Part shown: in pieces, positions 1 through 60,212 of the stretch | How the letters are laid out: every line of letters begins with the position of its first letter | Position numbering within the stretch: position 1 is the first letter of the stretch | DNA from: a virus | Taxonomy: Duplodnaviria > Caudoviricetes | Length of the DNA stretch: 60,212 nt | IMG/VR virus record: IMGVR_UViG_3300007513_000041 | Location: 1 to 60,212 of that record | Strand: one strand, 5' to 3' | The notes under the pieces: model-generated | The model's database searches: none | The model's input: the letters and a program-made list of their open reading frames with translations, nothing else | What the model was told of the DNA's origin: nothing | Program-made: the position numbers and the translations under genes

Positions 1-744
1 AGAGGAATAATGGCTGGTGGTACTACTGGTAGTAATGTAAATATAATAGAATATGTTACTATAGCAAGTACAGGTAATGCACAAGACTTTGGTGATCTTA
101 CAGAAGCAAGAAATTCGCCTTGTGGAAATTTGAAATCTTCAACAGGAAGAAATTGTTTTTCAACAGGTAATATATATCCATCAAACCCAAACAGGAGTAA
201 TGTTATTGATTATATCACAGTAGCATCTGCAGGAAACGCTACAGATTTCGGAGATGATATTGATGCTTATGGAAGAACTGGTGGTTGTAATAATGGAACA
301 AGAGGTTGTATAGCAGGAGGTTATGGTTCAGGAGGGAAAGTTAATAATATATCTTATATTACAATGGCAAATACAGGAAACGCTACAGATTTTGGTGATT
401 TAATTGCAGTAACACAATTTATGGGAGGTACTGATAATAGTAGTAGAGGATTATTTGCAGGAGGTTATGATTCAAGTTATGCAAATAGAATTGATTATAT
501 CACTATAGCATCTACAGGTAATGCTGCTGATTTCGGTGATATGACAACATATAGACACCCACCTTATTCTTGTAATGATACAGTAAGATCAATATTTGCA
601 GGTGGTCAAGGAGCTAGTGGTGGTTCAGGTTTACAAAACAGTATTGAGTATGTTACAACAGCAACTTTAGGTAACGGAACAGACTTTGGAGATATGACAG
701 CAAGTAAATACGACAGTGTAGCAGGAGTGGATAGTTCAACATGA
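1..744 (+). CDS. C-terminal part of a beta-propeller receptor-binding/tail protein (5' truncated; probably continues from 58683..60212)
   Basis: Frame open from base 1 (RGIMAGG); five repeats RGxxAGG...[DE]Y[IV]T[IVMT]A[ST]xGNxxDFGD. Confidence 0.75.
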   Translation, partial: RGIMAGGTTGSNVNIIEYVTIASTGNAQDFGDLTEARNSPCGNLKSSTGRNCFSTGNIYPSNPNRSNVIDYITVASAGNATDFGDDIDAYGRTGGCNNGTRGCIAGGYGSGGKVNNISYITMANTGNATDFGDLIAVTQFMGGTDNSSRGLFAGGYDSSYANRIDYITIASTGNAADFGDMTTYRHPPYSCNDTVRSIFAGGQGASGGSGLQNSIEYVTTATLGNGTDFGDMTASKYDSVAGVDSST

Positions 745-1763
745 CAGTTAAATATGTAGATGCCAAAAGACTACAAGGCTTATCAAGTGATACCAAACCA
801 ACAAACGTACCAGCAGGAACTATTTTTGTTGAAACAGATACATATTACTATTCATGGTATGACGGTACTTCTTGGACTTTTCCAGCAAGAGGACTTTTTG
901 TTGGTGGGTATAATCAAGATGCAAACGCACAAAGAAATATTATTGATTATATTGCAATACAGACTACAGGTAATGCAACAGACTTTGGAGATATTTCTAT
1001 TGGTTCTTATGGTACTGCTGGTGGAGGTAATGGCACTAGGGGTGTTTTTGCATTAGGTAATGTAACATCATGGACAGATACAAATATAATAGAATATGTT
1101 ACAATGATGACAGCAGGAAACTCTACAGACTTTGGAGATTTAACAGTAGCAAGAACTCAATTAGCTGGTGGTATGGAAAATGGCACAAGATTAGTTTGGT
1201 CAAGTGGTAATGGTCTTTCGGTCAGTCACTTAAATACTATGGATTATGTTACTGTAGCTTCAACTGGTAACGCAACAGATTTCGGAGATGCCCAAACTGG
1301 TGTTTATGGTAGATGGCATGGTGTAAATAATGGCACAAGGGGTGTGTGTGCTGCTGGATATTCATCAGGTGGACAAATAAACGAGATTGATTACATAACT
1401 ATAGCAACAACAGGAAATGCAACTGACTTTGGAGATATGTCAGCATCAGGATATAATGGAGCTGGTGGAGATAATCAAAGTCGTGGAGTGTTTGTTGCTG
1501 GTCTAATGAGTAGTTCTGCTTCTAACACTATGGAATATATCACAATAGCTACAACAGGAAATACTACAGATTTCGGTGATAGAACGGTGGCAAAAAATAT
1601 GCCAGCTTGTGTTTGTGATGATACGAGAATTGTTATTGGTGGTGGTCAAAATATAAATACAATAGATTATATAACAACTGCTACTACAGGTAATGCGACA
1701 GACTTTGGTGATTTGACAGATCCAAGATATGGATTAGGAAGTTGTGATACACAGGGAGCATGA
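741..1763 (+). CDS. Six-bladed beta-propeller tail/receptor-binding protein with N-terminal anchor
   Basis: Six DFGD-ending repeats; N-terminal KRLQG...TNVPAGTIFVETDT...WYDGTSW motif shared with neighbours. Confidence 0.75.
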   Translation: MTVKYVDAKRLQGLSSDTKPTNVPAGTIFVETDTYYYSWYDGTSWTFPARGLFVGGYNQDANAQRNIIDYIAIQTTGNATDFGDISIGSYGTAGGGNGTRGVFALGNVTSWTDTNIIEYVTMMTAGNSTDFGDLTVARTQLAGGMENGTRLVWSSGNGLSVSHLNTMDYVTVASTGNATDFGDAQTGVYGRWHGVNNGTRGVCAAGYSSGGQINEIDYITIATTGNATDFGDMSASGYNGAGGDNQSRGVFVAGLMSSSASNTMEYITIATTGNTTDFGDRTVAKNMPACVCDDTRIVIGGGQNINTIDYITTATTGNATDFGDLTDPRYGLGSCDTQGA

Positions 1764-1800
1764 CCGAAAGTATTATATATTGTAATGGTGAGTTTATATT

Positions 1801-1908
1801 ATGAATTGTGTAAAATGTGGTCATACAGCAGATGAACATAGTTGTCCACTACCCTTAGTCGAATTGGATAATAGACATGAATGTTTAGTAGAGGGGTGTG
1901 ATTGTTAA
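1801..1908 (+). CDS. Micro Zn-binding protein (35 aa)
   Basis: MNCVKCGHTADEHSC...ECLVEGCDC; TATA box upstream; stop overlaps next ATG. Confidence 0.65.
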   Translation: MNCVKCGHTADEHSCPLPLVELDNRHECLVEGCDC

Positions 1909-2705
1909 TGACTGATGAGAATATTGAATTATTTACAAAGGTAACAGACGTTGCCAAACTAAGTAAAAAACAAGTAGCAAAAATATCAGCAAGATTGCCT
2001 GAATATCATAGGGCAAAAAGTATAGTAGGTCATGGCACATCGCAAACAAGTTATTCATTACAGACCATGCAGATGATAAGCGACAGTCCACTATCAAGAA
2101 TGAAACAATGCTTGGCACAGATAGATAAAAAATATAATGCGTTAAGAGAGGCATATTTCAGTGTTGAAAAATTAAAACTGGAAGCAAGAAAATTAGAGAA
2201 AAATAGAGATCAAGAATCACGATTAAGAGTAAGAGAAATACTAACACAAACAGACTCTATAACAATCAATATGCAGACTACTCTAAGGCAGATTGGTATG
2301 TTCCAAGATATGTATGACAGTATAAAGAAAAGCAATAACATACCTGATAATTGGTCAGAAAAAGACTATGAGAAACAGGAAATATCACACATGGTAAAAT
2401 CATCATTCAGATTGGCAATACAAGACCTATCAGCAAACGGTAGAATATCCCATGCTTGTGTAGAGTATTGGGAGCAGTTGGGAATACACCCACAGGTTGC
2501 AGAAATAAGAACTAGAAAATATCTAACAGACACACAGATGAAAATTAACGCAAATGATTATGTATCAATACAAGAAATGTATACATTCCTAGATGAAATG
2601 GCAGAAGAATTTAAAGATGCACATAAGGAAGCATTGGCAAGAATAGGACTTGATGGTGTAGGATCAGAACAATTCATGGCAGAGGGAGGTACTAAACCCA
2701 CATAA
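1908..2705 (+). CDS. Coiled-coil hypothetical protein, possible tail-fibre assembly factor
   Basis: Helical ORF among propeller genes; ATG at 1908 coupled to upstream TAA. Confidence 0.55.
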   Translation: MTDENIELFTKVTDVAKLSKKQVAKISARLPEYHRAKSIVGHGTSQTSYSLQTMQMISDSPLSRMKQCLAQIDKKYNALREAYFSVEKLKLEARKLEKNRDQESRLRVREILTQTDSITINMQTTLRQIGMFQDMYDSIKKSNNIPDNWSEKDYEKQEISHMVKSSFRLAIQDLSANGRISHACVEYWEQLGIHPQVAEIRTRKYLTDTQMKINANDYVSIQEMYTFLDEMAEEFKDAHKEALARIGLDGVGSEQFMAEGGTKPT

Positions 2706-3511
2706 TGGCAATCAAACATCTATCAGGTAATCGACTTCAAGGAACAAATGCAGAACGACTTGCATTATTAGCATCAACAACAACAACCGTAGATTTTTCA
2801 AGTGATCCATTAACATCTTCATCTACAGAAGTAAGTTATAATGCAACAACCGATAAAATTGACTATGATCTGCAAGGATCAGACACAGGTGGTGGTCGTG
2901 GTACTATTGATTTAGGTGCAAGTGTTGGTGCAAGTTGGGTTATAGATTTTGATATTCATGATACAGCAGTAACAAGCAATCACACTGCTAGGCTTTGTAA
3001 TTTCTTTGGCATGGCTACTAATAATGTTGATATGACTTCTACTACTGCACTAGCTGGAACATTAGGTGTTAGTAGTGATATTGATCATGAAAATGCTAGT
3101 AGAGATAGATATGAATTAATTGCAAGCTCAACAGGAAATTATCAATCAACTGATTATATTACAAATGCAGACACGATTACAAATAATAATCATTGGTATA
3201 TCAGAATGACTAAAGATGGTTCTGCTGATACATTCAAAGTTGATTTTTATACAACATCAGCAAGAACAGGATCACCCTCACACACCGTCACGAAATCAAG
3301 TGTCACATTTGATGATGTACGTTATTTTGGTGTGTGGGATTCAGGTGATACAGGTGGGACAAATAGGCAGGTAGGAAATATTAGTGAAATAAAATTTTGG
3401 AATAACACAACCACAAACATACCTGATATTGAAGCAGGCACAATCTTTGAAGAATACGATACAGGCAACCACTACATATGGAGTGGAAGTGCGTGGAATC
3501 AAATGAGTTGA
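2705..3511 (+). CDS. Tail-associated lectin-like (ConA/LamG-like) protein with split anchor
   Basis: MAIKHLSGNRLQG...beta-rich domain...EAGTIFEEYDTGNHYIWSGSAW. Confidence 0.6.
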   Translation: MAIKHLSGNRLQGTNAERLALLASTTTTVDFSSDPLTSSSTEVSYNATTDKIDYDLQGSDTGGGRGTIDLGASVGASWVIDFDIHDTAVTSNHTARLCNFFGMATNNVDMTSTTALAGTLGVSSDIDHENASRDRYELIASSTGNYQSTDYITNADTITNNNHWYIRMTKDGSADTFKVDFYTTSARTGSPSHTVTKSSVTFDDVRYFGVWDSGDTGGTNRQVGNISEIKFWNNTTTNIPDIEAGTIFEEYDTGNHYIWSGSAWNQMS

Positions 3512-3528
3512 TATGATGGAGGATAAAG

Positions 3529-3774
3529 ATGAGTCAGATAGTAAAAAGGCTTATAGAGTTTTTAATAATAACATCATTATTAAACGCAGTTTACTTCACA
3601 GTTATGATACCTTGGATTATACTCGTAGTGGGAATAGAGGGAGAACAATTCAAAACGTGGCTATGGCAGGGGTTCATAATAGACCTAGCTTTGGGTTATC
3701 CTGCTGGTAAGTTGTTATTACATTTTAAGGATAGAATACATTCACTCTGTAAACTGGGTGGCATAAATGGCTAA
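3529..3774 (+). CDS. Small two-TM membrane protein
   Basis: Two hydrophobic segments; overlaps next start. Confidence 0.55.
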   Translation: MSQIVKRLIEFLIITSLLNAVYFTVMIPWIILVVGIEGEQFKTWLWQGFIIDLALGYPAGKLLLHFKDRIHSLCKLGGING

Positions 3775-6700
3775 AGTAGGTATTGTTTTTCAGCCGAACA
3801 TATTTCAAAGTAATACATACCAAGATAATACTTGGGGTCTCAATGCATTTCAGAGAGGGGTATATCAATCCAATGTATTTGATACTATTCAGACCCTCCT
3901 AAAAGTAATAAATGAAACACTAACATCAACAGAAAATACAAACAAACTTAGAGTATTGATAAGGTTAGCGAATGAGAGTGTATCAATACAGCAGTTTAGA
4001 AAGAGAATCAGGGCTGTAATAAGACTGGTAGATGAAACTCTAGCTACACAAGAAGGTAAAACACATGTAAGAGGATTAATAAGATTATTAGATGAACAAG
4101 TATCAACAACAGACGTAGCAGTAAGACTAAGAAGTATGATTAAACTTCTAGCAGAGACGGAATCATTTGCAGAACAGAGAAATTTCAAGAAGACGATATT
4201 CCAAATTGTAAGTGAGACAATAGTTGTAGCATTTAAGGGAGTATTCCAGAATGATACGTTCCAGAATAATGCATTTACACAGGCATTAAAAGAACTGGTA
4301 ACTATTCGTGGAAGAAAGAAGATGGTAAATGAGAATGAAAATATTGTAAGATTAAGCAAACCATTCCAACAGAATACATATCAGAATAATGTATTCCAGT
4401 TAAGTTCAGAAGCAAATAAGGTAACTGGTTTAAGAAGGTTTATCAATGAAAGTATGTCAGTACAACAATTCAGGGCAAAAACTAGAGCAGTATTAAGAGC
4501 TGTTAATGAAACATTAGCATTAAGTGAAACAAGAGTAAAACTACAAGCATTAGTCAGACTGGCAAATGAAACTCAAGCAATACCAGAAACACAAAAGAGA
4601 ATAATGACATTACTTAAATTCTTAAATGAAACAGAATCAGTTCAGTCATTCAGAACAAGAATAAGACCACTATTAAAGGTTATATCAAATACAGTAAGTA
4701 TGTCAGAGACAATAAATCAGTTCAGAGGTATAGCAAGAATAATAAATAACACAATAAGCATTTCACAAACAGAACTTAGATTTACTGGATTCATGAAAAT
4801 GTTAACTGAGGGTGTGACAATACAAGAGTTTAGAACAAGACCAAGAGCCATACTCAAATTAATAGCAGACACGGTAAGTACAACAGAAAATCTATACAAG
4901 TCATGGGTAAAGAGAGTGAACAACACTGTTGCAACAACCGAATCATTAATACACCTACAGGCATTGATAAGATTATCCAATGAAGGAATATCAATACAGT
5001 CATTCAGATTAAGAGCAAAGACAATACTAAAGTTATTAAATGAAACATTATCATATACAGAGAATACATTATTCAGAAGAGGAATAGTAAGATCTGTTAT
5101 AGAGACACAGACAATAGCAGATGCATTCCACAGATTAAAAACAATAATAAGATCAGTGGTAGATACAGTATCAATACAGTCATTCAGAACACCAAGAAGA
5201 TCATTATTAAAGGTAATAAATAGCACAGTATATATATTAAAAACAAAGGCTTCAACATTCCAATACAACATATTCCAGAATGATCTGTTCCAGTTAGGAG
5301 AAGAGGCTTTACATGTAATAGGAATAAGGAGAATGATAAACGAGACTGTTGCAGGAACAGAATCATTTGCAAGAAGAGTTGCAATATTAGTTGCAGAGAC
5401 AATAGCCACCACAGAGAATTTGTTAAGAAGAAGGGCATTAGTAAGGTTAGCAAATGAGTCTGTATCAGTACAACAATTTAGGCAAAGACTTAGAGTGATA
5501 GTGAAAATGCTAGGTGAAACCGTAGTAACTACAGAAACGTTACTCAGAAGACTTGCTATATTAAGAGCATTCGCAGAAAACATGTCTGTTCAGGAAGGAA
5601 CTTTGGTCAGAAGGATATTAAGAAGAGTAATATCAAACATTGTATCTGTAGGAGATAATAGAATACCACTTCGTGCATTAAGAAGAATGATAAATGAAAC
5701 GGAATCTATTCAAAGCTTTAGGCAGAGAATTAAAACTATACGAAAACTTGTAACAGAGACAGTAGCGTCTACAGAAATATCTAGAACAATAAGAGGAAGA
5801 GTGAAGGCAGTTGCAGAAATCATTAATATAGTAAAGGCAGGTAGTGTATTCCAAAGCATGTTCCAGAACAGTGTGTTCCAGATAGGTAAGGAATATCATA
5901 AACTACAAACTCTAGGAAGGTTTGCTAATGAAACTGTATCGTTGGTTGACTCACAAGTAAGAAGATTATCAATTAGAAAACTTGTGGCTGAGACAGTTGC
6001 TGCTGTTGAAGACCTAATTCCAAGAGGGGTATTTGTAAGATTTGCGAACAGTACGGTTGCAATATCAGAGGGATTCATCAATAGATGGGTCAAGTTGGCA
6101 AACGAAATTGTAACCACTGCAGAGTCATTAGTACATTTACAGGCGTTAATAAGAATAGCAAACGACACAATATCAGTTCAAAGCTTCAGACAAAAAATAA
6201 GGGCAATAAGAAAATTAGTAGCAGAAACAGTGAGTTCGTCAGAAACAATGAATACAATACGTGGAAGAATTAAGAGTGTAATAGAAACAGTTGCTATAAA
6301 CGAATCATTGTTAAGGAGACTTGCTTTGGTTAAGTCTGTATCAAACACTGTAAGCATAGTAGAAACAAAACTAAGATTACTTGAAATATTAAGAAGTGTA
6401 GTAGAGACAGTAGGAATTGTAGAGTTGGTGGTAAAACTCAGAGGAATAGTCAGAAGTATATCTGAGACATCTGCAATATCTGATGCATTCAATAAATTAA
6501 GGGTTATAATAAGATTGGTAAACGAAAATATGTCACCTGTAGAAACATTATTACGAAGAATGACATTACTCAAGGCATTAGCAGAGAGTATATCAATACA
6601 ATCATTCAGAATCCCACAAAGATTGTTATTAAAGATGGTAAACAACACTGTATCATATGCAGAATCAATAATTAAACTCAGAGGATTGGGTAAGATAGTA

Positions 6701-7216
6701 AACTCTACAGTATCAATTTCAGAATCATTGTTAAGGGTACGTGTATTAGTAAGGATGGCTAACGAAACAGTATCAGTTCAGTCATTCAGAGAAAGAGTCA
6801 GGGCAATAAGAAAATTGGTAAGTGAGTCTGTTGGTATAAGCGAAGGATTTATCAATAGATGGGTAAAATATGTCGGTGAGACGGTATCATCTACAGAGTC
6901 AACATTCAAAAAACGTGTAATAATACCAATAGTAAATGAGGTAGTAGCAATAACAGAATCCATAAAAACATTTGCAGGATATATAAGATATTCCAATGAA
7001 GTGTTATCAATAGTAGAGAATATCACCAAAAACCTTCAATATGGTTTGGTTAAACAGAGTAGAACAGGTAGAATATTTGGAAGGGGAAAGACGGTGAAAG
7101 TATCAGATAAGACCAAAGATGTTAAACTAACCGATAAATCCAAGATTGGCAGACTAGCAGATAGGGTTAAAAATATAAAACTATTTAAGCGAGATAAGGG
7201 TGTAAAAGGAGTATAG
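3767..7216 (+). CDS. 1149-aa basic repeat protein, probable fibre/virion structural protein
   Basis: Dozens of ~19-aa repeats like ETVSIQSFRxRxRxIxKLV; five [FY]QxNx clusters. Confidence 0.65.
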   Translation: MAKVGIVFQPNIFQSNTYQDNTWGLNAFQRGVYQSNVFDTIQTLLKVINETLTSTENTNKLRVLIRLANESVSIQQFRKRIRAVIRLVDETLATQEGKTHVRGLIRLLDEQVSTTDVAVRLRSMIKLLAETESFAEQRNFKKTIFQIVSETIVVAFKGVFQNDTFQNNAFTQALKELVTIRGRKKMVNENENIVRLSKPFQQNTYQNNVFQLSSEANKVTGLRRFINESMSVQQFRAKTRAVLRAVNETLALSETRVKLQALVRLANETQAIPETQKRIMTLLKFLNETESVQSFRTRIRPLLKVISNTVSMSETINQFRGIARIINNTISISQTELRFTGFMKMLTEGVTIQEFRTRPRAILKLIADTVSTTENLYKSWVKRVNNTVATTESLIHLQALIRLSNEGISIQSFRLRAKTILKLLNETLSYTENTLFRRGIVRSVIETQTIADAFHRLKTIIRSVVDTVSIQSFRTPRRSLLKVINSTVYILKTKASTFQYNIFQNDLFQLGEEALHVIGIRRMINETVAGTESFARRVAILVAETIATTENLLRRRALVRLANESVSVQQFRQRLRVIVKMLGETVVTTETLLRRLAILRAFAENMSVQEGTLVRRILRRVISNIVSVGDNRIPLRALRRMINETESIQSFRQRIKTIRKLVTETVASTEISRTIRGRVKAVAEIINIVKAGSVFQSMFQNSVFQIGKEYHKLQTLGRFANETVSLVDSQVRRLSIRKLVAETVAAVEDLIPRGVFVRFANSTVAISEGFINRWVKLANEIVTTAESLVHLQALIRIANDTISVQSFRQKIRAIRKLVAETVSSSETMNTIRGRIKSVIETVAINESLLRRLALVKSVSNTVSIVETKLRLLEILRSVVETVGIVELVVKLRGIVRSISETSAISDAFNKLRVIIRLVNENMSPVETLLRRMTLLKALAESISIQSFRIPQRLLLKMVNNTVSYAESIIKLRGLGKIVNSTVSISESLLRVRVLVRMANETVSVQSFRERVRAIRKLVSESVGISEGFINRWVKYVGETVSSTESTFKKRVIIPIVNEVVAITESIKTFAGYIRYSNEVLSIVENITKNLQYGLVKQSRTGRIFGRGKTVKVSDKTKDVKLTDKSKIGRLADRVKNIKLFKRDKGVKGV

Positions 7217-7217
7217 G

Positions 7218-7571
7218 ATGTCTCAAAATCTATATCCAAGAGCAACGGAATACAGAGTAAAATCTGGAAGTAGGGCTACGTTAGAACTTACAATCCAAGA
7301 CTCTACAGGTACTGCAAAAAGCCTATCAAATGCAGTTACATATTCTACAGGTGTGTGGAAAGTATGGAAACCAGACGGAACACTGATAATTAATGGAGCT
7401 ATAACATACTCAGACAGAGCCAACGGTAAGGTATCATATGCATTATCAGCAACAGACACAGCAGTGGCTAATGCAGGTAATTGGGAGGGTGAAGTAGAAT
7501 TATTCAACTCAGCAGGAGTAATGTCAGAACAGACGAAATCTTTTAATTTCACCATTGAGGAGAGTTATTAA
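7218..7571 (+). CDS. BppU-like/Ig-fold baseplate or fibre-attachment protein
   Basis: LELTIQD...GKVSY..SATDTAVANAGNWEGEVEL pattern typical of BppU N-terminal-like domains. Confidence 0.55.
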   Translation: MSQNLYPRATEYRVKSGSRATLELTIQDSTGTAKSLSNAVTYSTGVWKVWKPDGTLIINGAITYSDRANGKVSYALSATDTAVANAGNWEGEVELFNSAGVMSEQTKSFNFTIEESY

Positions 7572-7717
7572 TGGCAGATTTAACAGTAATAGCATCAGGA
7601 ACATGCGAAGAATGTGGTCACACACAAACAGCACATGAAGGAAATAAGGGATGTAATGCACCAAACAACGATAACCCAAGCATTCCTTGTGGATGCGAAA
7701 ACATAGGCAGTTACTAA
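7571..7717 (+). CDS. Micro Zn-binding protein (48 aa)
   Basis: MADLTVIASGTCEECGHTQTAHEGNKGC...PCGC; coupled start. Confidence 0.65.
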   Translation: MADLTVIASGTCEECGHTQTAHEGNKGCNAPNNDNPSIPCGCENIGSY

Positions 7718-7748
7718 GGTTTATATTAGGAACATCATACAAAACTGT

Positions 7749-8510
7749 ATGATAAAACTACAGGATATAAGCGATAAAATATATTTTGATTTTAGGAAGT
7801 CTCAGGTTAAGGCTATGGAGACAGAAAGACTTGGTAAAATTCACGTATCTGATGTGATAAAACCATGTATGAGGAACGTCATATATAGTAAGATATTACC
7901 ACATACAGGTATGACAACCGAAGATATGAGAAGTCTATATCTAGGTCAGGCTATACATAATGCATCACAAGTAGGAGAATTAGATAATCATGAGATGTTT
8001 TTAGGTTATAATTATATTCGTGATGAGGTAGTCACATTAGATGAGGCTAAAAGAATACCAAAAGATGATCCAAAACATCTAGATATAATATATGGTTCTA
8101 TCGATGACTTGGTAAAAGTTGGTCAGGAGTGGGTTATTACTGATAAAAAAACTACAGGCTCTATAGATTACTTCTCAAGGTATAATGCAAAACCAAGTGA
8201 AAGTCATGTAGATCAAATAAATTGTTATCGAGTTTTGTTAAAAAAGTGTTACGATATTGACGCACATTACGGTGCTGTTATATATATGTCAAATGGAATA
8301 GACAAGGAGAAAAGAGATAAACCAGTAGTAATGCCATTTAAACTAAAGTCTGTTGACGAAACACTTGAAAAAATAATAAAGCAAGGAAGAATAATAAAGG
8401 CTTCACTTACAAAAAAGGTTTTACCTGAAAGAACAAAATGTTTCCTTTGTGATGGTATGTGTCCTTACGCAACAAAGTGCTTCACAGAGGAAAATGATTC
8501 ATTTGCCTAG
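7749..8510 (+). CDS. cas4: Cas4-like PD-(D/E)xK exonuclease with Fe-S cluster
   Basis: N-terminal Cys (KPCMR), GQAIH, GSIDD, TDKKT, HVDQINCY, C-terminal CFLCDGMCPYATKC. Confidence 0.8.
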   Translation: MIKLQDISDKIYFDFRKSQVKAMETERLGKIHVSDVIKPCMRNVIYSKILPHTGMTTEDMRSLYLGQAIHNASQVGELDNHEMFLGYNYIRDEVVTLDEAKRIPKDDPKHLDIIYGSIDDLVKVGQEWVITDKKTTGSIDYFSRYNAKPSESHVDQINCYRVLLKKCYDIDAHYGAVIYMSNGIDKEKRDKPVVMPFKLKSVDETLEKIIKQGRIIKASLTKKVLPERTKCFLCDGMCPYATKCFTEENDSFA

Positions 8511-8691
8511 CGATGACGAAATCAGAAGTATGATTTTATATCAGAAAGAATGCCTTCTACATATCCCAACTGATCCTGATGAATATAAAATCGGAAATAA
8601 GTTTATAGATGTTCCTGATGATGAAAGACGAGGAATCATAAAGGCTTTAAGGTGGATAATAGAAGATTATGAAGATATATTTCAACGCTAA
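8494..8691 (+). CDS. Hypothetical protein
   Basis: ORF overlapping both neighbours in the operon. Confidence 0.5.
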   Translation: MIHLPSDDEIRSMILYQKECLLHIPTDPDEYKIGNKFIDVPDDERRGIIKALRWIIEDYEDIFQR

Positions 8692-9442
8692 TAATAAGGC
8701 GCATCAAGAGGCTTTAGAACAATGTGGTGTTAAGAATGTCATGCTGTCATTTAGATACTCATATGCGAATATCGTCAAATTCAGGAATAAATTTGATAAA
8801 GTGTTTGTTACAGCAGGCACGGGTTCTATTCCTGAGAAATATTATGAGTTTTTACATGCGAAATTAGGTCTATATGACTATGCTACTCAGTTTGATGTTA
8901 GATATAATACAGTAGACACAATGCATTACTACAACAGAGAGAGATTAAAAGAAAATATTAATTGGACAATACCTGTGCTACAGGAAAATTATCTAAATCA
9001 TTTATCTTTGTTAAGACCAGAACCAAATGACTATGTGTGTATAGGAGACATTCATGGTAAGTTGGAAACAGAGGATCAGATAAGAAAACTACCAATGAAT
9101 ATAAAATATCATGGTCTTGCGAAGGGAAAGCATGTAACACAAACCAGACTTTTTGAGAGTTTAGACACAAGTGGATGGGTATCTGCTGCAATGTCAAAGA
9201 AAACAGAAGTATGGAATGCAAATTCTACATACTCTATGTTCTTTGGTGAAAAGGGAAAGACAATGAAGCCAATGCTTAACCACATATTAGAGGTATATAA
9301 GGAAAATTTAGAGAAAGTTGGTATAACAAAGAACGGTGTGCTTGAAAATGAATACTATTCATTATTAAAAGCTCCTATGGCACTATTATTTATGCCTATG
9401 TGCAAGAGCTTGGGTATTTACAAAGAAAACTTTAATAAGTAA
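8669..9442 (+). CDS. TGT/DpdA-like (7-deazaguanine transglycosylase-fold) protein
   Basis: MKIYF..., MLSF, QFDV, IPVLQ, YVCIG, YHGLA, SLDTSGW motifs in TGT-family order. Confidence 0.6.
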   Translation: MKIYFNANNKAHQEALEQCGVKNVMLSFRYSYANIVKFRNKFDKVFVTAGTGSIPEKYYEFLHAKLGLYDYATQFDVRYNTVDTMHYYNRERLKENINWTIPVLQENYLNHLSLLRPEPNDYVCIGDIHGKLETEDQIRKLPMNIKYHGLAKGKHVTQTRLFESLDTSGWVSAAMSKKTEVWNANSTYSMFFGEKGKTMKPMLNHILEVYKENLEKVGITKNGVLENEYYSLLKAPMALLFMPMCKSLGIYKENFNK

Positions 9443-9459
9443 CAATTACAAAAACAAAC

Positions 9460-9972
9460 ATGACAGATGAATTATTTAAAATAAAACCTGTGGGTGTTAA
9501 GAGTAAGGTAGTAATGGATAAACGCAAGGTCGTATCACCTTACAACTCTGCAAAGCATTTCAAAACAGCAAACCTCCCTGCGTATTGTAATCAGTGTGTT
9601 TACAGGTCTATGGAGTCTGGTGGTAATGATAAATGTCCAAAATATGAAGTTGACGCAGTATGTGCAATAAGAGAAGACTTTCTAAAGTTTATTAGTGAAA
9701 TGGATACCAGAAATCCAGAAGATATAAAATCGATGTTAGACCTCTTGGCTAAATTATCACTTGAAAATGTACTCATGGCTCTAACAGAGGCTAAAATGGA
9801 TGGTAATATACCTGACAGAAATACCAAGAGTGAAATAAACACACTACTTAACATAGTGAAATCAATAACAGATTTAAACAGCAAGATAGTTATGACCGAA
9901 GAAACTAAACTAAACAAGAAGGGAGATATAGAAAGTATATTTAAACAGATAAAGGCTCAGAGGTCTGAATAA
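9460..9972 (+). CDS. Cys-containing helical protein, candidate terminase small subunit
   Basis: CNQC...C...C then helical region; lies upstream of TerL. Confidence 0.4.
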   Translation: MTDELFKIKPVGVKSKVVMDKRKVVSPYNSAKHFKTANLPAYCNQCVYRSMESGGNDKCPKYEVDAVCAIREDFLKFISEMDTRNPEDIKSMLDLLAKLSLENVLMALTEAKMDGNIPDRNTKSEINTLLNIVKSITDLNSKIVMTEETKLNKKGDIESIFKQIKAQRSE

Positions 9973-10139
9973 TGTTTGATCAGTATTTTTTAGAGATATT
10001 ATGTGTGTGTTATCTTGTTGGTGGTATAACAATAGGTTACTATTTTAAATCATGGCGAGATAGAAATAAAAACAGTAAAACTGGTACAGGTAGATGGGAT
10101 TATAAAGATAGACATTTAGGAGATGGTGAATTTAAATGA
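9972..10139 (+). CDS. Single-TM micro-protein
   Basis: MFDQYFLEILCVCYLVGGITIGYYF...; coupled to neighbours. Confidence 0.5.
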   Translation: MFDQYFLEILCVCYLVGGITIGYYFKSWRDRNKNSKTGTGRWDYKDRHLGDGEFK

Positions 10140-10249
10140 ATAAACCATATGATATACGTCATTGTATTCACTGTGGTAAGGAGTTTTGTTGCACAGATGA
10201 AGTAATACTACATATAAAATCAAGACACATGGTGATAGGAAGTGGATAA
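10136..10249 (+). CDS. C2H2-type Zn-finger micro-protein
   Basis: CIHCGKEF...LHIKSRH. Confidence 0.6.
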   Translation: MNKPYDIRHCIHCGKEFCCTDEVILHIKSRHMVIGSG

Positions 10250-10355
10250 ATTATCAGAATATAAGAATGGACATTGTTTGAAATGTGGGTGTTATTTTCA
10301 AGTATCAGACGAAGTAGTAAAGGCAGTAGGGTGTGAATGTGATTGTCATGAATGA
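10242..10355 (+). CDS. Cys-rich micro-protein
   Basis: GTG start; CLKCGC...CECDCHE. Confidence 0.5.
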   Translation: MDKLSEYKNGHCLKCGCYFQVSDEVVKAVGCECDCHE

Positions 10356-10515
10356 TTTAGAAAGACATTTAGAAGAGTATAAGAAATATGAGTTGGAGTT
10401 AAATAAAAATATAGAAGTTGAAAAAGATCCACAACAACTATACTGGTTTAAAAACAGATTGAAATCTGTAACCAACAGAATAAGAGATGTAGAATACGAG
10501 ATAAAAAATGGCTAG
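10348..10515 (+). CDS. Small coiled-coil protein
   Basis: MNDLERHLEEY...; overlaps TerL start. Confidence 0.5.
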   Translation: MNDLERHLEEYKKYELELNKNIEVEKDPQQLYWFKNRLKSVTNRIRDVEYEIKNG

Positions 10516-11890
10516 ACCAAATAAAGAAGTATTGGAAGAAAGGGAAAACTTTCTACAAACAATAGCTGACTGTGCCAACAGTCCTAGTAAATTCAGCGAG
10601 GTGTTCTTAGAACATGACCTATTCCCATATAATAAGAAATATGTGGATTGTCAGGATAGATTCATAGTATATAGGAGTGGAAGACAGGTGGGTAAAACCA
10701 TGTCTACAGCAGTAAAGGCTTGTCATTTTGCGTTCTTTGCACCATTAATGCTTACATCAGTAAAGAATGAATGTGTCATAGTGATAGCAGCACCTACACA
10801 AAATCAGGCTACAATCATGTTTAATAGGATAAGAGACCTAATAACAGATAATGAATTTCTAAATGGGTTTATTGTAAGAAACACACAGACAGAATTATGG
10901 GTTAGATTTTTAGATAATACAGGAGTATCAAAACTAATAGTTAGGGCTACAGGAGAGACGGGTGTCAGTTTGAGAGGTTATTCTCCTCACTGTATAATAG
11001 CAGACGAGTGTTCTTTTATCAAGACAGATATACTTAGGGCTTTCTTACCTTCTGGTTTGGCAACAAAGGCTAGAATATGGTTGACATCTACACCATTTAG
11101 CAAAGCTGGGTATTTCTATGAAGCATGTCAAAACGCAAAACCCAAAAACCCTGAAGGTATGTGGACAGAGTTTCATGTAAAGTCTACGGAAAACCCATTG
11201 GTTAAGGAAGATCCTGCGTTTATAGAGGAAATTAAAAGGCTTACAAAAGAGGAATATATACAGGAGGTTGAGGGAGAATTCCTTGATATTGGTGATGCGT
11301 TAATACCAAACAGTCTTATCATGGAGGCTATGAGTGATAAAAGACCAAAGGGTAGAATGCGATATTATATGGGAGTTGATGTTGCACGAACAGGAAGAGA
11401 CGAAACCGTATATACTATAGTAGGAGTAGATGATGAAAACATCGTTTATCTTGAGGAGGTAGAAGCAGAGTCACAATCTAACGTTGTAGACGTTGCTGGT
11501 AGGATTAAGGAGTTTACACGAAGGTATAATCTGGAAACAATCTATATAGATGAAACAGGATTAGGTGGTGGTTTGGTGGATTTATCAAGAGAACAAGGCT
11601 CTCCTGTGAGAGGTGTTATATTTACCCTACAAGAGAAGGCAGAAATGTATAAAAATCTCAGATTATTATTTGAAAATCATAATATAAAACTCAAACAAAT
11701 AAACAAAATGGTCTATCAGCTCTCGTATTTACGAAGGGAATATACGGAAACAGGTATAATGAAGATAAAATCAGATGAACATGACGACTATCCAGACAGT
11801 TTAGTATTGGCTTGTAAGTCAGTTTATGCTGGGGATGGGTGGTTTGTTCTAAATGTAGGCAAGGGAATAAAGACAGCGATGGGTTTTTAA
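10508..11890 (+). CDS. terL: Terminase large subunit
   Basis: Walker A GRQVGKT, Walker B IIADE, TSTP, nuclease GVDVAR...IDETG...HDDYPDS. Confidence 0.95.
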   Translation: MARPNKEVLEERENFLQTIADCANSPSKFSEVFLEHDLFPYNKKYVDCQDRFIVYRSGRQVGKTMSTAVKACHFAFFAPLMLTSVKNECVIVIAAPTQNQATIMFNRIRDLITDNEFLNGFIVRNTQTELWVRFLDNTGVSKLIVRATGETGVSLRGYSPHCIIADECSFIKTDILRAFLPSGLATKARIWLTSTPFSKAGYFYEACQNAKPKNPEGMWTEFHVKSTENPLVKEDPAFIEEIKRLTKEEYIQEVEGEFLDIGDALIPNSLIMEAMSDKRPKGRMRYYMGVDVARTGRDETVYTIVGVDDENIVYLEEVEAESQSNVVDVAGRIKEFTRRYNLETIYIDETGLGGGLVDLSREQGSPVRGVIFTLQEKAEMYKNLRLLFENHNIKLKQINKMVYQLSYLRREYTETGIMKIKSDEHDDYPDSLVLACKSVYAGDGWFVLNVGKGIKTAMGF

Positions 11891-11922
11891 TATTTAAATA
11901 TTATAATGATAAGGTAATATAA

Positions 11923-14496
11923 ATGGCAAAAGTAGCAGAATCAGAACCATTGGACTTGGAAGATGAAGTTAAACCAATAAAGGATGAGATAAAAAAACCT
12001 AATATATTCCTTAAACATTGGAAAAAGAAAGACACACCATACGGTAATGATTATACAACCAATTTCGCTCAAGCACCAGATTCACCTAGATACCCTGATG
12101 AAGATAAGGGATATAAAAGCGAGACATATATAGGTGGAAAAAAGAAAGACCTAGGAGAAAGAGAACCTGAAAATTCTGACAAGTTTCAACAGTGGAAAAA
12201 ACAACAACAAAAATTAGGTAAAACACCTGAAATTTTAAGAAGGGAACAACAGGTGAACGATGATGAAGCAGCAGCAAGTTATATGGGAGATGTTGCACAA
12301 CAAAAGGTAGGAACTAGAGTTAACGATTTATCCACTAATGCAGGAAAATATTTTAAGACTCAGCCAAAACATGTAAGACAACATTATGAACATGAAAATT
12401 ATGATCCAGACTTGGCAGAAAAATGGAAAGCAAAATTAAACAAGATAAGCCAAGTACACTTAATGAACGTAGATGATGAATCTCCACCAACAGAGAAAGG
12501 TCTCACTCATAACGCTGACGCTAGTCAGGCAACAAAAGGTATAAAACCAATAGAAAAAATATTACCAGCAATACCAATGTTAGCTAACATAGCTACCAGT
12601 TTGGCTTCAGGTGGTGGTGACGAAGAAGAAGAAACTAATAAATCATATCACTCAAACTGTCCATATTGTAACGGTAAATCAAATAATAAACAACATGATG
12701 AAAATCCTGACAAGTTTCATGCTTGGATGGACACACAAAAATCATGGTTAGATATCAGTAAAGGTATAGAAAAAACATATGAAGCTATAGAGAAACTTGA
12801 AAGTGCTGATCCGTCAAAAACTCAGCATCAGCCAAAAAGAAGAAGGGCGCACATAATGGATGCAGGAAAACCAGCCAAAGATATAAGATCAAAAAGAGAA
12901 GATACAGATTTAGATTTAAAAAGACAGAATACTGGGGTAGTACCTAAAGGTGATATACGAACAATAGGAAGTTTTGACTCTGCAGGAAACTGGATTAATC
13001 CACAAGAGAGGGAGAGAATAACTCCACCAGAACATAAAATTAATCCAAACCCAAAAATTCCTACAGTTAATGAACCTAGAAGTAAAGCATCTCCAATGGA
13101 TACTAGACCACAACCAGATGCTAGGGATAGAATAACACCACGATTAAGTGGTGGTTTTATTCAAGATCATCCAATAAATCCAGTAAAACCAAAACCAGAG
13201 AGAGAAACACCACAAGGAAACAGTTCTCCTAATCTTAAACCAAAAGAGAGAAAGGGTGTAAAAGGATTTCTAAGTGATAAGAATCCATTCAGTGGCAGGA
13301 AGCAAAAACCACAAGAGGAGGGGTATATTATAGATGATATTGGTAATATAGGCGTAAAGGTAGGAGGAGACAAACCTAATCAAAAAGCACCAGATGTAGA
13401 GGGTAAACCAGTAGATATAGGTAAATCTTTTTATTCTTTAAGAACGAAAGATGGGTATGGATCAGGTGATTTGAGTCTGCAAAACGTAACACCAAACACA
13501 GTAGTTAATGATAAAGAAACTTATATAGGTCAAACAGCAAATAGTAAGCATAGGATGGTTGACAGAAACAAAATCACAAAGACAAAGGTAGGAGATGACA
13601 TACATTTCTTTGTTAATGGAGTAGAAGACAGAGGAGTTGTTGTCAAAATGGGTAGTGAGTATCTTCAAGTTTTTAAGGAAGATGGACATTTTCATGATAT
13701 ACATATAAATGATACGTTCTTTGTAAAGGATATAATAGTAAACAAAGAGTGGGATAAAATGGATGCACCAGAAAGATACGAAGCATTACAAAAAATACAT
13801 GCACCATCACCAAGATTTATAGGAAAGAGTTGGGCTGAATTACCAATAGAGATAACAGAATTATTAACCAAGAGAACCAACACAGGAGCAAGAATACCAT
13901 CAGAATCTGGATCTATGGGAGCAGCAAGTACAGAATTACCACCAAGACATGATAATGAAACACCAAATGTTGAAGATGAGAACACAAAATACTATAGCGC
14001 ATATAGTCGTAAACTATTAGGAACAGGAGCAAAAGGAAAACTTTTACAACAAAATGAGAAAGATCCAAAAAAAGTTAATCAGTTGCTGGGTAAAGAATAT
14101 GATAAAACACAGCCATCACGTTATTTAGAAATACCATCATACCAAGAAAAATCAGATGTAGAGGAAGGAACTTATGGTAATGTAGGTAACACATCAGATG
14201 TAGCACCAAGTACAAGTACAAACTTAGACGTTTCGGAATCAACAGGTTATGAAGAAAGACCACACATATCTGTGGAAGAAGTAGGCTCACTGCCAAGGAG
14301 AGATGCAAAAGATAACGGTGATGACGAGACCAAAGAAAAAGAAGATGATATTAAAGAGCCAAAAGAATCCAAAGATACTCAAAAGGTAGGAGTTCCAACA
14401 GCAAATTATAACACATTTGGAATAACATATTCCGTAAAGGCTAACACTGTTTGGAATAAAAAAACCCAAAGGTGGGAGCAAAAAGATGAATATTAA
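11923..14496 (+). CDS. Large low-complexity protein, candidate internal virion polyprotein
   Basis: Mostly hydrophilic; recurring xxK-[SAT] motifs; SH3/KOW-like segment KVGDDIHF...GVVVK. Confidence 0.55.
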   Translation: MAKVAESEPLDLEDEVKPIKDEIKKPNIFLKHWKKKDTPYGNDYTTNFAQAPDSPRYPDEDKGYKSETYIGGKKKDLGEREPENSDKFQQWKKQQQKLGKTPEILRREQQVNDDEAAASYMGDVAQQKVGTRVNDLSTNAGKYFKTQPKHVRQHYEHENYDPDLAEKWKAKLNKISQVHLMNVDDESPPTEKGLTHNADASQATKGIKPIEKILPAIPMLANIATSLASGGGDEEEETNKSYHSNCPYCNGKSNNKQHDENPDKFHAWMDTQKSWLDISKGIEKTYEAIEKLESADPSKTQHQPKRRRAHIMDAGKPAKDIRSKREDTDLDLKRQNTGVVPKGDIRTIGSFDSAGNWINPQERERITPPEHKINPNPKIPTVNEPRSKASPMDTRPQPDARDRITPRLSGGFIQDHPINPVKPKPERETPQGNSSPNLKPKERKGVKGFLSDKNPFSGRKQKPQEEGYIIDDIGNIGVKVGGDKPNQKAPDVEGKPVDIGKSFYSLRTKDGYGSGDLSLQNVTPNTVVNDKETYIGQTANSKHRMVDRNKITKTKVGDDIHFFVNGVEDRGVVVKMGSEYLQVFKEDGHFHDIHINDTFFVKDIIVNKEWDKMDAPERYEALQKIHAPSPRFIGKSWAELPIEITELLTKRTNTGARIPSESGSMGAASTELPPRHDNETPNVEDENTKYYSAYSRKLLGTGAKGKLLQQNEKDPKKVNQLLGKEYDKTQPSRYLEIPSYQEKSDVEEGTYGNVGNTSDVAPSTSTNLDVSESTGYEERPHISVEEVGSLPRRDAKDNGDDETKEKEDDIKEPKESKDTQKVGVPTANYNTFGITYSVKANTVWNKKTQRWEQKDEY

Positions 14497-16528
14497 AAAA
14501 CTTGCAAGAGAGCTTGCAGATAAATCAGCTCCAAGAGAATACCTAGAATCAAAAACACTTCCAGCACGAAACAACCAAAAAGAACCAAAAGGTCAATCTC
14601 ATGGAAGTCAAAGCACAAGAGAAAGAGAGGGTAATATGAATTGGGTAGACGCATTAGAACCTTCACCTTTAAAAGACCCAAGAACAATAGGGCGCAAACA
14701 AGAAGCTGGCAGTCCAGCCGATGCACGATATTTGTATGGAGATGCAACCAATGATACGACTGGATTACCAAGAGGTTTCAAGGGTGATATTAAAAGGGCT
14801 TCAGAAGCACTTTCAAAAGCAGAAAGAATTGCAAGCAGGGGTCTTCAAACAAGAAGAACTGGTGAAAGAGGAGTAGAGGGAGCTAGAGGAAAAGATTGGT
14901 GGAAATATTTTAAATCACGTAAACAACATGGAGATGAAACATCAGATGATCGTAGAGAAGAAGAAATTGCCTTGAATATCAAGTCAGAAGACTTTAAGAA
15001 ATTAAAACCACTATACCAAGGAGATGCAGAAGAGAAAAATAAGGGTAGATTTGATAGGGCAGATACAAGATTAGATGACATAAGCGAGTCAGATTCATTT
15101 GAAGATAAACAGAGAAAGCTACATGAAGTAGGGCGCAGACATGGAGAATATTTGGGTAAGCCTAAAAAACTACCAACAGAAGATCATGAAGGTAAAATGA
15201 TAGGAGATCAAGGAAGAATACAAGAATTATTAAGGAGTAAGTCAGACTTTGACGCTTTGCTTAATGCAATAAATCTTAACATACTTAATTCATATTCAAA
15301 GTTTAGGAATAAGGATGACAGTTTAGATAGTTTTATTGCAAGTGAGAAAAAACGAACTGGTGAAACAGACAACCCAACAAAATTAGAAAAACCAAAGGGA
15401 ACTGTTCGAGAGTCAGCATTGGGAGATTCAACTTTAGAATATCAGTTATCTAGAAGAGGCAAACCAAGTAAACAGGAATCGCGACACTACCAGTTAGATA
15501 GAAGGATTGCTTCGCCTAAGTATGATAAAGAAGGTAAAGTAATACCAAAGCAAGAACCAAAAGAAGAACCAAGAAAGAACCCATATAAACAGGATGAGAA
15601 AGGAAAATATATCAGGGGAACAGGTTATGAAAAACCAGTGACAGGATCTAGAACACAACAAGACCGAACAAGAGGAGGTGGTAAAGCACAGGCACAGCAC
15701 ACAATAAGAACCAGTGATAGACATGAAGGAACACATCAAGCTGGCACACATGGAAGATACGGTTTATTCTCTAATCCAAATACTGACGCAGGTGGGCGCA
15801 AAGGTGTTCATGGAGAGAATAATATTCTTGGAATTGAAACACAAGAGCCATTAGCACCACACAGACATTTAAGAGAACAGGATAAGGAAGGAAAGATAGT
15901 GAGAAATAGATATTCAACAGACCCTACTAATGTAAAATGGAGAAAGGGTGGAAAACCATACGATGAAAAAGATCAGAAAAAGAGAATCGAAGCTGGTATG
16001 AAAAGACTAAAAGCAAACCTAACTGAACTTATGAAAAAAATACAAGATACAACATTTGGAACAACATACGAGGACACAGGTGGACTTACACAAAATATAC
16101 CATCAGGAGAAACATTTGGAGATCAAAGATTTAGGGGTAAACCAGCAGGAGTAAAACATAGGAAACCAAAAAACGAAGAGGAGCGGGCAGAAAACACTGA
16201 AGGTAAAAAACTTCTTGGTGATCAATGGAATAAAGACTTTGCAATGCATTATATATCACCAGACAAGAAAGAAGCAGAGAGATATCAGAATTTTAAAAAG
16301 ACCTTAAAGGCATTAATGATGGCAAAATTATCACCAGTATCATTCAATTATACTTACAAAGGATGGGGTAATACATATGAGAGAGGACAAACAAAGAATG
16401 TGGAAACACAAGACCATTCAAGAACAGGCAACACAAACACTAATCAGACCTACAAAAAAGACAAGGATGATCTCACTATAAAGAGCCTAGACGAAGTATA
16501 CAAAGAGTGGAAGAAAAAAGTTGAATGA
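14486..16528 (+). CDS. Large basic low-complexity protein, candidate internal virion polyprotein
   Basis: K/R/G-rich; recurring xxK-[SAD] motifs. Confidence 0.55.
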   Translation: MNIKKLARELADKSAPREYLESKTLPARNNQKEPKGQSHGSQSTREREGNMNWVDALEPSPLKDPRTIGRKQEAGSPADARYLYGDATNDTTGLPRGFKGDIKRASEALSKAERIASRGLQTRRTGERGVEGARGKDWWKYFKSRKQHGDETSDDRREEEIALNIKSEDFKKLKPLYQGDAEEKNKGRFDRADTRLDDISESDSFEDKQRKLHEVGRRHGEYLGKPKKLPTEDHEGKMIGDQGRIQELLRSKSDFDALLNAINLNILNSYSKFRNKDDSLDSFIASEKKRTGETDNPTKLEKPKGTVRESALGDSTLEYQLSRRGKPSKQESRHYQLDRRIASPKYDKEGKVIPKQEPKEEPRKNPYKQDEKGKYIRGTGYEKPVTGSRTQQDRTRGGGKAQAQHTIRTSDRHEGTHQAGTHGRYGLFSNPNTDAGGRKGVHGENNILGIETQEPLAPHRHLREQDKEGKIVRNRYSTDPTNVKWRKGGKPYDEKDQKKRIEAGMKRLKANLTELMKKIQDTTFGTTYEDTGGLTQNIPSGETFGDQRFRGKPAGVKHRKPKNEEERAENTEGKKLLGDQWNKDFAMHYISPDKKEAERYQNFKKTLKALMMAKLSPVSFNYTYKGWGNTYERGQTKNVETQDHSRTGNTNTNQTYKKDKDDLTIKSLDEVYKEWKKKVE

Positions 16529-16733
16529 TAGTATATTTGGAATTGTGGTCACGATTTTGATTTTAGGGGTAGTCCTTGCTGTTAGTGTAGGATCACAAGG
16601 TGGAGTAGACTTTCCATCATATAACCCAAATGGCGCTCAAACTAAAAGTATTGAGCAAATAAAGGCAGATAATATTTCTGAGAATCAAGATGCGTTGAAA
16701 AAATATTGTGAAGCGCTTAATATAAACTGCTGA
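16521..16733 (+). CDS. Small membrane-anchored protein
   Basis: N-terminal TM helix, C-terminal YC...C. Confidence 0.6.
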   Translation: MNDSIFGIVVTILILGVVLAVSVGSQGGVDFPSYNPNGAQTKSIEQIKADNISENQDALKKYCEALNINC

Positions 16734-16767
16734 CAAGCCTTAAATACCACCTATATATAGTTATTTT

Positions 16768-16896
16768 ATGAGAAGGGAAGAACCCAAAGTATGTATAGAA
16801 TGTGGCTCATCTTTACCATTCAGATATAAGGGTAGGCAGAAGATATACTGTTCTGATTTTTGTCGTAAAACTTATACAAAAAAAATAAAAAAGTAG
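16768..16896 (+). CDS. Zn-ribbon micro-protein
   Basis: CIECG...YCSDFC. Confidence 0.6.
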   Translation: MRREEPKVCIECGSSLPFRYKGRQKIYCSDFCRKTYTKKIKK

Positions 16897-16900
16897 GGGG

Positions 16901-17605
16901 TTATAATCCCAATACATCGACCATTATTCGTAGTTGTTCCATAGCTATGTTATACCAGTTATCTGATAATGCTTTCCATGAATCACGATCTGCTTCTACT
17001 TCTGCCTTTTCAGACGTTAGTGTTGAAACCTGTGATTCGAGAGATGATATCTGGTTGTCATATGATGTGGTATCAAATTCCTGTGCTTCTAATATAGTAA
17101 CTTGCTGTGTCAATGAGGAAACCTCAGTTTGCAGTAGTGCTATAGTCTCAAGTGCTGCAGTATATTCTGCAGTTATATCCATGAGTTCTTCCTGTATGTC
17201 TACCAAGTCATACGTTACGGTATCTTCTGATACACCCTGTTCACCACAAACTGTGATAACTAATGGTGTTGTCTCATAAGATCTGTCATAGTATGTATGT
17301 TCTCCACATGCGTTGAACTGAACTGTCCATGTTGGAGTCCAATTATCTATTAGATAACAACTCTCTTCAGTATATGGAACTGCGAATGGGTCGCTTATAC
17401 AGTGTGGTTCTAATTCCTGAACACTGCCATAGTCTCGCAGGTCTGTATTCTCAAACACAACTGAGTCATTTATATCAATAAGTAACTCAGTCTGACTGAA
17501 ACCATTGAGACCAACTTCGACTGTCTGTTCTTCTGCGTACGCAGTAGTGCCTGTTAGGACTACTAATCCTAGAAGAACTGCCAATACTGTTGTTGGTGTT
17601 TTCAT
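16901..17605 (-). CDS. Secreted cupredoxin-like protein with C-terminal coiled coil
   Basis: Signal peptide ending AYA; GFSQTELLIDINDSVVFENTD...PH...GEHTYYD; heptad-rich tail. Confidence 0.6.
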   Translation of the reverse strand: MKTPTTVLAVLLGLVVLTGTTAYAEEQTVEVGLNGFSQTELLIDINDSVVFENTDLRDYGSVQELEPHCISDPFAVPYTEESCYLIDNWTPTWTVQFNACGEHTYYDRSYETTPLVITVCGEQGVSEDTVTYDLVDIQEELMDITAEYTAALETIALLQTEVSSLTQQVTILEAQEFDTTSYDNQISSLESQVSTLTSEKAEVEADRDSWKALSDNWYNIAMEQLRIMVDVLGL

Positions 17606-17638
17606 AAAAATAGAATGTGGTATAACACATATAAGTGT

Positions 17639-18037
17639 TTAGTTTTGTTTTTGTTGATCTGTTACCCACAATAACTGATCGGTGAACTTTGATCTTATTT
17701 GTCCAAATGTGTTTGAACTTATATCAAGTTCTGGATATAGGTCTTTTGTCATATGGTGTGCAACCACAATGTATTGTAATAACACATCTGCTGTCTGCTT
17801 AACACTATCTGCTACATCAACGTCAGGAACTTTAAACAAGACAACTTCTGGTCTTGAAGGGCTTCCTGATCCATATGTTTTTTGTGAGGTTAAAGAACCT
17901 CCTTGTTGTGAGAAACAAGAGTCGTCTGCACAAATAGCTCTAGGCTGTTTTTGGTAATTAATGTTGTTTCCTATCTCCCATGTAGCTCCACAAAGTTTGC
18001 AAGAGCCACTGTATTTTGCTTTAATTATTGCTCCCAT
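17639..18037 (-). CDS. Zn-finger protein
   Basis: AKYSGSCKLC...ICADDSC. Confidence 0.55.
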   Translation of the reverse strand: MGAIIKAKYSGSCKLCGATWEIGNNINYQKQPRAICADDSCFSQQGGSLTSQKTYGSGSPSRPEVVLFKVPDVDVADSVKQTADVLLQYIVVAHHMTKDLYPELDISSNTFGQIRSKFTDQLLWVTDQQKQN

Positions 18038-18100
18038 GAAACAAGATAAATTACCTCTTATATAAATCTATCTTTATAAACATGGAAAACAAATAAAATT

Positions 18101-18925
18101 ATGAATGTAAGGGTTATAGTAATTGTATTATGCATAGTATGTTTAGTATGGAGTAGTTTCATAGTGTTTGCTTATGCAGATAGGTTAGAAACTTTGGGAG
18201 TAAGACATAGGGATTCTCCTATTGTATGTATATTTGAGCCTAACCCTGAACATACAAGCAGTGTTACAGGAGTTATAAACACAACGGAGAATGCAATATC
18301 TGATTGGGAGTATGCTCTTAACAAACATTCACCAAATGGTAATTGGGATTTAATGACATTTGTAATACCGTTTGAATATCATGATAGACAATCAGTAAAG
18401 AATTACACCGTATGTAATATAATGATATCATTCGAGGAGTTCAATTTTACTAACAACAGTCTAGGATATGCATCAATAGATTTTTCAAAGTCTTCGCATA
18501 AATTCATACATATAGTTTCATTCCTAAATGGTTATGATAATAGTTTAAAAATTAATATGCCAAAGGTAATTATTGGCAAGGATACAAGTATTGATGAACC
18601 AGTGGTTATAACACTTGAAAGGGTAGAATATCCTTTGATTGGAATTAAGAATATATTAATTCATGAGATAGGTCATGGATTAGGATTAGGACATTACAGT
18701 ATAACAGATGCACCTATAGGTAATCCTTGGGATAGATCGGTTATGTATTATGCAATTAACCCATTCGATGATTATGAGATAAAACCAACATATGCTGACG
18801 TAAAACTTGCAGAAAAAATATATGGGGATGACGGATTTGAAGGATCTATACCTGCATTGATACCTAGAGTTAATTGGTACACAGTTGGAGATGTGGAAAT
18901 ATGCTCATTCAAATGCGATAAGTAG
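18101..18925 (+). CDS. Secreted matrixin-like (metzincin) zinc metalloprotease
   Basis: Signal peptide; HEIGHGLGLGH; Met-turn SVMYY. Confidence 0.88.
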   Translation: MNVRVIVIVLCIVCLVWSSFIVFAYADRLETLGVRHRDSPIVCIFEPNPEHTSSVTGVINTTENAISDWEYALNKHSPNGNWDLMTFVIPFEYHDRQSVKNYTVCNIMISFEEFNFTNNSLGYASIDFSKSSHKFIHIVSFLNGYDNSLKINMPKVIIGKDTSIDEPVVITLERVEYPLIGIKNILIHEIGHGLGLGHYSITDAPIGNPWDRSVMYYAINPFDDYEIKPTYADVKLAEKIYGDDGFEGSIPALIPRVNWYTVGDVEICSFKCDK

Positions 18926-18955
18926 ATTTATATAACACTTGTTATAACAGACCTT

Positions 18956-19180
18956 ATGGCTAGACGAAAGCAAGGTAATTCGCATACAACAATTAGTATA
19001 ACTTGGGAAGACAAGGAGGAATTTAGAAGGTATGCAAAATATGAAAAACAAACCAGAACAGGCAAAAGATATGAGTCAGATGCTACACTTTTCAAAAGAC
19101 TGTTAGAAGAGTTTAAGAAACATAACAGTATTTCAGACGGTGAATTATCACACTCAACATATCCAAGTCGTTCTTCCTAA
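18956..19180 (+). CDS. Ribbon-helix-helix-like DNA-binding protein
   Basis: HTTISIT strand, helix, ESDATLFKRLL. Confidence 0.55.
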   Translation: MARRKQGNSHTTISITWEDKEEFRRYAKYEKQTRTGKRYESDATLFKRLLEEFKKHNSISDGELSHSTYPSRSS

Positions 19181-19230
19181 TTTTTATTCAATAACATACA
19201 TTTATATTGAAGATATTATATAGTGATTTC

Positions 19231-19569
19231 ATGAATGTTTCAGAAGTATTGAACATAGAAGGTTCTTTCAACAGCACTCCTTTAGCAGAGGGAGACAAGG
19301 TTACCATTCAGAGCTTCAGCGTTAAGCATGTAGACTCTGTTGATAGCGATGTTGCAGAGATAAAAACCACAAACGGAGTAAGACATTCTTTTGCTAAGGC
19401 AATAGTTGGTCAGGCTAAATCTGATCATTGGGTTGACTTGGTAAAGAAATGTGTTACAAAAGATGCTAGTGATGGGCTAGATGCTTGGGTGATTTCAAAA
19501 CCTGCAGAGGGTTCTAACAGAACTATGTTAGCACTAAGTATGTTCCCAGCAAAACCACAGCAATCTTAA
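19231..19569 (+). CDS. Possible OB-fold ssDNA-binding protein
   Basis: Beta-rich small protein in the replication module; own TATA box and T-run terminator. Confidence 0.35.
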   Translation: MNVSEVLNIEGSFNSTPLAEGDKVTIQSFSVKHVDSVDSDVAEIKTTNGVRHSFAKAIVGQAKSDHWVDLVKKCVTKDASDGLDAWVISKPAEGSNRTMLALSMFPAKPQQS

Positions 19570-19571
19570 CC

Positions 19572-19585
19572 TTTTTTTTTATTTT
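19572..19585 (+). terminator. Oligo-T archaeal terminator
   Basis: Run of T immediately after stop. Confidence 0.6.
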
Positions 19586-19621
19586 AAAAACATTTATTAA
19601 TATCTAAAATAATATATCTTT

Positions 19622-19735
19622 ATGGTTAGGAAATGCCCTAAATGTAAGTCAGATTGGCTAGTTGAATTTGAGACTAAATATACTAAGAAAGGATATTATT
19701 GTGATAAGTGTGATCATGAGTGGGTTGTCAAATGA
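19622..19735 (+). CDS. Zn-ribbon micro-protein (TFS/RpoM-ribbon-like)
   Basis: MVRKCPKCKS...YYCDKCDHEW. Confidence 0.6.
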   Translation: MVRKCPKCKSDWLVEFETKYTKKGYYCDKCDHEWVVK

Positions 19736-20025
19736 TTGAATGGGAAAAACTAAACAACGGAAAATGGAAGGTAAAGGAAAAATTAGACTATAATTCACCA
19801 GATTATTCAAAAAGGATGAGAGCATCGATGAAAAAAATAAACGTATTTTGCGAAGATTGTAATACAACTTTTAATTTAGCAGACCCATGCGTTCATCATC
19901 TTAGTGATTCAGCAGAACATAGGGCTAAGTACAATGCATACAGAAAAAAACAAAAAGATAAACCTATTACAGAATCAAAGGTAAAAGACAAACAAACACT
20001 TATATTGAATAAAGGAGTCGACTAG
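19732..20025 (+). CDS. Hypothetical Zn-binding protein
   Basis: CEDC...CVHH. Confidence 0.5.
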   Translation: MIEWEKLNNGKWKVKEKLDYNSPDYSKRMRASMKKINVFCEDCNTTFNLADPCVHHLSDSAEHRAKYNAYRKKQKDKPITESKVKDKQTLILNKGVD

Positions 20026-20027
20026 AC

Positions 20028-20831
20028 ATGTTTTGTAGAAGACAGACAATAGAGCTGAATAAAAAAGATGACATAATAAACCTAGAACCACTAGGAGATA
20101 TACATTTGGGAAACCTCGGTTGTGATATTGATAAGTATGAGAGACGTATTAAACATATAGCAAAATCACAAAACACATACACAATAGGAATGGGAGATTA
20201 TATAGATAATATTTCTGCCTACGCAGGTGGAATTGTAGATAAGCGTTGGAATCCAGAAACTGTGGATAGAAGAATGCTCACAACAGAAGAGCAAACAGAA
20301 AGATTTCTTGAGTCATGGAGACCATTGGTGGATAAAACTATTGGTGGTTTACTTGCAGGTAATCATGAATGGAAAACCATTAACCAGAAGAGATTTATAA
20401 CCGATTTTTGTAAGCCATTAGGGTTGCCATACTTAGGAAGATTAGCATATGTTAGTCTAACATTCACTCATAATAAAAAGGAAATTAGAAACTACCTATT
20501 ACTTGTAATGCATGGGGGATATGCAGGAGCTATGGCAGGTGGAGCAGTAAATAGAATGAAACAATTATGTGGAGACTTTGATTGTGATGTAGCATTAATG
20601 GGTCATAACCATGATACATGGGTGAGACCTATAGTCAGAATGAGTTATGATAGAAAGACAAACCTACCTGTTGAAAAGAAAGTATTACTTGGAAACACTG
20701 GTACATTCCTAAGAGGATATACAAAAGGTGTTGATTCCTATGTTGAGATAAACCCAAGAGAAGCAAAGAGAGTAGGAAATATTACAGTTACATTCGATCC
20801 CTACAACGGAGATATATTTGGACATGATTAG
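20028..20831 (+). CDS. Calcineurin-like metallophosphoesterase
   Basis: GDIH, GDYID, GNHE, HG, GHNH. Confidence 0.9.
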   Translation: MFCRRQTIELNKKDDIINLEPLGDIHLGNLGCDIDKYERRIKHIAKSQNTYTIGMGDYIDNISAYAGGIVDKRWNPETVDRRMLTTEEQTERFLESWRPLVDKTIGGLLAGNHEWKTINQKRFITDFCKPLGLPYLGRLAYVSLTFTHNKKEIRNYLLLVMHGGYAGAMAGGAVNRMKQLCGDFDCDVALMGHNHDTWVRPIVRMSYDRKTNLPVEKKVLLGNTGTFLRGYTKGVDSYVEINPREAKRVGNITVTFDPYNGDIFGHD

Positions 20832-21096
20832 GGGAGCTAATAAACTATTAAGGGCTGAGTCAGAGGAAGAAATTTTGCGTTCAACAGATATAAAACCTGT
20901 AAAACACAACGCTGATTTTGTATTAGATGCATTAAAAGCACATAAAAAAAACGGATTATCTAATTGGGAAATTGCAATAATCACTGGTCTGAGATCAAGG
21001 CGTGTAAGAGAAGAGGTTCAAAGATTAAGACAGAAGGGTATGATAAAAGAAGATACATGTAGATGTAAAAGAACTCCAATATATTTTATCTTATAA
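20818..21096 (+). CDS. Winged-HTH DNA-binding protein
   Basis: GLSNWEIAIITGL..RRVREEVQRLRQKGMI. Confidence 0.75.
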   Translation: MDMIRGANKLLRAESEEEILRSTDIKPVKHNADFVLDALKAHKKNGLSNWEIAIITGLRSRRVREEVQRLRQKGMIKEDTCRCKRTPIYFIL

Positions 21097-21146
21097 AACG
21101 TTTTATATTTCGCCAACTTTAAATTAGGGGTCGTTTAAACTACATC

Positions 21147-21314
21147 ATGTTTATTTATTTAACATGGAAAAACAAAAGAGGAGAGACTTTGAAGACATTA
21201 TTACAAGAAGAAAAGGCAATAAAAATATCAAAATTAATGAAAGATTTAGGGGTAGATGTATCTATTATACCAGAATCTCTGGTAGATCCTATTCCTACAA
21301 ACAAGCTTAACTAA
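21147..21314 (+). CDS. Small hypothetical protein (55 aa)
   Basis: MFIYLTWKNKRGETLK...; TTTAAA upstream. Confidence 0.5.
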   Translation: MFIYLTWKNKRGETLKTLLQEEKAIKISKLMKDLGVDVSIIPESLVDPIPTNKLN

Positions 21315-21373
21315 CTTACTTTAACTAACTTAGTTAAGTATACGTTTATATTTGGTGGTGTTTACTGTCCTTT

Positions 21374-21694
21374 ATGAATATATCTTCTTATACAAAAACA
21401 ATATCTGTGAGTAATGAAGCGAAACCAATCCTTCAAGAATTAGATAGAGTGAGACCAAACAATATATCATTCAGTGCAATGCTCGCAATAGCAGCCAAGG
21501 AATATGTAAACAATCACAAGACAGATGTTTTAAACCTAACAAACTTTATGGATTCATCACCTACTTTCTTTTCTGATGTTGAGAGTTGGAAAAAATATAT
21601 TGAAAAAAGTCCAACTTCAGAATTAAAGAAGATACAGAATAGGCATTTACAGATAGGTAATATAATAAGAAAAAGAGTTAATGAATTACTATGA
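21374..21694 (+). CDS. RHH-domain protein coupled to MCM
   Basis: TKTISVS...ISFSAMLAIAAKEYV; overlaps MCM start. Confidence 0.55.
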   Translation: MNISSYTKTISVSNEAKPILQELDRVRPNNISFSAMLAIAAKEYVNNHKTDVLNLTNFMDSSPTFFSDVESWKKYIEKSPTSELKKIQNRHLQIGNIIRKRVNELL

Positions 21695-23664
21695 AGACTT
21701 TGACAGAATCTGCATATAGGGATAAAATAGTTGAAGCATTATCGTCTAAAAGGTGGACAAGAGTAATTGATGCACTAAGACCTAACGGTGTGTTTACCTT
21801 AAATGGTATGGAGAAACCTTTTGCAGAATTAATATTAGAGAACAAGGATAAATTCATTGATGTATTAAGACAGGCTGTCTATGAAGTATTAAAAGATAGA
21901 CATCCTGAAGTTGATATAGAATCAACATTCAATGGTTTAAAGATAAGATTAACTGTAGATGAGTCAACCCCAATGCATAAATTAAATGCTAGGGAACATG
22001 AAAATTGTGTAGTGTCTTTTGATTGTGAGATCATAGGTATGGCTAAAGTAATGTCATATATAAAAGAATGTAGTTTAGGATGTCCTAGATGTTTTATGGA
22101 GATATCAGTGAAAGCAGATATGGATAAGAAGATACCAATAAAAGTATGCTCAAACCCACAATGTAAAAAAACAAAATTAGAAGTGATAAGGGATAGTATT
22201 AAAACAGATAACGTTCAGGCTATAACGTTACAAGAACCATTGGCTTCTTCAAGAAATCAAACACCTATAATTTTAAGAGGAAAAATAGATGGTAATCTTA
22301 TAGGTGATGTTTTCATAGGTCAGAGGAAAAGAATAACTGGTGTTTATAGATCTGAACTTGATTTGAAAAAAGATGAGAATGAAATATTAATTGAAATTAC
22401 AAACGCAGATAATCTAGATATATCAGACAGTGTTGTTATGTCAAAAGAAGACTTGGAAAAAATAAAAAAAGATTCTATTAATGATGGTTTTATAGACAAG
22501 ATTGTAGGCAGTTATGCACCTCATATCTATGGCATGAATGATGTAAAACTTGCATGTCTATTACAATTAGCTGGTGGTAGTGAAGGTGTTAAGAGACCTA
22601 ATATAAACATCCTATTAGTAGGAGATCCAAGTATGGCAAAGTCAGAGATATTAAAATCACAAAACACATACTCGCATCGTTCAATGTATACATCTGGTAA
22701 AGGTTCTTCAGGTGTGGGTCTTACATTAGGATTGGCAAAGAGAGATGGTGAGTTTGAATTGTCAGCAGGTGGTTTTGTAATATGTGATGGTGGAATAATA
22801 TGTGTAGACGAGTTTGAAAAAATGGATTCTTATAATAGAAGTGCTATACATGAGCCATTAGAACAGGGTACATGTAGCATAGCCAAGGCAGGATTCAAAG
22901 CAACATTTCCTGCAAGGACAAGTTGTTTGGCTGCAGCAAACCCAAAGTTTGGTAAGTATGATGAGGATGAAACATTGGTAACAAATATCGATTTACCTCC
23001 ATCATTGTTATCAAGGTTTGATTTCATATGGCTTATTAAGGACAGCGTTAATGAAAAAGAAGACTCAGAAAAGGCTAAACATATTCTTAATACATATCTT
23101 AATGGAAATATAAATGAGAAAAAATACTTAGATCAGAATAGCTTAAAGGGATATCTTAACCATGTAAGAAAAATAAACCCACAGATAACTGTAGATACAC
23201 AGAATAAAATACTCAGTATTTACAAAAACATGAGGGAGGTATCTGCAGAACAGAATAGTGTTGCTGTTGGTACTAGACAGTTAGAGTCAATAATAAGAGC
23301 ATCAACAGCTCATGCAAAACTATGTTTCAGGGATAAGGTTTTACCTGAAGATGTAGAATGTGTTGAGGATTTGATAAGAAAAGAGTATCAATCTTTTGGA
23401 TTTGATTTAACCAATGGTACTTCATCAAACCAAACAACTCTTGTGGGTCTTACAAAAAAAGAGACCAAAGAACAAACAGCTAATAGGGTATGGCATGAAT
23501 CTGCTAATAATAATAAAGTGAAACTTGTTGATTTTGTAAAACTACTTAGTATGGAAACTGGATTCGATGAAGAGCAGGCTATGAAAATATTCTATGCATG
23601 GGAACAACAATGTATAATAAAACTTAATTCAGATAACACATACAGTAAGTCAGGAGGATTCTAA
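21691..23664 (+). CDS. mcm: MCM replicative helicase
   Basis: Zn finger CPRC...CSNPQC; Walker A GDPSMAKS; CVDEFEKM; AAANPKFG; LLSRFD; C-terminal winged helix. Confidence 0.96.
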   Translation: MKTLTESAYRDKIVEALSSKRWTRVIDALRPNGVFTLNGMEKPFAELILENKDKFIDVLRQAVYEVLKDRHPEVDIESTFNGLKIRLTVDESTPMHKLNAREHENCVVSFDCEIIGMAKVMSYIKECSLGCPRCFMEISVKADMDKKIPIKVCSNPQCKKTKLEVIRDSIKTDNVQAITLQEPLASSRNQTPIILRGKIDGNLIGDVFIGQRKRITGVYRSELDLKKDENEILIEITNADNLDISDSVVMSKEDLEKIKKDSINDGFIDKIVGSYAPHIYGMNDVKLACLLQLAGGSEGVKRPNINILLVGDPSMAKSEILKSQNTYSHRSMYTSGKGSSGVGLTLGLAKRDGEFELSAGGFVICDGGIICVDEFEKMDSYNRSAIHEPLEQGTCSIAKAGFKATFPARTSCLAAANPKFGKYDEDETLVTNIDLPPSLLSRFDFIWLIKDSVNEKEDSEKAKHILNTYLNGNINEKKYLDQNSLKGYLNHVRKINPQITVDTQNKILSIYKNMREVSAEQNSVAVGTRQLESIIRASTAHAKLCFRDKVLPEDVECVEDLIRKEYQSFGFDLTNGTSSNQTTLVGLTKKETKEQTANRVWHESANNNKVKLVDFVKLLSMETGFDEEQAMKIFYAWEQQCIIKLNSDNTYSKSGGF

Positions 23665-23680
23665 GGTTAGGAAGATTAAT

Positions 23681-24685
23681 ATGGTAGAAGAAACTAAGGA
23701 AGACGTGCAAATACAAACAGAACCAGACATTGATTATTCAATTCAACAGTTAGATGGTGTCGGTGCTGTAACACAGAAAAAATTAGAATCGTTTGGTGTA
23801 ACATCAATATTTGATATATGTATAAGAGGATCAAAAGAAGTATCAGAGATAACAGGAGTAACAAAATCAAAGTCAGACAGTTGGGTGTTTCAATGTCAGA
23901 AAATACTTGAAGATAACAAACTGATTAGAGCTACAGATATGAACACTGTAGAACTTATGGATTATCAAGATAATTATCCACTACTAAGTACAAAATGTGA
24001 CGAAATAGACAACCTAATAGGTGGTGGAGTAAAGCCTGAATGTACATATGAAATATATGGTGCTTTCGGATCTGGTAAAACACAATTCAGTAATTCATTA
24101 ACAGTTGAGGCAATTCGAGCTGAAAAAAATGTAATTTGGGTAGATTGTGAAGATACATTTCGACCTAAAAGAATAGTGGAGATAATGATGGCTAAGGGAT
24201 ATATTGAAGATAAGGAAGAAGCCAAAGAATATTTGGATAGAATAACATACTATTATTGTCCTAACACAGAGCAACTGATGGGTACTGTTAATAGTATTTC
24301 TAAGATTTTACAGGAAAAGAAACCAAGGCTGGTTATCTTTGATGGTGCTATAGGTCAATTTAGGGAAGAATACCTAGGCAGGGGAACTTTGGCTGAAAGG
24401 CAAAACCAGATAGCACGACTAATGACTCATTTGAAGAACATTTCATTTTATTTCTATTGTACAGTCCTATTTACGAACCAAGTTCAGTCAGATCCAGCAG
24501 TTATGTTCGGAGACCCAATAAAACCAATAGGTGGCAATATTGTAGGTCATGCGTCAACATATAGAATATACTTTAAGAAATCTGGTAAAAAAAGAATAGC
24601 AAGGATGGTAGATAGTCCAGAACACCCACAGCAAGATGCAGAATTCATTTTAAATGCAAAGGGTATTGACAGTCCTGAAAAATGA
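23681..24685 (+). CDS. radA: Archaeal RadA recombinase
   Basis: HhH LDGVG; GAFGSGKTQ; DCEDTFRP; YLGRGTLAERQ; KPIGGNIVGHAST; RIARMVDSP. Confidence 0.97.
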   Translation: MVEETKEDVQIQTEPDIDYSIQQLDGVGAVTQKKLESFGVTSIFDICIRGSKEVSEITGVTKSKSDSWVFQCQKILEDNKLIRATDMNTVELMDYQDNYPLLSTKCDEIDNLIGGGVKPECTYEIYGAFGSGKTQFSNSLTVEAIRAEKNVIWVDCEDTFRPKRIVEIMMAKGYIEDKEEAKEYLDRITYYYCPNTEQLMGTVNSISKILQEKKPRLVIFDGAIGQFREEYLGRGTLAERQNQIARLMTHLKNISFYFYCTVLFTNQVQSDPAVMFGDPIKPIGGNIVGHASTYRIYFKKSGKKRIARMVDSPEHPQQDAEFILNAKGIDSPEK

Positions 24686-24688
24686 GTT

Positions 24689-25036
24689 ATGAATACAAGA
24701 CAACGGATGAGAGCATCCAACAGGAAAGCTGTGTTATGGCTTCTTGAAAATGGCTATGATGATATCTGGTTAAAGGCACACACAAAAAGACTTGATTTAA
24801 TATACACAGTAGGAGAATGGTACAGGGCATTAGACTTATGGAACTTATTTGACGGTATATGCTTCAATGAAGATGGGGAGTCTATTTTCTTTCAAGTGAA
24901 GACAAATGCATGGGCTAAAGCACAACCAATAAAGGATTTTCTATGCAATAAGAAGAATTTGAAGGTTTTAGTTATCAATGTAAGAGGACAGAAAAGAAAA
25001 TGGGATATATTAGTGAGAAAATATGAAAGTAAATGA
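24689..25036 (+). CDS. Holliday junction resolvase-like (Hjc-type) nuclease
   Basis: LLENGY...FDGIC...FFQVKTN. Confidence 0.7.
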   Translation: MNTRQRMRASNRKAVLWLLENGYDDIWLKAHTKRLDLIYTVGEWYRALDLWNLFDGICFNEDGESIFFQVKTNAWAKAQPIKDFLCNKKNLKVLVINVRGQKRKWDILVRKYESK

Positions 25037-25451
25037 AAAAGGTCAATTTATAGGAAAAGGTGAAGAAACAGCACTGTCTATATTAAAAGACATATACGGA
25101 GAAAGCGCAGAATACAAAATTCAAGTTCCTTTTAGGGATTTACTCAATGAAGAGTGGAGGGGAACTCTTACTGAAATACAGGAAAAAGAAACATTAGATA
25201 TAGTAGTAAATGTCAACACAAAGAATAAAGCAGACCTTAATTGGGATCATGTTATTGTATTTAGAATACAGGATGCACATCATAGAGGCATGCATACAGC
25301 AGAGAGAGACCTAGTGCAGAAGAAAACATTGGAGTGGAATGGTCATACGGTAGTGGATTTGTGGGATTATGATTGTCCTGAACTCTTTAAGGAGAGAAAA
25401 AATGATAAATCCATTGCAGAAGTCAAGGAGTCTATGTCTTTTGTAAAATGA
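25023..25451 (+). CDS. Vsr/DUF559-like endonuclease
   Basis: LDIVV...IQDAHH...RD...LEWNGHTVVDLW. Confidence 0.6.
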   Translation: MKVNEKGQFIGKGEETALSILKDIYGESAEYKIQVPFRDLLNEEWRGTLTEIQEKETLDIVVNVNTKNKADLNWDHVIVFRIQDAHHRGMHTAERDLVQKKTLEWNGHTVVDLWDYDCPELFKERKNDKSIAEVKESMSFVK

Positions 25452-25580
25452 CATTTGATATTAATTCCTTGTAACATATAACACAATATTTTATTTTACC
25501 AGATATTACAATAGATTGATTCCTACATAATCTGCATGGCTCTAATATATCTACGAACTCTCCCAAGTCTGCAATGACCA

Positions 25581-25832
25581 TTACTTATATAAATTATCTG
25601 GTGCGTCTTTCTCTTCTTGTTTTGGTTGCTCATCCTTATGAGCAAAAAATAGATTATATAATTCCATTTTCTGTTGATTTATCTTTTCATGTATCATAAG
25701 AAGTGCAATATCAACCTCGATTATACTTAGTTTATCAGCAGTGAAAGCATCTGTTATATCTTCATCTATCTTATCATGAAGTTTTTCTATTACATCCCAT
25801 CGTGGTTCATGTGAATATTCTTTTTCTGCCAT
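25581..25832 (-). CDS. Hypothetical protein
   Basis: Helical ORF starting MAEKEY. Confidence 0.5.
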   Translation of the reverse strand: MAEKEYSHEPRWDVIEKLHDKIDEDITDAFTADKLSIIEVDIALLMIHEKINQQKMELYNLFFAHKDEQPKQEEKDAPDNLYK

Positions 25833-25853
25833 ATGCTTATTTCTCACACTCAA

Positions 25854-26048
25854 CTATAAGTGTTTTCTGTCTTCTGTTGAGGATTTATGTCTTTTTAGGA
25901 ACGCTTCTGCCATAATAAGCAATTTTTCAACGTTTTCTGTTTTCGATTTTAAATGGATTGCGTGATTGTTGTTATGAGATGTTGTAGAATCGTTTATCTC
26001 CAAGCCTACCTCGTAAGCTACAGATTCATTGGCTACTTCATCTGTCAT
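25854..26048 (-). CDS. Hypothetical protein
   Basis: ORF in a minus-strand cluster. Confidence 0.5.
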   Translation of the reverse strand: MTDEVANESVAYEVGLEINDSTTSHNNNHAIHLKSKTENVEKLLIMAEAFLKRHKSSTEDRKHL

Positions 26049-26217
26049 TTTTTATCCTCGCATTTTTGCATAGCGCCTGTAAGTTAAACAAGTCATCTTC
26101 AATTTTTCCTATGCTTAAATTATGGAATACAACTAATTTTTTATATTCCTGCTCCCAATCTTTTGTTTTTTCTTTCTTTTCTTCTTTAACCATAATTCCA
26201 TCTAAACTAACCCCAAT

Positions 26218-26478
26218 TTAAACCTTTTTCCTTACCTTTGCTATGATAGCAAGAGTTATTCCTATTATTGGAATCAATTCAAGTAAATCTATACCATATA
26301 TAAGGAAATCCAAAACTATGTTTTTACCAAATATTAATGTGTGGTCATGATCTCCAAAAAAACACTCTGCTGCTGTGATTGTGTGTGGTATTTGGGCATA
26401 TAATATAACTGCTGAAATTATGAGGCTTTTAGCCATATGTCTTTCATACCAATCTAAAAATCGATGTATTAGTCTCAT
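26218..26478 (-). CDS. Two-TM membrane protein
   Basis: Two hydrophobic helices, basic C-terminus. Confidence 0.6.
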   Translation of the reverse strand: MRLIHRFLDWYERHMAKSLIISAVILYAQIPHTITAAECFFGDHDHTLIFGKNIVLDFLIYGIDLLELIPIIGITLAIIAKVRKKV

Positions 26479-26521
26479 AAAAAAAGAATAAATTTAATAG
26501 ATATTAACTTTACCTTATTTT

Positions 26522-26776
26522 ATGGCATTAATGACAGACTTTAAGCTGGGAAAGGATGATAATAGGGGTATATATTTTGAGGACACTGAGAGATGCCTCA
26601 TCTTCCTATCAATGCACGAAACCATAGAAGACGTTTATAAAACAATCACACATGAGGTATTACATCATTGTTTAGGCGATAAATGTAGTGTACAACCCAG
26701 CCTGAACGAAACGTTAGATGAGATACAGGAAGAGTTACTCATATTTAATATGCAGTGGGCTGATATTTCCCTCTGA
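26522..26776 (+). CDS. Minimal HExxH zincin-like protein
   Basis: TITHEVLHHCL followed by QEE. Confidence 0.6.
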   Translation: MALMTDFKLGKDDNRGIYFEDTERCLIFLSMHETIEDVYKTITHEVLHHCLGDKCSVQPSLNETLDEIQEELLIFNMQWADISL

Positions 26777-26935
26777 ATCTAAACATTTAAATAAAGATAA
26801 AAAAATATTTTTTTATGGTATGTCACATATGCTTAGCAGAAAACGTTAATAAAAAAATAGACAGGTTAGACTTGTGTAATGATTGTTTTATTAAAGTAGA
26901 AAAAGAAACTATAAAACATAATAAGGAGATAAAAA

Positions 26936-27286
26936 TTGGTACAATTAAGAGTGGTTGATAACTACTGTATAAATATAAGTTGTCATGTTCCCTTAACAGA
27001 ATATGAATTGACTAGACAAAAAAAGTCTAGAAAATATAGATTCTGTAGAAAATGTAGAATGCTTAGATATACAAGTTCTGTTAGTTGGAAGTGTATAGGG
27101 TGTGGAAAAACTATAGATCATGGATCTTATGTAGGACAATATTATTGTAATATTCGTGGTTGCTTTTCTTTTAATGGTGGAAAAAGTTATAGGGGAAAAC
27201 AGTTAAATAAAAAGAACAGTCGTATTCGTGCTAGGGTTAAGGCTTTCGTAAGGAAACACCCTATAAAGAAATACAAAGAAATCTAG
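26936..27286 (+). CDS. Cys-rich basic Zn-finger protein
   Basis: Several CxxC-type pairs, basic tail. Confidence 0.5.
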   Translation: MVQLRVVDNYCINISCHVPLTEYELTRQKKSRKYRFCRKCRMLRYTSSVSWKCIGCGKTIDHGSYVGQYYCNIRGCFSFNGGKSYRGKQLNKKNSRIRARVKAFVRKHPIKKYKEI

Positions 27287-27342
27287 TTGCAGACTTGCGC
27301 GCGTGTATGCGTATGCGTAATGGAGCTTTAAAAAAAAGAGAG

Positions 27343-28197
27343 TTAGTGTTGGATATAAGTCACGTTTGATACTGTTTTATCCCAACAATCCCTACATTCA
27401 TTACATGAATTATCCTGCATTTTAGCAGGGCATACACCGTCAGATATTGCCATCTTTCTTATCAAACCCATGTTCATGAGTAATCTTCCTGAATCTACTA
27501 ATGAATTTATTTTCATGTTATGGATTGCTTGCTTTTCATTTTCCTTAAAGGCACTGAGGAGTTCTTTTTTCTTCGTACTTACGTTAGAAGTTTTACACCC
27601 AATCTTTTCTGCCATATCTGTTATAGGTCTTCCATCAATTATTGGTGTTGATAATCTTACTACTAGGTTTGATATGTTGTCTAACTTGTGTGAATCATAT
27701 CCATTTACATGCTTTGTAGCATATTCATTTAGTATGCCAAACTCTAATGTTGGAAGCCAATGCTTAACATTTGGTGTTTGATTAACCACATCTATTATCA
27801 TTTCTAAGTGTTCTACACTAAGAAGATCTCCACTATCAAACCACCTGAAATACTCAGATCCATAACCGTTTATAAGGTATACCATAGCTTCAACCCATTT
27901 ATTCCATGTCTTTTTGTAGTTATGAGTTTTACAACTAACTTTACCACATTCATTACATTCGTATATATCTAATGCAATGAGAACACACTTATATCTTCTA
28001 TAATAAGAATCTACTACATTATCTATAAGATACCTACCCCTATGAGCATAACACTTAGCGCAAACAGAATTCTTTACTTCTCTTCGTAATTTACCACCAA
28101 CATTACAAGTGGAAGCAGGAATACCATACGAATAGCATGGCATTTTGCTTGTGTTGGTTAGTCCACCTGTTATCCTTATTGCTTCTGGTATGTTCAT
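27343..28197 (-). CDS. Gp88-family Fe-S (radical-SAM-like) protein
   Basis: SKMPC.SY, C...CAKCYA, YFRWFDSGD, HWLPT, C-terminal CP..CNECRDCW. Confidence 0.8.
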   Translation of the reverse strand: MNIPEAIRITGGLTNTSKMPCYSYGIPASTCNVGGKLRREVKNSVCAKCYAHRGRYLIDNVVDSYYRRYKCVLIALDIYECNECGKVSCKTHNYKKTWNKWVEAMVYLINGYGSEYFRWFDSGDLLSVEHLEMIIDVVNQTPNVKHWLPTLEFGILNEYATKHVNGYDSHKLDNISNLVVRLSTPIIDGRPITDMAEKIGCKTSNVSTKKKELLSAFKENEKQAIHNMKINSLVDSGRLLMNMGLIRKMAISDGVCPAKMQDNSCNECRDCWDKTVSNVTYIQH

Positions 28198-31096
28198 TTT
28201 CTATACACCTTTATAATTTCACAAATTGTTTTGTCTAGTTCTTGGCATTCAAATAAACAACTAGCGCAGTAATATTTACCTGACCTAATATTCTTGAATA
28301 TTGCATAGTCAGGTTTTTTGTCTTCAGGTACGTCACACATATAATCTCCACGATAACCACCACATTTTTCCCATGTTATACGTTTCATTTCTTATATCCC
28401 TCCCACCCATGACGTTGACAGCAAGCTATAACTTCACACTCACGACAAGCATGAAATGGTGGTGTGTTCTTGAATCTACCACATAAGGCACAACGATCTG
28501 TCATTTCTTTTGGTGTTCGTTGATATCTCATCTTGTTATACCTTTGTTCAAATCTTCACTACATTCACAACCATACTCTTCTTCCCATTCACTTGAATCT
28601 TCTCCATGAATAACTGTTATGATTCCTGTGTCTTTGCATTCTTTACAATCGTATTCATGCGTGCAGTCTTCACAGAATTCCGAATCTTCAACTGTCAAAT
28701 TACCACACCTATTTACGCACTCTATTTCAACCATCTTCTAATTCCTCGTCTGTGTATTGTGAGTTATGAAAGTCGCAGTATGGAATTTCGTTTACTTCTT
28801 GACCACATTCATACATATCTTCTCCAATATGACTGCTTGAATTATCCCTTAGTTTGTTGCCAACATAATATGCTTCTTGACCATGCTCAACATAGTGTGT
28901 GCAGTATCTACTCATTTCGATTCCTCATGTTCTAATTCCTTACCTCTCATGTAGAGCCATGTAAATAATCCGAAGAGCGCCCATCTAAGTAAGGACATAT
29001 TTAACCTCTCCAAAAGTCCAATTTCTTTGACGCTTACCTGTTCCGACTGACTCATCAATGTGAAATTTCCTGTGTCTTTCCTTACGAATATCTGCAAGAT
29101 CATCATCAGGCAACTCTATATTACATAGGTTGCATTTCCAATAAGTAATGTACGGAGTTGTCATTGGCTTAGCACCTTTTTGCTTTGAGGTAGGTCGTGA
29201 TGACCGTTCCTTACTTACAAATGGTACTTTTTTTGTCATGCCTCAAACTCCTTTAATTAGGACTTGAACTTGTGTCATGTCTAATATTCATTACTTTCAT
29301 TTGATCCTCTTCTTCATGTATCTATTTCTACGTGTTCTTTGGATATTCTTGTGGTTTAGATATCTTATTGTTTCATCTCTATCTGCTTTGGTACATATAT
29401 CTATAACACCTGACATTCCTGCTTCTTGTAATTGTTTTTCAGCAATTTTTACCTTGCTTCTTAACGACCTATTCCTTGCAACCGTTTTATTATATAACAA
29501 AGCTCTAAGCATGGAACTAGATTTATTGAACTCTCCTGTCATATCTTTCTTCGATCTGCCTTTGGTTCTTAATGCCTGATTACAACATAGACATCTAAGT
29601 TTCCCAATAGAATCCAAAGGATATGCTATGTTGCATGATATACATTTTGCATGTGTTCCATATGGTGCATTTTTCCAATCACTTGCTGATTTAAACACGC
29701 CTTGTATTATCCACTCATTACACTTATGAATAAACTTCTTGTTATTTGTTCCTCTTCTGTAGGTCATTTTAATCCACACCATTCATGGTTTCTATGAGCT
29801 TGGAATCCATTTACGTTGAGTTCTTTAACATAACCACATTTTTCACATTTAGATAATGCAATCTTAAATAACTCACGTATCTGATCGTTCGTGCATTTAT
29901 ATTCAGGAAAGTAATTCTTTAGCCTGTTGTATGTAATGTTTGTGATATCTACTTTGTATGTCATTTCGATTTCCTCTCACGTTCAATTTTTGCTTTAGTT
30001 CCATCTATCAAACATGATACATTGCTGTAGTTTTTACTATCTAGTATTGCGTAACAGTATTCTTGTGGAAGCATAATAGTGCCTCCATCTTTTGTAACTA
30101 AGCCTACAATGGTTTGATAACCATCAGTAGTATCATCATTGTAAGCAATAAGAAGGTGTTTTGTATCTGTTGTTCTTCTAATGTTCATTTCTATTCCTCC
30201 ATCATTGCTTCTAATTCTTTCTCTGCTAAGTGTTCGCCAATAGCTTCCTTAGTGTTATATATTTTATAACACATAGTACATTGATAGCCATATTTACCAT
30301 CATTAACTAAGTGAACACGCCTAACATCTGAATTAGTAGTCAAAGTATTTCAACTCCTCTTCATAACACTTATGGCAAAGTGATCCTGTATTGAATCCAA
30401 ACTCATCAGGCTCTATCTCTATTGTACCATGCGATCTTATTTCTTGTCTTGCACATTCCCCACCACAAATAAAACATGGTATTTCATAATATCTCATATC
30501 ATGTGTCAGTTTGTTTTTGATTTCTTCACAGTTTTTATAATGCATAAACAATTCTTCATTACTCATTTGTTCTAGTATGGATTTTGGTGTTCGTGATATT
30601 CTTATCAAGTCTTGCTTCTCATACATCAGTATTGAATTAACCAATTTCTTTCTTTCTTTTACTTCTAATGTAGGATCAACTTCTACTTGTAAGTGATTAC
30701 AGTAAGGACATATATTATCAAGTCTTTCTCCTCTTCCTAACTGTTCCTTTATCTTATCACAATCACAAACATCATATACAGCACCTAGCCTTACTCTCTT
30801 AGTTTGATAAGTCTGTTTGTTATCGCCACAACCAATTTCTATATCAACCCAATCCTTTTCCACATTAGTGTTAGGTGGTAATGGCTCTCTTTTGTATGTC
30901 ATGTGTTATCTACCAAGTTCTCTTTTATAAATGTTTCAGCAGGATATTCATCATTAGGCTCATAAAATCCACCATATGTATCTTTGTCTTCCTTATTACA
31001 CTTAACACATATCCACTTTGATTTCTGTAGTCTAAATTGATGATCTTCTAACATAAAACACTTTTTATCTTTTATTTTTCTGTTCATATTAGACAC
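28194..31096 (-). other. Run of small, mostly Cys-rich early-type ORFs (e.g. 28194-28388, 28528-28734, 28727-28915, 28985-29239, 29297-29782, 29764-29964, 29961-30188, 30333-30902, 30899-31096)
   Basis: Tightly overlapping minus-strand ORFs, many with CxxC pairs; 29764-29964 looks RHH-like. Confidence 0.6.
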
Positions 31097-31230
31097 CTAT
31101 ATAGAGGAACGCTCTTGTTTGCTGTGAAAAATATGGTGTACAGGTCGTAGGCTAGAAGACCCACGCCATACCTGTATATGTACGAGTATGTTATTGAGGA
31201 GAGATTCTGCCATATAATATAATGATAACA

Positions 31231-33141
31231 TTAATGCATAACCTCCTGAACAATCTTTCTGAACTCCTTAATAACAAACTTGCTTGCACCATTCATACCT
31301 GTAAATGATACATATCTCTTACCAAATATATCTTTCAACACCTCTCCATATTTCCAATGGTTTGATATGTCTATACATATTATACGAGGAGATATCCTTA
31401 GTGCTTTCTTCAACGCTTTCTTATTCATCTTAATGAGAACGCCTGTTGGTGTGTCTATGTTGTTCTTATAGTATTGTGGTACGCCATCTGTGATCATGAT
31501 TAATAGTTTCTTCCTGCCTTTCCTACCACGTAATTGTTTTGCACTATGAATTAATGCTTCGTGTGTAGGTGTGAACATATAACTATCATGAGTGTTTATC
31601 TTAGAACACTCTTTCAGATTATTGAATGTTGTTATACCTACGTTGCCCTCATAATCAGAAGACCAAACATTTCCTAGTAAGTCAATGTTCTGTACTTTTT
31701 CTGACGCTTTATATAATGTTGCAACTAAGTTGCGAGCGTCAGTCATACGACCACTATTACCCATAGATCCTGATCCGTCTATTGATATGAGAACAGTAGC
31801 ACCTGAGCTTAACTTCTCATTGATCATGCATGGATCATTAGACTGTCTTACCTTTCTGTTAATGAACGCTTCAATATTAACCTCATTCCCATAGTCGTCT
31901 ACGTTTGAAGTGAATTGTTCTGCAAGTTTAGTGAATGTCTTTTGTAGTATACGCGCTGTCTTAGTATCAACATTAACCTTACTCTCATTTCTGCCCACAT
32001 TTTTGATATGTGATGGTGTCATTGATCCCATTTTATTCATGGCTTCTATACTTGCTTTCATATGTTCAACCTCTTCTTTACCGTCTGCCTTATTGAAACC
32101 TACCTCAGTCTTATGTTCCTCTTCTGATTGTGATTCCATTTCTTTAGTTGATTCTAGTATCTCTTCTTGCTCTTCATCAAACACTTCACGTTGTTCCTGA
32201 GTCATATGATTTCTATGTTCGTTTACCATACCACCATGATCATGTGAGTATTTAGTGTTGTTGCTATTCCTCATGCTATTTGTTATCTTAGATTTCTTAT
32301 TGAAAACTTCTTGTTGCTGTTTCTTTAAAGAATCCTTTGCACTCTCAGCATTAGTCGCTTCTGATTCACTAGTTGTAGTTCGTAGTGTTTCTTGCGCAGT
32401 GTTAATACCTTTCTGTAGCTCACGTAGTTTTTCATTCTCATTTTTATAGTCGCGAAGCTTATCTTTTATGTATTCATCAATGTGTTTCTTAGCTCTAACC
32501 AAACATGTTAGCGCACCTCTTGTGCCTGTTTCCTTAACGTCTTCCATGATTTCATTAGCCCAATCTTCACTAAGACTAGGTTGAAAGAATCTAGAAGCCA
32601 ACATTTTATCTGTTGGTGTTAAGGTATACTTAGGATCAGTTGCTCTCATACGCTCGGTGTCTGATAGTAATCGTTTACCTAGATTGGTACGAGTTTCCTC
32701 AAACATCTTTTCTGTTCCTAACCACACATGTTTAGTTAATGATTCAATCCTTTGATCTTCAATGATATTGAATGCTAACATGTACTCGGACATTATTGAT
32801 TTCTTAATACTTGCAAGCCTGTCTGCACTTGCTTCATTAGCAAGTTCTTTATTGCCAGCGACTAAATCATTAGCCCAAGCAGTAGTTAAACCTTTGACAT
32901 TGGGTGCGAAACTATCCCACATTAAGTGAGATAGCTCGTGATATAATGCTGCCTTTCTATTGATTCCTTTCTCATTAGGTGTGCATATATTTATAATGTA
33001 TGTGTTGGCTTTATCAGCAGGTGTCACGTAATTGTTTGTGCCTCTTTGATACGTTAGATCTATTGATAGACCTTTGATATCTTCTATAATGTTTGCACGT
33101 TTCTTAAAGTATTCTTGATGTGTTAGATATTCTGTTTTCAT
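31231..33141 (-). CDS. vWA-domain protein with N-terminal HExxH (CobT-like MoxR partner)
   Basis: YHELSH, FNIIEDQRIE, MIDAS DGSGS, TPT, ITDG. Confidence 0.88.
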   Translation of the reverse strand: MKTEYLTHQEYFKKRANIIEDIKGLSIDLTYQRGTNNYVTPADKANTYIINICTPNEKGINRKAALYHELSHLMWDSFAPNVKGLTTAWANDLVAGNKELANEASADRLASIKKSIMSEYMLAFNIIEDQRIESLTKHVWLGTEKMFEETRTNLGKRLLSDTERMRATDPKYTLTPTDKMLASRFFQPSLSEDWANEIMEDVKETGTRGALTCLVRAKKHIDEYIKDKLRDYKNENEKLRELQKGINTAQETLRTTTSESEATNAESAKDSLKKQQQEVFNKKSKITNSMRNSNNTKYSHDHGGMVNEHRNHMTQEQREVFDEEQEEILESTKEMESQSEEEHKTEVGFNKADGKEEVEHMKASIEAMNKMGSMTPSHIKNVGRNESKVNVDTKTARILQKTFTKLAEQFTSNVDDYGNEVNIEAFINRKVRQSNDPCMINEKLSSGATVLISIDGSGSMGNSGRMTDARNLVATLYKASEKVQNIDLLGNVWSSDYEGNVGITTFNNLKECSKINTHDSYMFTPTHEALIHSAKQLRGRKGRKKLLIMITDGVPQYYKNNIDTPTGVLIKMNKKALKKALRISPRIICIDISNHWKYGEVLKDIFGKRYVSFTGMNGASKFVIKEFRKIVQEVMH

Positions 33142-33252
33142 TTTAATCCCTGTCCTGCATGTAGTCTTCGAAGTCTACTTCAATACATACATAGTATGTA
33201 TCGACTACACCACAATGCTTACACTCTATCTCTTGTTCTGATTCTACTTCCA

Positions 33253-33546
33253 TTATATATCTACTCCATTCTTTTCTAAGAAGTCTTTTACTTTATCGAA
33301 GTCAATTTCCATTATCTCATTGTATGTGCTATACATTCTTTCTTTAGGATATATGTAGTAGTCACTGTAAAGATATCTTAATGTATCAAGTATCTCATCT
33401 TTCGTTGCATGATTCACAAACCTCGTTCTATCTGTAAGAGAATCCAATGCTCTCTCACAACTAAGTAGTTCATACTTTAGATGTTCTACATGTGGCTTAA
33501 GTAAGTCAACAGCATAATCCCTATCCTTAATGATCATCTTAGTCAT
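33253..33546 (-). CDS. Hypothetical protein
   Basis: Coupled ORF. Confidence 0.5.
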   Translation of the reverse strand: MTKMIIKDRDYAVDLLKPHVEHLKYELLSCERALDSLTDRTRFVNHATKDEILDTLRYLYSDYYIYPKERMYSTYNEIMEIDFDKVKDFLEKNGVDI

Positions 33547-33836
33547 GCCCGTGCCTCCTCATCATCATAGATAAGTAATGCACGTTCGAACTCGCCCTCA
33601 TACTTATCGTTGATAATGTATTGAAACTCATACTTCACATCAACTATGTGTCGTGTCAATATGTTTGTACCGTTGATAATAAATTTCTTTCTTAATCCGT
33701 TGGGATCAAACAATGGTACAAGACTAATGAACTCATTGATCTGTTCGTCAATAGGTATAGTGTTCTTGATTGTAGGTGGTTTACTCTCTTCCCTAAGTTT
33801 AGGGAAGAAGAGTTTAACCTTACGAACGCTGGTCAT
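33543..33836 (-). CDS. Hypothetical protein
   Basis: Coupled ORF. Confidence 0.5.
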   Translation of the reverse strand: MTSVRKVKLFFPKLREESKPPTIKNTIPIDEQINEFISLVPLFDPNGLRKKFIINGTNILTRHIVDVKYEFQYIINDKYEGEFERALLIYDDEEARA

Positions 33837-35008
33837 AACGTGATACCAAATGTATCTGCTATGGAATTCTTTATGAACTCACGTTCAGTTGCGTCTCCAT
33901 ACTTAACAAGTAAGCATGTTTTAATACACTTCCTCTTGAGCTGATCTCCATCTAGTCCGTCTTTCAACCATACTCTATACATGTCTGTGAACTGTACTAT
34001 ATCTCTAGGAGATAATACATACTCGACATCTCCTTTCACTCTAGAACTGTGTGTGTCCTGAACTACCTGAAGTAATGGAGCTGATACGTCATCAGGAATA
34101 TCCTCCCAATTAATTATCTTGTCCAAGTCTTTACTTGATGGGTAATCCCATACTGCACCAACATATCTAGACCTCAAGTCTTCTGTCAACTGATTCACAC
34201 CTGCATAATAACTAGGATTCATTGATGATATAACAATCAACTTACAATCATCATCTAATTTGAATTGTTTGTTGTTTGCTACTACCATATGTCTGTCGTC
34301 TAATACAGGGTTAAGTATCTTCTGCATTTCAGGCTCAAGTGCGTTAACTTCATCTAAGTATAGGCATGCTTTCTTATACTTGTTGGCACATAGTATTGCT
34401 CTTGGCAATACACCTAGATCAAAGTACGATCCGTTCTCATCTACTTGTGATCTACCTAAGAGATCTCCCTCTCTTGTACCACTAGAACAAGCATGAAATA
34501 CTAAGTGAGTCTGCGTATCATAAGACACATCATAAACACACAACGTCTTACCTAATCCTTTATCTCCCTCAATGAGATAAGGATATGGTATGTCCATTGT
34601 GAATTGTTTAAGTAGGTCTTGTCTTTCGTCATCTATCTCAATATAATTACCCCATTTATAAGGCTTGTATTGATCGAAGTCTACGACACCGAACTTTGTT
34701 GTATGATTACCTGTCTGATTAGGCTTAGATTGTTTGACTTCCTCTACTACCTGTTGAGTTTCCTGTACCTGTTGCTTAGGGTTAAGGATCTCTTCAATAG
34801 ACATAGCTGATTCTACTGTTGCTACTTCAGGTGTAGGCTCTCCCATGTGTAAGCCCTTAATATATTCTAAGAACTCAGGCGATCTTACTAACTCAGTATA
34901 ATGTTGCGCTCTGTCTTCAGCTACACTCTTACGTGTGAAATTATCGCGCGCTATCTCCCTTGCTTTCAATGTCAATTCGTATCTTAACTCTTCATCTGTT
35001 TGTGTCAT
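33833..35008 (-). CDS. MoxR/CobS-like AAA+ ATPase
   Basis: GDKGLGKT, LYLDEVN, SSMNP, DLRSRY, SPR. Confidence 0.9.
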   Translation of the reverse strand: MTQTDEELRYELTLKAREIARDNFTRKSVAEDRAQHYTELVRSPEFLEYIKGLHMGEPTPEVATVESAMSIEEILNPKQQVQETQQVVEEVKQSKPNQTGNHTTKFGVVDFDQYKPYKWGNYIEIDDERQDLLKQFTMDIPYPYLIEGDKGLGKTLCVYDVSYDTQTHLVFHACSSGTREGDLLGRSQVDENGSYFDLGVLPRAILCANKYKKACLYLDEVNALEPEMQKILNPVLDDRHMVVANNKQFKLDDDCKLIVISSMNPSYYAGVNQLTEDLRSRYVGAVWDYPSSKDLDKIINWEDIPDDVSAPLLQVVQDTHSSRVKGDVEYVLSPRDIVQFTDMYRVWLKDGLDGDQLKRKCIKTCLLVKYGDATEREFIKNSIADTFGITL

Positions 35009-35406
35009 TATCTATTTTCCTCACGCCAATTACTTTGTGAGTGATTGTGCTTATACTTATGAGATTCTCCCATGATCTTACCGATTTCATCATCTAATAT
35101 CTTTGTGGATTTATAAGCCTCTTCTCCTATAATACCCATGACCTCTACGATATCTTGATTCATAAATCTATTGAATGATTCACTCGCGATACCTAGTTTT
35201 GTACCAACTCTATCATGCAAGTCATTCATATAGTCTGCACCTAACTTACGCGTTTCAATAGCTGCGCCTTCATTATGTGATCTCTTCTCGGCACTTGTTA
35301 TTGTCTGTCTTATAATCTCAGCGATTGCATTTAGATAACCAAATGTAAATGCTGTGACCTCTCCTCTAGTCATGTCATGATCTGAGGGTAAACTACTTGT
35401 GTTCAT
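35008..35406 (-). CDS. Hypothetical protein
   Basis: Coupled ORF. Confidence 0.55.
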   Translation of the reverse strand: MNTSSLPSDHDMTRGEVTAFTFGYLNAIAEIIRQTITSAEKRSHNEGAAIETRKLGADYMNDLHDRVGTKLGIASESFNRFMNQDIVEVMGIIGEEAYKSTKILDDEIGKIMGESHKYKHNHSQSNWREENR

Positions 35407-35624
35407 TTACTTTCTACCTCATCTTCTTCAGTCAATTCGTCAAGCTTATCATCAAGTTCATCAATCTGATCTTCATGATCTTCAACCGTAGACTCAAGAC
35501 CATCACATTTATCTTCAAGCTCAGCAAGCCTTTCTACTATTGATTCCAAAGCATACTCTTCTAATGCATTAAGTCTATTATGCAAAGAATCCAATGCTTC
35601 TTCCATCATTTTCTTGTCCGTCAT
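35403..35624 (-). CDS. Highly acidic coiled-coil protein
   Basis: ...LESTVEDHEDQIDELDDKLDELTEEDEVESK. Confidence 0.6.
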   Translation of the reverse strand: MTDKKMMEEALDSLHNRLNALEEYALESIVERLAELEDKCDGLESTVEDHEDQIDELDDKLDELTEEDEVESK

Positions 35625-35729
35625 CTTAATCACGCTACTGATTACATGTATTATATATCTAAGCGATACCCACCACCTCGGTTGCACTTAGAAGTGCTAC
35701 AAAACATGAACTGATTACATTGTTCATCA

Positions 35730-35775
35730 TAAAAAAGGGTAGAGAGCGAGGCGCTACTTTATACCTCACTCTCAG
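35730..35775 (-). terminator. Hairpin plus U-run
   Basis: Minus strand GAGAGTGAGG/CCTCGCTCTC stem followed by TACCCTTTTTT, after ORF 35787-36323. Confidence 0.5.
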
Positions 35776-35786
35776 TTGTACTGATC

Positions 35787-36323
35787 TCATGTTGATACCC
35801 TCGTATCATTGTATAGGCTTTCGAAAGACTCTCTCATTACAGGAGAATCCTTTGAAACTACTGATACCTTTGTATCATTGTGGGAACTAGGTGCGCCTAC
35901 ACGCCTAAACATAGCCACACCTAGTTTTACCAGCTCGTCTTTATCTATGTGCAATAGTTTAATTCGTTGCTTGAATCCAAAGCGCAACTGATTATGTTCC
36001 ATGTATTGATTAAAGCCCTCGACAAGTCTGTTTGTCTTATCAAGCTCTTCCTCAAATACATATGCAATTAGACCTTGTTGTCTATGTTTATCGCTGTTTT
36101 CAATAAACTCAGACACCTTTCTAATCACATATTGTAGGCGCTTCAGTTGGCGTTGTTCTCTATTGCTTTCACTCATAGATATGAGATCAGGAATACCCAT
36201 GAGTTTACAGGCAGTTGCTCTTGCCTTTTCATACTCATGTGTACTTACACGTCTGTCTATGCATGATATTACATCAGACATAGGTGTAGACGTTCGTCTT
36301 CCTGTTTTCTTTAAGTTAGTCAT
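35787..36323 (-). CDS. Hypothetical early protein
   Basis: 178-aa ORF. Confidence 0.55.
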   Translation of the reverse strand: MTNLKKTGRRTSTPMSDVISCIDRRVSTHEYEKARATACKLMGIPDLISMSESNREQRQLKRLQYVIRKVSEFIENSDKHRQQGLIAYVFEEELDKTNRLVEGFNQYMEHNQLRFGFKQRIKLLHIDKDELVKLGVAMFRRVGAPSSHNDTKVSVVSKDSPVMRESFESLYNDTRVST

Positions 36324-36678
36324 TAGCTATACCACTCCAATATATTAACTTCATAAACGGATTGACACCGTTGTCATTAATGAACTTCCCATTATCATTA
36401 GGCTTTACAATATTGCGTAGGTTATTTAATCGTTCCTTTTCCATAGCTATTCTTTTCTTTTCAGGTATCACGTTATTAAGCACACGCTGGGTGTTTCGTT
36501 CCTTATCCATATCTTGTACAGCTACGACTCCATGAATATGCATACGCTCCCTATCATCTACAGTGTAGGGTGTGTTAACTCTCTTACCATTTACCAAGTG
36601 GCACGTTTTCTTCACGCGATCAATAAAAGGCGACCTATATGAATTGGTGTTTATACTACAATCATCTGCAGTCATCAA
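36316..36678 (-). CDS. Hypothetical early protein
   Basis: ORF overlapping the next gene. Confidence 0.5.
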   Translation of the reverse strand: MMTADDCSINTNSYRSPFIDRVKKTCHLVNGKRVNTPYTVDDRERMHIHGVVAVQDMDKERNTQRVLNNVIPEKKRIAMEKERLNNLRNIVKPNDNGKFINDNGVNPFMKLIYWSGIAND

Positions 36679-36799
36679 AATCTAAAGGTTGCCAGCTTGC
36701 ATAAAAAGGTATTGTTTTGTGCCTGACTTGTGCCTAGCATTTTTCAAACAGTCGTCTAACACTGTATACATACATTAATCACAACAACAGTAGAAGCAG

Positions 36800-37450
36800 T
36801 AGTATGCGTAAGCATTAGGCGTAAGCCCTACATATCGTTATACTTATTGTTATATAATATATGTATTTGATTAATAGATTACACTACCATACAGTATAAT
36901 AATACGCGTACGCGTATGTATAATAATAAATATAAATACATATCTTTATGCGTAATTAGGCACGAAGTTTCAACCTGCATACGTTACGCGCGTAATATAT
37001 AATATAATATAATATATAATATAATATAATAATAACATAGTATAATACTAATATAATAATAGTGTACATATACGCGTAAGGCACAAATATTTCCTGTACC
37101 CATAGCCCTCACATGCGCATCTGCCCTTACACGTACGCGTACTGTACGCGTAATAGGATACATTATTTTTAACTTCAGACAACTCGCCTGCTGCGTTGTC
37201 TAGGCGTAATGAGCAGCAACTCCCTTCGCTAATTACACGGGCATCTCGTTTCTTTACACATATTTCAGGCTCTCCATACGCGCGCGTACCCTAAGAGATA
37301 TAATTTCCATGCCTATTTACTCATGAATTGTTATACCCTAATACGCGTATGTGTATGCGTAATAATATATATAATAATAATATAATATAATAATATAATA
37401 TAATAATATAATATATAATATAAATAAATAATAATAATAATACATAGTGT
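36800..37450. repeat. AT-only tracts interleaved with TACGCGTA-type palindromes (candidate origin or terminus element)
   Basis: G/C-free run ~37360-37442; near G/C-free run ~36993-37060; ATACGCGTACGCGTAT palindrome 36902-36917; further (T)ACGCG motifs. Confidence 0.6.
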
Positions 37451-37681
37451 ACAAATTACCTTAGTAGTGTACGGATTTAACCTAAGCCTAGGGTTAATGA
37501 CTGATTTTGACACTAACCCTAGGTTAAGTAAGTATGCTATGTTCGTATCTCATAGGCTCACACATTACTTACGCTCAGTCAAAACCGAAGACCAATGGCT
37601 TGTTTCTCCTTTTCCTTGACCCGAACGAATTTTTAACGGTGGATAATGAATCCACTTACGGAAATACGTTAACTATAAAGA

Positions 37682-37783
37682 GTGGAACGAATGGGATTTG
37701 AACCCATAACAGCCAGCAATTAACACTGTTTAGACGCAGTTAATTTACGCCTCACTATGATACCAAGTTTCACCATCTTCCAC
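37682..37783 (-). ncRNA. tRNA-like element with non-canonical anticodon region
   Basis: Stem GTGGAAGA/TC(G)TTCCAC; D-arm GTGA-AACTTGGTA-TCAT; T-arm ATGGG-TTCAAAT-CCCAT; TATA box upstream. Confidence 0.7.
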
Positions 37784-37811
37784 ACGCTTAGTTATTAGCT
37801 AAGTATAATAT

Positions 37812-37949
37812 GTTATTATATAATATATTGCGCATATGCTCATGGTTTCTCTGTCCCAAAACGGGATGAACTGGGATGAATGTTCTCCAATACAACCAAA
37901 GGGATTTACCCCTAAGCGCTCTATTAAGATGACGATATTATATAATAAC
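37812..37949. promoter_or_regulatory. Divergent TATA promoters forming a 15-bp inverted repeat
   Basis: GTTATTATATAATAT (37812-37826) and ATATTATATAATAAC (37935-37949). Confidence 0.55.
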
Positions 37950-38281
37950 TGTAATACTAGGAATTACAACCTAGGGACAATTACTGCTCAAAGGCAAACC
38001 TAGGGACAACTTTTACGACCTAGCGTCTAATAACGTGATGTTTTTTATACACCCTATATCGTATTTTGATAGATATTTAGAACAAACTTGTTGCCTAAAA
38101 AATCCCAAACTTACTTTATCCATTATGTAGACTATGAAATTATCATATATCATTGAGCGTGTAAACTCAGTGATTTGGCTCGCTGAATATATGATAACTG
38201 TAAGTAGATTATATGATAAGAAAGAAAGGGTCATTACGTGACCAATCGGATATTTTACAAGTAAACTAGGCGTTATTCTGT

Positions 38282-38599
38282 CTAGATTGCAGGTGCTATT
38301 GAAACAATGACCGATTGAGTATCGATCTTTAAGCCTTTAGCCTGCGCATATTCGCGCAATTTCATAAAGCCAGTTTTGTCCTTAGTCCTAAAACCAGACT
38401 GAGGCAAAAGTACGCCTTTTGAAACTAACTCAGCAAGAATGCCTGATGTTTTGGCTTCTACTGCTGGTGCTAGTGCTTCAATAACAGGTGTTTCGATTTC
38501 TGCAGTCACTGAAGAAGCTTCAACCAAATTAAAACCATGAGCCTTAGCCCATGCCTTAACTAGTGCCTTTTCAGTAGCTGACGAGTCTTTACTACCCAT
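38282..38599 (-). CDS. Small putative DNA-binding protein (Lsr2-like helices)
   Basis: LVKAWAKAHG and LREYAQAKG; TTTATATATAA box upstream. Confidence 0.55.
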   Translation of the reverse strand: MGSKDSSATEKALVKAWAKAHGFNLVEASSVTAEIETPVIEALAPAVEAKTSGILAELVSKGVLLPQSGFRTKDKTGFMKLREYAQAKGLKIDTQSVIVSIAPAI

Positions 38600-38770
38600 C
38601 AATAAACATAGGTTGCCTACTTATATATAAACTAGATGTTTTGTGCCTAGATAGGCGTGAAAATCTCCCACTAAGTATAGAATCTCTAATTAACGTACCG
38701 AGTGCTTATATCGAAAATCGTGTTTTTTGTCGTTGCAAGGATACAGATTCGAGCATGAATACGAATCGGA

Positions 38771-39118
38771 TTAGGATCGTGTTTTTTTGCGAGATCGCTT
38801 GAGGTTAACAAACCATCTGCGTATTGTATACTTTCTAATGTAAGAAGCAATAACATACCATGCAGTAATCTGTAACATACCGAACAGTTCACCACTCTCA
38901 ATAACATCTATATATAAAGGGAGGATGGTGTAGTTCATCATCGTGGCAATAATACAACCAATAGCAACGTCAAGTGTAACCTCCAACGCAGAGCGTAGTT
39001 TACTGTCTTTCTTACTATTGCCTCTAAACAGTGAAAGTAGACTCATCAAATTCATTGTAAGTGTAGTTATATAAAGGTTGCGAGGATTATGATTTCTTTT
39101 CTTCGACTCTATCCTCAT
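38771..39118 (-). CDS. Two-TM phage membrane protein (start probably internal)
   Basis: SALEVTLDVAIG...YIRKYTIRRWF. Confidence 0.55.
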   Translation of the reverse strand: MRIESKKRNHNPRNLYITTLTMNLMSLLSLFRGNSKKDSKLRSALEVTLDVAIGCIIATMMNYTILPLYIDVIESGELFGMLQITAWYVIASYIRKYTIRRWFVNLKRSRKKTRS

Positions 39119-39425
39119 TATGAGCCTTATATTTAAAACCAGATTGTACCAACGTACCCTGCAGTCTAAACAAACAGCGCTCCAAACCCCTCTTGGAGTG
39201 TTCTCCTATTAATTCATTACAGGCAACACATATCACTTTTTCTATCTGTTTATTTCCGAATGTCATATCATTCGCCTGATCTTATATGAAAATTAGAACA
39301 GCATTTGCATTCGTTTCTAATACATTCAGATTCAAGTCTGTGTCCACATATTCCACAATCACATCCTATTTGTATTACTGCTAATCCTATATCTCCATTT
39401 TCTGTCAATTTATAACCTTCAACTT

Positions 39426-40550
39426 TCATAATATATCTAACAACTCCTTTTCGTATTTTATCCTATCTTCTCTTGTAATATGACTTAATAACTTAGCATA
39501 TAAGTGTTTCTTTTTTTCTTCTCTTTCCTTTAGAAGATGTATTACATCATCTTCTGCTTCCTGTTCTATCTTCTCATCTGGATCACATACAGGGCAAGAC
39601 CTGTCAACTGCATATTCATCTTCACCATCTCCAAGTATTTCGGTAACAATCAATGTGCCTTTGCATGACTCGCATTCTTTTACTCTAAATTTATCATATT
39701 TTGCCTTGTCTTCTTTTACCATCTTCCTATAACCTCCCCCGTCATCTTCCATTCTTCATACAAAGCGTCAGCATTTTCACAGTAATGTTTCTCACAAAAA
39801 CCCATGTATCTGTACATATTATGTAGGTGTTCAATATCCTCTCCACATACCTCGCCATCTTCTAGTTCTGCCTGACATTTCTTTGGTAAACTTAAATCTA
39901 TCATTTTCTGTTCTCCCATTCATATTTACAATCATCACATTTAAACCACTTTTTTACAAGTTTTACATTTTCCTTTAGGCAGTTATGACATTTCATTTAT
40001 GCTCCTCCAACACAGAGGTGTTAATATCACTAATCTTTCCCTTTAATTTTTCAATATCTTCCTTCCCATACATGCTCTTAACATCACTCCAATACCAATA
40101 AAGTAATAACCCTATTCCGACAGGCAAGCAAGCGAATAGGAAGAATATTCCGAAACTAAATACCATTCTGTTTCTCATACATCCCACCATTCCGAATTCT
40201 CGCTCGCGTGTAATACAGCATGTTTTGTAATTTGCTCATGATCTAATGCCGACTGATCGTCTTCAAACTCCTTGTTACAGGTGTAACACAACCAGACAGC
40301 ATCTTTCATATCACTGAATATATGTCACCACATATAAACGTTACACAAAAAACGGCTGCTACGCAGCCTCGTCATCGTCATCAGACCACTTCAGAGCATC
40401 GTCTTCGTGCTTCTGCTCGGACAAGAACGTTAACTTCCAAAACGCGCGTCTGTCTTCTAACGGAATTTTATTTGGTTCATCCCTTGCAAACTTAAATTCA
40501 AACCACTTCATTATTGCTATAAAGTCAGCAGTGTCTAAATCAGTTCCCAT
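39426..40550 (-). other. Cluster of small minus-strand ORFs (39426-39752, 39716-39919, 39993-40190, 40359-40550)
   Basis: CxxC proteins and one TM protein. Confidence 0.55.
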
Positions 40551-40686
40551 GACAAACTATTATTATAGTAGCTTATAAAGTAGTCTAGCTGGTTAGCCTA
40601 AAACCAGACCTCTCTTTCGAGTATGCAGACTCACACCACTAGACATACAGAAGAATACTTATAAGTTAATATATTTATTGTGTTGT

Positions 40687-40793
40687 ATGGTTGACCTTAC
40701 AAAGTTCAAAAAAGAGAAAATACCAAGTAAATCATGCACTTGTGATGCAGAGAATAGAGATATTTACTGCAAGTTACATGGTAGACACGCATA
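40687..40793 (+). CDS. Micro Zn-binding protein
   Basis: MVDLTKF...CTCDAENRDIYCKLHG; TATA upstream. Confidence 0.5.
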
Positions 40794-40849
40794 ACAAAAT
40801 AATAACAAATCCTGACAAAGTTTATAAAGCACTGTAATGTAAGAATGTT

Positions 40850-42802
40850 ATGGGATTTACTGATACAATAAGAGGATTTTTCGGAAAATCTGACGTAATG
40901 AAGGGATATACAGAATCCACATCAAGACCAAGTGTAGCACAACCATATATGAGTACCGATACAGGTGCTAAATTACCAATATTTCCATTCCCACTCATAA
41001 TGATTTATGAGTTAGCAGATAACATTGATGCATTAAGAATACCTATTGAGACTCTAAACAGGGAAATGTTCAAGAATGGATTTGAGATAGTAGAGAGATT
41101 TAAGTATAAATGTGAAAATTGTTCCAAAGAATTTCAATACAAACCAATAGAGGAAAAGGAATTAAAAGCAAGAACTGCAGTCGAAGAGCAAGGCGCAATA
41201 TCGCAGGAAGAACAAATGGAGAGCGACACAACGTCAGAGGCACATGCAGGAGACAAGTTACAATGTGATACATGTGGAAGCAGAAACTTGTTAAGACCAA
41301 TACCAGAACACAGAAAAGTATTAGAAAAATTATTAGATCAACCTATAAACGGAAACAATCAGACTATAGAAGATGTATCAAGAATGCTTGAAAGAGATTT
41401 AGAGATAGCAGACAATGCTTACATGCTACTTTTGAAGAATTATAACTTAGATGATAACACAGGAAATATTAATTGGGATAACACAGAGATAAAAGAATGT
41501 TTGAGAATTGATCCACCACAGGTTGCAATGATTGCAGACAGTGATGGTAGGATAGGTTATGACGATAAAAGAAATAAGGTTTGGGTTTGTCCTAGATTTG
41601 AACATAGAGATAGAAGACTAACAACAGATAGATGTGACAGATGTGGTGCAGAAGCACTTAAAGCAATTTGTGAAGTTAACTCTGTTTATTCTATAGGTAT
41701 ACCACAACCAAAAAGGGTTGTTTACGGTGAAGGTGAAATAATTTGGCGTGCTGGAAAATACAGACCTGCATTAATTTATGGCTACTCACCAATTTATTCA
41801 GTTTGGTCAAAAGCAATGTCTTTGAGCCACATGGATGAATACATTAGAAAGTATTTCGATAAAATGAGACCCCCAAGGGGTATGTTAGTAATTGCTTCAC
41901 GTAATTACGAAACATTCAGAAAATCATGGGATTTATTAGAGCAGAAAGCAACAGAAGACCCTTACATGATACACCCATTACTTGTAGAGAGTGATAAAAC
42001 AGGTAAGAATCTTGCACAATGGCTCGATTTTACAGGATCACTTAAAGAATTAGAGTTTATTGCAGTTAGAAAGGAGTTAAGAATGATTATAGGTGCAATT
42101 TACGGTGTATTGCCTCTCTATTACGGAGAAATGCCTTCTGGATGGTCACAAGAGGGATTACAGGTCACAATAACCAATAGGGCAGTAAAATGGGGTCAAG
42201 AAATACTTTACAAGAGCTTTTTCAAGAAAATAGGCGAAATTTTAGGTGTAAATGATTGGGATTTGAAATTAAAGGAAGGAGAAGAGAATGATAAGTTACA
42301 AGAGCTTCAAACAGACGCTGCAGAACTTGCAAACATGCAACAATTACAAGCTATGGGATTTGAGGTCTCTAGAACTCATACAGGAGACTTTAAGGTGTCA
42401 AAAGACCCTGTTTTTTCAACTAAAGATATGTTAGAGTTACAACTTGGTGGTGGACAGATAGGTGAAGGACAAGAAAAACAAGATCCAGAGAGAACACGAT
42501 TCCAAGGAGAACCTGCAGTACCTAGGTCTTCAGACATTGGTGGAATAGGACAAGGCTCACCTTCAAGTGGAAAAGGAACTTCAATGAGTAAGAAAAACTT
42601 TCCTAGTGGCATAACACCTGTTAATTTTAATGTGGTAAAGAAAACACTGCAAACTGCAGTTGATTTTGGATGGTCAAAGACCAAAACTGTAGATGAGTTA
42701 AGAAAGTTCGGAAGTATGACAGTAAGACAAGCAAGAGAAATAGTTAAAAATGAATTTGAATCAACAAGGAGGTGGGAAGAAAAAGATGGCGAAAAAAAGT
42801 AA
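40850..42802 (+). CDS. Portal protein with Zn-finger insertions
   Basis: DLEIADNAY, YGYSPI, YF..MRPPRGML, IIGAIYGVLP; position before protease and capsid genes. Confidence 0.88.
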   Translation: MGFTDTIRGFFGKSDVMKGYTESTSRPSVAQPYMSTDTGAKLPIFPFPLIMIYELADNIDALRIPIETLNREMFKNGFEIVERFKYKCENCSKEFQYKPIEEKELKARTAVEEQGAISQEEQMESDTTSEAHAGDKLQCDTCGSRNLLRPIPEHRKVLEKLLDQPINGNNQTIEDVSRMLERDLEIADNAYMLLLKNYNLDDNTGNINWDNTEIKECLRIDPPQVAMIADSDGRIGYDDKRNKVWVCPRFEHRDRRLTTDRCDRCGAEALKAICEVNSVYSIGIPQPKRVVYGEGEIIWRAGKYRPALIYGYSPIYSVWSKAMSLSHMDEYIRKYFDKMRPPRGMLVIASRNYETFRKSWDLLEQKATEDPYMIHPLLVESDKTGKNLAQWLDFTGSLKELEFIAVRKELRMIIGAIYGVLPLYYGEMPSGWSQEGLQVTITNRAVKWGQEILYKSFFKKIGEILGVNDWDLKLKEGEENDKLQELQTDAAELANMQQLQAMGFEVSRTHTGDFKVSKDPVFSTKDMLELQLGGGQIGEGQEKQDPERTRFQGEPAVPRSSDIGGIGQGSPSSGKGTSMSKKNFPSGITPVNFNVVKKTLQTAVDFGWSKTKTVDELRKFGSMTVRQAREIVKNEFESTRRWEEKDGEKK

Positions 42803-43088
42803 AAAAGACAGTTTAGAGCATACACATGAAGATGGTGTAAAACATTCACATAAAAACGGTGATAAACCTCACAGTCATGAAATAACATCAGCTACAGTTA
42901 AAGTAAAAAAAGAACTCAAGGTAAAAACACCAAAGAGTGTATATGATCCAGATTACAAGTTAATTGATGATACTATAGAAGATATAAAGAAAGCAAGTAG
43001 AAATGTTTGCACTAATAGTTATTCATCAAATAATGTGTATTTGTTCTTACAGGACTGTTTGAAGAAAATAATATTGGCAGAGAAGTAA
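42786..43088 (+). CDS. Protein with His-rich HxH tract
   Basis: HTHEDGVKHSHKNGDKPHSH. Confidence 0.6.
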   Translation: MAKKSKKDSLEHTHEDGVKHSHKNGDKPHSHEITSATVKVKKELKVKTPKSVYDPDYKLIDDTIEDIKKASRNVCTNSYSSNNVYLFLQDCLKKIILAEK

Positions 43089-43531
43089 TGGCTACTAAGC
43101 TTAATGTAGATACAGGCTCTGACATTGGTAACAAGCTTTGGAAGAGGCATCAAGATGATGAATACACTCATGTTGACAATTATAAGGAAGCAATATGCAT
43201 AGATTGTTTTTCTAGAGACGCTGCTGCAGCAACAATAATGGATATATGTGGAGACTGCGCAGGCAAGCGTGGTAGAGAGCCACTACTGGCAAAAATAACA
43301 GATAAGATGTATGGTCTATGTTTCTTTTGTGGAAAACATAAATTTAATGTAGAGCAGATAAATGCGAGACTGTGTAGGAAGTGTCATAGAAAAGTTGCAG
43401 ATGTAACAAAAAAATACAACAAGAAAGGTGGCATGTTTAAATGTGATCCTTTTTGGAAAAGCCTAAGAAAGAAACATGGTAAGGACTGGCAGTATAGTTT
43501 TACTGATCCTACAAAATCACTTAGAAGATAA
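43088..43531 (+). CDS. Multi-Cys Zn-finger protein
   Basis: Four CxxC pairs. Confidence 0.65.
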   Translation: MATKLNVDTGSDIGNKLWKRHQDDEYTHVDNYKEAICIDCFSRDAAAATIMDICGDCAGKRGREPLLAKITDKMYGLCFFCGKHKFNVEQINARLCRKCHRKVADVTKKYNKKGGMFKCDPFWKSLRKKHGKDWQYSFTDPTKSLRR

Positions 43532-43963
43532 AATAAAATTAATTCTATCAGATGCTAAATCATAATATGCAGTTGGATTTATAATTCTCTTTTTGTTTGG
43601 TCTGTTACCCCAAAACCTATCACACCTAACTTCAAATTTTGGTTTTCCTAAAAACTTTGGATAAAATTCTACTTTGTCTGTTTTAGGATTAAACTTAGTT
43701 TGTCCATCTATAACTTTTATTTCATCTCCTTCTAAAAATTCTTTACAGCTTCCATTTCTAAAATGAACAACTGTTTTTTCTAATCGTGGTGACTCCTTCA
43801 TTTGATTTGTCTCTGTCACAACCCATAGTTTAGCCTCTCCTTTCTTGTTTTCTTTAACGTATAATTCCATTATTTTTATATCATAAAAATGTTCTCCTAC
43901 TCTTCCCTTATATGCATTTTCATAGTCTTGTCTTTTTTCATAGATATAGAATGCAGTTCCCAT
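43517..43963 (-). CDS. Hypothetical protein
   Basis: 148-aa ORF with its own TATA box. Confidence 0.6.
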   Translation of the reverse strand: MGTAFYIYEKRQDYENAYKGRVGEHFYDIKIMELYVKENKKGEAKLWVVTETNQMKESPRLEKTVVHFRNGSCKEFLEGDEIKVIDGQTKFNPKTDKVEFYPKFLGKPKFEVRCDRFWGNRPNKKRIINPTAYYDLASDRINFILSSK

Positions 43964-43999
43964 AAACTTTAATAATATAACCTCTTAATAAATGCTTGT

Positions 44000-44200
44000 A
44001 TGAACATAGATAATAGTTGTAAGAAATGTGAAACAAAGATGTATGGTTATGCAAGAGGAAAACAGATATTTTGGGTATGTTATAAATGTGGATTCTTTCA
44101 AGGCAATAATTTTGACCCATTTCTACTATTGGCAGTACAATCAGAGCCTGAATATCTATTATACCTTATAGAGTCAAAATATCTACAACCTGTACAATAA
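44000..44200 (+). CDS. Zn-ribbon protein
   Basis: CKKC...CYKCG. Confidence 0.6.
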   Translation: MNIDNSCKKCETKMYGYARGKQIFWVCYKCGFFQGNNFDPFLLLAVQSEPEYLLYLIESKYLQPVQ

Positions 44201-44230
44201 ATATAAATATTATACATATATCAACTGTAT

Positions 44231-44455
44231 ATGGTAGAGGAATTTCTTTTAGATAGAATAATGACCAGAATTGACAAATTAGATCAAAAAATAGACGATT
44301 TATGCGATAGAACCACGAAAACAGAAATAAGCATATCTAATCACCTTACGCATGTTACACAGGATGCAGAAAAGAAAGAAAAGAGATTTTACGTTATAAT
44401 AGCTGCCTTGGGAACAATCTTCGCCTCAGTGACCCTTGTACAAAGTATAATTTAA
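44231..44455 (+). CDS. Coiled coil plus C-terminal TM protein (XhlA/holin-like)
   Basis: RIDKLDQKIDDL...FYVIIAALGTIFASVTLV. Confidence 0.55.
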   Translation: MVEEFLLDRIMTRIDKLDQKIDDLCDRTTKTEISISNHLTHVTQDAEKKEKRFYVIIAALGTIFASVTLVQSII

Positions 44456-44493
44456 CATAATCCTTATATCCTAGCATTTTTATCGTATAAGAC

Positions 44494-44763
44494 ATGGTAG
44501 ACCCAACACTTATTACAGTAGGTGCTGCAGTTGTCGGAGCAGGTTTAAACACCCTTAGAGGGTATTTACACACTGAAGACCAATCTTACTCTGCTAAAAA
44601 GCTAGCAGGCGCTCTTATCATCTCTACATTTGCTGCAATAGCAGTAGCACAAACTATAGCTATTGAGTCAGTAGGTTTAGTAGGACTAGCTCTGATAGGA
44701 TTGACTACAGGATTCGCAGCAGACTTCGCTGTAACTAAAGCAAAAAAAGACAGTACAGAGTAG
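44494..44763 (+). CDS. Three-TM holin-like protein
   Basis: Three hydrophobic helices, charged C-terminus. Confidence 0.55.
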   Translation: MVDPTLITVGAAVVGAGLNTLRGYLHTEDQSYSAKKLAGALIISTFAAIAVAQTIAIESVGLVGLALIGLTTGFAADFAVTKAKKDSTE

Positions 44764-44835
44764 TATTATTTTACAAACTACTTTTACCTTTTTTTATAGA
44801 TATCTTTATTAAATATAGAGTATCCTATTTTATAT

Positions 44836-46314
44836 ATGACAGAGGGATATTTCGTAAACAGATTATTGACAAAGGGCTTTGAACCTGTAAATTCTGACGA
44901 AAGATTCTTTGAAGGATACCTCACAGTTGAGATGAAAGACAAACAAGGAGAAGTTACAATAGTTAATGAGTTATATAAGGTGCTACCAGTTTGGATGGAT
45001 AGAGGCGCACCAATTACAGATACACATAGTAATAGGGTAATAGGAAAAGGAATAAATTATGCAAAGGCAGATTTTACAGCACAAGACGGTGAAGTATATC
45101 CAGCCATAAAAGTCACAGGTAAGATTTTTAAAAACTATGATTTGGATAATGAAATTTGGAGAAAGATTAAATCAGGAGAATACAAGGGATTAAGTTTTGG
45201 TGGAGCTACAAAGGCAAATAGGACACCTATGAGAATGAAAGATGGATCTATAGCATATGCATTATCAAACCTTGAACATTATGAAGTTGCAGTATGTAAA
45301 GACCCAGCAGTTCCAATGGCTATAATCACAGATTACAACCCAATAGCCAAATCAGTTTTACATACAGAAAAAAGAGGAGATAAAATGATAGTTAAAACAT
45401 GTGATAATTTTGGATGTTTCATTACAAAACCAATGCCTGACGGAAATGGTGGTAAAGGAAACTTTGATCACTGTGTAAGTGTCAATCAGGATAAGAGAGA
45501 TCCAAGCGCATACTGTGGTCAGATTAAACATGACACAGAAGATTCCAAGAAAGCAGAAGATATAAACAAAGTTCTACCAGTTTCAGATGCCTACATATCT
45601 GGTGGTAAAAAAGGAAGTAAATTTTGTCCTAATTGTGGAAGAGATAATATTAAAGAAGATAAAAAACGAGAACAGGAATATAGGGATTCACATGGAGGAT
45701 CAGCACCTACACTCATGGGTGCAAGTCCAAGAACAGGTGGTTATACTTGTCCTAACTGTCAGAAAAAACCAAAAAGGAATATGCATAGTCCAAGTGGAAC
45801 TGGAAACGAGAAAGGTGCTTATGAGTATCTTACACAGGAAGAGTTTGATGCTAAACAAAAAGCAGATCATTCAAACTCAATGGGAGATCAACATTCTATG
45901 TATAATCAAAATACTGGTAGAGAGACATGGATTGGACAGGGATTACCACAGCCAAAAGTGACAACTATATGCGAACCATCAATGGAAAGTGAGGGTAAAT
46001 GCATTGAACAAGAGAAACCATTAGATGACTCTGGTGGAAGAGCAAAACCACACCATGCTAATTTAGGAGATGATACACCTGCAGGAGTACCAAAGAACGT
46101 AAAAGATGAAAGTAAACTAGATAGAGAAGGAAAACATCAACAAAAAAAGGCATTTTTAGAATATTTGCAGGCAGATTTGAAAAAAGTGGAAGAAGGACAG
46201 TTTGGAGCAGGTCAAAGAGGTCTAGGACATGATAAAGGAAGTGTTCAAGGTAGTGGTGATAGCGCTCAAATTACACCTGTACAAGAAGAAAAGAAACAAC
46301 CAAAATCTATATAA
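44836..46314 (+). CDS. HK97-type prohead protease with long C-terminal extension
   Basis: EGYLT..DKQGE, DTH...IG, IKSGEYKGLSFGG, EVAVCKDPA. Confidence 0.88.
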   Translation: MTEGYFVNRLLTKGFEPVNSDERFFEGYLTVEMKDKQGEVTIVNELYKVLPVWMDRGAPITDTHSNRVIGKGINYAKADFTAQDGEVYPAIKVTGKIFKNYDLDNEIWRKIKSGEYKGLSFGGATKANRTPMRMKDGSIAYALSNLEHYEVAVCKDPAVPMAIITDYNPIAKSVLHTEKRGDKMIVKTCDNFGCFITKPMPDGNGGKGNFDHCVSVNQDKRDPSAYCGQIKHDTEDSKKAEDINKVLPVSDAYISGGKKGSKFCPNCGRDNIKEDKKREQEYRDSHGGSAPTLMGASPRTGGYTCPNCQKKPKRNMHSPSGTGNEKGAYEYLTQEEFDAKQKADHSNSMGDQHSMYNQNTGRETWIGQGLPQPKVTTICEPSMESEGKCIEQEKPLDDSGGRAKPHHANLGDDTPAGVPKNVKDESKLDREGKHQQKKAFLEYLQADLKKVEEGQFGAGQRGLGHDKGSVQGSGDSAQITPVQEEKKQPKSI

Positions 46315-46341
46315 ACCCCACATATAAAGGAATAGTACATT

Positions 46342-46965
46342 ATGGCAGACGAAGAAAAACCAAAATTCGAAGAAAGCTCTAATGACGAAGAAGAGACGGA
46401 AGCAAAAGAAGAGAGTTCTGAAGAATCACAACGTGAAGATTCAGAAAAATCATTCGTAGAAGCAGTCAAATCAACATTCGGAGACATATCTGAGCAATTA
46501 AGCACAGTAGTTGACTCCCAAAAAAGTATCATTGATGCTGTAACCTCTATTAATACTAGAGTTAAAGCACTTGAAAAACCAACAGACTTGGCTTTGAGTC
46601 CAAAAGGAACTCAAGGTGGAGACGATGTTGGAGCTTCAGTAAAAGTTCCTGAAGAACCTTATCCACAAGGTCAGCAAGCCAAACTGGATGATGACGGAAA
46701 GGAAACAACCAATGATCAGTCAAAACTGTCAATTCAGGGTGCTATAGGCAAATCTGAATTAGTTGCAAAGTCTGAACACTCATTTACTACAGAAACTCCA
46801 AGACCAAACGCAGCCTTGGAAACAGTAGATAAATCTGCATCTGACCTCAGTCCAATACTGAAAGATGCAAGAGAAGCTGGTTTTGAGTCACTTTCAACAG
46901 TAGCTCAAAATATTCTGAAAGGTAAATATTACCAACCAAACGCAGACGAGGTAGGTAGATACTAA
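46342..46965 (+). CDS. Scaffolding protein
   Basis: Acidic N-terminus, coiled coil, directly upstream of the capsid gene. Confidence 0.7.
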   Translation: MADEEKPKFEESSNDEEETEAKEESSEESQREDSEKSFVEAVKSTFGDISEQLSTVVDSQKSIIDAVTSINTRVKALEKPTDLALSPKGTQGGDDVGASVKVPEEPYPQGQQAKLDDDGKETTNDQSKLSIQGAIGKSELVAKSEHSFTTETPRPNAALETVDKSASDLSPILKDAREAGFESLSTVAQNILKGKYYQPNADEVGRY

Positions 46966-48179
46966 TGGTTCAGATAAAAACTATTGACGAATTAGAAGCA
47001 CTGTATTACGGATACAATAGAAACCTTTTGAGAAAAGCTGATGCACCAGCAACAACCTCCACAGCAGGCGTTTTCAACGCAATCTTTGGAGCATATGCAT
47101 GGGCGCAACTTAACTTAGAAGCAAACGCATTCGGTATTTTACCCAAGTATCCTTGGGATAAATCTGGATGGAGGGTTATTACTGCAAAACCTGTGCTAAA
47201 CACTACAAATGCTAACACAGCATTAGGTGGTACAGCAGAAGGTGGACTCATTGCTGAAACAGTGAAGCCAACACTCCAAGAAATAGATGTTAGACCAAAG
47301 ACAGCACAACTGCCTTTCTCAGCATCAGAAGTAATGGAATGGTTAGCAACACACAGCAAAGACGACATTTGGGGTGGACTTGGTTCACTTCGATTGTATA
47401 TGGCAGTACAACACAAAGAATTCCTTAACAGGATGCTCTTAGCAGACGTTGAAGGTAACGTATCTTCAGGTGCATTCGGTGGTACAACCGATTTCGAGTC
47501 ACTTGATAGAATTGTTTCATCTAACGCAGAAGAAACTGCATTAGGAGGAAGTGGCAGTGGGGAATATGACCCTTGGGCTGCTAACGCAACCATCGACAGA
47601 GACTCTAGCTCAGCATTCGATTGTACAGTTGAAAGTGCCAGTGGCACTATCGGTACAAACGGTGTTTTGACAGACGACACTTTACGAACTTTCCTTAGAA
47701 AGATTCGTATCGCTGCAGGTAAAGACCCAAACGTGTTCTTAGGCTCTCACGAAGTATACTCCGAGATACAAGGTCTATATATGCCTTCAGTCCGTATTCC
47801 AAACCCATACGGTGAAAGCTTAGTACAGATTGATGTAAACGGAATCCAGACCTTTAAGGGAACTGGCGTTGGTATACATGTGGACTCCATTTATGGAATT
47901 CCATTCATTCCAAGCAAAGATGCACCAAGCGATGCTGGCGATTCAAGTGAAATCGGCAGATTATTTGCATTTGATACATCTGATGCAGAGGGATATGGTT
48001 ATCCAAGAATTGGAATTCAGATCGCAATCCCAACAGAATACTACGAAGCTACTCGCAGAAGTCCAGCATATCCATTTGTCAACAATGCATTTGTTGAGAA
48101 AGGTGTATTCAGGACAATGGGAGAAACTGTCTGTAGACACTTCAAGTCACAGGGAAAAATAAGAGATATAAAACTTTAG
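46965..48179 (+). CDS. Major capsid protein (HK97 fold)
   Basis: Size, position, strong codon bias, archaeal-virus capsid-like N-terminus (TIDELEALYYG...AWAQLNLEANAFGILPKYPWDKSGWR). Confidence 0.88.
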   Translation: MVQIKTIDELEALYYGYNRNLLRKADAPATTSTAGVFNAIFGAYAWAQLNLEANAFGILPKYPWDKSGWRVITAKPVLNTTNANTALGGTAEGGLIAETVKPTLQEIDVRPKTAQLPFSASEVMEWLATHSKDDIWGGLGSLRLYMAVQHKEFLNRMLLADVEGNVSSGAFGGTTDFESLDRIVSSNAEETALGGSGSGEYDPWAANATIDRDSSSAFDCTVESASGTIGTNGVLTDDTLRTFLRKIRIAAGKDPNVFLGSHEVYSEIQGLYMPSVRIPNPYGESLVQIDVNGIQTFKGTGVGIHVDSIYGIPFIPSKDAPSDAGDSSEIGRLFAFDTSDAEGYGYPRIGIQIAIPTEYYEATRRSPAYPFVNNAFVEKGVFRTMGETVCRHFKSQGKIRDIKL

Positions 48180-48197
48180 AATTTTATATCCAAAATC

Positions 48198-48213
48198 TTT
48201 TTTTTTATTTTTT
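48198..48213 (+). terminator. Oligo-T terminator after capsid gene
   Basis: Long T-runs after the stop. Confidence 0.65.
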
Positions 48214-48247
48214 AATCTTTATATATAGGGAGGTGCTACAGTTTTAT

Positions 48248-48610
48248 ATGGCAATAACAATCAGTACATCCGATTGGACAGGTGCTAACGTGAGAAAAAC
48301 ACTCTCATGGCAAGCTGCTTTGACTTCAAAGTTGCGAGTATATGCTGTCAAAGTTACCTTTGGTAGTGGAGACAACTATGCGACTGGTGGTGTTTCTGTC
48401 GACTTGAAACAAGGTCGAAGAGTAAAAACACTAGTAGCAGTAATTCCGACTTATACGGACTCGCTAAGAGAAGTAGTATACGACAAAGCAACAGAAAAGA
48501 TTAAACTCTACGATGTAGGTGGTTCAGCAACAACACCATTTACAGAGACACCAAACACAAGCTCTGCTTGTGCGTCTAAAGTATTCGAGTTTCTAGTCAT
48601 AGGCTACTAG
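48248..48610 (+). CDS. Probable head decoration/minor capsid protein
   Basis: GDNYATGG motif; own TATA box (TTTATATATA at ~48218) and T-run terminator. Confidence 0.55.
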   Translation: MAITISTSDWTGANVRKTLSWQAALTSKLRVYAVKVTFGSGDNYATGGVSVDLKQGRRVKTLVAVIPTYTDSLREVVYDKATEKIKLYDVGGSATTPFTETPNTSSACASKVFEFLVIGY

Positions 48611-48676
48611 AGTCCAAAAACAGCCCTTTTTTTTTCTTAAAATACTAATAAAGTTTATAAGGTATTAATATATTGA

Positions 48677-48952
48677 ATGTATATGGTAGAACTAAATCAC
48701 AGTGTAAAATCATTCAATTCTGACACACTCATAAAAGGTGGTCATGGGGTAATTGTAGGTGTTTTTGTGACAAAAGTGGGTTCTGGTTCTGATAAGGTAG
48801 TATTCAAGAATGGAACTGACTCAAGTGGATCAACAGAGTTTACCATATTTACAGCAACACAGGGAACATATGTACAGATAAACAGAAGATTTGAAGATGG
48901 TATATATGCAGACTGTACAGGAAGTGCAGAAATAACAGTTGTTTTCAAGTAA
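48677..48952 (+). CDS. Small beta-rich virion protein
   Basis: ...RFEDGIYAD...; structural-gene context. Confidence 0.5.
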   Translation: MYMVELNHSVKSFNSDTLIKGGHGVIVGVFVTKVGSGSDKVVFKNGTDSSGSTEFTIFTATQGTYVQINRRFEDGIYADCTGSAEITVVFK

Positions 48953-48986
48953 TCAAATTTAAATACAAACAAGTTTATAATTATAT

Positions 48987-49625
48987 ATGGCTACAACCTA
49001 TTGCAGTGTAGAAGACGTATCTGATTTTCTAAGAGTTCCTATTACAGCAACCACAACTCCTAACAAGACTCAGGTTGAAAAAATCATTAACAGGAAAGAG
49101 GATGAGATTGATCGAAGAATTGGTCATGCATGGAGATCAACAAAGGTATACAATGAGAGACATGATTTACCATTACTTTATACTTTCGGCTGGGGTACTC
49201 CGTTATGGCTACAACACAGAAATATTTATGATTTTGATGTATCAGAGGGAGATAAAATAGAAATTTGGCAGGGTTCTTCTGCAACATATGAAAACATCTT
49301 AACCAATTCTCAGTGGTATGATATGGATTATCAATATGGTAGATTATATCTTAGAGGTTTTATATTTTCAATTTTAAGAAAAAACAGAGTTAGAGTATCT
49401 TATAGATATGGTGGGGAAAAATTTTCAGGAGACACAAACATACCTAATGATATAGAAGATATGTGTGTGAAACTTACAGCTATAGACCTTCTCACAACAA
49501 GTTTTAGAATGGATAGATTACCAGTTGGTGGTAATTCAATGTCTTGGGGAGACATGATCAAAGCATGGAAGGAAGATATAGAACAATGTGTGATAAATCG
49601 TAGAGAAGCATTTGTGATACCATAA
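48987..49625 (+). CDS. Head-tail adaptor
   Basis: YCSVEDV...EIDRRIG...VRVSYRYG...IPNDIE. Confidence 0.8.
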   Translation: MATTYCSVEDVSDFLRVPITATTTPNKTQVEKIINRKEDEIDRRIGHAWRSTKVYNERHDLPLLYTFGWGTPLWLQHRNIYDFDVSEGDKIEIWQGSSATYENILTNSQWYDMDYQYGRLYLRGFIFSILRKNRVRVSYRYGGEKFSGDTNIPNDIEDMCVKLTAIDLLTTSFRMDRLPVGGNSMSWGDMIKAWKEDIEQCVINRREAFVIP

Positions 49626-50095
49626 TGGGTATTAAACTAAGTTTTGATATTAGCAAAGACGTTCTTACTAAAGTGTTTAGCCAAATGAAAGAACATTTGA
49701 CAGAAAGAGTGGCAACACCGATAGCAAGAAAACTCGGTAAATCTGTAGCAGAAATTAAAAATGAAGATGGTAATATAGTTATCGAGGGAAGATTTATTAG
49801 CAGCACTGTAAATCTAGGGAAAGCAGGTATTACTCCTGAACAAGTGGGAGAAGCTTTATCAGTACAGGTAGAACAGGAAATAACATTAACTTTTGTTACT
49901 AGGGGAGATTCTAGAGTGTGTCAGATGTGTGAATCATTTGAGGCAGAGCATGGTGAGTTAAGCACAGCAGATCCTAAAGATGTTGAAATATTAAACCAAT
50001 ACAATATAATGGTAGAGTTGGAGAGACAACCAATGCCATTACATGAAAGATGCAGATGTCAAGTTGTAAGAGGAGTTGAGAAGAGAGCAAAATGA
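49625..50095 (+). CDS. Protein with MuF-like C-terminus
   Basis: GDSRVCQMC...PMPLHERCRC. Confidence 0.65.
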   Translation: MGIKLSFDISKDVLTKVFSQMKEHLTERVATPIARKLGKSVAEIKNEDGNIVIEGRFISSTVNLGKAGITPEQVGEALSVQVEQEITLTFVTRGDSRVCQMCESFEAEHGELSTADPKDVEILNQYNIMVELERQPMPLHERCRCQVVRGVEKRAK

Positions 50096-50505
50096 GTTCA
50101 GCAATTTATACAGCATTAAACGACATGGTAAGCATGCTAAAGACAGAGTGGTCAGATGGACAGACACCTAATATCAAGGCTCTTTGGGAAGAAAAATCTG
50201 CAGGGTTTATAGATGACAGGAGAGACATGATATTAGTATATCCAAAAAACGAATCCATAGAATACTTTGGTCTTTATGGGTCAGATTTTTTACACCTTGT
50301 AGATATAACTATAGAGGCTAGATCATACATGGATCAGGAAAAAATAGATAATGTAAACAAGGAGATTTTAAGAATAATTAAGGGAAATATACGAAGAACT
50401 GGATTTATTGACCTAATGGTTACTTCTACAATATCACAGAATGACCAACTAAGGAACATGTTCAAGCATGTAATAAACGTCAGATACAGGAAGGATAATC
50501 CATGA
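50092..50505 (+). CDS. Probable tail terminator
   Basis: Size and position before the tail tube gene. Confidence 0.55.
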   Translation: MSSAIYTALNDMVSMLKTEWSDGQTPNIKALWEEKSAGFIDDRRDMILVYPKNESIEYFGLYGSDFLHLVDITIEARSYMDQEKIDNVNKEILRIIKGNIRRTGFIDLMVTSTISQNDQLRNMFKHVINVRYRKDNP

Positions 50506-50547
50506 TTAGAAATCTTTATATCCTTAAACGGTTAATCAGATAATATA

Positions 50548-51555
50548 ATGGTAAGAACAGGTGCTTTTGCATATGCAAAATATGGTTACGAGACTACATT
50601 TGCTACAGCAGTCACAGCAAATAAGAAATTTGGATTACAAGATAAGGTAGGGAGTTGGTCTTTAACCAACAATAGGATTAATTTAGCACAATTAAACCAG
50701 ATAGAACCTAATAAATTCGCATATGGACAGCAACAAGGAAGCCTTTCAATGAACTATGTTCTGAGCAACCCTTGGGTTTTTGGAGCAATTTATGGTACAC
50801 CATCAGTGGGATCAGTATCAAACGGAGTTGCAACACACTCATATCCACATGCCTCAAACGGTCAGCCTAAAAACGTAAGATCAGCAACAGTCGAAATAGC
50901 ATTTGATGCATCAGATTCAGGTGGTGGAGACATAGTAAGAACATTAAAGGGTTGTGTAACAAATTCATTAGCATTATCTACGACAGTAGGACAAACTGTT
51001 GACGTAACACATGATATGAGTTATGGTAAGGAAGACGCACCAGCAACTACATTTACTGGAAGTAATGCACCAGCATTACCAACAAGTGAATTTCCATACA
51101 CATTCGCGCACGCAAGATTAAAAGTAGCAGATTCTATAATAGCACAAGTTCAGGATTTAGATATTACATTCACTCAAAACTCTGATATGTTATGGGGTCT
51201 TAATGATCATCAAGCACAGGCATCATATAGGAGAGTGTTTGACATTACTGGAAGATTCAGAGCGTCATGGCTTGATAAAAGCAGATTAGAAGATGTATTA
51301 AATCAGGTTAAGGCAGGTACTTCTGGAAACTTTGTTGAAACTGCAGGAGGAAATGTAGAACTTGAGATAGTTTTCAGTAATGGACAGTCAGGAGCAAACC
51401 TAAAAACAATAACAATACTAGGAAGTGGTCTAGCACCAACAAACATAAACATCACAGGAATAGAGCCTGTTGAACCTGTATTCGAGGAAATTGAATGGCA
51501 GGTAAAATCATGCACAATTTCATGTGATAACTCTATATCAGCAGCAGAAGAATAA
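50548..51555 (+). CDS. Major tail tube protein
   Basis: YGYETTFAT N-terminus; GCVTNSLALS; FDITGRF. Confidence 0.8.
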   Translation: MVRTGAFAYAKYGYETTFATAVTANKKFGLQDKVGSWSLTNNRINLAQLNQIEPNKFAYGQQQGSLSMNYVLSNPWVFGAIYGTPSVGSVSNGVATHSYPHASNGQPKNVRSATVEIAFDASDSGGGDIVRTLKGCVTNSLALSTTVGQTVDVTHDMSYGKEDAPATTFTGSNAPALPTSEFPYTFAHARLKVADSIIAQVQDLDITFTQNSDMLWGLNDHQAQASYRRVFDITGRFRASWLDKSRLEDVLNQVKAGTSGNFVETAGGNVELEIVFSNGQSGANLKTITILGSGLAPTNINITGIEPVEPVFEEIEWQVKSCTISCDNSISAAEE

Positions 51556-51597
51556 TCATAAGATTTATAAAGAGCAAATTCTATCATCAATGTAATA

Positions 51598-51990
51598 ATG
51601 ACGATACAAAGTTTCGAGATAGACTATGAAGGTAAAAAGGAGACCATTGAGTATGAAGATGACCTTGCATTTGGGGAGCTGGAAGCGATTCTTAATCAAT
51701 GTCTAGACTTATCTGATGTAACTAAACCAAAAGTTAACTTACCTCAGTATAGGCAATCCATACTATTAAAGGCAGTTGTAAAAGCTCCTTTTAATGTAGA
51801 CCTTCCTACGTTAAGAAATCTCAAAACCAGTGTGGTCAACCAAGTTTTAAAGGGGGTTTTAAAGGACTTCCCTTTAGTAAGGTTTTTAGAGGATTGGGTG
51901 GGAACATTCGTAGGTCTGGAAGATATGAGTATCAAGCAAGTATCTACTACTTCTTTGCGAAAGAGTTCGGCTGGGAACAAGAAAAAGTAG
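51598..51990 (+). CDS. Tail assembly chaperone (G-like)
   Basis: Between tail tube and tape measure; slippery heptamers. Confidence 0.75.
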   Translation: MTIQSFEIDYEGKKETIEYEDDLAFGELEAILNQCLDLSDVTKPKVNLPQYRQSILLKAVVKAPFNVDLPTLRNLKTSVVNQVLKGVLKDFPLVRFLEDWVGTFVGLEDMSIKQVSTTSLRKSSAGNKKK

Positions 51991-52094
51991 ACCGACAAAG
52001 CACCCATTATCTGAGTTTAATAATAGACAAGTGGAATGAGGAACAGAGGAGATCTAAGAGTAAAATGCCTCCAATGCCTCGAAAACTTAAATAA
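51846..52094 (+). CDS. -1 frameshift extension of the tail chaperone (GT-like)
   Basis: -1 frame open from the slippery sites: ...IYYFFAKEFGWEQEKVD... Confidence 0.7.
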   Translation, partial: FKGGFKGLPFSKVFRGLGGNIRRSGRYEYQASIYYFFAKEFGWEQEKVDRQSTHYLSLIIDKWNEEQRRSKSKMPPMPRKLK

Positions 52095-52115
52095 GTATAA
52101 GACACACACTATTAT

Positions 52116-53684
52116 ATGGTAGATAAAGTTGAATTCACTGTTGAGGTTTCTGCAAATTCACTGAAAAAACTGAAACGAACTATGTCTGATTTAGAAGTAA
52201 AATTAGACGAATCTGCAGTAAAAGAACTAAGTAGTCACATGATAGATCTTGGAGAAGCTATAGCACATAACACAATAACAATACAGGAATTAATTGATAA
52301 ATTTGGTGAAGGTGAAGGAGGATTTGGTGCTATGGGAGGAAGTGGTAATATAGGTGGAAGTAGTAAGATTTTAGAACAAATAAGGGATATGTTGGAAAAT
52401 AACGGAGCTAGATTAAAATCTTTAGCAGATATAAACGAGGGTGGAATTAATGAAGCAGCACATAAAAGATTAAAACAAATGAGTATATCACAAATGATAC
52501 TTGACGATCAGCTCAAGACAAAGAGAATATGGATGAGAGCAATCATTGGTGGTGGTGGTGGTCAATCTGGAATTATGAGAACATTACAAGCTGGTGGTGG
52601 AGTATTATTTTCAAATATAATTGAAAAAGCTCAAGATGTTATGAAATATCAGACAGCAAAAGCAGAAGGTAAACTGGATACGTCATCTCCAATATTTAAA
52701 TCACAGTCTGATGAATCAAAGAGAGAGCAAGCAGGTGGACTAGTAGGAAAATTTGATGATGTTCAAAAGAGGGCTGAAGGTAGATTTGGAAAAGTATTAG
52801 GTAAATTAGGTGGGGGTAAAGGTATGAAAATGGCAGGAGCTGTAGGACTAGGAGCTTTAGGATTAGCATCATTAGCAAAGAAAGGATTTCAAGCATTAGT
52901 AGAATCATCTCCAATGCTCAAGCAAATGATGAAGATGTTGAATTTCGGTGTCATGATGATACTCAGACCAATAGGTGACTTTTTCGGATTCTTCCTAAGA
53001 CCAATATTTGTTTACTTGTTAAGAAAGTTTATCATACCATTCTATCAGACATACCTACCTATGATGCAACAAATGGGAATGGATTTGGGAGAAACTGTAG
53101 TAGCGTGGTTAATGGCAATAGGAAAAGCAATGAATTGGTTAATTGGTATAGAACAAAAACAGGCAGGCTCAGGCAGTGTTCCTGATGCAGACATACAAGC
53201 AGCACAATTAAAAGAGATGGAGAGAATGAAGCAAGAGGGAGCATCTCAAACTGAAATAGCCAACAGGATGCTTGAAGGCGTAACAACACATGGTTATGTA
53301 ACTGATCCAGACCCTGAATTAACAAAATGGGGAACAAAATTACCTGAGATAGTAAACCAGAGTGTAGATAATACGAAGTTAGCAGCAACAGGTATTACTA
53401 GTACATTAGAAGCTTTAGAGGCTATTAAAGATCAACCAACATTAGGAACACTTGTTGGAAATGGTACATATTCTAATCCTTTAATTGATCCTGAACCTCC
53501 TATGGACAGTGGTTCTCAGTTCCCAAGTTACTATCAATCACCTCAACCACCTACTGTACATCTTGAAATAAATGTGGAGGGAGATTTAACTAAAGATGTA
53601 ATGGAGATGGATTTAGAACCAAAGATGGAACAGATTGCAACGGATGTGGTAAAGAGAACATATAATATGGAGAATAGGAGATAG
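52116..53684 (+). CDS. Tape measure protein
   Basis: Helical, Gly-rich, hydrophobic segments; follows the chaperone. Confidence 0.75.
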   Translation: MVDKVEFTVEVSANSLKKLKRTMSDLEVKLDESAVKELSSHMIDLGEAIAHNTITIQELIDKFGEGEGGFGAMGGSGNIGGSSKILEQIRDMLENNGARLKSLADINEGGINEAAHKRLKQMSISQMILDDQLKTKRIWMRAIIGGGGGQSGIMRTLQAGGGVLFSNIIEKAQDVMKYQTAKAEGKLDTSSPIFKSQSDESKREQAGGLVGKFDDVQKRAEGRFGKVLGKLGGGKGMKMAGAVGLGALGLASLAKKGFQALVESSPMLKQMMKMLNFGVMMILRPIGDFFGFFLRPIFVYLLRKFIIPFYQTYLPMMQQMGMDLGETVVAWLMAIGKAMNWLIGIEQKQAGSGSVPDADIQAAQLKEMERMKQEGASQTEIANRMLEGVTTHGYVTDPDPELTKWGTKLPEIVNQSVDNTKLAATGITSTLEALEAIKDQPTLGTLVGNGTYSNPLIDPEPPMDSGSQFPSYYQSPQPPTVHLEINVEGDLTKDVMEMDLEPKMEQIATDVVKRTYNMENRR

Positions 53685-53686
53685 AT

Positions 53687-54628
53687 ATGGCAGAAATCTG
53701 GTTAAGAAAATATAAGGGTGATGATATAGCGATGGTATTTAAAATAAAAGTATTTGATAATATAGCTTGGAAATTTACATCACCAATATCTCCGATGCCA
53801 TTACCAGAGGAAAGTGGACAGGAAAATGTATTGGTAAAAATGGAGGGAAATACTCACACAGTACAGCTTACTTGGTTAATCAAAGAGGAAACTGTAAACT
53901 CAGGAGTTACAAACTCAACTGTAGGTGGTAATGCAGGATCAACCAAAACTATATTTGAGCAACTTAAATGGTTTTCTGTAGCAGAAGGTTTCATAGGAAG
54001 TAGTATGGAAGACAAATTTGATATACTTATTTTTGATAATTTTAACAAACACCCAAGTGGAACGTTGGATACATATCCAATGACTGCTGGCTCTGTTTCA
54101 GAAGGAACTTATGTTGAGTTTGATCCTGTTTCACCACCTGCTGATCCAGACAATCCTAATACAGGTGATTGGTTGGGCTTGTCACATTCTATGGAAGGGT
54201 ATATCAGAGACTTACAGTTCAGAACAGCATCAAATGAGCCTGCAACACTTAGGGCTACGGTTGAATTTATAGAGGGAAATGCTATTAATAGTTATCAAGG
54301 GTCTAAACCAGCAAATCCAACAAATCTTAGACTATTAGAACCAACAGAAAGTGAGACATCTTCTGCCAAAAAGATACTAGTGAAATGGAATGCACCAACT
54401 CATACAGGAAATTCAGCATTAGTCAGATATGACATAATGTACAGGATTACTGCAAGTAATGATGAATTCTTACCACATCCAGTAGCTACAAATAACGCAG
54501 GATCAGGTGGATATCACTTAGGTGGTCTTTCTCCTAGTACACAATACTCGATAAGGGTTAGAGCAGTAAACAGTGAGGGAGTAGGAAGGGTATCTGCAAC
54601 GCAACACTTTACCACAGCATCACCATGA
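53687..54628 (+). CDS. Distal tail protein with C-terminal FN3 domain
   Basis: PANPTNL...VKWNAP...LSPSTQYSIRVRAVNSEG. Confidence 0.7.
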   Translation: MAEIWLRKYKGDDIAMVFKIKVFDNIAWKFTSPISPMPLPEESGQENVLVKMEGNTHTVQLTWLIKEETVNSGVTNSTVGGNAGSTKTIFEQLKWFSVAEGFIGSSMEDKFDILIFDNFNKHPSGTLDTYPMTAGSVSEGTYVEFDPVSPPADPDNPNTGDWLGLSHSMEGYIRDLQFRTASNEPATLRATVEFIEGNAINSYQGSKPANPTNLRLLEPTESETSSAKKILVKWNAPTHTGNSALVRYDIMYRITASNDEFLPHPVATNNAGSGGYHLGGLSPSTQYSIRVRAVNSEGVGRVSATQHFTTASP

Positions 54629-56895
54629 CAGATAAAATAAACGCGATAATAGAAAGAAGCTCAACAGATATACAAAGAGCGCCTATAATAAAAGCAATAG
54701 TACGCAGAGATGGATCTAGGGCTATTGACACAGCGTCAATCACAATACCATCAGGATATAGGGTTTCAGTTAATGATACTGTATCATATATTCAAGACGA
54801 TGCTGCTCTTACATACCTTGTTGCATTATGGAATTTTCAAGGAAGCACCAGAGATGAAGGTGGTTATCATCATGACGGAGATACTGCATCTGGTGGATAT
54901 ATAGAACCAGAGGGATTACATAACAGACTAGCATATAGAACAAACTACGGACTTAAATTTACAGCAGCAGGTCAGGAGGTCACAGTTGCTGATAATACAA
55001 GTAATGGAGTAAGTGGTGGGGATAATGCAGGAAGTTTTAATCCTACAACATTGGATTTTAGACATCAATTTGATATAATAATCAATTTTAAAGTTACAGA
55101 TGATGGTAGTTCAGGTTCACTCACAAACACAACTCAGATATTATTCTCTAAGCACGATGGAACTAATGGTGTTGAAATAGGAATAAAACAAGTCAGCTCT
55201 AAATGGGTTGTTTATGCAAAACTTGATTCTACTACGTTCACAGGAGATGGTACATTATACGGAATTAGTGCTTCTGTTGGAAAAATGGAAGATGATGATA
55301 CTGGTGCAACAAGATGTATAAGATTTTACAGAGATGACACAAACAGGGTAAGATTAACTCTTGACGGTATTGAAGATGGAACTAACTGTACGCAGACTGT
55401 AGCCACAAACACAAACGCAAGACCTACAACAGCTCTGAAAATAGGGTCAAATGGAACTGATGATTTCAAGGGTATGATTTTTCAAATAAGAGTTTACTGT
55501 GGAGGGTTTTTGGATGAAAATGATTTTGAAACACTTATGTCTGCAGGCGCTCAGCAAATGACACAGAAAATATCAGGTAATGTATGGAGAAGAGAAGACT
55601 CATTAAAGAATATAAAAATTGAAATAAAAAGCAGATCAAGGAGTATACTTGATAGTGAAATAAGTTTTGACACAATACATGATAATACTACAAATACATT
55701 AAAACCAGCCACTCATACAAAAAATCTGTTTTCTGGAAATCAGGGATTAAGTGATATACTACAGACAATTATCAATTATGTTGATGATGATTTTGTTTAT
55801 TTAAGATCCCCTGCAATAACATCACCTGTACAATTAAGCTACTCATCAGGAGGAGCTGGTAAATATCTTGCTGTTGGGAGATTTATAAAAAATGTTGAGT
55901 TATTAACAACTTTGGCAAATAGGTCGTTTTTAACATTTCCCACAAAGACATTTGTATGGGAAGAAAGCACAGACGGTGATAGTGATAAATTAAACAGTGG
56001 ATACGTATTCTCTGATTCAGAATATCAAATATATAATAGGGGTGAAGATGATTCAAAAGTAGTTAATGATCTTGAACTTTACGGTGATCTACAGTATAAA
56101 TATAAAGAACAGGTTTTTGATACACTTAGTAATTTTACAGCAAACACACCTCATGCAACAAAGTTTACATTCGCACCTCTTAATGTAACACTTGTACAGG
56201 GAAAAGCAAATTATGCTTCTGGTGGAGCTAATGGTTTTACCATTCCTGCAAGTAAATATGAAATAGATTTTAATGAAAGGACATTAACATTCCTAAATAC
56301 AAGTTGGACTAATCCTAGCTCGGTATCGTCTGATTATGTATGGGCTAAATATGTTTATGAAATACAAGATGATTTAACCATAGCTCAAGGTGCTACTGAT
56401 GATGCAACAAGACATTTAAAAATGCCAACTACTGGTCATAGTCACACTCTCGCAACTGCTTCACAGGGTATATATGGAATACGTTCAGCCAAGATGTATA
56501 TTCCTCAATTACTTAACCAAAGCACATTTTTTCTATTTGCAACTAAGTTTTTTAATAAATCATTAACTGCCAAAAAAAGATATACAGTTAAAGCACCATT
56601 TCTTATAAATTGTCTAAGGGAGAATCTTCAAATTACACTTTCAAGTACAACGATGAAATTCACTAATACTGATGAGTCTTCAGGTCTTATTAATGGTTTA
56701 CGAGTTGGAACTGCAGAAGATCAGTCTACATTATTAACTCCTGTAAAGAGTATTGTATGGAAATATCCTGAATGTGAGACAATTATTGAGTGTGGTGATC
56801 ATATGTATGATTTATATGATTCTTCTAAAGAGACTAATGATACTGCAGGAACTACTCAGGGAAGTATATTAAAGACAGGGGTTTCTATTTCATAA
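54625..56895 (+). CDS. Tail hub/baseplate protein with inserted LamG-like domain
   Basis: VALWNF...LFSKHDG...KIGSNG..FKGMIFQIRVY inside a hub-like ORF. Confidence 0.65.
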   Translation: MTDKINAIIERSSTDIQRAPIIKAIVRRDGSRAIDTASITIPSGYRVSVNDTVSYIQDDAALTYLVALWNFQGSTRDEGGYHHDGDTASGGYIEPEGLHNRLAYRTNYGLKFTAAGQEVTVADNTSNGVSGGDNAGSFNPTTLDFRHQFDIIINFKVTDDGSSGSLTNTTQILFSKHDGTNGVEIGIKQVSSKWVVYAKLDSTTFTGDGTLYGISASVGKMEDDDTGATRCIRFYRDDTNRVRLTLDGIEDGTNCTQTVATNTNARPTTALKIGSNGTDDFKGMIFQIRVYCGGFLDENDFETLMSAGAQQMTQKISGNVWRREDSLKNIKIEIKSRSRSILDSEISFDTIHDNTTNTLKPATHTKNLFSGNQGLSDILQTIINYVDDDFVYLRSPAITSPVQLSYSSGGAGKYLAVGRFIKNVELLTTLANRSFLTFPTKTFVWEESTDGDSDKLNSGYVFSDSEYQIYNRGEDDSKVVNDLELYGDLQYKYKEQVFDTLSNFTANTPHATKFTFAPLNVTLVQGKANYASGGANGFTIPASKYEIDFNERTLTFLNTSWTNPSSVSSDYVWAKYVYEIQDDLTIAQGATDDATRHLKMPTTGHSHTLATASQGIYGIRSAKMYIPQLLNQSTFFLFATKFFNKSLTAKKRYTVKAPFLINCLRENLQITLSSTTMKFTNTDESSGLINGLRVGTAEDQSTLLTPVKSIVWKYPECETIIECGDHMYDLYDSSKETNDTAGTTQGSILKTGVSIS

Positions 56896-56932
56896 GGCAA
56901 TCTTTAAATATCTAAAGTGAAGAATAATAACC

Positions 56933-57487
56933 ATGATTGAGACAATAGACCCACAAAACAATATTTGTGTCGTTCTGACTCACAAAGATGGGAGTAAAGA
57001 ATGGTTCTATGGAAAGAATACCGTAACAAATGACGGAGATATCTTTTACGCAAAGAAAGCAGTAGATACAGCACCAGCCACAAACGAAGACTTTAAGGCT
57101 TCAGCTTGTGTTTTACAAAACCCTTCAAGTGCAGACTCAATAGCCAAAACTGATACTTACCAACAGGTAAGCAACCCAATCACCACATCAGGTGCAGTTC
57201 AAGGCTTACAGTCAGGATATCCAAAAGCAGATGATACAGGTAACTCAGAAAACACAGGAGCAGCAGTAGACGCTGTAACTTACAAGTTCGCATGGACAAC
57301 AGCACAGATTAACACTTCTTCTGGTAATGCAATTACTGGTGGAGCAATTTATGACGTTGGACAAACAAGCCCTGTTAACGCAACAAAGCTGTTAACACAT
57401 TGGAACTTTACAAGCCCTGCATCATTCCATAAGACTAATACTGATACTCTAACACTTTACGTGAATCACACAATGAACGGTACATAG
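56933..57487 (+). CDS. Tail/baseplate structural protein
   Basis: KNTVTNDG...FHKTNTDTLTL. Confidence 0.55.
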   Translation: MIETIDPQNNICVVLTHKDGSKEWFYGKNTVTNDGDIFYAKKAVDTAPATNEDFKASACVLQNPSSADSIAKTDTYQQVSNPITTSGAVQGLQSGYPKADDTGNSENTGAAVDAVTYKFAWTTAQINTSSGNAITGGAIYDVGQTSPVNATKLLTHWNFTSPASFHKTNTDTLTLYVNHTMNGT

Positions 57488-57489
57488 TT

Positions 57490-57651
57490 ATGAGAATGGC
57501 AGATGTATTTGGATTATTGGAGAGATTAGGTATGGGATTTCCTAAAGGTAAATTATCAAAAGATGATGGTATGAATGCAAAAGTGAGATTCGAAGAGAGT
57601 ACCAATTTTATTCTAAAAAGTTCGAAAGGTAAAGTAACTAAGGGTAAGTGA
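57490..57651 (+). CDS. Small basic protein (53 aa)
   Basis: MRMADVFGLLERLG...; fills the intergenic gap. Confidence 0.5.
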   Translation: MRMADVFGLLERLGMGFPKGKLSKDDGMNAKVRFEESTNFILKSSKGKVTKGK

Positions 57652-57656
57652 TTTAA

Positions 57657-58673
57657 ATGGCACGTAAGGCATATGGTCTACATGCTACACAAGTTAACCT
57701 AAGCAGTTATCCAGATGATGGTACATCACCAGTAGGTTCTGCCGAATGGAATGAAGCACCAGACAATAAGGGAATGTTAGGATTTACACCAACAACATCA
57801 ACTATAACAATATCAAGTGGAGTAGCAACAATAACAGACAGTGTAACTATCATAGCAGCAGAGTCAAGCACATCTGATACTTTACAAAAATTAGCATTAG
57901 ATAATACAAATGAATATGATTTAGTTTATTTATTTGCAGACACAGGAGATACAATAACATTAGAACATGGTGATCTTAATGCAAATGGAGAAATTTCAAC
58001 TGTAAGTGGAGCTAATGAAACATTATCAACCACAGTACCAACAATCCTAATTAGGAAGGGAAATTACTGGTATGGATATGGTGGTGGTGGATCATCAACT
58101 CCAACAGACATTACAGTAGCAGATGAATCAAGCGACACAACATGTTTTCCATTATTTGTAACAGCAGCAACAGGTGACTTAGCACCAAAATCAGGAAGTA
58201 ATTTAGCATTTAATTCAAGTTCAGGTGTATTAACAGCAACAGGTTTTGCAGGAGCATTAACAGGTAATGTTACAGGAAACGCAGATACTGTTACTACTAA
58301 CGCAAACCTAACAGGTGATGTCACATCTAGTGGAAATGCCACAACAATAGCAGCAGGAGCAGTTGATATTGCTATGCTTTCAGCAAGTGGCTCAGCAGGT
58401 TCAGGAACATTCCTTAGAGGAGATAACACATGGGCAACACCATCAGGATCATTCGTAGCAACAGCAACTGCAAACTTAGATATGACAGGAGCTTACTCTA
58501 TTCATGATATTCAGACTTTATTCCTAGAACATCAATCAAGTGGTTTTGATGATGCGTCTAATGATAGAACAGACGAAAGTCAATTATTTGTAAAGCAAAT
58601 TGATTCAAATAATGATGCTTTATACATAAGACTCAGAAGGAACGGAGCTACGCAAAACGTTCAAATTGCATAG
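57657..58673 (+). CDS. Tail fibre protein
   Basis: GALTGNVTGNADT, LTGDVT, GTFLRGDNTW fibre motifs. Confidence 0.7.
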   Translation: MARKAYGLHATQVNLSSYPDDGTSPVGSAEWNEAPDNKGMLGFTPTTSTITISSGVATITDSVTIIAAESSTSDTLQKLALDNTNEYDLVYLFADTGDTITLEHGDLNANGEISTVSGANETLSTTVPTILIRKGNYWYGYGGGGSSTPTDITVADESSDTTCFPLFVTAATGDLAPKSGSNLAFNSSSGVLTATGFAGALTGNVTGNADTVTTNANLTGDVTSSGNATTIAAGAVDIAMLSASGSAGSGTFLRGDNTWATPSGSFVATATANLDMTGAYSIHDIQTLFLEHQSSGFDDASNDRTDESQLFVKQIDSNNDALYIRLRRNGATQNVQIA

Positions 58674-58682
58674 GTAACACCT

Positions 58683-60212
58683 ATGGCAGTATCTTATCTT
58701 TCTGGTGGAAGAATACAAGGAATAAGTAGTGTACCATCTAACACAGGTCAAGATTATGAAAATCAATTTACAACTGACAATGTGACCGTAGGTGCAGGTG
58801 GTCAAAACGATCTTGATTTAACTATAGTTGATGGACATATTCAAGCACATTCAAACTGGGAACAAAAACAGGGAATGAAATGTGAACAAGGATTAAACGG
58901 TAAAGCATTGAAAACTGTAACTGTTAGGTTGAAAAAGGCAGGAACACCAACTGCAACTTTACGCTGTGATGTGATACGAAATAGCAACCCACAAACAACA
59001 CCTGAAGCATACTCAGATACAAAAGATCAAGATGACTTAACAGCAAGTTATCAGGACATAACATTCACATTTTCATCAGCAGTTACACTTGCAACAGATG
59101 ATTATATTGTAATAACCTCATCAGCGACAGGTGGTGCAACAGGTACGAGTACAATAATAGCCCAAACTGATTGCAATCCTGAAAGGTATTATGCAAATAA
59201 TGGTGCAACATCTTGGTCTGGTGGAACTATAGGAACAGGTACAACAGCAAAACAGGCTTGTGTAATGAAACTGCAAGATGCAAGTGGTACGGTTCTTTAT
59301 GATGTAAATGAAAAACAGGTTCATTGGAACGCTGATACACACCCAAGCAGTAATCAACAATGTTATTGGGATCTTGGAACAACATTAGATGATGATAAAT
59401 GGGTTTGTAGATTCACAATAATGGCTACCCATGTGGATCTGGGTGTAACAGCAGTTGGGGAATTTATTAAAATAGGAATGGTATCTTCAACTGGTGCTGC
59501 ATGGAATACAAATCAAGAATGGGCTTGTCTAAACGTATGGACTGGAGAGTATGGTTCAAATAAAACATTATGGGGAAGTGCAATACAAGAGGGTGCAGGT
59601 TCAGCAGGTTATGCTTCACCAACTGTAAGAGATGGTGGTGGTGGTGATAACGCTTTTGGTGAAAACTTTACACAAGGTTCGCTTATAGCACATAAACCAT
59701 TTTATATAGAAATTTCAAAAGATGATGATATGATTTATGTAAAACGATATACTGATAGTACATATAATACAGTTGAAGAAACCTGTACTCCTAGTGCAGG
59801 AACAGCAAATTTAGGAGATTTTAGATATTTTGCATTTAATACATTTACAAACAGTTATGACAATAGAGTTGGACAAATATCAGGAATTGTTGATGATGTA
59901 AGAGTTTGGGACGGTGTGTCTAGCGTAACAGCAGGAGAAAAAGCAGCAATAACAAATGTACCAATACAATCTACGTTTGAAGAAACAGATACCAATAAAT
60001 TCTATACTAAATTATATACATACGCTGATGGTTTAACATGGGTAGAACAAGGAAATGCTGGATACCTTACTGAAGCAGATGCAGGAGGTGGAGCTAGAGG
60101 AATATTCTGTGGAGGATATACAAGCACACATCTCAATGTCATGGAATATATTACAATATCAACTACTGGTGATGTAACAGATTTCGGAGATTTATCAGGT
60201 AATAGAACAGGT
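58683..60212 (+). CDS. Modular receptor-binding protein, N-terminal part (runs off the window end)
   Basis: 510 codons open to the end: MAVSYLSGGRIQG...TNVPIQSTFEETDT...first propeller blade ...DFGDLSGNRTG. Confidence 0.75.
   Translation, partial: MAVSYLSGGRIQGISSVPSNTGQDYENQFTTDNVTVGAGGQNDLDLTIVDGHIQAHSNWEQKQGMKCEQGLNGKALKTVTVRLKKAGTPTATLRCDVIRNSNPQTTPEAYSDTKDQDDLTASYQDITFTFSSAVTLATDDYIVITSSATGGATGTSTIIAQTDCNPERYYANNGATSWSGGTIGTGTTAKQACVMKLQDASGTVLYDVNEKQVHWNADTHPSSNQQCYWDLGTTLDDDKWVCRFTIMATHVDLGVTAVGEFIKIGMVSSTGAAWNTNQEWACLNVWTGEYGSNKTLWGSAIQEGAGSAGYASPTVRDGGGGDNAFGENFTQGSLIAHKPFYIEISKDDDMIYVKRYTDSTYNTVEETCTPSAGTANLGDFRYFAFNTFTNSYDNRVGQISGIVDDVRVWDGVSSVTAGEKAAITNVPIQSTFEETDTNKFYTKLYTYADGLTWVEQGNAGYLTEADAGGGARGIFCGGYTSTHLNVMEYITISTTGDVTDFGDLSGNRTG

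Follow-up and report, generated by a model that had tools for sequence, protein, structure and literature searches.

A conserved non-coding region with CpG-rich palindromic repeats and AT-only tracts as a candidate replication origin of an MCM-encoding virus

To our knowledge, the way in which MCM-encoding archaeal viruses choose the site at which replication starts is not known, and the question is raised by one locus of the virus analyzed here. A preliminary description of positions 36800 to 37450 had noted alternating purine-pyrimidine tracts next to AT-only tracts, and had proposed that they form Z-DNA or cruciforms and serve either as a supercoiling-responsive origin, with an unwinding element for the viral MCM, or as a packaging or terminus signal. 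No mapped origin for an MCM-encoding archaeal virus was found in the literature searched, including PMC2194725, PMC10544981 and bioRxiv 10.1101/2025.08.23.671958. Which of these roles do the tracts, their neighbourhood and their conservation favour?

The virus and its non-coding gap

The whole stretch of DNA that was analyzed, called the window, is a complete IMG/VR virus record (60212 nt), which is classed as linear and for which CheckV estimates 96% completeness. The following genes were assigned by Pfam.

10508-11890, large terminase, T4-type (TerL)
21691-23664, MCM helicase
23681-24685, RadA
40850-42802, portal
tail tube protein
in the leftward operon described below, CobS-like AAA_5 ATPase and its VWA partner

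Nucleases are encoded by the virus besides MCM and RadA, as are a small HTH-like protein (20818-21096) and a Zn-ribbon protein (26936-27286), the latter beside the distal site at 27.3 kb described below. The preliminary description had spoken of a viral MCM accompanied by no recognised Orc1/Cdc6, and this agreed with the Pfam scan, in which MCM was found and none of the 86 ORFs matched an Orc1/Cdc6 family; MCM, RadA and nucleases in the absence of Orc1/Cdc6 were counted for an origin. The same 86 ORFs contained no integrase, ParA/ParB/ParM or DNA polymerase family. By TerL and MCM, the nearest named viruses were archaeal tailed viruses (identity, 25-33%). A scan of genome contigs for MCM gave proteins 31-39% identical in Hadarchaeota and Undinarchaeota MAGs, which were picked by shared peptides and are not a host call; a marine ammonia-oxidising archaeon is our guess for the host. 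Of the 31-mers sampled from 35800-38800, a share of 0.99-1.00 was present in four marine-metagenome runs of one study, which may be the source of the window. The search for these 31-mers listed 20 runs, none of them of RNA, and runs with small shares form no part of the evidence.

The genome has a CpG observed/expected ratio of 0.45 (851 CpG), a G+C content of 0.08-0.25 at four-fold sites, and about 90% A+T at synonymous sites. In the window-wide profile, GC and AT skew tracked the coding strand only, with no replication-linked signal, which was counted against an origin; the skew at four-fold sites was flat, noisy and uninformative owing to the low G+C there (only 0.08-0.25).

According to a greedy gene map, positions 36679-38012 are the sole long non-coding gap in a tightly packed genome. 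The gap sits in a 13-kb block of minus-strand genes, between two operons of the same direction. Part of it belongs to an insertion (37474-38262) that is absent from the closest relative and therefore lies outside the conserved element; no ORF longer than 60 aa was present in the remaining 36679-37473. Elsewhere, the strand-switch regions at 25.4-27.3 kb and 40.55-40.85 kb contained neither repeat arrays nor long AT tracts, and blastn of 36300-38300 against the phage collection gave no match. The conserved part of the gap and its promoter are as follows.

36679..37473, no strand, conserved non-coding region carrying the motif array and the AT tracts
36700..36735, minus strand, promoter of the leftward operon, whose TATA-like box (36700-36709) precedes the ATG at 36675 by about 30 nt
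36717-36724 and 36728-36735, two AGGCACAA words preceding the TATA-like box

The promoters of this virus are marked by a TTTATAWA box that precedes the ATG by about 30 nt. No such box was found inside 36679-38012, an observation that was counted for an origin. The operon promoter lies directly downstream of the motif array, and this was counted against an origin, since much of the evidence would be explained equally by regulation alone. The gene that starts at 38602 has the AGGCACAA word as well, upstream of its own TATA box. AGGCACRA has 9 matches versus 2.9 expected, 5 of them in 36717-38648, and sits upstream of two promoters and beside two motif copies.

The leftward operon spans from 36678 down to 27343. 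The two genes that adjoin the region downstream (36316-36678 and 35787-36323) are clade-restricted ORFans, with no Pfam or PHROGs family. AlphaFold2 models of their products (mean pLDDT, 49.3 and 53.6, respectively) were too poor for a fold search, and an Atlas search with the two products gave no usable match. Profile search with the 120-aa adjoining protein gave 18 proteins, all at least 49% identical and all without a name or a Pfam family, and that with the 178-aa adjoining protein gave 7 matches, of which 6 were scanned with Pfam and none scored above the cut-off. The distance of about 13 kb from the region to the MCM gene, together with the lack of a recognisable initiator beside it and of a known family or usable fold for these two genes, was counted against an origin.

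The repeated motif and the AT tracts

Strictly alternating runs had been placed by the preliminary description at 36902-36922 (21 nt), 37062-37078 (17 nt), 37275-37289 (15 nt) and 37341-37361 (21 nt); all of these coordinates were correct, and a fifth run was located at 37128-37142 (15 nt). The region thereby holds 5 of the 12 alternating runs of at least 12 nt in the window, the longest of which (24 nt, 27296-27319) lies outside it. The contrast between a CG-rich region and a CG-poor genome was likewise borne out, with a CpG observed/expected ratio of 2.11 in 36780-37460 (34 CpG) versus 0.45 in the genome, a 4.7-fold difference. Pure CG runs in the region are at most 8 bp long.

The repeated unit is a sequence motif, and the alternation is its by-product. 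All six genomic sites of the 8-bp palindrome TACGCGTA fall within 36903-37349, and the 16-bp perfect palindrome reported inside the first run was confirmed at 36902-36917, where two TACGCGTA copies overlap to form it. With both strands taken together, TAYGCGTA was matched 17 times, versus a mean of 1.04 in 100 dinucleotide-preserving shuffles (largest value, 4; none of the 100 reached 17), and the density of the TACGC core in the region is 65 times that in the remaining genome. When TATGCGTAA, TAGGCGTAA and the expanded palindromes are counted, 13 core copies lie on the operon strand within about 560 nt. Every one of the 8 opposite-strand core copies is inside a palindrome, and the non-palindromic copies share one orientation throughout; the array is thus directional and points the same way as the downstream operon. 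Iteron-type origins are recognised by at least three direct repeats in one orientation, and the region has 13 such copies.

The part shared between motif copies is only the core of 8-10 bp, with differing flanks. That this core is shorter than classical iterons or archaeal ORB elements was counted against an origin. The full motif recurs outside the region only at a distal site at 27.3 kb, which is the far end of the same leftward operon, 9.6 kb from the array, and in one in-gene copy. The motif is thus not spread over other promoters, which was counted for an origin and against a regulon. The features are listed below from the promoter-distal end of the region.

37446-37454, second TAGTGTACA word, after AT tract A
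37360..37442, no strand, AT tract A, proposed main unwinding element, a tandem array of period 13 x 6 (37360-37439)
37342..37362, plus strand, two motif copies (TACGCGTA at 37342 and TATGCGTAA at 37354) abutting AT tract A
37277..37295, no strand, 12-bp palindrome TACGCGCGCGTA (37277-37288) in an 18-nt invariant block
37201..37209, plus strand, non-palindromic copy TAGGCGTAA in the variable spacer
37134..37152, no strand, two TACGCGTA copies 11 nt apart
37060..37079, no strand, to the right of AT tract B, a TAGTGTACA word and after it TACGCGTAA
36993..37060, no strand, AT tract B, proposed second unwinding element, a tandem array of period 16 x 4 (36993-37058)
36984..36995, no strand, 12-bp palindrome TTACGCGCGTAA abutting AT tract B
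36947..36965, plus strand, composite element, TATGCGTAA followed by AGGCACGA
36902..36917, no strand, 16-bp perfect palindrome
36844..36879, no strand, block of about 36 nt with no motif copy, the most conserved of the region
36803..36824, plus strand, two non-palindromic copies, TATGCGTAA and TAGGCGTAA
27296..27319, plus strand, distal site in the 56-nt spacer that separates two convergent genes, with two tandem TATGCGTA copies inside a 24-nt alternating tract

The AT-only tract of about 80 nt in the preliminary description was confirmed as AT tract A, which has no G or C over 83 nt (37360-37442) and is the longest AT-only tract of the window; AT tract B is AT-only over 36993-37035 (43 nt). 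The window contains five AT-only tracts of at least 20 nt, three of them in the region. With synonymous G+C near 0.1, the genome average overstates how unusual AT-only DNA of such length would be where sequence is unconstrained, a point that was counted against an origin. In TRF, the two tracts were the two top tandem arrays of the window, with scores of 110 (tract A) and 93 (tract B). By nearest-neighbour energy, no 60- or 100-bp window of the genome is less stable than that of tract A, and that of tract B comes next (-47.0 and -50.1, respectively, versus a mean of -74.2 kcal/mol, sd 4.2; about 6.5 and 5.7 sd from the mean). The least stable windows thus lie at 37360 and 36993, as looked for in an AT-rich duplex unwinding element. 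The motif arrays, with about 13 copies, flank both tracts, and a motif copy on the left and a TAGTGTACA word on the right of each tract make the region a twofold repeat, with its units about 370 nt apart.

Melting was set against the Z-DNA transition in a crude two-state energy estimate for a 5-kb domain, which is only indicative and takes its parameters from the SIDD and Z-DNA literature. With the superhelical density set to -0.06, melting of the 83-bp AT tract was estimated at about -22 kcal/mol versus about -6 kcal/mol for each alternating tract, and once the AT tract had melted, the Z flip was unfavourable; at -0.03, nothing opened. Single-strand hairpins of the palindromes and AT tracts were no better than those of shuffled sequences, 54-179 of 200 of which folded equally well.

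Conservation among relatives

Six close-relative contigs (L005/L006, L007, L008, L009, L010 and L011) were obtained from protein-anchored scans of IMG/VR. Metagenome contigs were further scanned with the 18-nt conserved block, which gave 16 loci, 11 of them homologous to the window by blastn. The other five (L031, L034, L039, L043 and L044) were chance matches to the block, not homologous by blastn, and were dropped. For the alignment, the 10 sequences spanning most of the region were used; partial sequences (L008, L011, L029 and L035), the rearranged L010, and L006/L033, of the same strain as L041, were left out.

Relatives' contigs that came from several other metagenome assemblies showed the same architecture; with this, and with nearly all 31-mers of the stretch present in the four runs, an assembly artefact is disfavoured as far as could be tested. 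The order of elements was identical in 14 mapped sequences including the window, wherever each position was reached. It starts with a TGTACAC word, AT tract A, tandem motif copies, a GTGCCT-plus-motif composite and the invariant CG palindrome, continues with an unalignable, indel-rich spacer of about 100-200 nt, a second TGTACAC word and AT tract B, and ends with further motif copies, a 36-nt motif-free block, two more copies and the promoter.

Blocks on which at least 90% of the 10 sequences agree make up 236 of the 1015 alignment columns. In the flanking genes, third codon positions were 0.47-0.52 identical between the window and L009-type relatives, and four-fold sites were identical at 17/31, 20/31, 20/27 and 50/91. 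Agreement of at least 90% in the motif blocks, while third codon positions agree at about 50%, indicates that the motif-bearing blocks are under purifying selection. The motif-free block at 36844..36879 corresponds to 37 columns that agree in at least 90% of the 10 sequences. Blocks containing TGTACAC are conserved beside both AT tracts in this alignment, the composite element at 36947..36965 is kept in all 10 aligned sequences, the two-copy site at 36803..36824 lies in a block conserved among relatives, and a CG-palindromic copy is kept in the relatives at the position of 36984..36995. The 18-nt block with the TACGCGCGCGTA palindrome is identical in the window and the four protein-found relatives of standard arrangement that reach it, and is absent from the rearranged L010; for loci found with the block as search pattern, its identity holds by construction.

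AT tract A was found at the corresponding place in all related sequences (13 of 13), where 26-82 nt are AT-only, and AT tract B is present in the relatives reaching that position. Beside AT tract A, 1-3 tandem hexamer-spaced motif copies were found in 9 of 9 relatives; both their number and the lengths of the AT tracts vary between relatives. Some copies are less constant: the TAGGCGTAA copy at 37201..37209 is not kept in relatives, the TACGCGTA pair at 37134..37152 is kept in the closest relative only (3 copies there), and the composite element has a second copy close to the invariant block, the orientation of which is inverted in the window and the closest relative. The distal site is kept in the relative L006 at 10733-10756.

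Strict alternation was less constant than the motif. Next to AT tract A, 12-20 nt of alternation are kept in 9 of 9 relatives, and 12-13 nt at the invariant palindrome and 11-17 nt next to AT tract B are kept in relatives; at 37128-37142, it is reduced to at most 4 nt in 8 of 9 relatives, and at the 21-nt run with the 16-bp palindrome to at most 9 nt in 9 of 9, where the motif copies persist.

No comparable region or motif was found in the distant relatives L012-L016, L025 and L026, and the element is thus clade-specific. The lack of such a region in these distant relatives was counted against an origin.

A candidate origin and its alternatives

Taken together, the directional array of palindromes, the unstable AT tracts, the lone gap, the conservation and the motif-free state of other promoters point to an origin-like design. 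We tentatively read 36679-37473 as a viral replication origin made of initiator-binding repeats and unwinding elements, possibly also controlling the operon, and put the chance of this at somewhat below even. About 13 TAYGCGTAA copies (core TACGCGTA) on one strand would be the sites for a dimeric, sequence-specific initiator or origin-binding protein. Each unit would present the motif, then an AT tract, then TAGTGTACA, with copies bracketing both AT-only tracts; once the motif arrays were bound, stress would be passed on to the AT tracts, the easiest DNA of the genome to open, and the opened tracts would become the entry site for the virus-encoded MCM helicase. Of the origin proposed in the preliminary description, the architecture thus stood (repeats, easily unwound DNA, a lone gap and conservation), and its functional side, i.e., protein binding to the motif, opening of the AT tracts and the start of replication here, is an inference.

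The region was compared with known systems. It is like archaeal oriC with ORB or mini-ORB elements, e.g., that of Pyrococcus abyssi, in being an intergenic stretch of several hundred bp with many short repeats, an AT-rich stretch and an MCM, and unlike it in that orc1/cdc6 is found neither beside the region nor elsewhere in the viral genome and that there are two unwinding tracts, both true microsatellites; the viral motif is an 8-10 bp CpG palindrome, and the likeness is one of layout. Iteron-type origins, such as lambda ori, P1 oriR and that of R6K, have repeats of about 17-22 bp in or beside the initiator gene. They share with the region multiple repeats of the same orientation by AT-rich DNA and a copy number that varies between relatives, whereas the viral core, at 8-10 bp, has half the length of an iteron and is accompanied by no recognisable initiator. 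In the SV40 core origin and HSV oriS, the first DNA to melt is an AT tract with short palindromic protein sites on its flanks. Palindromic sites flanking an AT tract, and a virus that brings its own replicative helicase, are common to both; the helicase families are different, and sequence recognition by an archaeal viral MCM is only hypothetical. The region would thus appear by analogy to resemble archaeal oriC, iteron origins and those of helicase-encoding eukaryotic viruses, but it lacks defining features of each; it is described as a candidate origin of the repeat-plus-unwinding-element kind.

A more specific version, which we consider doubtful, is a self-contained origin free of Orc1/Cdc6, in which the CpG-palindrome repeats would be read by the viral MCM or an adjoining ORFan, the twin AT microsatellites would be the helicase entry, and CpG methylation (CGCG or ACGCGT) could act as a switch. 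If true, an MCM-encoding archaeal virus would for the first time have an origin defined by sequence, and a new initiator family would be indicated. For either version, the region provides a concrete, conserved and compact origin candidate of about 800 bp with defined motifs, and the search for an initiator is narrowed to a few small neighbouring proteins.

The main rival is transcription control, in which the motif copies would be operators by which a viral or host regulator switches the leftward operon and the AT tracts a spacer, bendable DNA or a TBP sink; we judge it unlikely as the sole role but to be taken seriously, and it is compatible with, not exclusive of, an origin. It is suggested by the conserved TATA-like box that directly follows the region and precedes the ATG at 36675 by about 30 nt, by AGGCACRA, placed upstream of two promoters and beside two motif copies, and by the distal copy at 27296-27319, which marks the other end of the operon. 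Dimeric regulators typically use short palindromes, and those of the region would suit them. With about 13 sites in 560 nt and 150 nt of AT microsatellite, however, the region goes well beyond the needs of known operators, although the genome is otherwise tightly packed, and the motif is on no other promoter of the genome, nor does the region carry a TTTATAWA box. Less probable still is a centromere-like or genome-organising site, in which a partition or bridging protein would assemble on the repeats by cooperative binding and the 27.3-kb site would be a dispersed partner. Plasmid and prophage centromeres carry repeated short sites, and an array in one orientation with one distal copy 9.6 kb off would agree with this, but no ParA, ParM, ParB or integrase family was found in the 86 ORFs, and plasmid-like maintenance of the virus is without any indication.

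Four further readings are each very improbable. A structural switch, in which a Z-DNA flip or cruciform extrusion is itself the signal, takes up the structures named in the preliminary description. All five alternating runs (15-21 nt) have the alternation of at least about 12 bp with CG steps that is taken as the sequence mark of Z-DNA, and so does the distal tract of 24 nt; each flip was slightly favourable at -0.06 without competition in the rough estimate. Unlike known Z-DNA tracts, the viral runs are interrupted by TA steps, their CG runs do not exceed 8 bp, and a much easier stress sink adjoins them, since the 83-bp AT tract would melt first (-22 versus about -6 kcal/mol in the crude estimate). 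Selection for Z-DNA would call for alternation that persists through sequence change, which is seen at three tracts only; it is lost in relatives at two of five tracts, including the run with the 16-bp palindrome, and motif copies persist at one of these two. The hairpins are no better than shuffles. Of the proposed response to supercoiling, unwinding of the AT tracts consequently stands, on the crude estimate, and the Z-DNA and cruciform part is poorly supported. Another reading has the conserved blocks work as RNA, in one or two non-coding RNA genes or long leaders. It would fit the alternation of conserved blocks with variable spacers and the twofold structure of units, but the spacer between blocks has many indels and cannot be aligned, the region has no promoter box inside it, folding is no better than in shuffles, and Rfam matches of the motif region were sub-threshold only (the match to a microRNA family, 23.2 bits versus a gathering score of 78, was taken as chance). 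The reading without function, i.e., slippage-prone microsatellites and a hitch-hiking repeat in unconstrained DNA, has on its side the varying hexamer copy number and AT-tract length and the synonymous sites of about 90% A+T; it is already disfavoured by CpG-rich blocks kept at 90% or more in 10 sequences versus about 50% at third codon positions, and by a CpG level 4.7-fold above that of the genome. A packaging (pac/cos) signal or genome terminus, the other role that had been proposed, is hinted at by hexamer-spaced repeats flanking a central tract, as in some pac sites, and by several relatives' contigs ending inside the region. TerL (10508-11890) is about 25 kb away rather than beside the region, however, and the window and six relatives read straight through it. 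The contig ends lie at different positions within the AT repeats; in one metagenome, two broken contigs overlap in the region and are bridged by a third, L041. Both ends of the window map to one 0.9-kb stretch of a relative and are therefore not physical termini. The scattered contig ends are the behaviour of an assembly break at low-complexity DNA, and it is at the AT microsatellites that short-read assemblies of viruses of this group break.

Promoter consensus and a second, probably regulatory word

Across the whole window, the synonymous bias toward A+T was extreme (G+C of 0.08-0.25 at four-fold degenerate sites versus 0.35 overall), and the observed/expected ratio of CpG was 0.45. A clear promoter consensus, TTTATAWA, was found window-wide approximately 30 nt upstream of start codons, a spacing which implies that the mRNAs of this virus are leaderless or carry short leaders. 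A second word, AGGCACRA, was matched 9 times against 2.9 expected, with 5 of the 9 matches lying within one 2-kb stretch.

18059-18080, 38624-38631 and 40821-40828, examples of the TTTATAWA promoter
36717-36735, 36958-36965, 37079-37086 and 38641-38648, AGGCACRA

Because AGGCACRA immediately precedes the TATA box in each of two operons and also adjoins two copies of the motif (the short CpG-containing palindromic repeat clustered in the region, the conserved non-coding candidate origin at 36679-37473), it is probably a separate regulator site.

Genes of the leftward operon and beside the distal motif site

33833-35008, minus strand, AAA_5 ATPase (CobS-like)
31231-33141, minus strand, large protein with a VWA match, downstream of the ATPase gene
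26936-27286, plus strand, 116-aa protein that has several pairs of Cys residues and looks Zn-ribbon-like by eye

The AAA_5 ATPase matched a PHROG annotated as porphyrin biosynthesis (E 4e-21), and the VWA match in the large protein was weak and sub-threshold (17.7 bits versus a cut-off of 23.8). Together the two proteins are predicted from their sequences to be a CobS/CobT-like pair, which belongs to the operon driven from the region. The gene of the 116-aa protein stops 10 nt short of the distal motif site (27296-27319); a family search with this protein gave no match, and it is a candidate DNA-binding protein.

Rearrangements and the inserted segment

Rearrangements were found inside the region itself. 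In L010, a contig of a close relative, the motif block beside AT tract A (the AT-only array at 37360-37442 of the window) was inverted and adjoined another flank (L010 4980-5056), and the window and the relative closest to it carry a 20-nt GTGCCT-containing element (window 37296-37330) in inverted orientation compared with the other relatives. To the right of the region, a segment of 789 nt was missing from the closest relative; it holds a tRNA-like sequence and a 73-aa ORF, and carries AACCTAGGG repeats of its own.

37474-38262, 789-nt segment
37683-37781, minus strand, tRNA-like sequence
38013-38234, 73-aa ORF

The acceptor stem and T arm of the tRNA-like sequence were good, with approximately 27 additional bases at the anticodon region, and in the folded sequence a loop of 7 nt, AAUUAAC, lacked the usual U33. 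The Rfam tRNA model scored it at 23.2 bits (E 0.11), below the gathering score of 29, and no tRNA was called there by ARAGORN.

Possible recurrent breaks and the ends of the record

Four short contigs of close relatives from different assemblies (L007, L008, L010 and L011) all terminated in the AT repeats, and their starts lay no more than ~220 nt apart in the portal gene (window 41947-42171), a pattern suggestive of either a recombination boundary or a second assembly break that recurs. Both ends of the window (1-744 and 58683-60212) fall within ORFs whose joining would be in frame, and in the relative G001 one 0.9-kb stretch matched both ends, the matches being internally repeated. The record is probably a permutation whose break lies in a tail-fibre-like gene rich in repeats, and not a genome bounded by true ends.

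Follow-up and report, generated by a model that had tools for sequence, protein, structure and literature searches.

We analysed a complete or nearly complete virus record from IMG/VR (60,212 bases; CheckV estimate, 96%), referred to throughout as the window. Its gene products include MCM, RadA and a large terminase, and its portal protein bears a distant likeness to the portals of haloarchaeal tailed viruses (23–25% identity); on this basis we class it provisionally as a tailed virus of marine archaeal type. The plus strand carries the genes up to ~25 kb, the minus strand those between ~27 and 40.5 kb, and the plus strand once more those beyond 40.85 kb. An open reading frame (ORF) at 741–1763 encodes 340 amino acids with about nine repeats ending in a TGNATDFGD-like motif and is possibly a repeat-built fibre or propeller protein. 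The element studied here sits in the minus-strand gene block, within ~1.3 kb (36679–38012) that holds no convincing ORF, and the flanking genes on both sides are on the minus strand. Seven neighbouring proteins were searched against Pfam and PHROGs, of which six had no family and one matched DUF7220 and phrog_4276, of unknown function. A 52-nt direct repeat (71%) at 36673–36724 and 38597–38648 covers the start and upstream region of two minus-strand genes; it carries an AGGCAC motif and a TATA-like box and is a candidate promoter or leader common to both.

The original prediction placed a structured RNA of no recognized family at 37460–37681, and its direct readings of the sequence are accurate. 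No ORF of more than 60 amino acids covers this interval, and three stems lie where they had been described: TTAACG (37633–37638) with CGTTAA (37667–37672) around GTGGAT (37639–37644) and ATCCAC (37650–37655), here called H3; GTAAGTA (37528–37534) with TACTTAC (37566–37572) around CTATG (37537–37541) and CATAG (37551–37555), here called H2; and a 10-bp stem, H1, in which CCTAGGGTTA (37487–37496) pairs with TAACCCTAGG (37514–37523). Folding better than shuffled sequence, named at the outset as a test, was seen on both strands and far more on the minus strand: the 222 nt reached −66.5 kcal/mol there (z = −4.86; 0 of 200 shuffles as good), compared with −51.2 kcal/mol (z = −2.07; 6 of 200) for the plus strand. 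A search with Rfam 15 (4,227 models) gave no match at the gathering score in 37460–37681 or anywhere else in the window, and at E ≤ 10 the interval contained nothing but the edges of matches centred on an adjoining tRNA-like piece.

Relatives were gathered through the portal protein, which has 413 relatives in IMG/VR; 80 loci were retained. Only one of these, L008 (portal identity 92%), extends far enough upstream and aligns with the element. The nearest relative by neighbour protein, G001/L002 (82% identity), begins at about window position 37523 and is thus uninformative on H2 and H3. A degenerate H2 pattern retrieved two more copies in metagenome contigs, L088 and L089, which are 87% identical to each other and whose flanking gene has no relative in the window or any locus and no Pfam or PHROG family. 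A covariance model, R1, was built from these four sequences, and model and pattern scans together placed the module in four places only: window 37524–37678, L008 5744–5893, L088 243–404 and L089 677–848. The four copies scored 129–164 bits, and nothing else in 832,844 bases of loci was convincing.

The same model did not find the module in the 80 loci of portal relatives, the copy in L008 apart, or when run over the full length of five related virus records, of which two have a completeness of 90% or more; the module is therefore not needed by the virus family. Other searches yielded no copy beyond the four. Two patterns run against the GTDB genomes had no match; among viral contigs, an H2 pattern and a pair of H3 patterns reached the L008 contig alone; and blastn of 36700–38300 against phage records gave no further homologue. 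Neither the neighbour protein (38282–38602) nor a pattern for the 3′ part of the tRNA-like piece, run on viral contigs, led to homologues beyond the four, and the alignment of the L088/L089 flanking protein yielded no further copy in viral contigs. Rfam had no match in L008 4900–6500 and only two chance-level matches in L088/L089, elsewhere in the contigs. No description of such an element was found in those parts of the literature on marine archaeal viruses that the search covered.

Two weak R1 matches in the full search, in L084 and L077 (E = 1.4 and 4), are not counted as homologues of the module, as they coincide with a separate element ahead of the portal gene. The window has this element at the divergent gene junction, 40575–40650, where GTCTAG...CTAGAC surrounds CTGG...CCAG and is followed by ATGCAGACTCACACCACTAGAC. 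Its core sequence occurs in 13 of 18 relatives examined, ten of which have the full form with GTGTAG/CTACAC replacing GTCTAG/CTAGAC; L081 keeps GTCTAG/CTAGAC, and L076 and L086 have the downstream ACTCACACCACTA part only.

Conservation among the four copies of the module is confined to H2, H3 and short tracts beside them; the spacer between the hairpins and the flanks are unalignable. Read on the minus strand, H3 precedes the spacer and H2 follows it. H3 (37633–37672, minus) has an invariant outer 6-bp helix (UUAACG/CGUUAA), a one-sided internal loop of 7–11 nt with an invariant AUU, an inner helix of 6–7 bp and a loop of 3–5 nt. For the inner helix, the window has GUGGAU/AUCCAC, L008 has GUGAGU/ACUCAC, and L088 and L089 have GUGACGU/ACGUUAC. 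H2 (37525–37571, minus) consists of a 10–12-bp outer helix, an asymmetric 3-nt AGC bulge on the 5′ side that is kept in all four sequences, a 5-bp CUAYG/CRUAG helix and an invariant 9-nt loop, AGAUACGAA. The variable spacer domain (37573–37632, minus) is edged by conserved AAAAGUCG-like and AGCG tracts and in the window forms a long local hairpin. Its lengths in the four copies (60, 52, 64 and 74 nt) differ by amounts that are not multiples of three, so no common reading frame can span both hairpins. That so rare a module is conserved, with spacer and flanks otherwise unalignable and a flanking gene in L088 and L089 that has no relative in the window, counts in its favour.

The loops and bulges of both hairpins are invariant, and the stems keep pairing with seven pairs changed on both sides (four in H2, three in H3). 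In the minus-strand alignments, 109 of the 116 helix cells are paired. H2 accounts for 61 of 68, with six G·U cells, and only 1–3 of 500 shuffles matched it in paired share, in pairs and cells changed on both sides or in covariation score; the number of further pair types is a weaker measure, reached by 51 of 500. All 48 cells of H3 are paired, with G·U in L088 and L089, and two of 500 shuffles matched its covariation score, its paired share and its number of cells changed on both sides, compared with 71 for pairs changed on both sides and 33 for further pair types, the weaker measures here. Slid registers gave 3–57% pairing for H2 and 19–58% for H3, and RNAalifold recovered identical H2 and H3 helices from the alignments alone. 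Covariation in homologues had been set as a test by the original prediction, and pair-keeping changes are indeed present in both hairpins. The sample is four sequences, effectively three lineages given the likeness of L088 to L089, and the shuffle counts are not probabilities; we read the figures as supportive, not as proof.

Further readings of the conserved parts were tried and dropped. One was a contact joining ACGAA of the H2 loop to the linker UUCGU that follows H3; it would span 5 nt in the window, 4 nt in L088 and L089 and 3 nt in L008, and was judged too weak. C/D-box, K-turn and group II domain V readings, assessed by eye, were set aside because the defining motifs are lacking.

The stems had first been written on the plus strand, and here the comparison points the other way, with full pairing of the conserved helices confined to the minus strand. 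On that strand the 116 cells comprise 101 Watson–Crick pairs, eight G·U, no A·C and seven others; on the plus strand the eight G·U cells become C·A mismatches. They occupy five alignment positions, three of them common to L088 and L089, so that the independent events number about five, with no case of the opposite kind. On the minus strand, all four sequences have the full architecture of H2 as their minimum free energy (MFE) structure; on the plus strand only L008 does, and the window in part. In every copy H2 is at least as stable on the minus strand (−12.6, −16.6, −14.0 and −15.9 kcal/mol on the minus strand versus −10.2, −16.3, −10.5 and −8.0 on the plus strand). H3 with both nested helices is likewise the MFE structure in all four on the minus strand. 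In both genomic contexts the flanking genes lie on this favoured strand as well.

Stability beyond the two hairpins gives a mixed picture. The window spacer folds to −16.1 kcal/mol on the minus strand versus −3.3 on the plus strand, and a 951-nt region of L089 to −253.8 kcal/mol (z = −1.82) on the equivalent strand versus −212.7 (z = −0.17). The L008 spacer has the opposite preference (−9.5 minus versus −12.7 plus), with two wobble pairs on the plus strand, and the whole L008 core also folds better on the plus strand (z = −4.29 versus −1.73 with a simpler neighbour-preserving shuffle; −3.00 versus −1.30 in another test). With the same simpler shuffle, the cores of L088 and L089 do not exceed shuffled sequence in stability on either strand (z = +1.19 and −0.22, and +0.35 and −0.48, respectively). 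Over the 774 columns of the L088/L089 pair, RNAalifold could not tell the strands apart (8 versus 10 compensatory and 13 versus 11 one-sided pairs). Taken over the conserved helices, the strand asymmetry favours a minus-strand RNA or single-stranded DNA over a protein site in duplex DNA.

H1 (37482–37528, no strand assigned) behaves differently from H2 and H3. It is an inverted repeat whose 10-bp core (CCTAGGGTTA/TAACCCTAGG) pairs perfectly around a 17-nt loop, and it is specific to the window: it is missing at the matching place in L008, L088 and L089 and is replaced by a different sequence in G001. The H1 core motif CCTAGGG recurs as two direct repeats (CCTAGGGACAA; 37970–38009, plus strand) that start 29 nt apart, at 37970 and 37999, and four of the seven CCTAGG sites in the window fall within 37487–37999. 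At the same spacing and the corresponding place, L008 (6068–6111) has two unrelated 15-nt repeats, TAGGTCTTACTGCCT. This pattern suggests binding sites of a co-evolving, lineage-specific DNA-binding regulator, and our best guess is that H1 may be a palindromic operator for such a protein.

These features, and the similar palindrome-type element before the portal gene in the window and its relatives, invite an extension to the whole locus, in which all of the inverted repeats would be duplex operators of dimeric regulators and the covariation would come from half-sites changing together. For H1 such a reading is likely; for H2 and H3 it is unlikely. Their fixed loops and varying stems are the opposite of what a palindromic protein site in duplex DNA would be expected to show, since here the spacers are invariant and the half-sites vary. 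Eight stem cells that are G·U on one strand would be mismatches under duplex symmetry, with none of the reverse kind, and the asymmetric bulge of H2 is present in every copy. As an account of the element, we regard operators as quite improbable.

The original prediction went further and joined H1 to a tRNA-like domain in an RNA of ~320 nt, with a switchable pseudoknot in two registers, that would be freed by tRNA-processing enzymes. The complementarities on which the pseudoknot was built are real: TGACTGA (37498–37504) and TTTTGAC (37505–37511) in the H1 loop each complement overlapping parts of TCAGTCAAAA (37575–37584). When the adjoining 158 nt were shuffled, at least one 7-nt complement to the loop arose in 209 of 2,000 shuffles and two distinct ones in just 57, so the double complement is uncommon but not rare. 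Both registers depend on the H1 loop, which leaves the pseudoknot without comparative support: an H-type pairing of loop to downstream sequence is not present in L008, L088 or L089, and in G001 the sequence is replaced. The target at 37575–37584 is, on the favoured minus strand, already paired within the local spacer hairpin. By these comparisons, H1 and the pseudoknot are outside the conserved device, and the case is a reminder that palindromes specific to one lineage, along with a loop complement at chance level, are readily over-interpreted as a pseudoknot.

The tRNA-like element (37683–37781, minus) lies directly 5′ of H3, 1–10 nt away on the same strand. In the cmscan alignment its T arm is canonical (AUGGG-UUCAAAU-CCCAU) and a D arm and loop with GG are present; the acceptor stem is bulged, and 42 nt stand where the anticodon arm should be. 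The Rfam tRNA model (RF00005) scores it at 23.2 bits (E = 0.17), below the gathering score of 29, and ARAGORN reports nothing at default settings and, only at -ps90, a tRNA-Asn(GTT) with a 25-nt intron at 32/33 and a weak stem. Genes for tRNA-Leu and tRNA-Arg are mentioned for group B magroviruses (PMC5434244). An Rfam scan found no tRNA match beside the module in any of the three other copies (L008, L088 and L089). The piece is probably tRNA-derived, and on this distribution it appears to be an exchangeable neighbour of the module, not a defining domain; a single conserved RNA made of both parts is not what the homologues contain. We consider the RNA of ~320 nt, released by tRNA-processing enzymes and switching between two pseudoknot registers, highly doubtful. 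What stands of the structured-RNA claim is a non-coding element with conserved secondary structure in H2 and H3; H1, the pseudoknot and the tRNA link are confined to the window.

On its other side the module adjoins a repeat-rich region. Iteron-like GCGTAA and TACGCGTA motifs, together with the first of two (TAATA)n blocks, occupy 36806–37362 (no strand assigned), which holds 8 of the 13 plus-strand GCGTAA motifs of the window and all six copies of TACGCGTA. Each (TAATA)n block closes with TAGTGTACA (37060 and 37445), and the second block (37360–37453, likewise without strand) adjoins the 3′ side of the element as read on the minus strand. The region at 36806–37362 is 77–79% identical in G001 and has aligned blocks in L008, and five relatives at a greater distance (L013, L014, L020, L027 and L046) have TAGTGTACA after other low-complexity blocks. 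It looks like a replication origin or a regulatory hub (36806–37455), and we put it forward as a candidate for either. The unit between the AT-rich blocks (37069–37345) folds to −85.2 kcal/mol on the minus strand (z = −2.30) versus −52.5 on the plus strand (z = +0.19) and has blocks conserved in L008 and G001, for example TACGCGCGCGTACCCTAAGAGAT; it is possibly a second non-coding RNA.

Upstream of the module, a TATA-like box, AACATATTATA (37800–37822, minus), can be read ~25–30 nt before the 5′ end of the tRNA-like element. A spacing of 25–30 nt fits archaeal promoters, and the identical 11-mer also occurs upstream of the element in L008. We rate it a weak promoter candidate, as the AT-rich surroundings make such matches cheap.

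The position of the module raises the possibility that H2 and H3 act not as RNA but as single-stranded DNA at or beside an origin, for example as priming or helicase-loading signals on an unwound minus strand. The module abuts the iteron-like repeats and two AT-rich blocks, the virus encodes MCM and RadA, and the strand asymmetry would fit as well, G·T pairs also being tolerated in DNA hairpins. Other observations weigh against this. In L088 and L089 no AT-rich blocks or GCGTAA iterons adjoin the module, which lies there in a non-coding region of ~950 nt (L089 250–1204; L088 1–762); in both contexts it is flanked by co-oriented genes, as a transcribed element would be; and the repeat region is itself no more than a putative origin. 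We hold single-stranded DNA to be an unlikely form of action.

The L088/L089 region contains features of its own. A palindromic, TTATCGTGTATCGATAA-like 17-mer occurs twice in L089, ~600 nt apart, the second copy directly after H2. A further hairpin, H4, is found in L008 (5925–5985) and L088 (20–80), flanked by GGTTAAC and GGCTYACC and located 5′ of H3 in the minus orientation, where the window has its tRNA-like piece. Its stems are CCUGCG/CGCAGG in L008 and CCCGCG/CGU(U)GGG in L088, with one pair changed on both sides, and it is displaced by ~190 nt in L088.

Unrelated contexts and absence from most relatives would also be explained if the module belonged to a small non-autonomous mobile or recombining cassette, and both the duplicated 17-mer of L089 and the displaced H4 could be taken in that sense. 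There are no flanking repeats around the module in the window or L008, and none of the seven neighbouring proteins searched against Pfam and PHROGs is a transposase or integrase. We think a cassette very improbable, and mobility would in any case be compatible with an RNA function.

Judged by sequence comparison, the element is a real, conserved, rare and unclassified structured motif. The interpretation that we favour, with modest confidence, is that H2, H3 and the variable spacer form the conserved core (~150 nt) of a virus-encoded non-coding RNA of the minus strand. It draws on the loops, bulge and internal loop that stay fixed while the stems co-vary, in three independent sequence contexts, and on wobble pairs that occur in H2 and H3 on the minus strand only. 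The core RNA would be transcribed from the minus strand of the window, as are the genes to either side of it. Those of its nucleotides that are both unpaired and invariant (loop AGAUACGAA, bulge AGC and internal-loop AUU) may contact a protein or another RNA or DNA segment. The stems would serve only to present them, whatever is added at the 5′ and 3′ ends (the tRNA-like piece, H1 and H4) would be exchangeable, and so would the spacer. More tentatively, transcription might start from the TATA-like box at ~37810 and pass through the tRNA-like piece, H3 and H2 into the (TAATA)n/GCGTAA region, where the RNA might serve a neighbouring replication origin or control region, either by priming or by regulation. 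Position suggests this role at the adjacent origin-like region, and we consider it rather unlikely; promoter, ends and function of the RNA are all inferred.

Several known viral and plasmid RNAs offer resemblances, which serve as comparisons and not as grounds for membership; they include tRNA-linked viral RNAs, large phage RNAs and origin transcripts. GOLLD and ROOL, large phage non-coding RNAs often found beside tRNA genes, are like the window element in being virus-borne, non-coding and multi-hairpin, in their long intergenic setting and, for the window, in the tRNA-like sequence alongside. Both have Rfam models, and neither they nor any other family matched the element in the window, L008 or L088/L089 even at E ≤ 10; the conserved core here is just ~150 nt, and the host domain is archaeal-type. 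The TMERs of murid gammaherpesvirus 68 are tRNA-linked hairpin RNAs, and the window similarly has a tRNA-like piece followed by stem-loops on the same strand. The tRNA link is not conserved here (no tRNA match in three of three other copies), the tRNA-like piece is itself sub-threshold and a tRNA-like unit inherited together with its hairpins, as in TMERs, is not what the copies contain. To our knowledge, archaea have no microRNA pathway, a further difference from the TMER setting.

ColE1 RNA II and the origin transcripts of T7 and T4 recall the arrangement of a candidate promoter and a structured RNA leading into an AT-rich block with iteron-like repeats. That likeness is one of position only, to a region that is a putative origin, and L088 and L089 lack such a neighbour. 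Packaging RNA of the phi29 type resembles the element as a small viral RNA of two domains, its loops conserved and its stems free to vary, from a tailed double-stranded DNA virus. It is represented in Rfam, which gave no match here; nothing ties the element to packaging genes, and it is absent from most relatives that share the portal.

For the little-known non-coding RNAs of uncultivated marine archaeal viruses, invariant loops on covarying stems provide a small (~150 nt), concrete object for probing, pull-downs and metatranscriptome searches. The adjoining repeat region is a candidate replication origin for the virus group, for which none has been mapped in those parts of the literature that our search covered. 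In its most ambitious form, which we regard as distinctly unlikely, the proposal is that H3, spacer and H2 are the invariant core of a new modular family of marine archaeal virus non-coding RNAs, in which the fixed loops dock a protein of virus or host, while the RNA controls or primes the adjacent iteron/AT-rich origin and carries exchangeable 5′ modules recruiting host RNA-processing enzymes. If this is true, family members would measure ~300 nt in the clade of the window and up to ~900 nt in the L088/L089 type, and the exchangeable 5′ modules would be a tRNA mimic in the window and H4 in L008 and L088.

What the first reader, a model, noticed from the sequence alone, without database searches (positions are those of the whole stretch)
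37682..37783. tRNA mimic with an intact elbow but a rebuilt, extended anticodon arm
Seen on the minus strand: canonical U8, A14, G18G19 and A21, a D-stem, a perfect T-arm (GG-TTCAAAT-CC) and an A15:U48-type Levitt pair. The acceptor-like stem is 8 bp with a bulged G and has no CCA outside the stem. The segment between D- and T-arms is ~47 nt rather than ~21. It folds best as a long hairpin (AATTAACTG/CAG-TG-TTAATT) capped by CGTCTAAA, which contains U-CUA-AA as in amber/Pyl anticodon loops. The standard register gives a poor stem with a GTA (Tyr) anticodon in an atypical GC-GTA-AA loop. Inference: a viral tRNA-like RNA acting as a decoy for anticodon nucleases, an RNase P/Z processing handle, or an intron-bearing tRNA.
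Basis: partly seen in the sequence, partly recalled or inferred. Interest (0 to 1): 0.85.

Follow-up and report, generated by a model that had tools for sequence, protein, structure and literature searches.

The report
Lone aberrant tRNA-like gene, archaeal virus
A marine archaeal virus carries one tRNA-shaped gene with an intact elbow, a flawed acceptor stem and no usable anticodon arm, so it is probably a derived or broken viral tRNA, not a working decoder.

Summary
The element is real. Minus strand 37683-37781 matches the Rfam tRNA model at 23.2 bits, below the 29-bit cut-off (E 5.3e-4 for tRNA alone over the 60-kb genome). It has canonical D and T arms, an acceptor stem with one bulged G, and about 26 extra bases in the anticodon region. 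Contigs from two other studies are identical, so the bulge is not an assembly error.

The window is a complete archaeal tailed virus (MCM, RadA, halovirus-like capsid). Its host is probably Nitrosopumilaceae. The T arm plus 3' acceptor strand is 24/25 identical to a Ca. Nitrosopelagicus tRNA-Val.

The long hairpin is not the best fold (-14.8 against -25.8 kcal/mol). No archaeal bulge-helix-bulge intron gives a tRNA: 0 of 258 candidates, against 5 of 5 host controls.

The best register is tRNA-Asn(GUU) interrupted by a 25-nt hairpin. All three stop codons are in use, so an amber suppressor is unlikely.

Relatives lack the element: 0 of 81 loci and 0 of 4 records.

Verdict: a lineage-specific, tRNA-derived, probably non-decoding RNA gene. 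Whether it is a useful mimic or a relic is undecided. Interest is moderate to low.

The parts
37683..37781 (-). tRNA-like element (GGAAGA...GUUCCA). ARAGORN relaxed calls 37682-37782.
   Evidence: cmscan RF00005 at 23.2 bits, model positions 1-71. ARAGORN -ps calls tRNA-Asn(gtt) with an intron, i(33,25).
37776..37781 (-). Acceptor 5' strand GGAAGA. It has six bases where seven are needed. Two further bases, 37782-37783 (GU), can pair with 37682-37683.
   Evidence: Sequence. The cmscan alignment shows a deletion in this strand. X5 and X6 contigs are identical here.
37757..37773 (-). D arm: stem GUGA/UCAU and loop AACUUGGUA (A14, A15, G18, G19, A21). It is preceded by U8 and G9 at 37775-37774.
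37708..37755 (-). Enlarged central region of 48 nt, in place of the anticodon arm plus variable loop (about 21-22 nt).
   Evidence: The cmscan alignment shows a 42-nt insert where the model has 15 positions.
37732..37752 (-). Hairpin A: 7-bp stem AGGCGUA/UGCGUCU with the 7-nt loop AAUUAAC (A at position 33, not U). It is present in all 12 lowest-energy folds of the central region; in the two 6-bp variants one end pair is open.
37708..37730 (-). Hairpin B: stem AACAGU/GCUGUU with an 11-nt loop. It sits where a long variable arm would sit.
37718..37745 (-). It cannot form together with hairpins A and B.
   Evidence: single copy of the palindromic ends. (-14.8 kcal/mol for the whole fold that contains it).
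37726..37750 (-). 25-nt insert (GCGUAAAUUAACUGCGUCUAAACAG) that ARAGORN treats as an intron between positions 32 and 33. Removing it leaves the loop G-U-GUU-AA, which reads as Asn.
   Evidence: No BHB motif lies at these junctions.
37691..37707 (-). T arm AUGGG-UUCAAAU-CCCAU.
   Evidence: It is identical (17/17) to the T arm of the Ca. Nitrosopelagicus tRNA-Val(CAC).
37683..37690 (-). Acceptor 3' strand UCGUUCC (bulged G at 37688) plus discriminator A (37683).
   Evidence: It differs by one base from UCGAUCC-A of the host tRNA-Val.
37673..37682 (-). T-rich trailer CTCTTTATAG. It resembles the C/T-rich trailers of host tRNA genes. The same 10-mer in relative L003 follows the promoter-like motif directly.
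37804..37815 (-). TATA-like motif TAACATATTATA. Its A/T-only octamer lies at -30..-23 from the tRNA-like 5' end. It is conserved in L003.
   Evidence: the only exact copy in the window. (alignment to L003). (host tRNA genes have their A/T block at -31..-25).
37633..37672 (-). Conserved hairpin just downstream: TTAACG..GTGGAT-TCATT-ATCCAC..CGTTAA. L003 has GTGAGT/ACTCAC, which is two compensatory pair changes.
   Evidence: Alignment A1 and alignment A5.

Best explanation
This is a single, lineage-specific, tRNA-derived gene in a marine archaeal tailed virus whose host is probably a Nitrosopumilaceae ammonia oxidiser.

It looks like a host-style tRNA transcription unit. A TATA-like box lies about 30 to 23 nt upstream and a T-rich trailer follows. 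It keeps the half of a tRNA that end-processing enzymes read: the acceptor/T-arm helix and the D-loop/T-loop elbow with all the usual tertiary bases.

The parts needed for decoding are spoiled. The acceptor stem has a one-base bulge. The anticodon region carries about 26 extra bases that do not form a recognisable archaeal intron. The most stable central hairpin has A, not U, at position 33.

The mechanism I favour is inferred, not shown. The RNA would be made from its own promoter, trimmed by RNase P and tRNase Z and given CCA like a tRNA, but it would not act as an ordinary decoder.

By descent it is best read as a viral tRNA (closest register tRNA-Asn(GUU)) interrupted by a 25-nt hairpin. 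I cannot decide whether the processed RNA now serves the virus, as a mimic or a processing handle, or is a relic. I hold the two as about equally likely.
For: - tRNA likeness: 23.2 bits, E 5.3e-4 per genome. ARAGORN relaxed makes 1 call here and 0 in 773,675 nt of related loci.
- The D stem (4/4 pairs), T stem (5/5 pairs) and U8, A14, A15:U48, G18, G19, A21 and UUCAAAU are all canonical.
- The lesions are real. X5 and X6 contigs from other studies show 0 differences.
- Scores of working tRNAs under the same model are much higher. All 26 tRNAs of host MAG G001 that pass the cut-off score 36-66 bits, intron-bearing ones included. The two tRNAs of the related virus-like contig G101:C3 score 60-62 bits.
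- No BHB intron: 0 of 42 and 0 of 258 candidates, against 5 of 5 host controls.
- Host-style gene signals: the T arm plus 3' acceptor strand plus discriminator is 24/25 identical to Ca. Nitrosopelagicus tRNA-Val. The trailer resembles family tRNA genes. The TATA-like octamer is at the host spacing.
- Asn register: the spliced product passes ARAGORN default. UGUUAAU equals positions U33-U39 of the host tRNA-Asn. A related virus-like contig carries tRNA-Asn(GUU).
- Discrete module: L003 has the same promoter-like motif and the same downstream hairpin but not these 100 nt.
Against: - No RNA data exist, so transcription, end processing and CCA addition are all inferred.
- The region upstream is A/T-rich throughout, so a TATA-like octamer at the right distance is weak evidence.
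- A bulge in the acceptor stem might also hinder RNase P or tRNase Z.
- The Asn register has G32, no base 26, a 7-nt variable loop and discriminator A, where the host and G101:C3 tRNA-Asn have G.
- 33 different arbitrary excisions give ARAGORN-default tRNAs of at least 10 anticodons, so that register is not unique.
- My BHB finder only allows 3-nt bulges and a 4-bp central helix with at most one mismatch. A looser motif could have been missed.
- Only one viral species holds the element, so there is no covariation test.
- The 5' half matches no tRNA in the 61 Nitrosopumilaceae genomes searched with BLAST, so its source is unknown.
Confidence: 0.55

Rival explanations
1. It is a working intron-bearing viral tRNA, most likely tRNA-Asn(GUU) with a 25-nt intron at 32/33. 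The host splicing endonuclease would remove the intron through a relaxed motif that my search did not model, and the RNA would then be used in translation.
For: - ARAGORN relaxed makes this call, and the excised product passes ARAGORN default.
- Host-family tRNAs carry introns at non-canonical places, for example 19 nt in the variable region of tRNA-Val.
- A related virus-like contig has tRNA-Asn(GUU) and tRNA-His.
- HFTV1, an archaeal tailed virus, expresses a tRNA with a putative 5-nt intron and shows two RNA species on Northern blots (bioRxiv 10.64898/2026.09.13.751334, passages read).
- Asn codons are frequent: AAT 35.0 and AAC 20.7 per thousand.
Against: - 0 of 258 BHB-like excisions give a tRNA, while 5 of 5 host intron tRNAs pass the same test.
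- The acceptor stem has a bulged G. The register has G32, discriminator A instead of G, no base 26 and a 7-nt variable loop.
- 23.2 bits is below every one of the 26 host tRNAs of G001 that pass the cut-off.
Confidence: 0.2
2. It is an inert relic: a broken tRNA gene that is no longer transcribed or has no effect, kept only because it arrived recently.
For: - It has two lesions, in exactly the parts needed for decoding.
- It is absent from every relative examined.
- The fold is not unusually stable, with z -1.63.
- With only two lesion events, their falling in the acceptor and anticodon parts is not improbable (my estimate is about 0.3).
Against: - The genome is compact, with 88% of it in ORFs.
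- The element sits behind a promoter-like motif that is conserved in L003.
- The 5' half matches no host-family tRNA by BLAST, yet it keeps every stem pair of the D arm and all the tertiary bases. That fits selection on the fold better than it fits drift.
Confidence: 0.12
3. It acts at the DNA level, as an attP-like site for integration into the 3' end of a host tRNA gene.
For: - A 20-nt block (ATGGGTTCAAATCCCATTCG) is identical to the Ca. Nitrosopelagicus tRNA-Val(CAC), and 24 of 25 bases match up to the discriminator.
- Thaumarchaeal integrated elements mostly target tRNA 3' ends, with short att sites of median length 17 bp (PMC6563490, passages read).
Against: - No tyrosine integrase was found in six frames: PF00589 gave 0 candidates.
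- The same T arm is shared by several host tRNAs (Pro, Ala, Val), so the identity is not specific.
- An att site does not need a D arm or a paired 5' acceptor strand.
- No integrated copy was seen. The host contig in X1/X5 runs on into non-viral sequence. The one MCP homologue found in 201 family genomes lies on a separate 68-kb contig.
Confidence: 0.07
4. One reading: a tRNA body with a long rebuilt anticodon arm whose tip loop (CGUCUAAA) presents CUA. It would act as an amber suppressor or as a decoy for anticodon nucleases.
For: - The 9-bp hairpin with a 2-nt bulge can be drawn, and its 7-nt palindromic ends are unique in the window.
- The junction geometry (A26, 4-nt variable loop, U48) is canonical in this register.
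Against: - This fold is -14.8 kcal/mol against -25.8 for the two-hairpin fold.
- The tip loop has 8 nt.
- TAG is used as a stop in 18 of 81 ORFs, and reading TAG as sense raises ORF cover only from 0.78 to 0.81.
- The tip loop matches no host tRNA anticodon loop that a nuclease would be expected to recognise.
Confidence: 0.03

Closest known systems
tRNA genes of archaeal tailed viruses (HFTV1 vtRNA-Thr(CGU) with a putative 5-nt intron; HGTV-1 with 36 tRNAs; tRNA-His and tRNA-Asn on the virus-like contig G101:C3 found here)
   Same: It is a virus-borne gene of tRNA shape in an archaeal Caudoviricetes genome. Its stems are richer in A/U than host tRNAs. It may carry an insert in the anticodon loop.
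   Different: Those tRNAs are canonical; the two on G101:C3 score 60-62 bits. This one scores 23.2 bits, has a bulged acceptor stem and about 26 extra bases, and yields no clean anticodon arm.
Intron-bearing pre-tRNAs of Nitrosopumilaceae (bulge-helix-bulge introns, including non-canonical positions)
   Same: The length (about 100 nt) and the presence of an internal hairpin are alike. The T arm, the trailer and the promoter spacing are host-like.
   Different: No BHB, hBH or HBh' motif gives a tRNA: 0 of 258 candidates, against 5 of 5 host controls.
tRNA-like processing handles: mascRNA at the MALAT1 3' end and the tRNA-like parts of murid herpesvirus 68 TMER transcripts (recalled from my own knowledge, not from any call)
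   Same: These are non-decoding RNAs that keep the acceptor/T helix and the elbow, are cut by RNase P and/or tRNase Z, and have a degenerate anticodon arm. Here too a conserved hairpin follows 10 nt downstream.
   Different: Those are eukaryotic or animal-virus RNAs with shown processing; nothing has been shown here. The downstream hairpin also exists in L003 without any tRNA-like element.
attP sites of thaumarchaeal integrated elements that copy the 3' end of a tRNA gene (PMC6563490)
   Same: A 20-nt block is identical to a host tRNA 3' part.
   Different: No integrase was found. A full tRNA-like body is present, not just the 3' part.
Class II, tRNA-Sec-like and allo-tRNA shapes (8/5 acceptor/T arrangement, long variable arm; recalled from my own knowledge)
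   Same: The minimum-energy fold has an 8-bp acceptor helix, a 5-bp T stem, a 6-bp D stem and a hairpin in the variable-arm position.
   Different: The loop AAUUAAC has A33. Four unpaired bases separate the D and anticodon stems. The D loop has 8 nt and contains GG. The overlapping same-clan match that one search left out scored lower than the tRNA match.

Membership tests
Canonical decoding tRNA (Rfam RF00005) | Score at or above the family's gathering cut-off (29 bits) | tested here: not met
   The score is 23.2 bits. Nothing is listed at the gathering threshold.
Canonical decoding tRNA (Rfam RF00005) | D arm and T arm with the conserved tertiary bases (U8, A14, G18G19, A21, G53, T54, Psi55, C56, A58, C61) | tested here: met
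   The cmscan alignment and the sequence show them all.
Canonical decoding tRNA (Rfam RF00005) | Fully paired 7-bp acceptor stem | tested here: not met
   GGAA-GA / UCGUUCC: one base is missing from the 5' strand, which leaves G 37688 bulged. X5 and X6 contigs are identical.
Canonical decoding tRNA (Rfam RF00005) | 5-bp anticodon stem and 7-nt loop with U33, one base after the D stem | tested here: not met
   In the standard register the stem has a G.G mismatch and the loop has C33. Hairpin A has A33 and lies 4 nt from the D stem.
Archaeal intron-bearing pre-tRNA | Bulge-helix-bulge motif (or relaxed hBH / HBh') at the exon-intron junctions | tested here: not met
   0 of 42 strict and 0 of 258 one-mismatch candidates give an ARAGORN-default tRNA. 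Host controls pass 4 of 5 strict and 5 of 5 relaxed. Motifs with other bulge sizes were not modelled.
Archaeal intron-bearing pre-tRNA | The spliced product is a canonical cloverleaf of one clear identity | tested here: inconclusive
   The Asn(GUU) product passes ARAGORN default, but so do 33 excisions with at least 10 anticodons.
Suppressor tRNA (CUA or UUA) of a recoded virus | The matching stop codon is read as sense in viral genes | tested here: not met
   Stops are TAA 37, TGA 26 and TAG 18 in 81 ORFs. The long structural and replication genes are intact under table 11.
attP of a tRNA-targeting integrative element | A recombinase gene in the element | tested here: not met
   PF00589 searched in six frames gave 0 candidates. 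Other recombinase families were not searched.
attP of a tRNA-targeting integrative element | An identity block with the 3' part of a host tRNA gene | tested here: met
   20 nt are identical and 24/25 match Ca. Nitrosopelagicus tRNA-Val(CAC). However, the block is shared with several other tRNAs.
Non-decoding tRNA-like processing handle (mascRNA / TMER type) | Cut by RNase P and/or tRNase Z, given CCA, and not aminoacylated | not testable with these tools
   No listed run that holds the sequence is on record as RNA.

The most novel reading that the evidence does not exclude
An archaeal virus makes a purpose-built, non-decoding tRNA mimic. It keeps only what host RNase P, tRNase Z and the CCA-adding enzyme recognise, and it copies the host's own T arm and acceptor end. 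It would serve as a processing or stability handle for the small-RNA slot it sits in, or as a sponge for a host tRNA-binding factor. The slot would be an exchangeable cassette, because the nearest relative carries an unrelated 128-nt sequence behind the same promoter-like motif. I know of no described tRNA mimic of this kind in an archaeal virus.
Probability: 0.25. Interest if true: 0.7.

Novelty: new member of a known kind. Interest (0 to 1): 0.35.

Why it matters
Virus-encoded tRNAs are known in haloarchaeal tailed viruses. My five paper searches turned up nothing on tRNA or tRNA-like genes in marine thaumarchaeal viruses.

If the RNA is expressed and end-processed without decoding, it would be an archaeal counterpart of the tRNA-like handles of animal viruses and long non-coding RNAs.

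If it is spliced, it would show that the thaumarchaeal endonuclease accepts a junction without a recognisable BHB motif.

If it is a relic, it is ordinary. Even so, it links this abundant marine virus group (413 portal relatives in IMG/VR) to Nitrosopumilaceae hosts.

Tried and rejected
- **More copies of the element, none found.**
  - nhmmer of the element against 81 related loci: 0 hits.
  - Exact patterns in viral contigs: the T-arm/acceptor 22-mer gave 0 and the hairpin 18-mer gave 0. The D-arm 18-mer gave 2 hits, both chance matches inside coding sequence.
  - Metagenome contigs: 0 for the 22-mer and 0 for the downstream-hairpin pattern.
  - The downstream-hairpin pattern and the 106-aa neighbour ORF found only the L003 contig.
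  - The AAA-ATPase query gave one relative, L001, whose contig ends at about window 37525, just short of the element.
- **RNA evidence.** No listed run that holds the sequence is on record as RNA, so expression could not be examined.
- **Rfam families other than tRNA.** Only weak chance-level rows appeared. The L003 counterpart region has no family hit better than E 7, and its fold z-score is -0.9.
- **Descent from tRNA-Val(CAC).** The shared 7-mer ACTGCGT looked like a homologous anticodon stem. But 3 of the 26 host tRNAs share some 7-mer with the central part (Val, Asn, Leu), so I dropped the claim. A crude segment-wise alignment to the host tRNAs gave no clear nearest isotype.
- **Trailer as an att-specific match.** Rejected, because Ala, Pro and Val genes of the family have similar T-rich trailers.
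- **Host assignment from proteins.** Viral RadA is 40-44% identical and MCM 31-37% identical to family homologues, which is not informative.
- **Motif enrichment.** GTTAAC is not enriched in the window.
- **The 73-aa ORF beside the element.** It has no Pfam hit and no likeness to the 73-aa ORF beside the G101:C3 tRNAs.

Full report
**What the window is.**
- The 60,212-base window is one whole IMG/VR virus record, linear and estimated 96% complete.
- It encodes a T4-type large terminase, an MCM helicase, a RadA/Rad51 recombinase and an AAA_5 (CobS-like) ATPase.
- Its portal and major capsid protein have their only matches among deposited phage records in Haloarcula tailed viruses (HCTV-1/5, HVTV-1), at 23-26% identity. 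Each search found 8 records out of 50,697.
- It is therefore an archaeal tailed virus.
- G+C is 35%. ORFs of at least 60 aa cover 88% of the genome under the standard code, and all three stop codons are used: TAA 37, TGA 26, TAG 18 of 81.
- The portal has 413 relatives in IMG/VR.

**The observation.** I read the minus strand with index 1 at window 37783.
- The base-level description holds.
- The acceptor pairing is GUGGAAGA / UC(G)UUCCAC, with G 37688 bulged. In the 7-bp tRNA register the 5' strand is one base short.
- U8 and G9 are present. The D stem is GUGA/UCAU with loop AACUUGGUA, which gives A14, A15, G18, G19 and A21.
- The T arm is AUGGG-UUCAAAU-CCCAU. U48 lies before the T stem. The discriminator is A, then CUCUUUAUAG with no CCA.
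- Between the arms lie 48 nt (plus A26), not about 21.

**Is it more than chance?**
- Rfam's tRNA model gives 23.2 bits, below the 29-bit cut-off.
  - E is 0.019 for 501 nt against all families.
  - E is 5.3e-4 for the tRNA family alone over the genome.
  - Nothing is listed at E<=1 when 4227 families are run on the whole window.
- ARAGORN finds nothing at default settings.
- With relaxed thresholds ARAGORN makes one call in the window and none in 773,675 nt of 81 related loci.
- Contigs of two other studies lie on the element without a single difference. X5 covers all of it and X6 covers 37728-37783, so the acceptor lesion is not an assembly error.

**The fold.**
- The whole structure containing it scores -14.8 kcal/mol.
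- With the acceptor, D and T arms enforced the optimum is -25.8 kcal/mol. The free minimum-energy fold is -26.2.
- Both of those folds have two hairpins in the centre:
  - Hairpin A is AGGCGUA/UGCGUCU with the 7-nt loop AAUUAAC.
  - Hairpin B is AACAGU/GCUGUU with an 11-nt loop.
- Hairpin A has A at position 33 and starts four bases after the D stem, so it is not a canonical anticodon arm either.
- None of the folds is unusually stable. The z-score is -1.63 for the element and -1.0 for the centre.

**Intron test.**
- ARAGORN relaxed reads tRNA-Asn(GUU) with a 25-nt intron between positions 32 and 33.
- I listed every bulge-helix-bulge-like arrangement: a 4-bp central helix, 3-nt bulges, and at least 2 bp of an outer or inner helix. 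I then asked whether the spliced product is a tRNA by ARAGORN default.
- The element gave 0 of 42 candidates, and 0 of 258 when one mismatch is allowed in the central helix.
- The five intron-bearing tRNAs of the host family used as controls all gave the expected tRNA. Tyr, Met, Leu and Val passed the strict test; Ser needed one mismatch.
- The reverse test is not discriminating. Cutting out arbitrary pieces gives 33 ARAGORN-default tRNAs of at least ten anticodons.
The Asn register is only the best of several.
- Points for the Asn register:
  - UGUUAAU equals U33-U39 of the host tRNA-Asn.
  - A related virus-like contig carries tRNA-Asn(GUU).
- Points against it: G32, no base 26, a 7-nt variable loop, and discriminator A where the host and G101:C3 tRNA-Asn have G.

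**Host link.**
- In runs X1 and X5 a second contig of about 1.34 kb matched only window 37676-37707, with 2 differences.
- Its neighbouring letters occur in a Ca. Nitrosopelagicus MAG as tRNA-Val(CAC).
- The viral T arm is 17/17 identical to that tRNA. T arm plus 3' acceptor strand plus discriminator is 24/25 identical.
- Across 61 Nitrosopumilaceae genomes, all listed BLAST matches but four weak ones (E 0.002-0.05, inside the central region) fall in the T-arm, acceptor and trailer part. The 5' acceptor strand and D arm match nothing.
- Ala, Pro and Val genes share the T arm and a similar C/T-rich trailer. The trailer match is therefore generic to these tRNA genes and not specific to an att site.
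- Host tRNA genes have an A/T-only block at -31..-25. The element has ATATTATA at -30..-23, but the whole upstream stretch is A/T-rich.
- One of 201 family genomes (G101) holds a capsid homologue (46% identity) and a portal homologue (41% identity). They lie on a separate 68,160-nt contig that also carries tRNA-His(GUG) and tRNA-Asn(GUU) at 60-62 bits.
- Together this makes a Nitrosopumilaceae host likely. I could not compare with Poseidoniales or Thermoplasmata.
- RadA (40-44% identity) and MCM (31-37% identity) do not help with the host.

**Relatives.**
- None of the 81 portal-linked loci has a tRNA by ARAGORN or a match to the element by nhmmer.
- None of the 4 related records searched whole, two of them at least 90% complete, has a tRNA match at E<=0.1.
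- The nearest relative that covers the place is L003 (portal 92% identical). It shares the promoter-like motif TAACATATTATA...TAAGCRTG and the downstream hairpin.
- In L003 the 10-mer CTCTTTATAG follows TAAGCATG directly. In the window the 100 nt 37782-37683 lie between the two.
- L003 in turn has 128 unrelated bases between that 10-mer and the hairpin.
- The promoter motif is internally repetitive, so its register is uncertain by about 20 nt. I estimate that a shared 10-mer has roughly a 0.1 chance of arising in such A/T-rich sequence.
- The safe statement is that the slot between a conserved promoter-like motif and a conserved hairpin holds different sequences in the two viruses. The tRNA-like element is one discrete occupant of that slot.
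- The hairpin itself (37672-37633) shows two compensatory pair changes between the viruses. A second hairpin (37555-37537) shows one.

**Reading.**
- The element is tRNA-derived and is built like a host tRNA gene.
- Working tRNAs score far higher with the same model. The 26 host tRNAs of G001 that pass the cut-off score 36-66 bits, including the intron-bearing ones. The two tRNAs of the related virus-like contig score 60-62 bits.
- What survives intact is the acceptor/T helix and the elbow. By established knowledge of these enzymes (not tested here), these are the parts that RNase P, tRNase Z and the CCA-adding enzyme recognise.
- What is spoiled is what aminoacylation and decoding need.
- I therefore favour an RNA that is made and end-processed like a tRNA but does not decode, with confidence 0.55.
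- I am undecided whether that RNA is a useful mimic or handle, or a relic of a viral tRNA (best register Asn-GUU) split by a 25-nt hairpin.
- Rivals, with my confidence in each:
  - A truly spliced tRNA: 0.2.
  - An inert relic: 0.12.
  - An attP-like site: 0.07. No PF00589 integrase was found, and thaumarchaeal att sites are short and lie in tRNA 3' ends (PMC6563490, passages read).
- A precedent for an expressed archaeal viral tRNA with a small putative intron is HFTV1 (bioRxiv 10.64898/2026.09.13.751334, passages read).
- tRNA genes in haloarchaeal tailed viruses, and the clustering of marine archaeal viruses with Druskaviridae, are described in PMC8651126 (passages read).

**Limits.**
- There are no RNA data. 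No listed run that holds the sequence is on record as RNA.
- Only one viral species has the element, so covariation cannot be tested.
- The BHB search covers standard and mildly relaxed motifs only.
- tRNAscan-SE and SPLITS were not available.
- Supplementary tables of the papers were not seen.

Noticed in passing
window 36679-38012: This is the largest stretch of the genome without a convincing ORF, about 1.33 kb. It holds A/T-only repeat runs (36990-37060, 37350-37440) flanked by repeated TACGCGTA-type palindromes. It could be a replication origin or a control region. Parts of it are conserved in L001 and L003 at 68-82% identity.
   Followed up: partly
window 37633-37672 and 37537-37555 (minus strand): Two hairpins downstream of the element are conserved in L003 with compensatory pair changes: GTGGAT/ATCCAC against GTGAGT/ACTCAC, and CTATG/CATAG against CTACG/CGTAG. 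This could be a conserved small RNA or a protein-binding inverted repeat.
   Followed up: partly
L003 5900-6022 (minus strand): In the nearest relative, an unrelated 128-nt sequence fills the slot behind the shared promoter-like motif. It has no Rfam match and its fold z-score is -0.9.
   Followed up: partly
window 37812-37826 and 37935-37949: A perfect 15-nt inverted repeat, GTTATTATATAATAT / ATATTATATAATAAC, forms two TATA-like motifs 108 nt apart. They bracket a terminator-like hairpin at 37900-37913.
   Followed up: no
G101:C3 (68,160 nt; L154, L155): A separate contig in a Nitrosopumilaceae genome assembly has capsid (46% identity), portal (41% identity) and RadA homologues of this virus. 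It also carries canonical tRNA-His(GUG) and tRNA-Asn(GUU) at L155 7234-7548. It is probably a related virus or episome.
   Followed up: partly
L120, L122, L123, L126, L131, L143, L146, L150 (Nitrosopumilaceae genomes): tRNA-Val(CAC) carries a non-canonical intron in the variable region in many family members (19 nt in L120) but not in the Ca. Nitrosopelagicus forms (L110-L112). The L120 intron has a strict BHB motif.
   Followed up: partly
window 31231-35008 (minus strand): An AAA_5 ATPase (PHROG label 'porphyrin biosynthesis', CobS-like) lies next to a 636-aa protein with no Pfam hit. This may be the cobS-cobT pair reported for Druskaviridae and other tailed viruses (PMC8651126). The second gene was not checked.
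   Followed up: no
G001:C35:6322-6379 (L109): The host MAG has a partial tRNA-like match of 28.2 bits (model positions 10-63) about 120 nt from a full tRNA gene. It may be a tRNA fragment.
   Followed up: no
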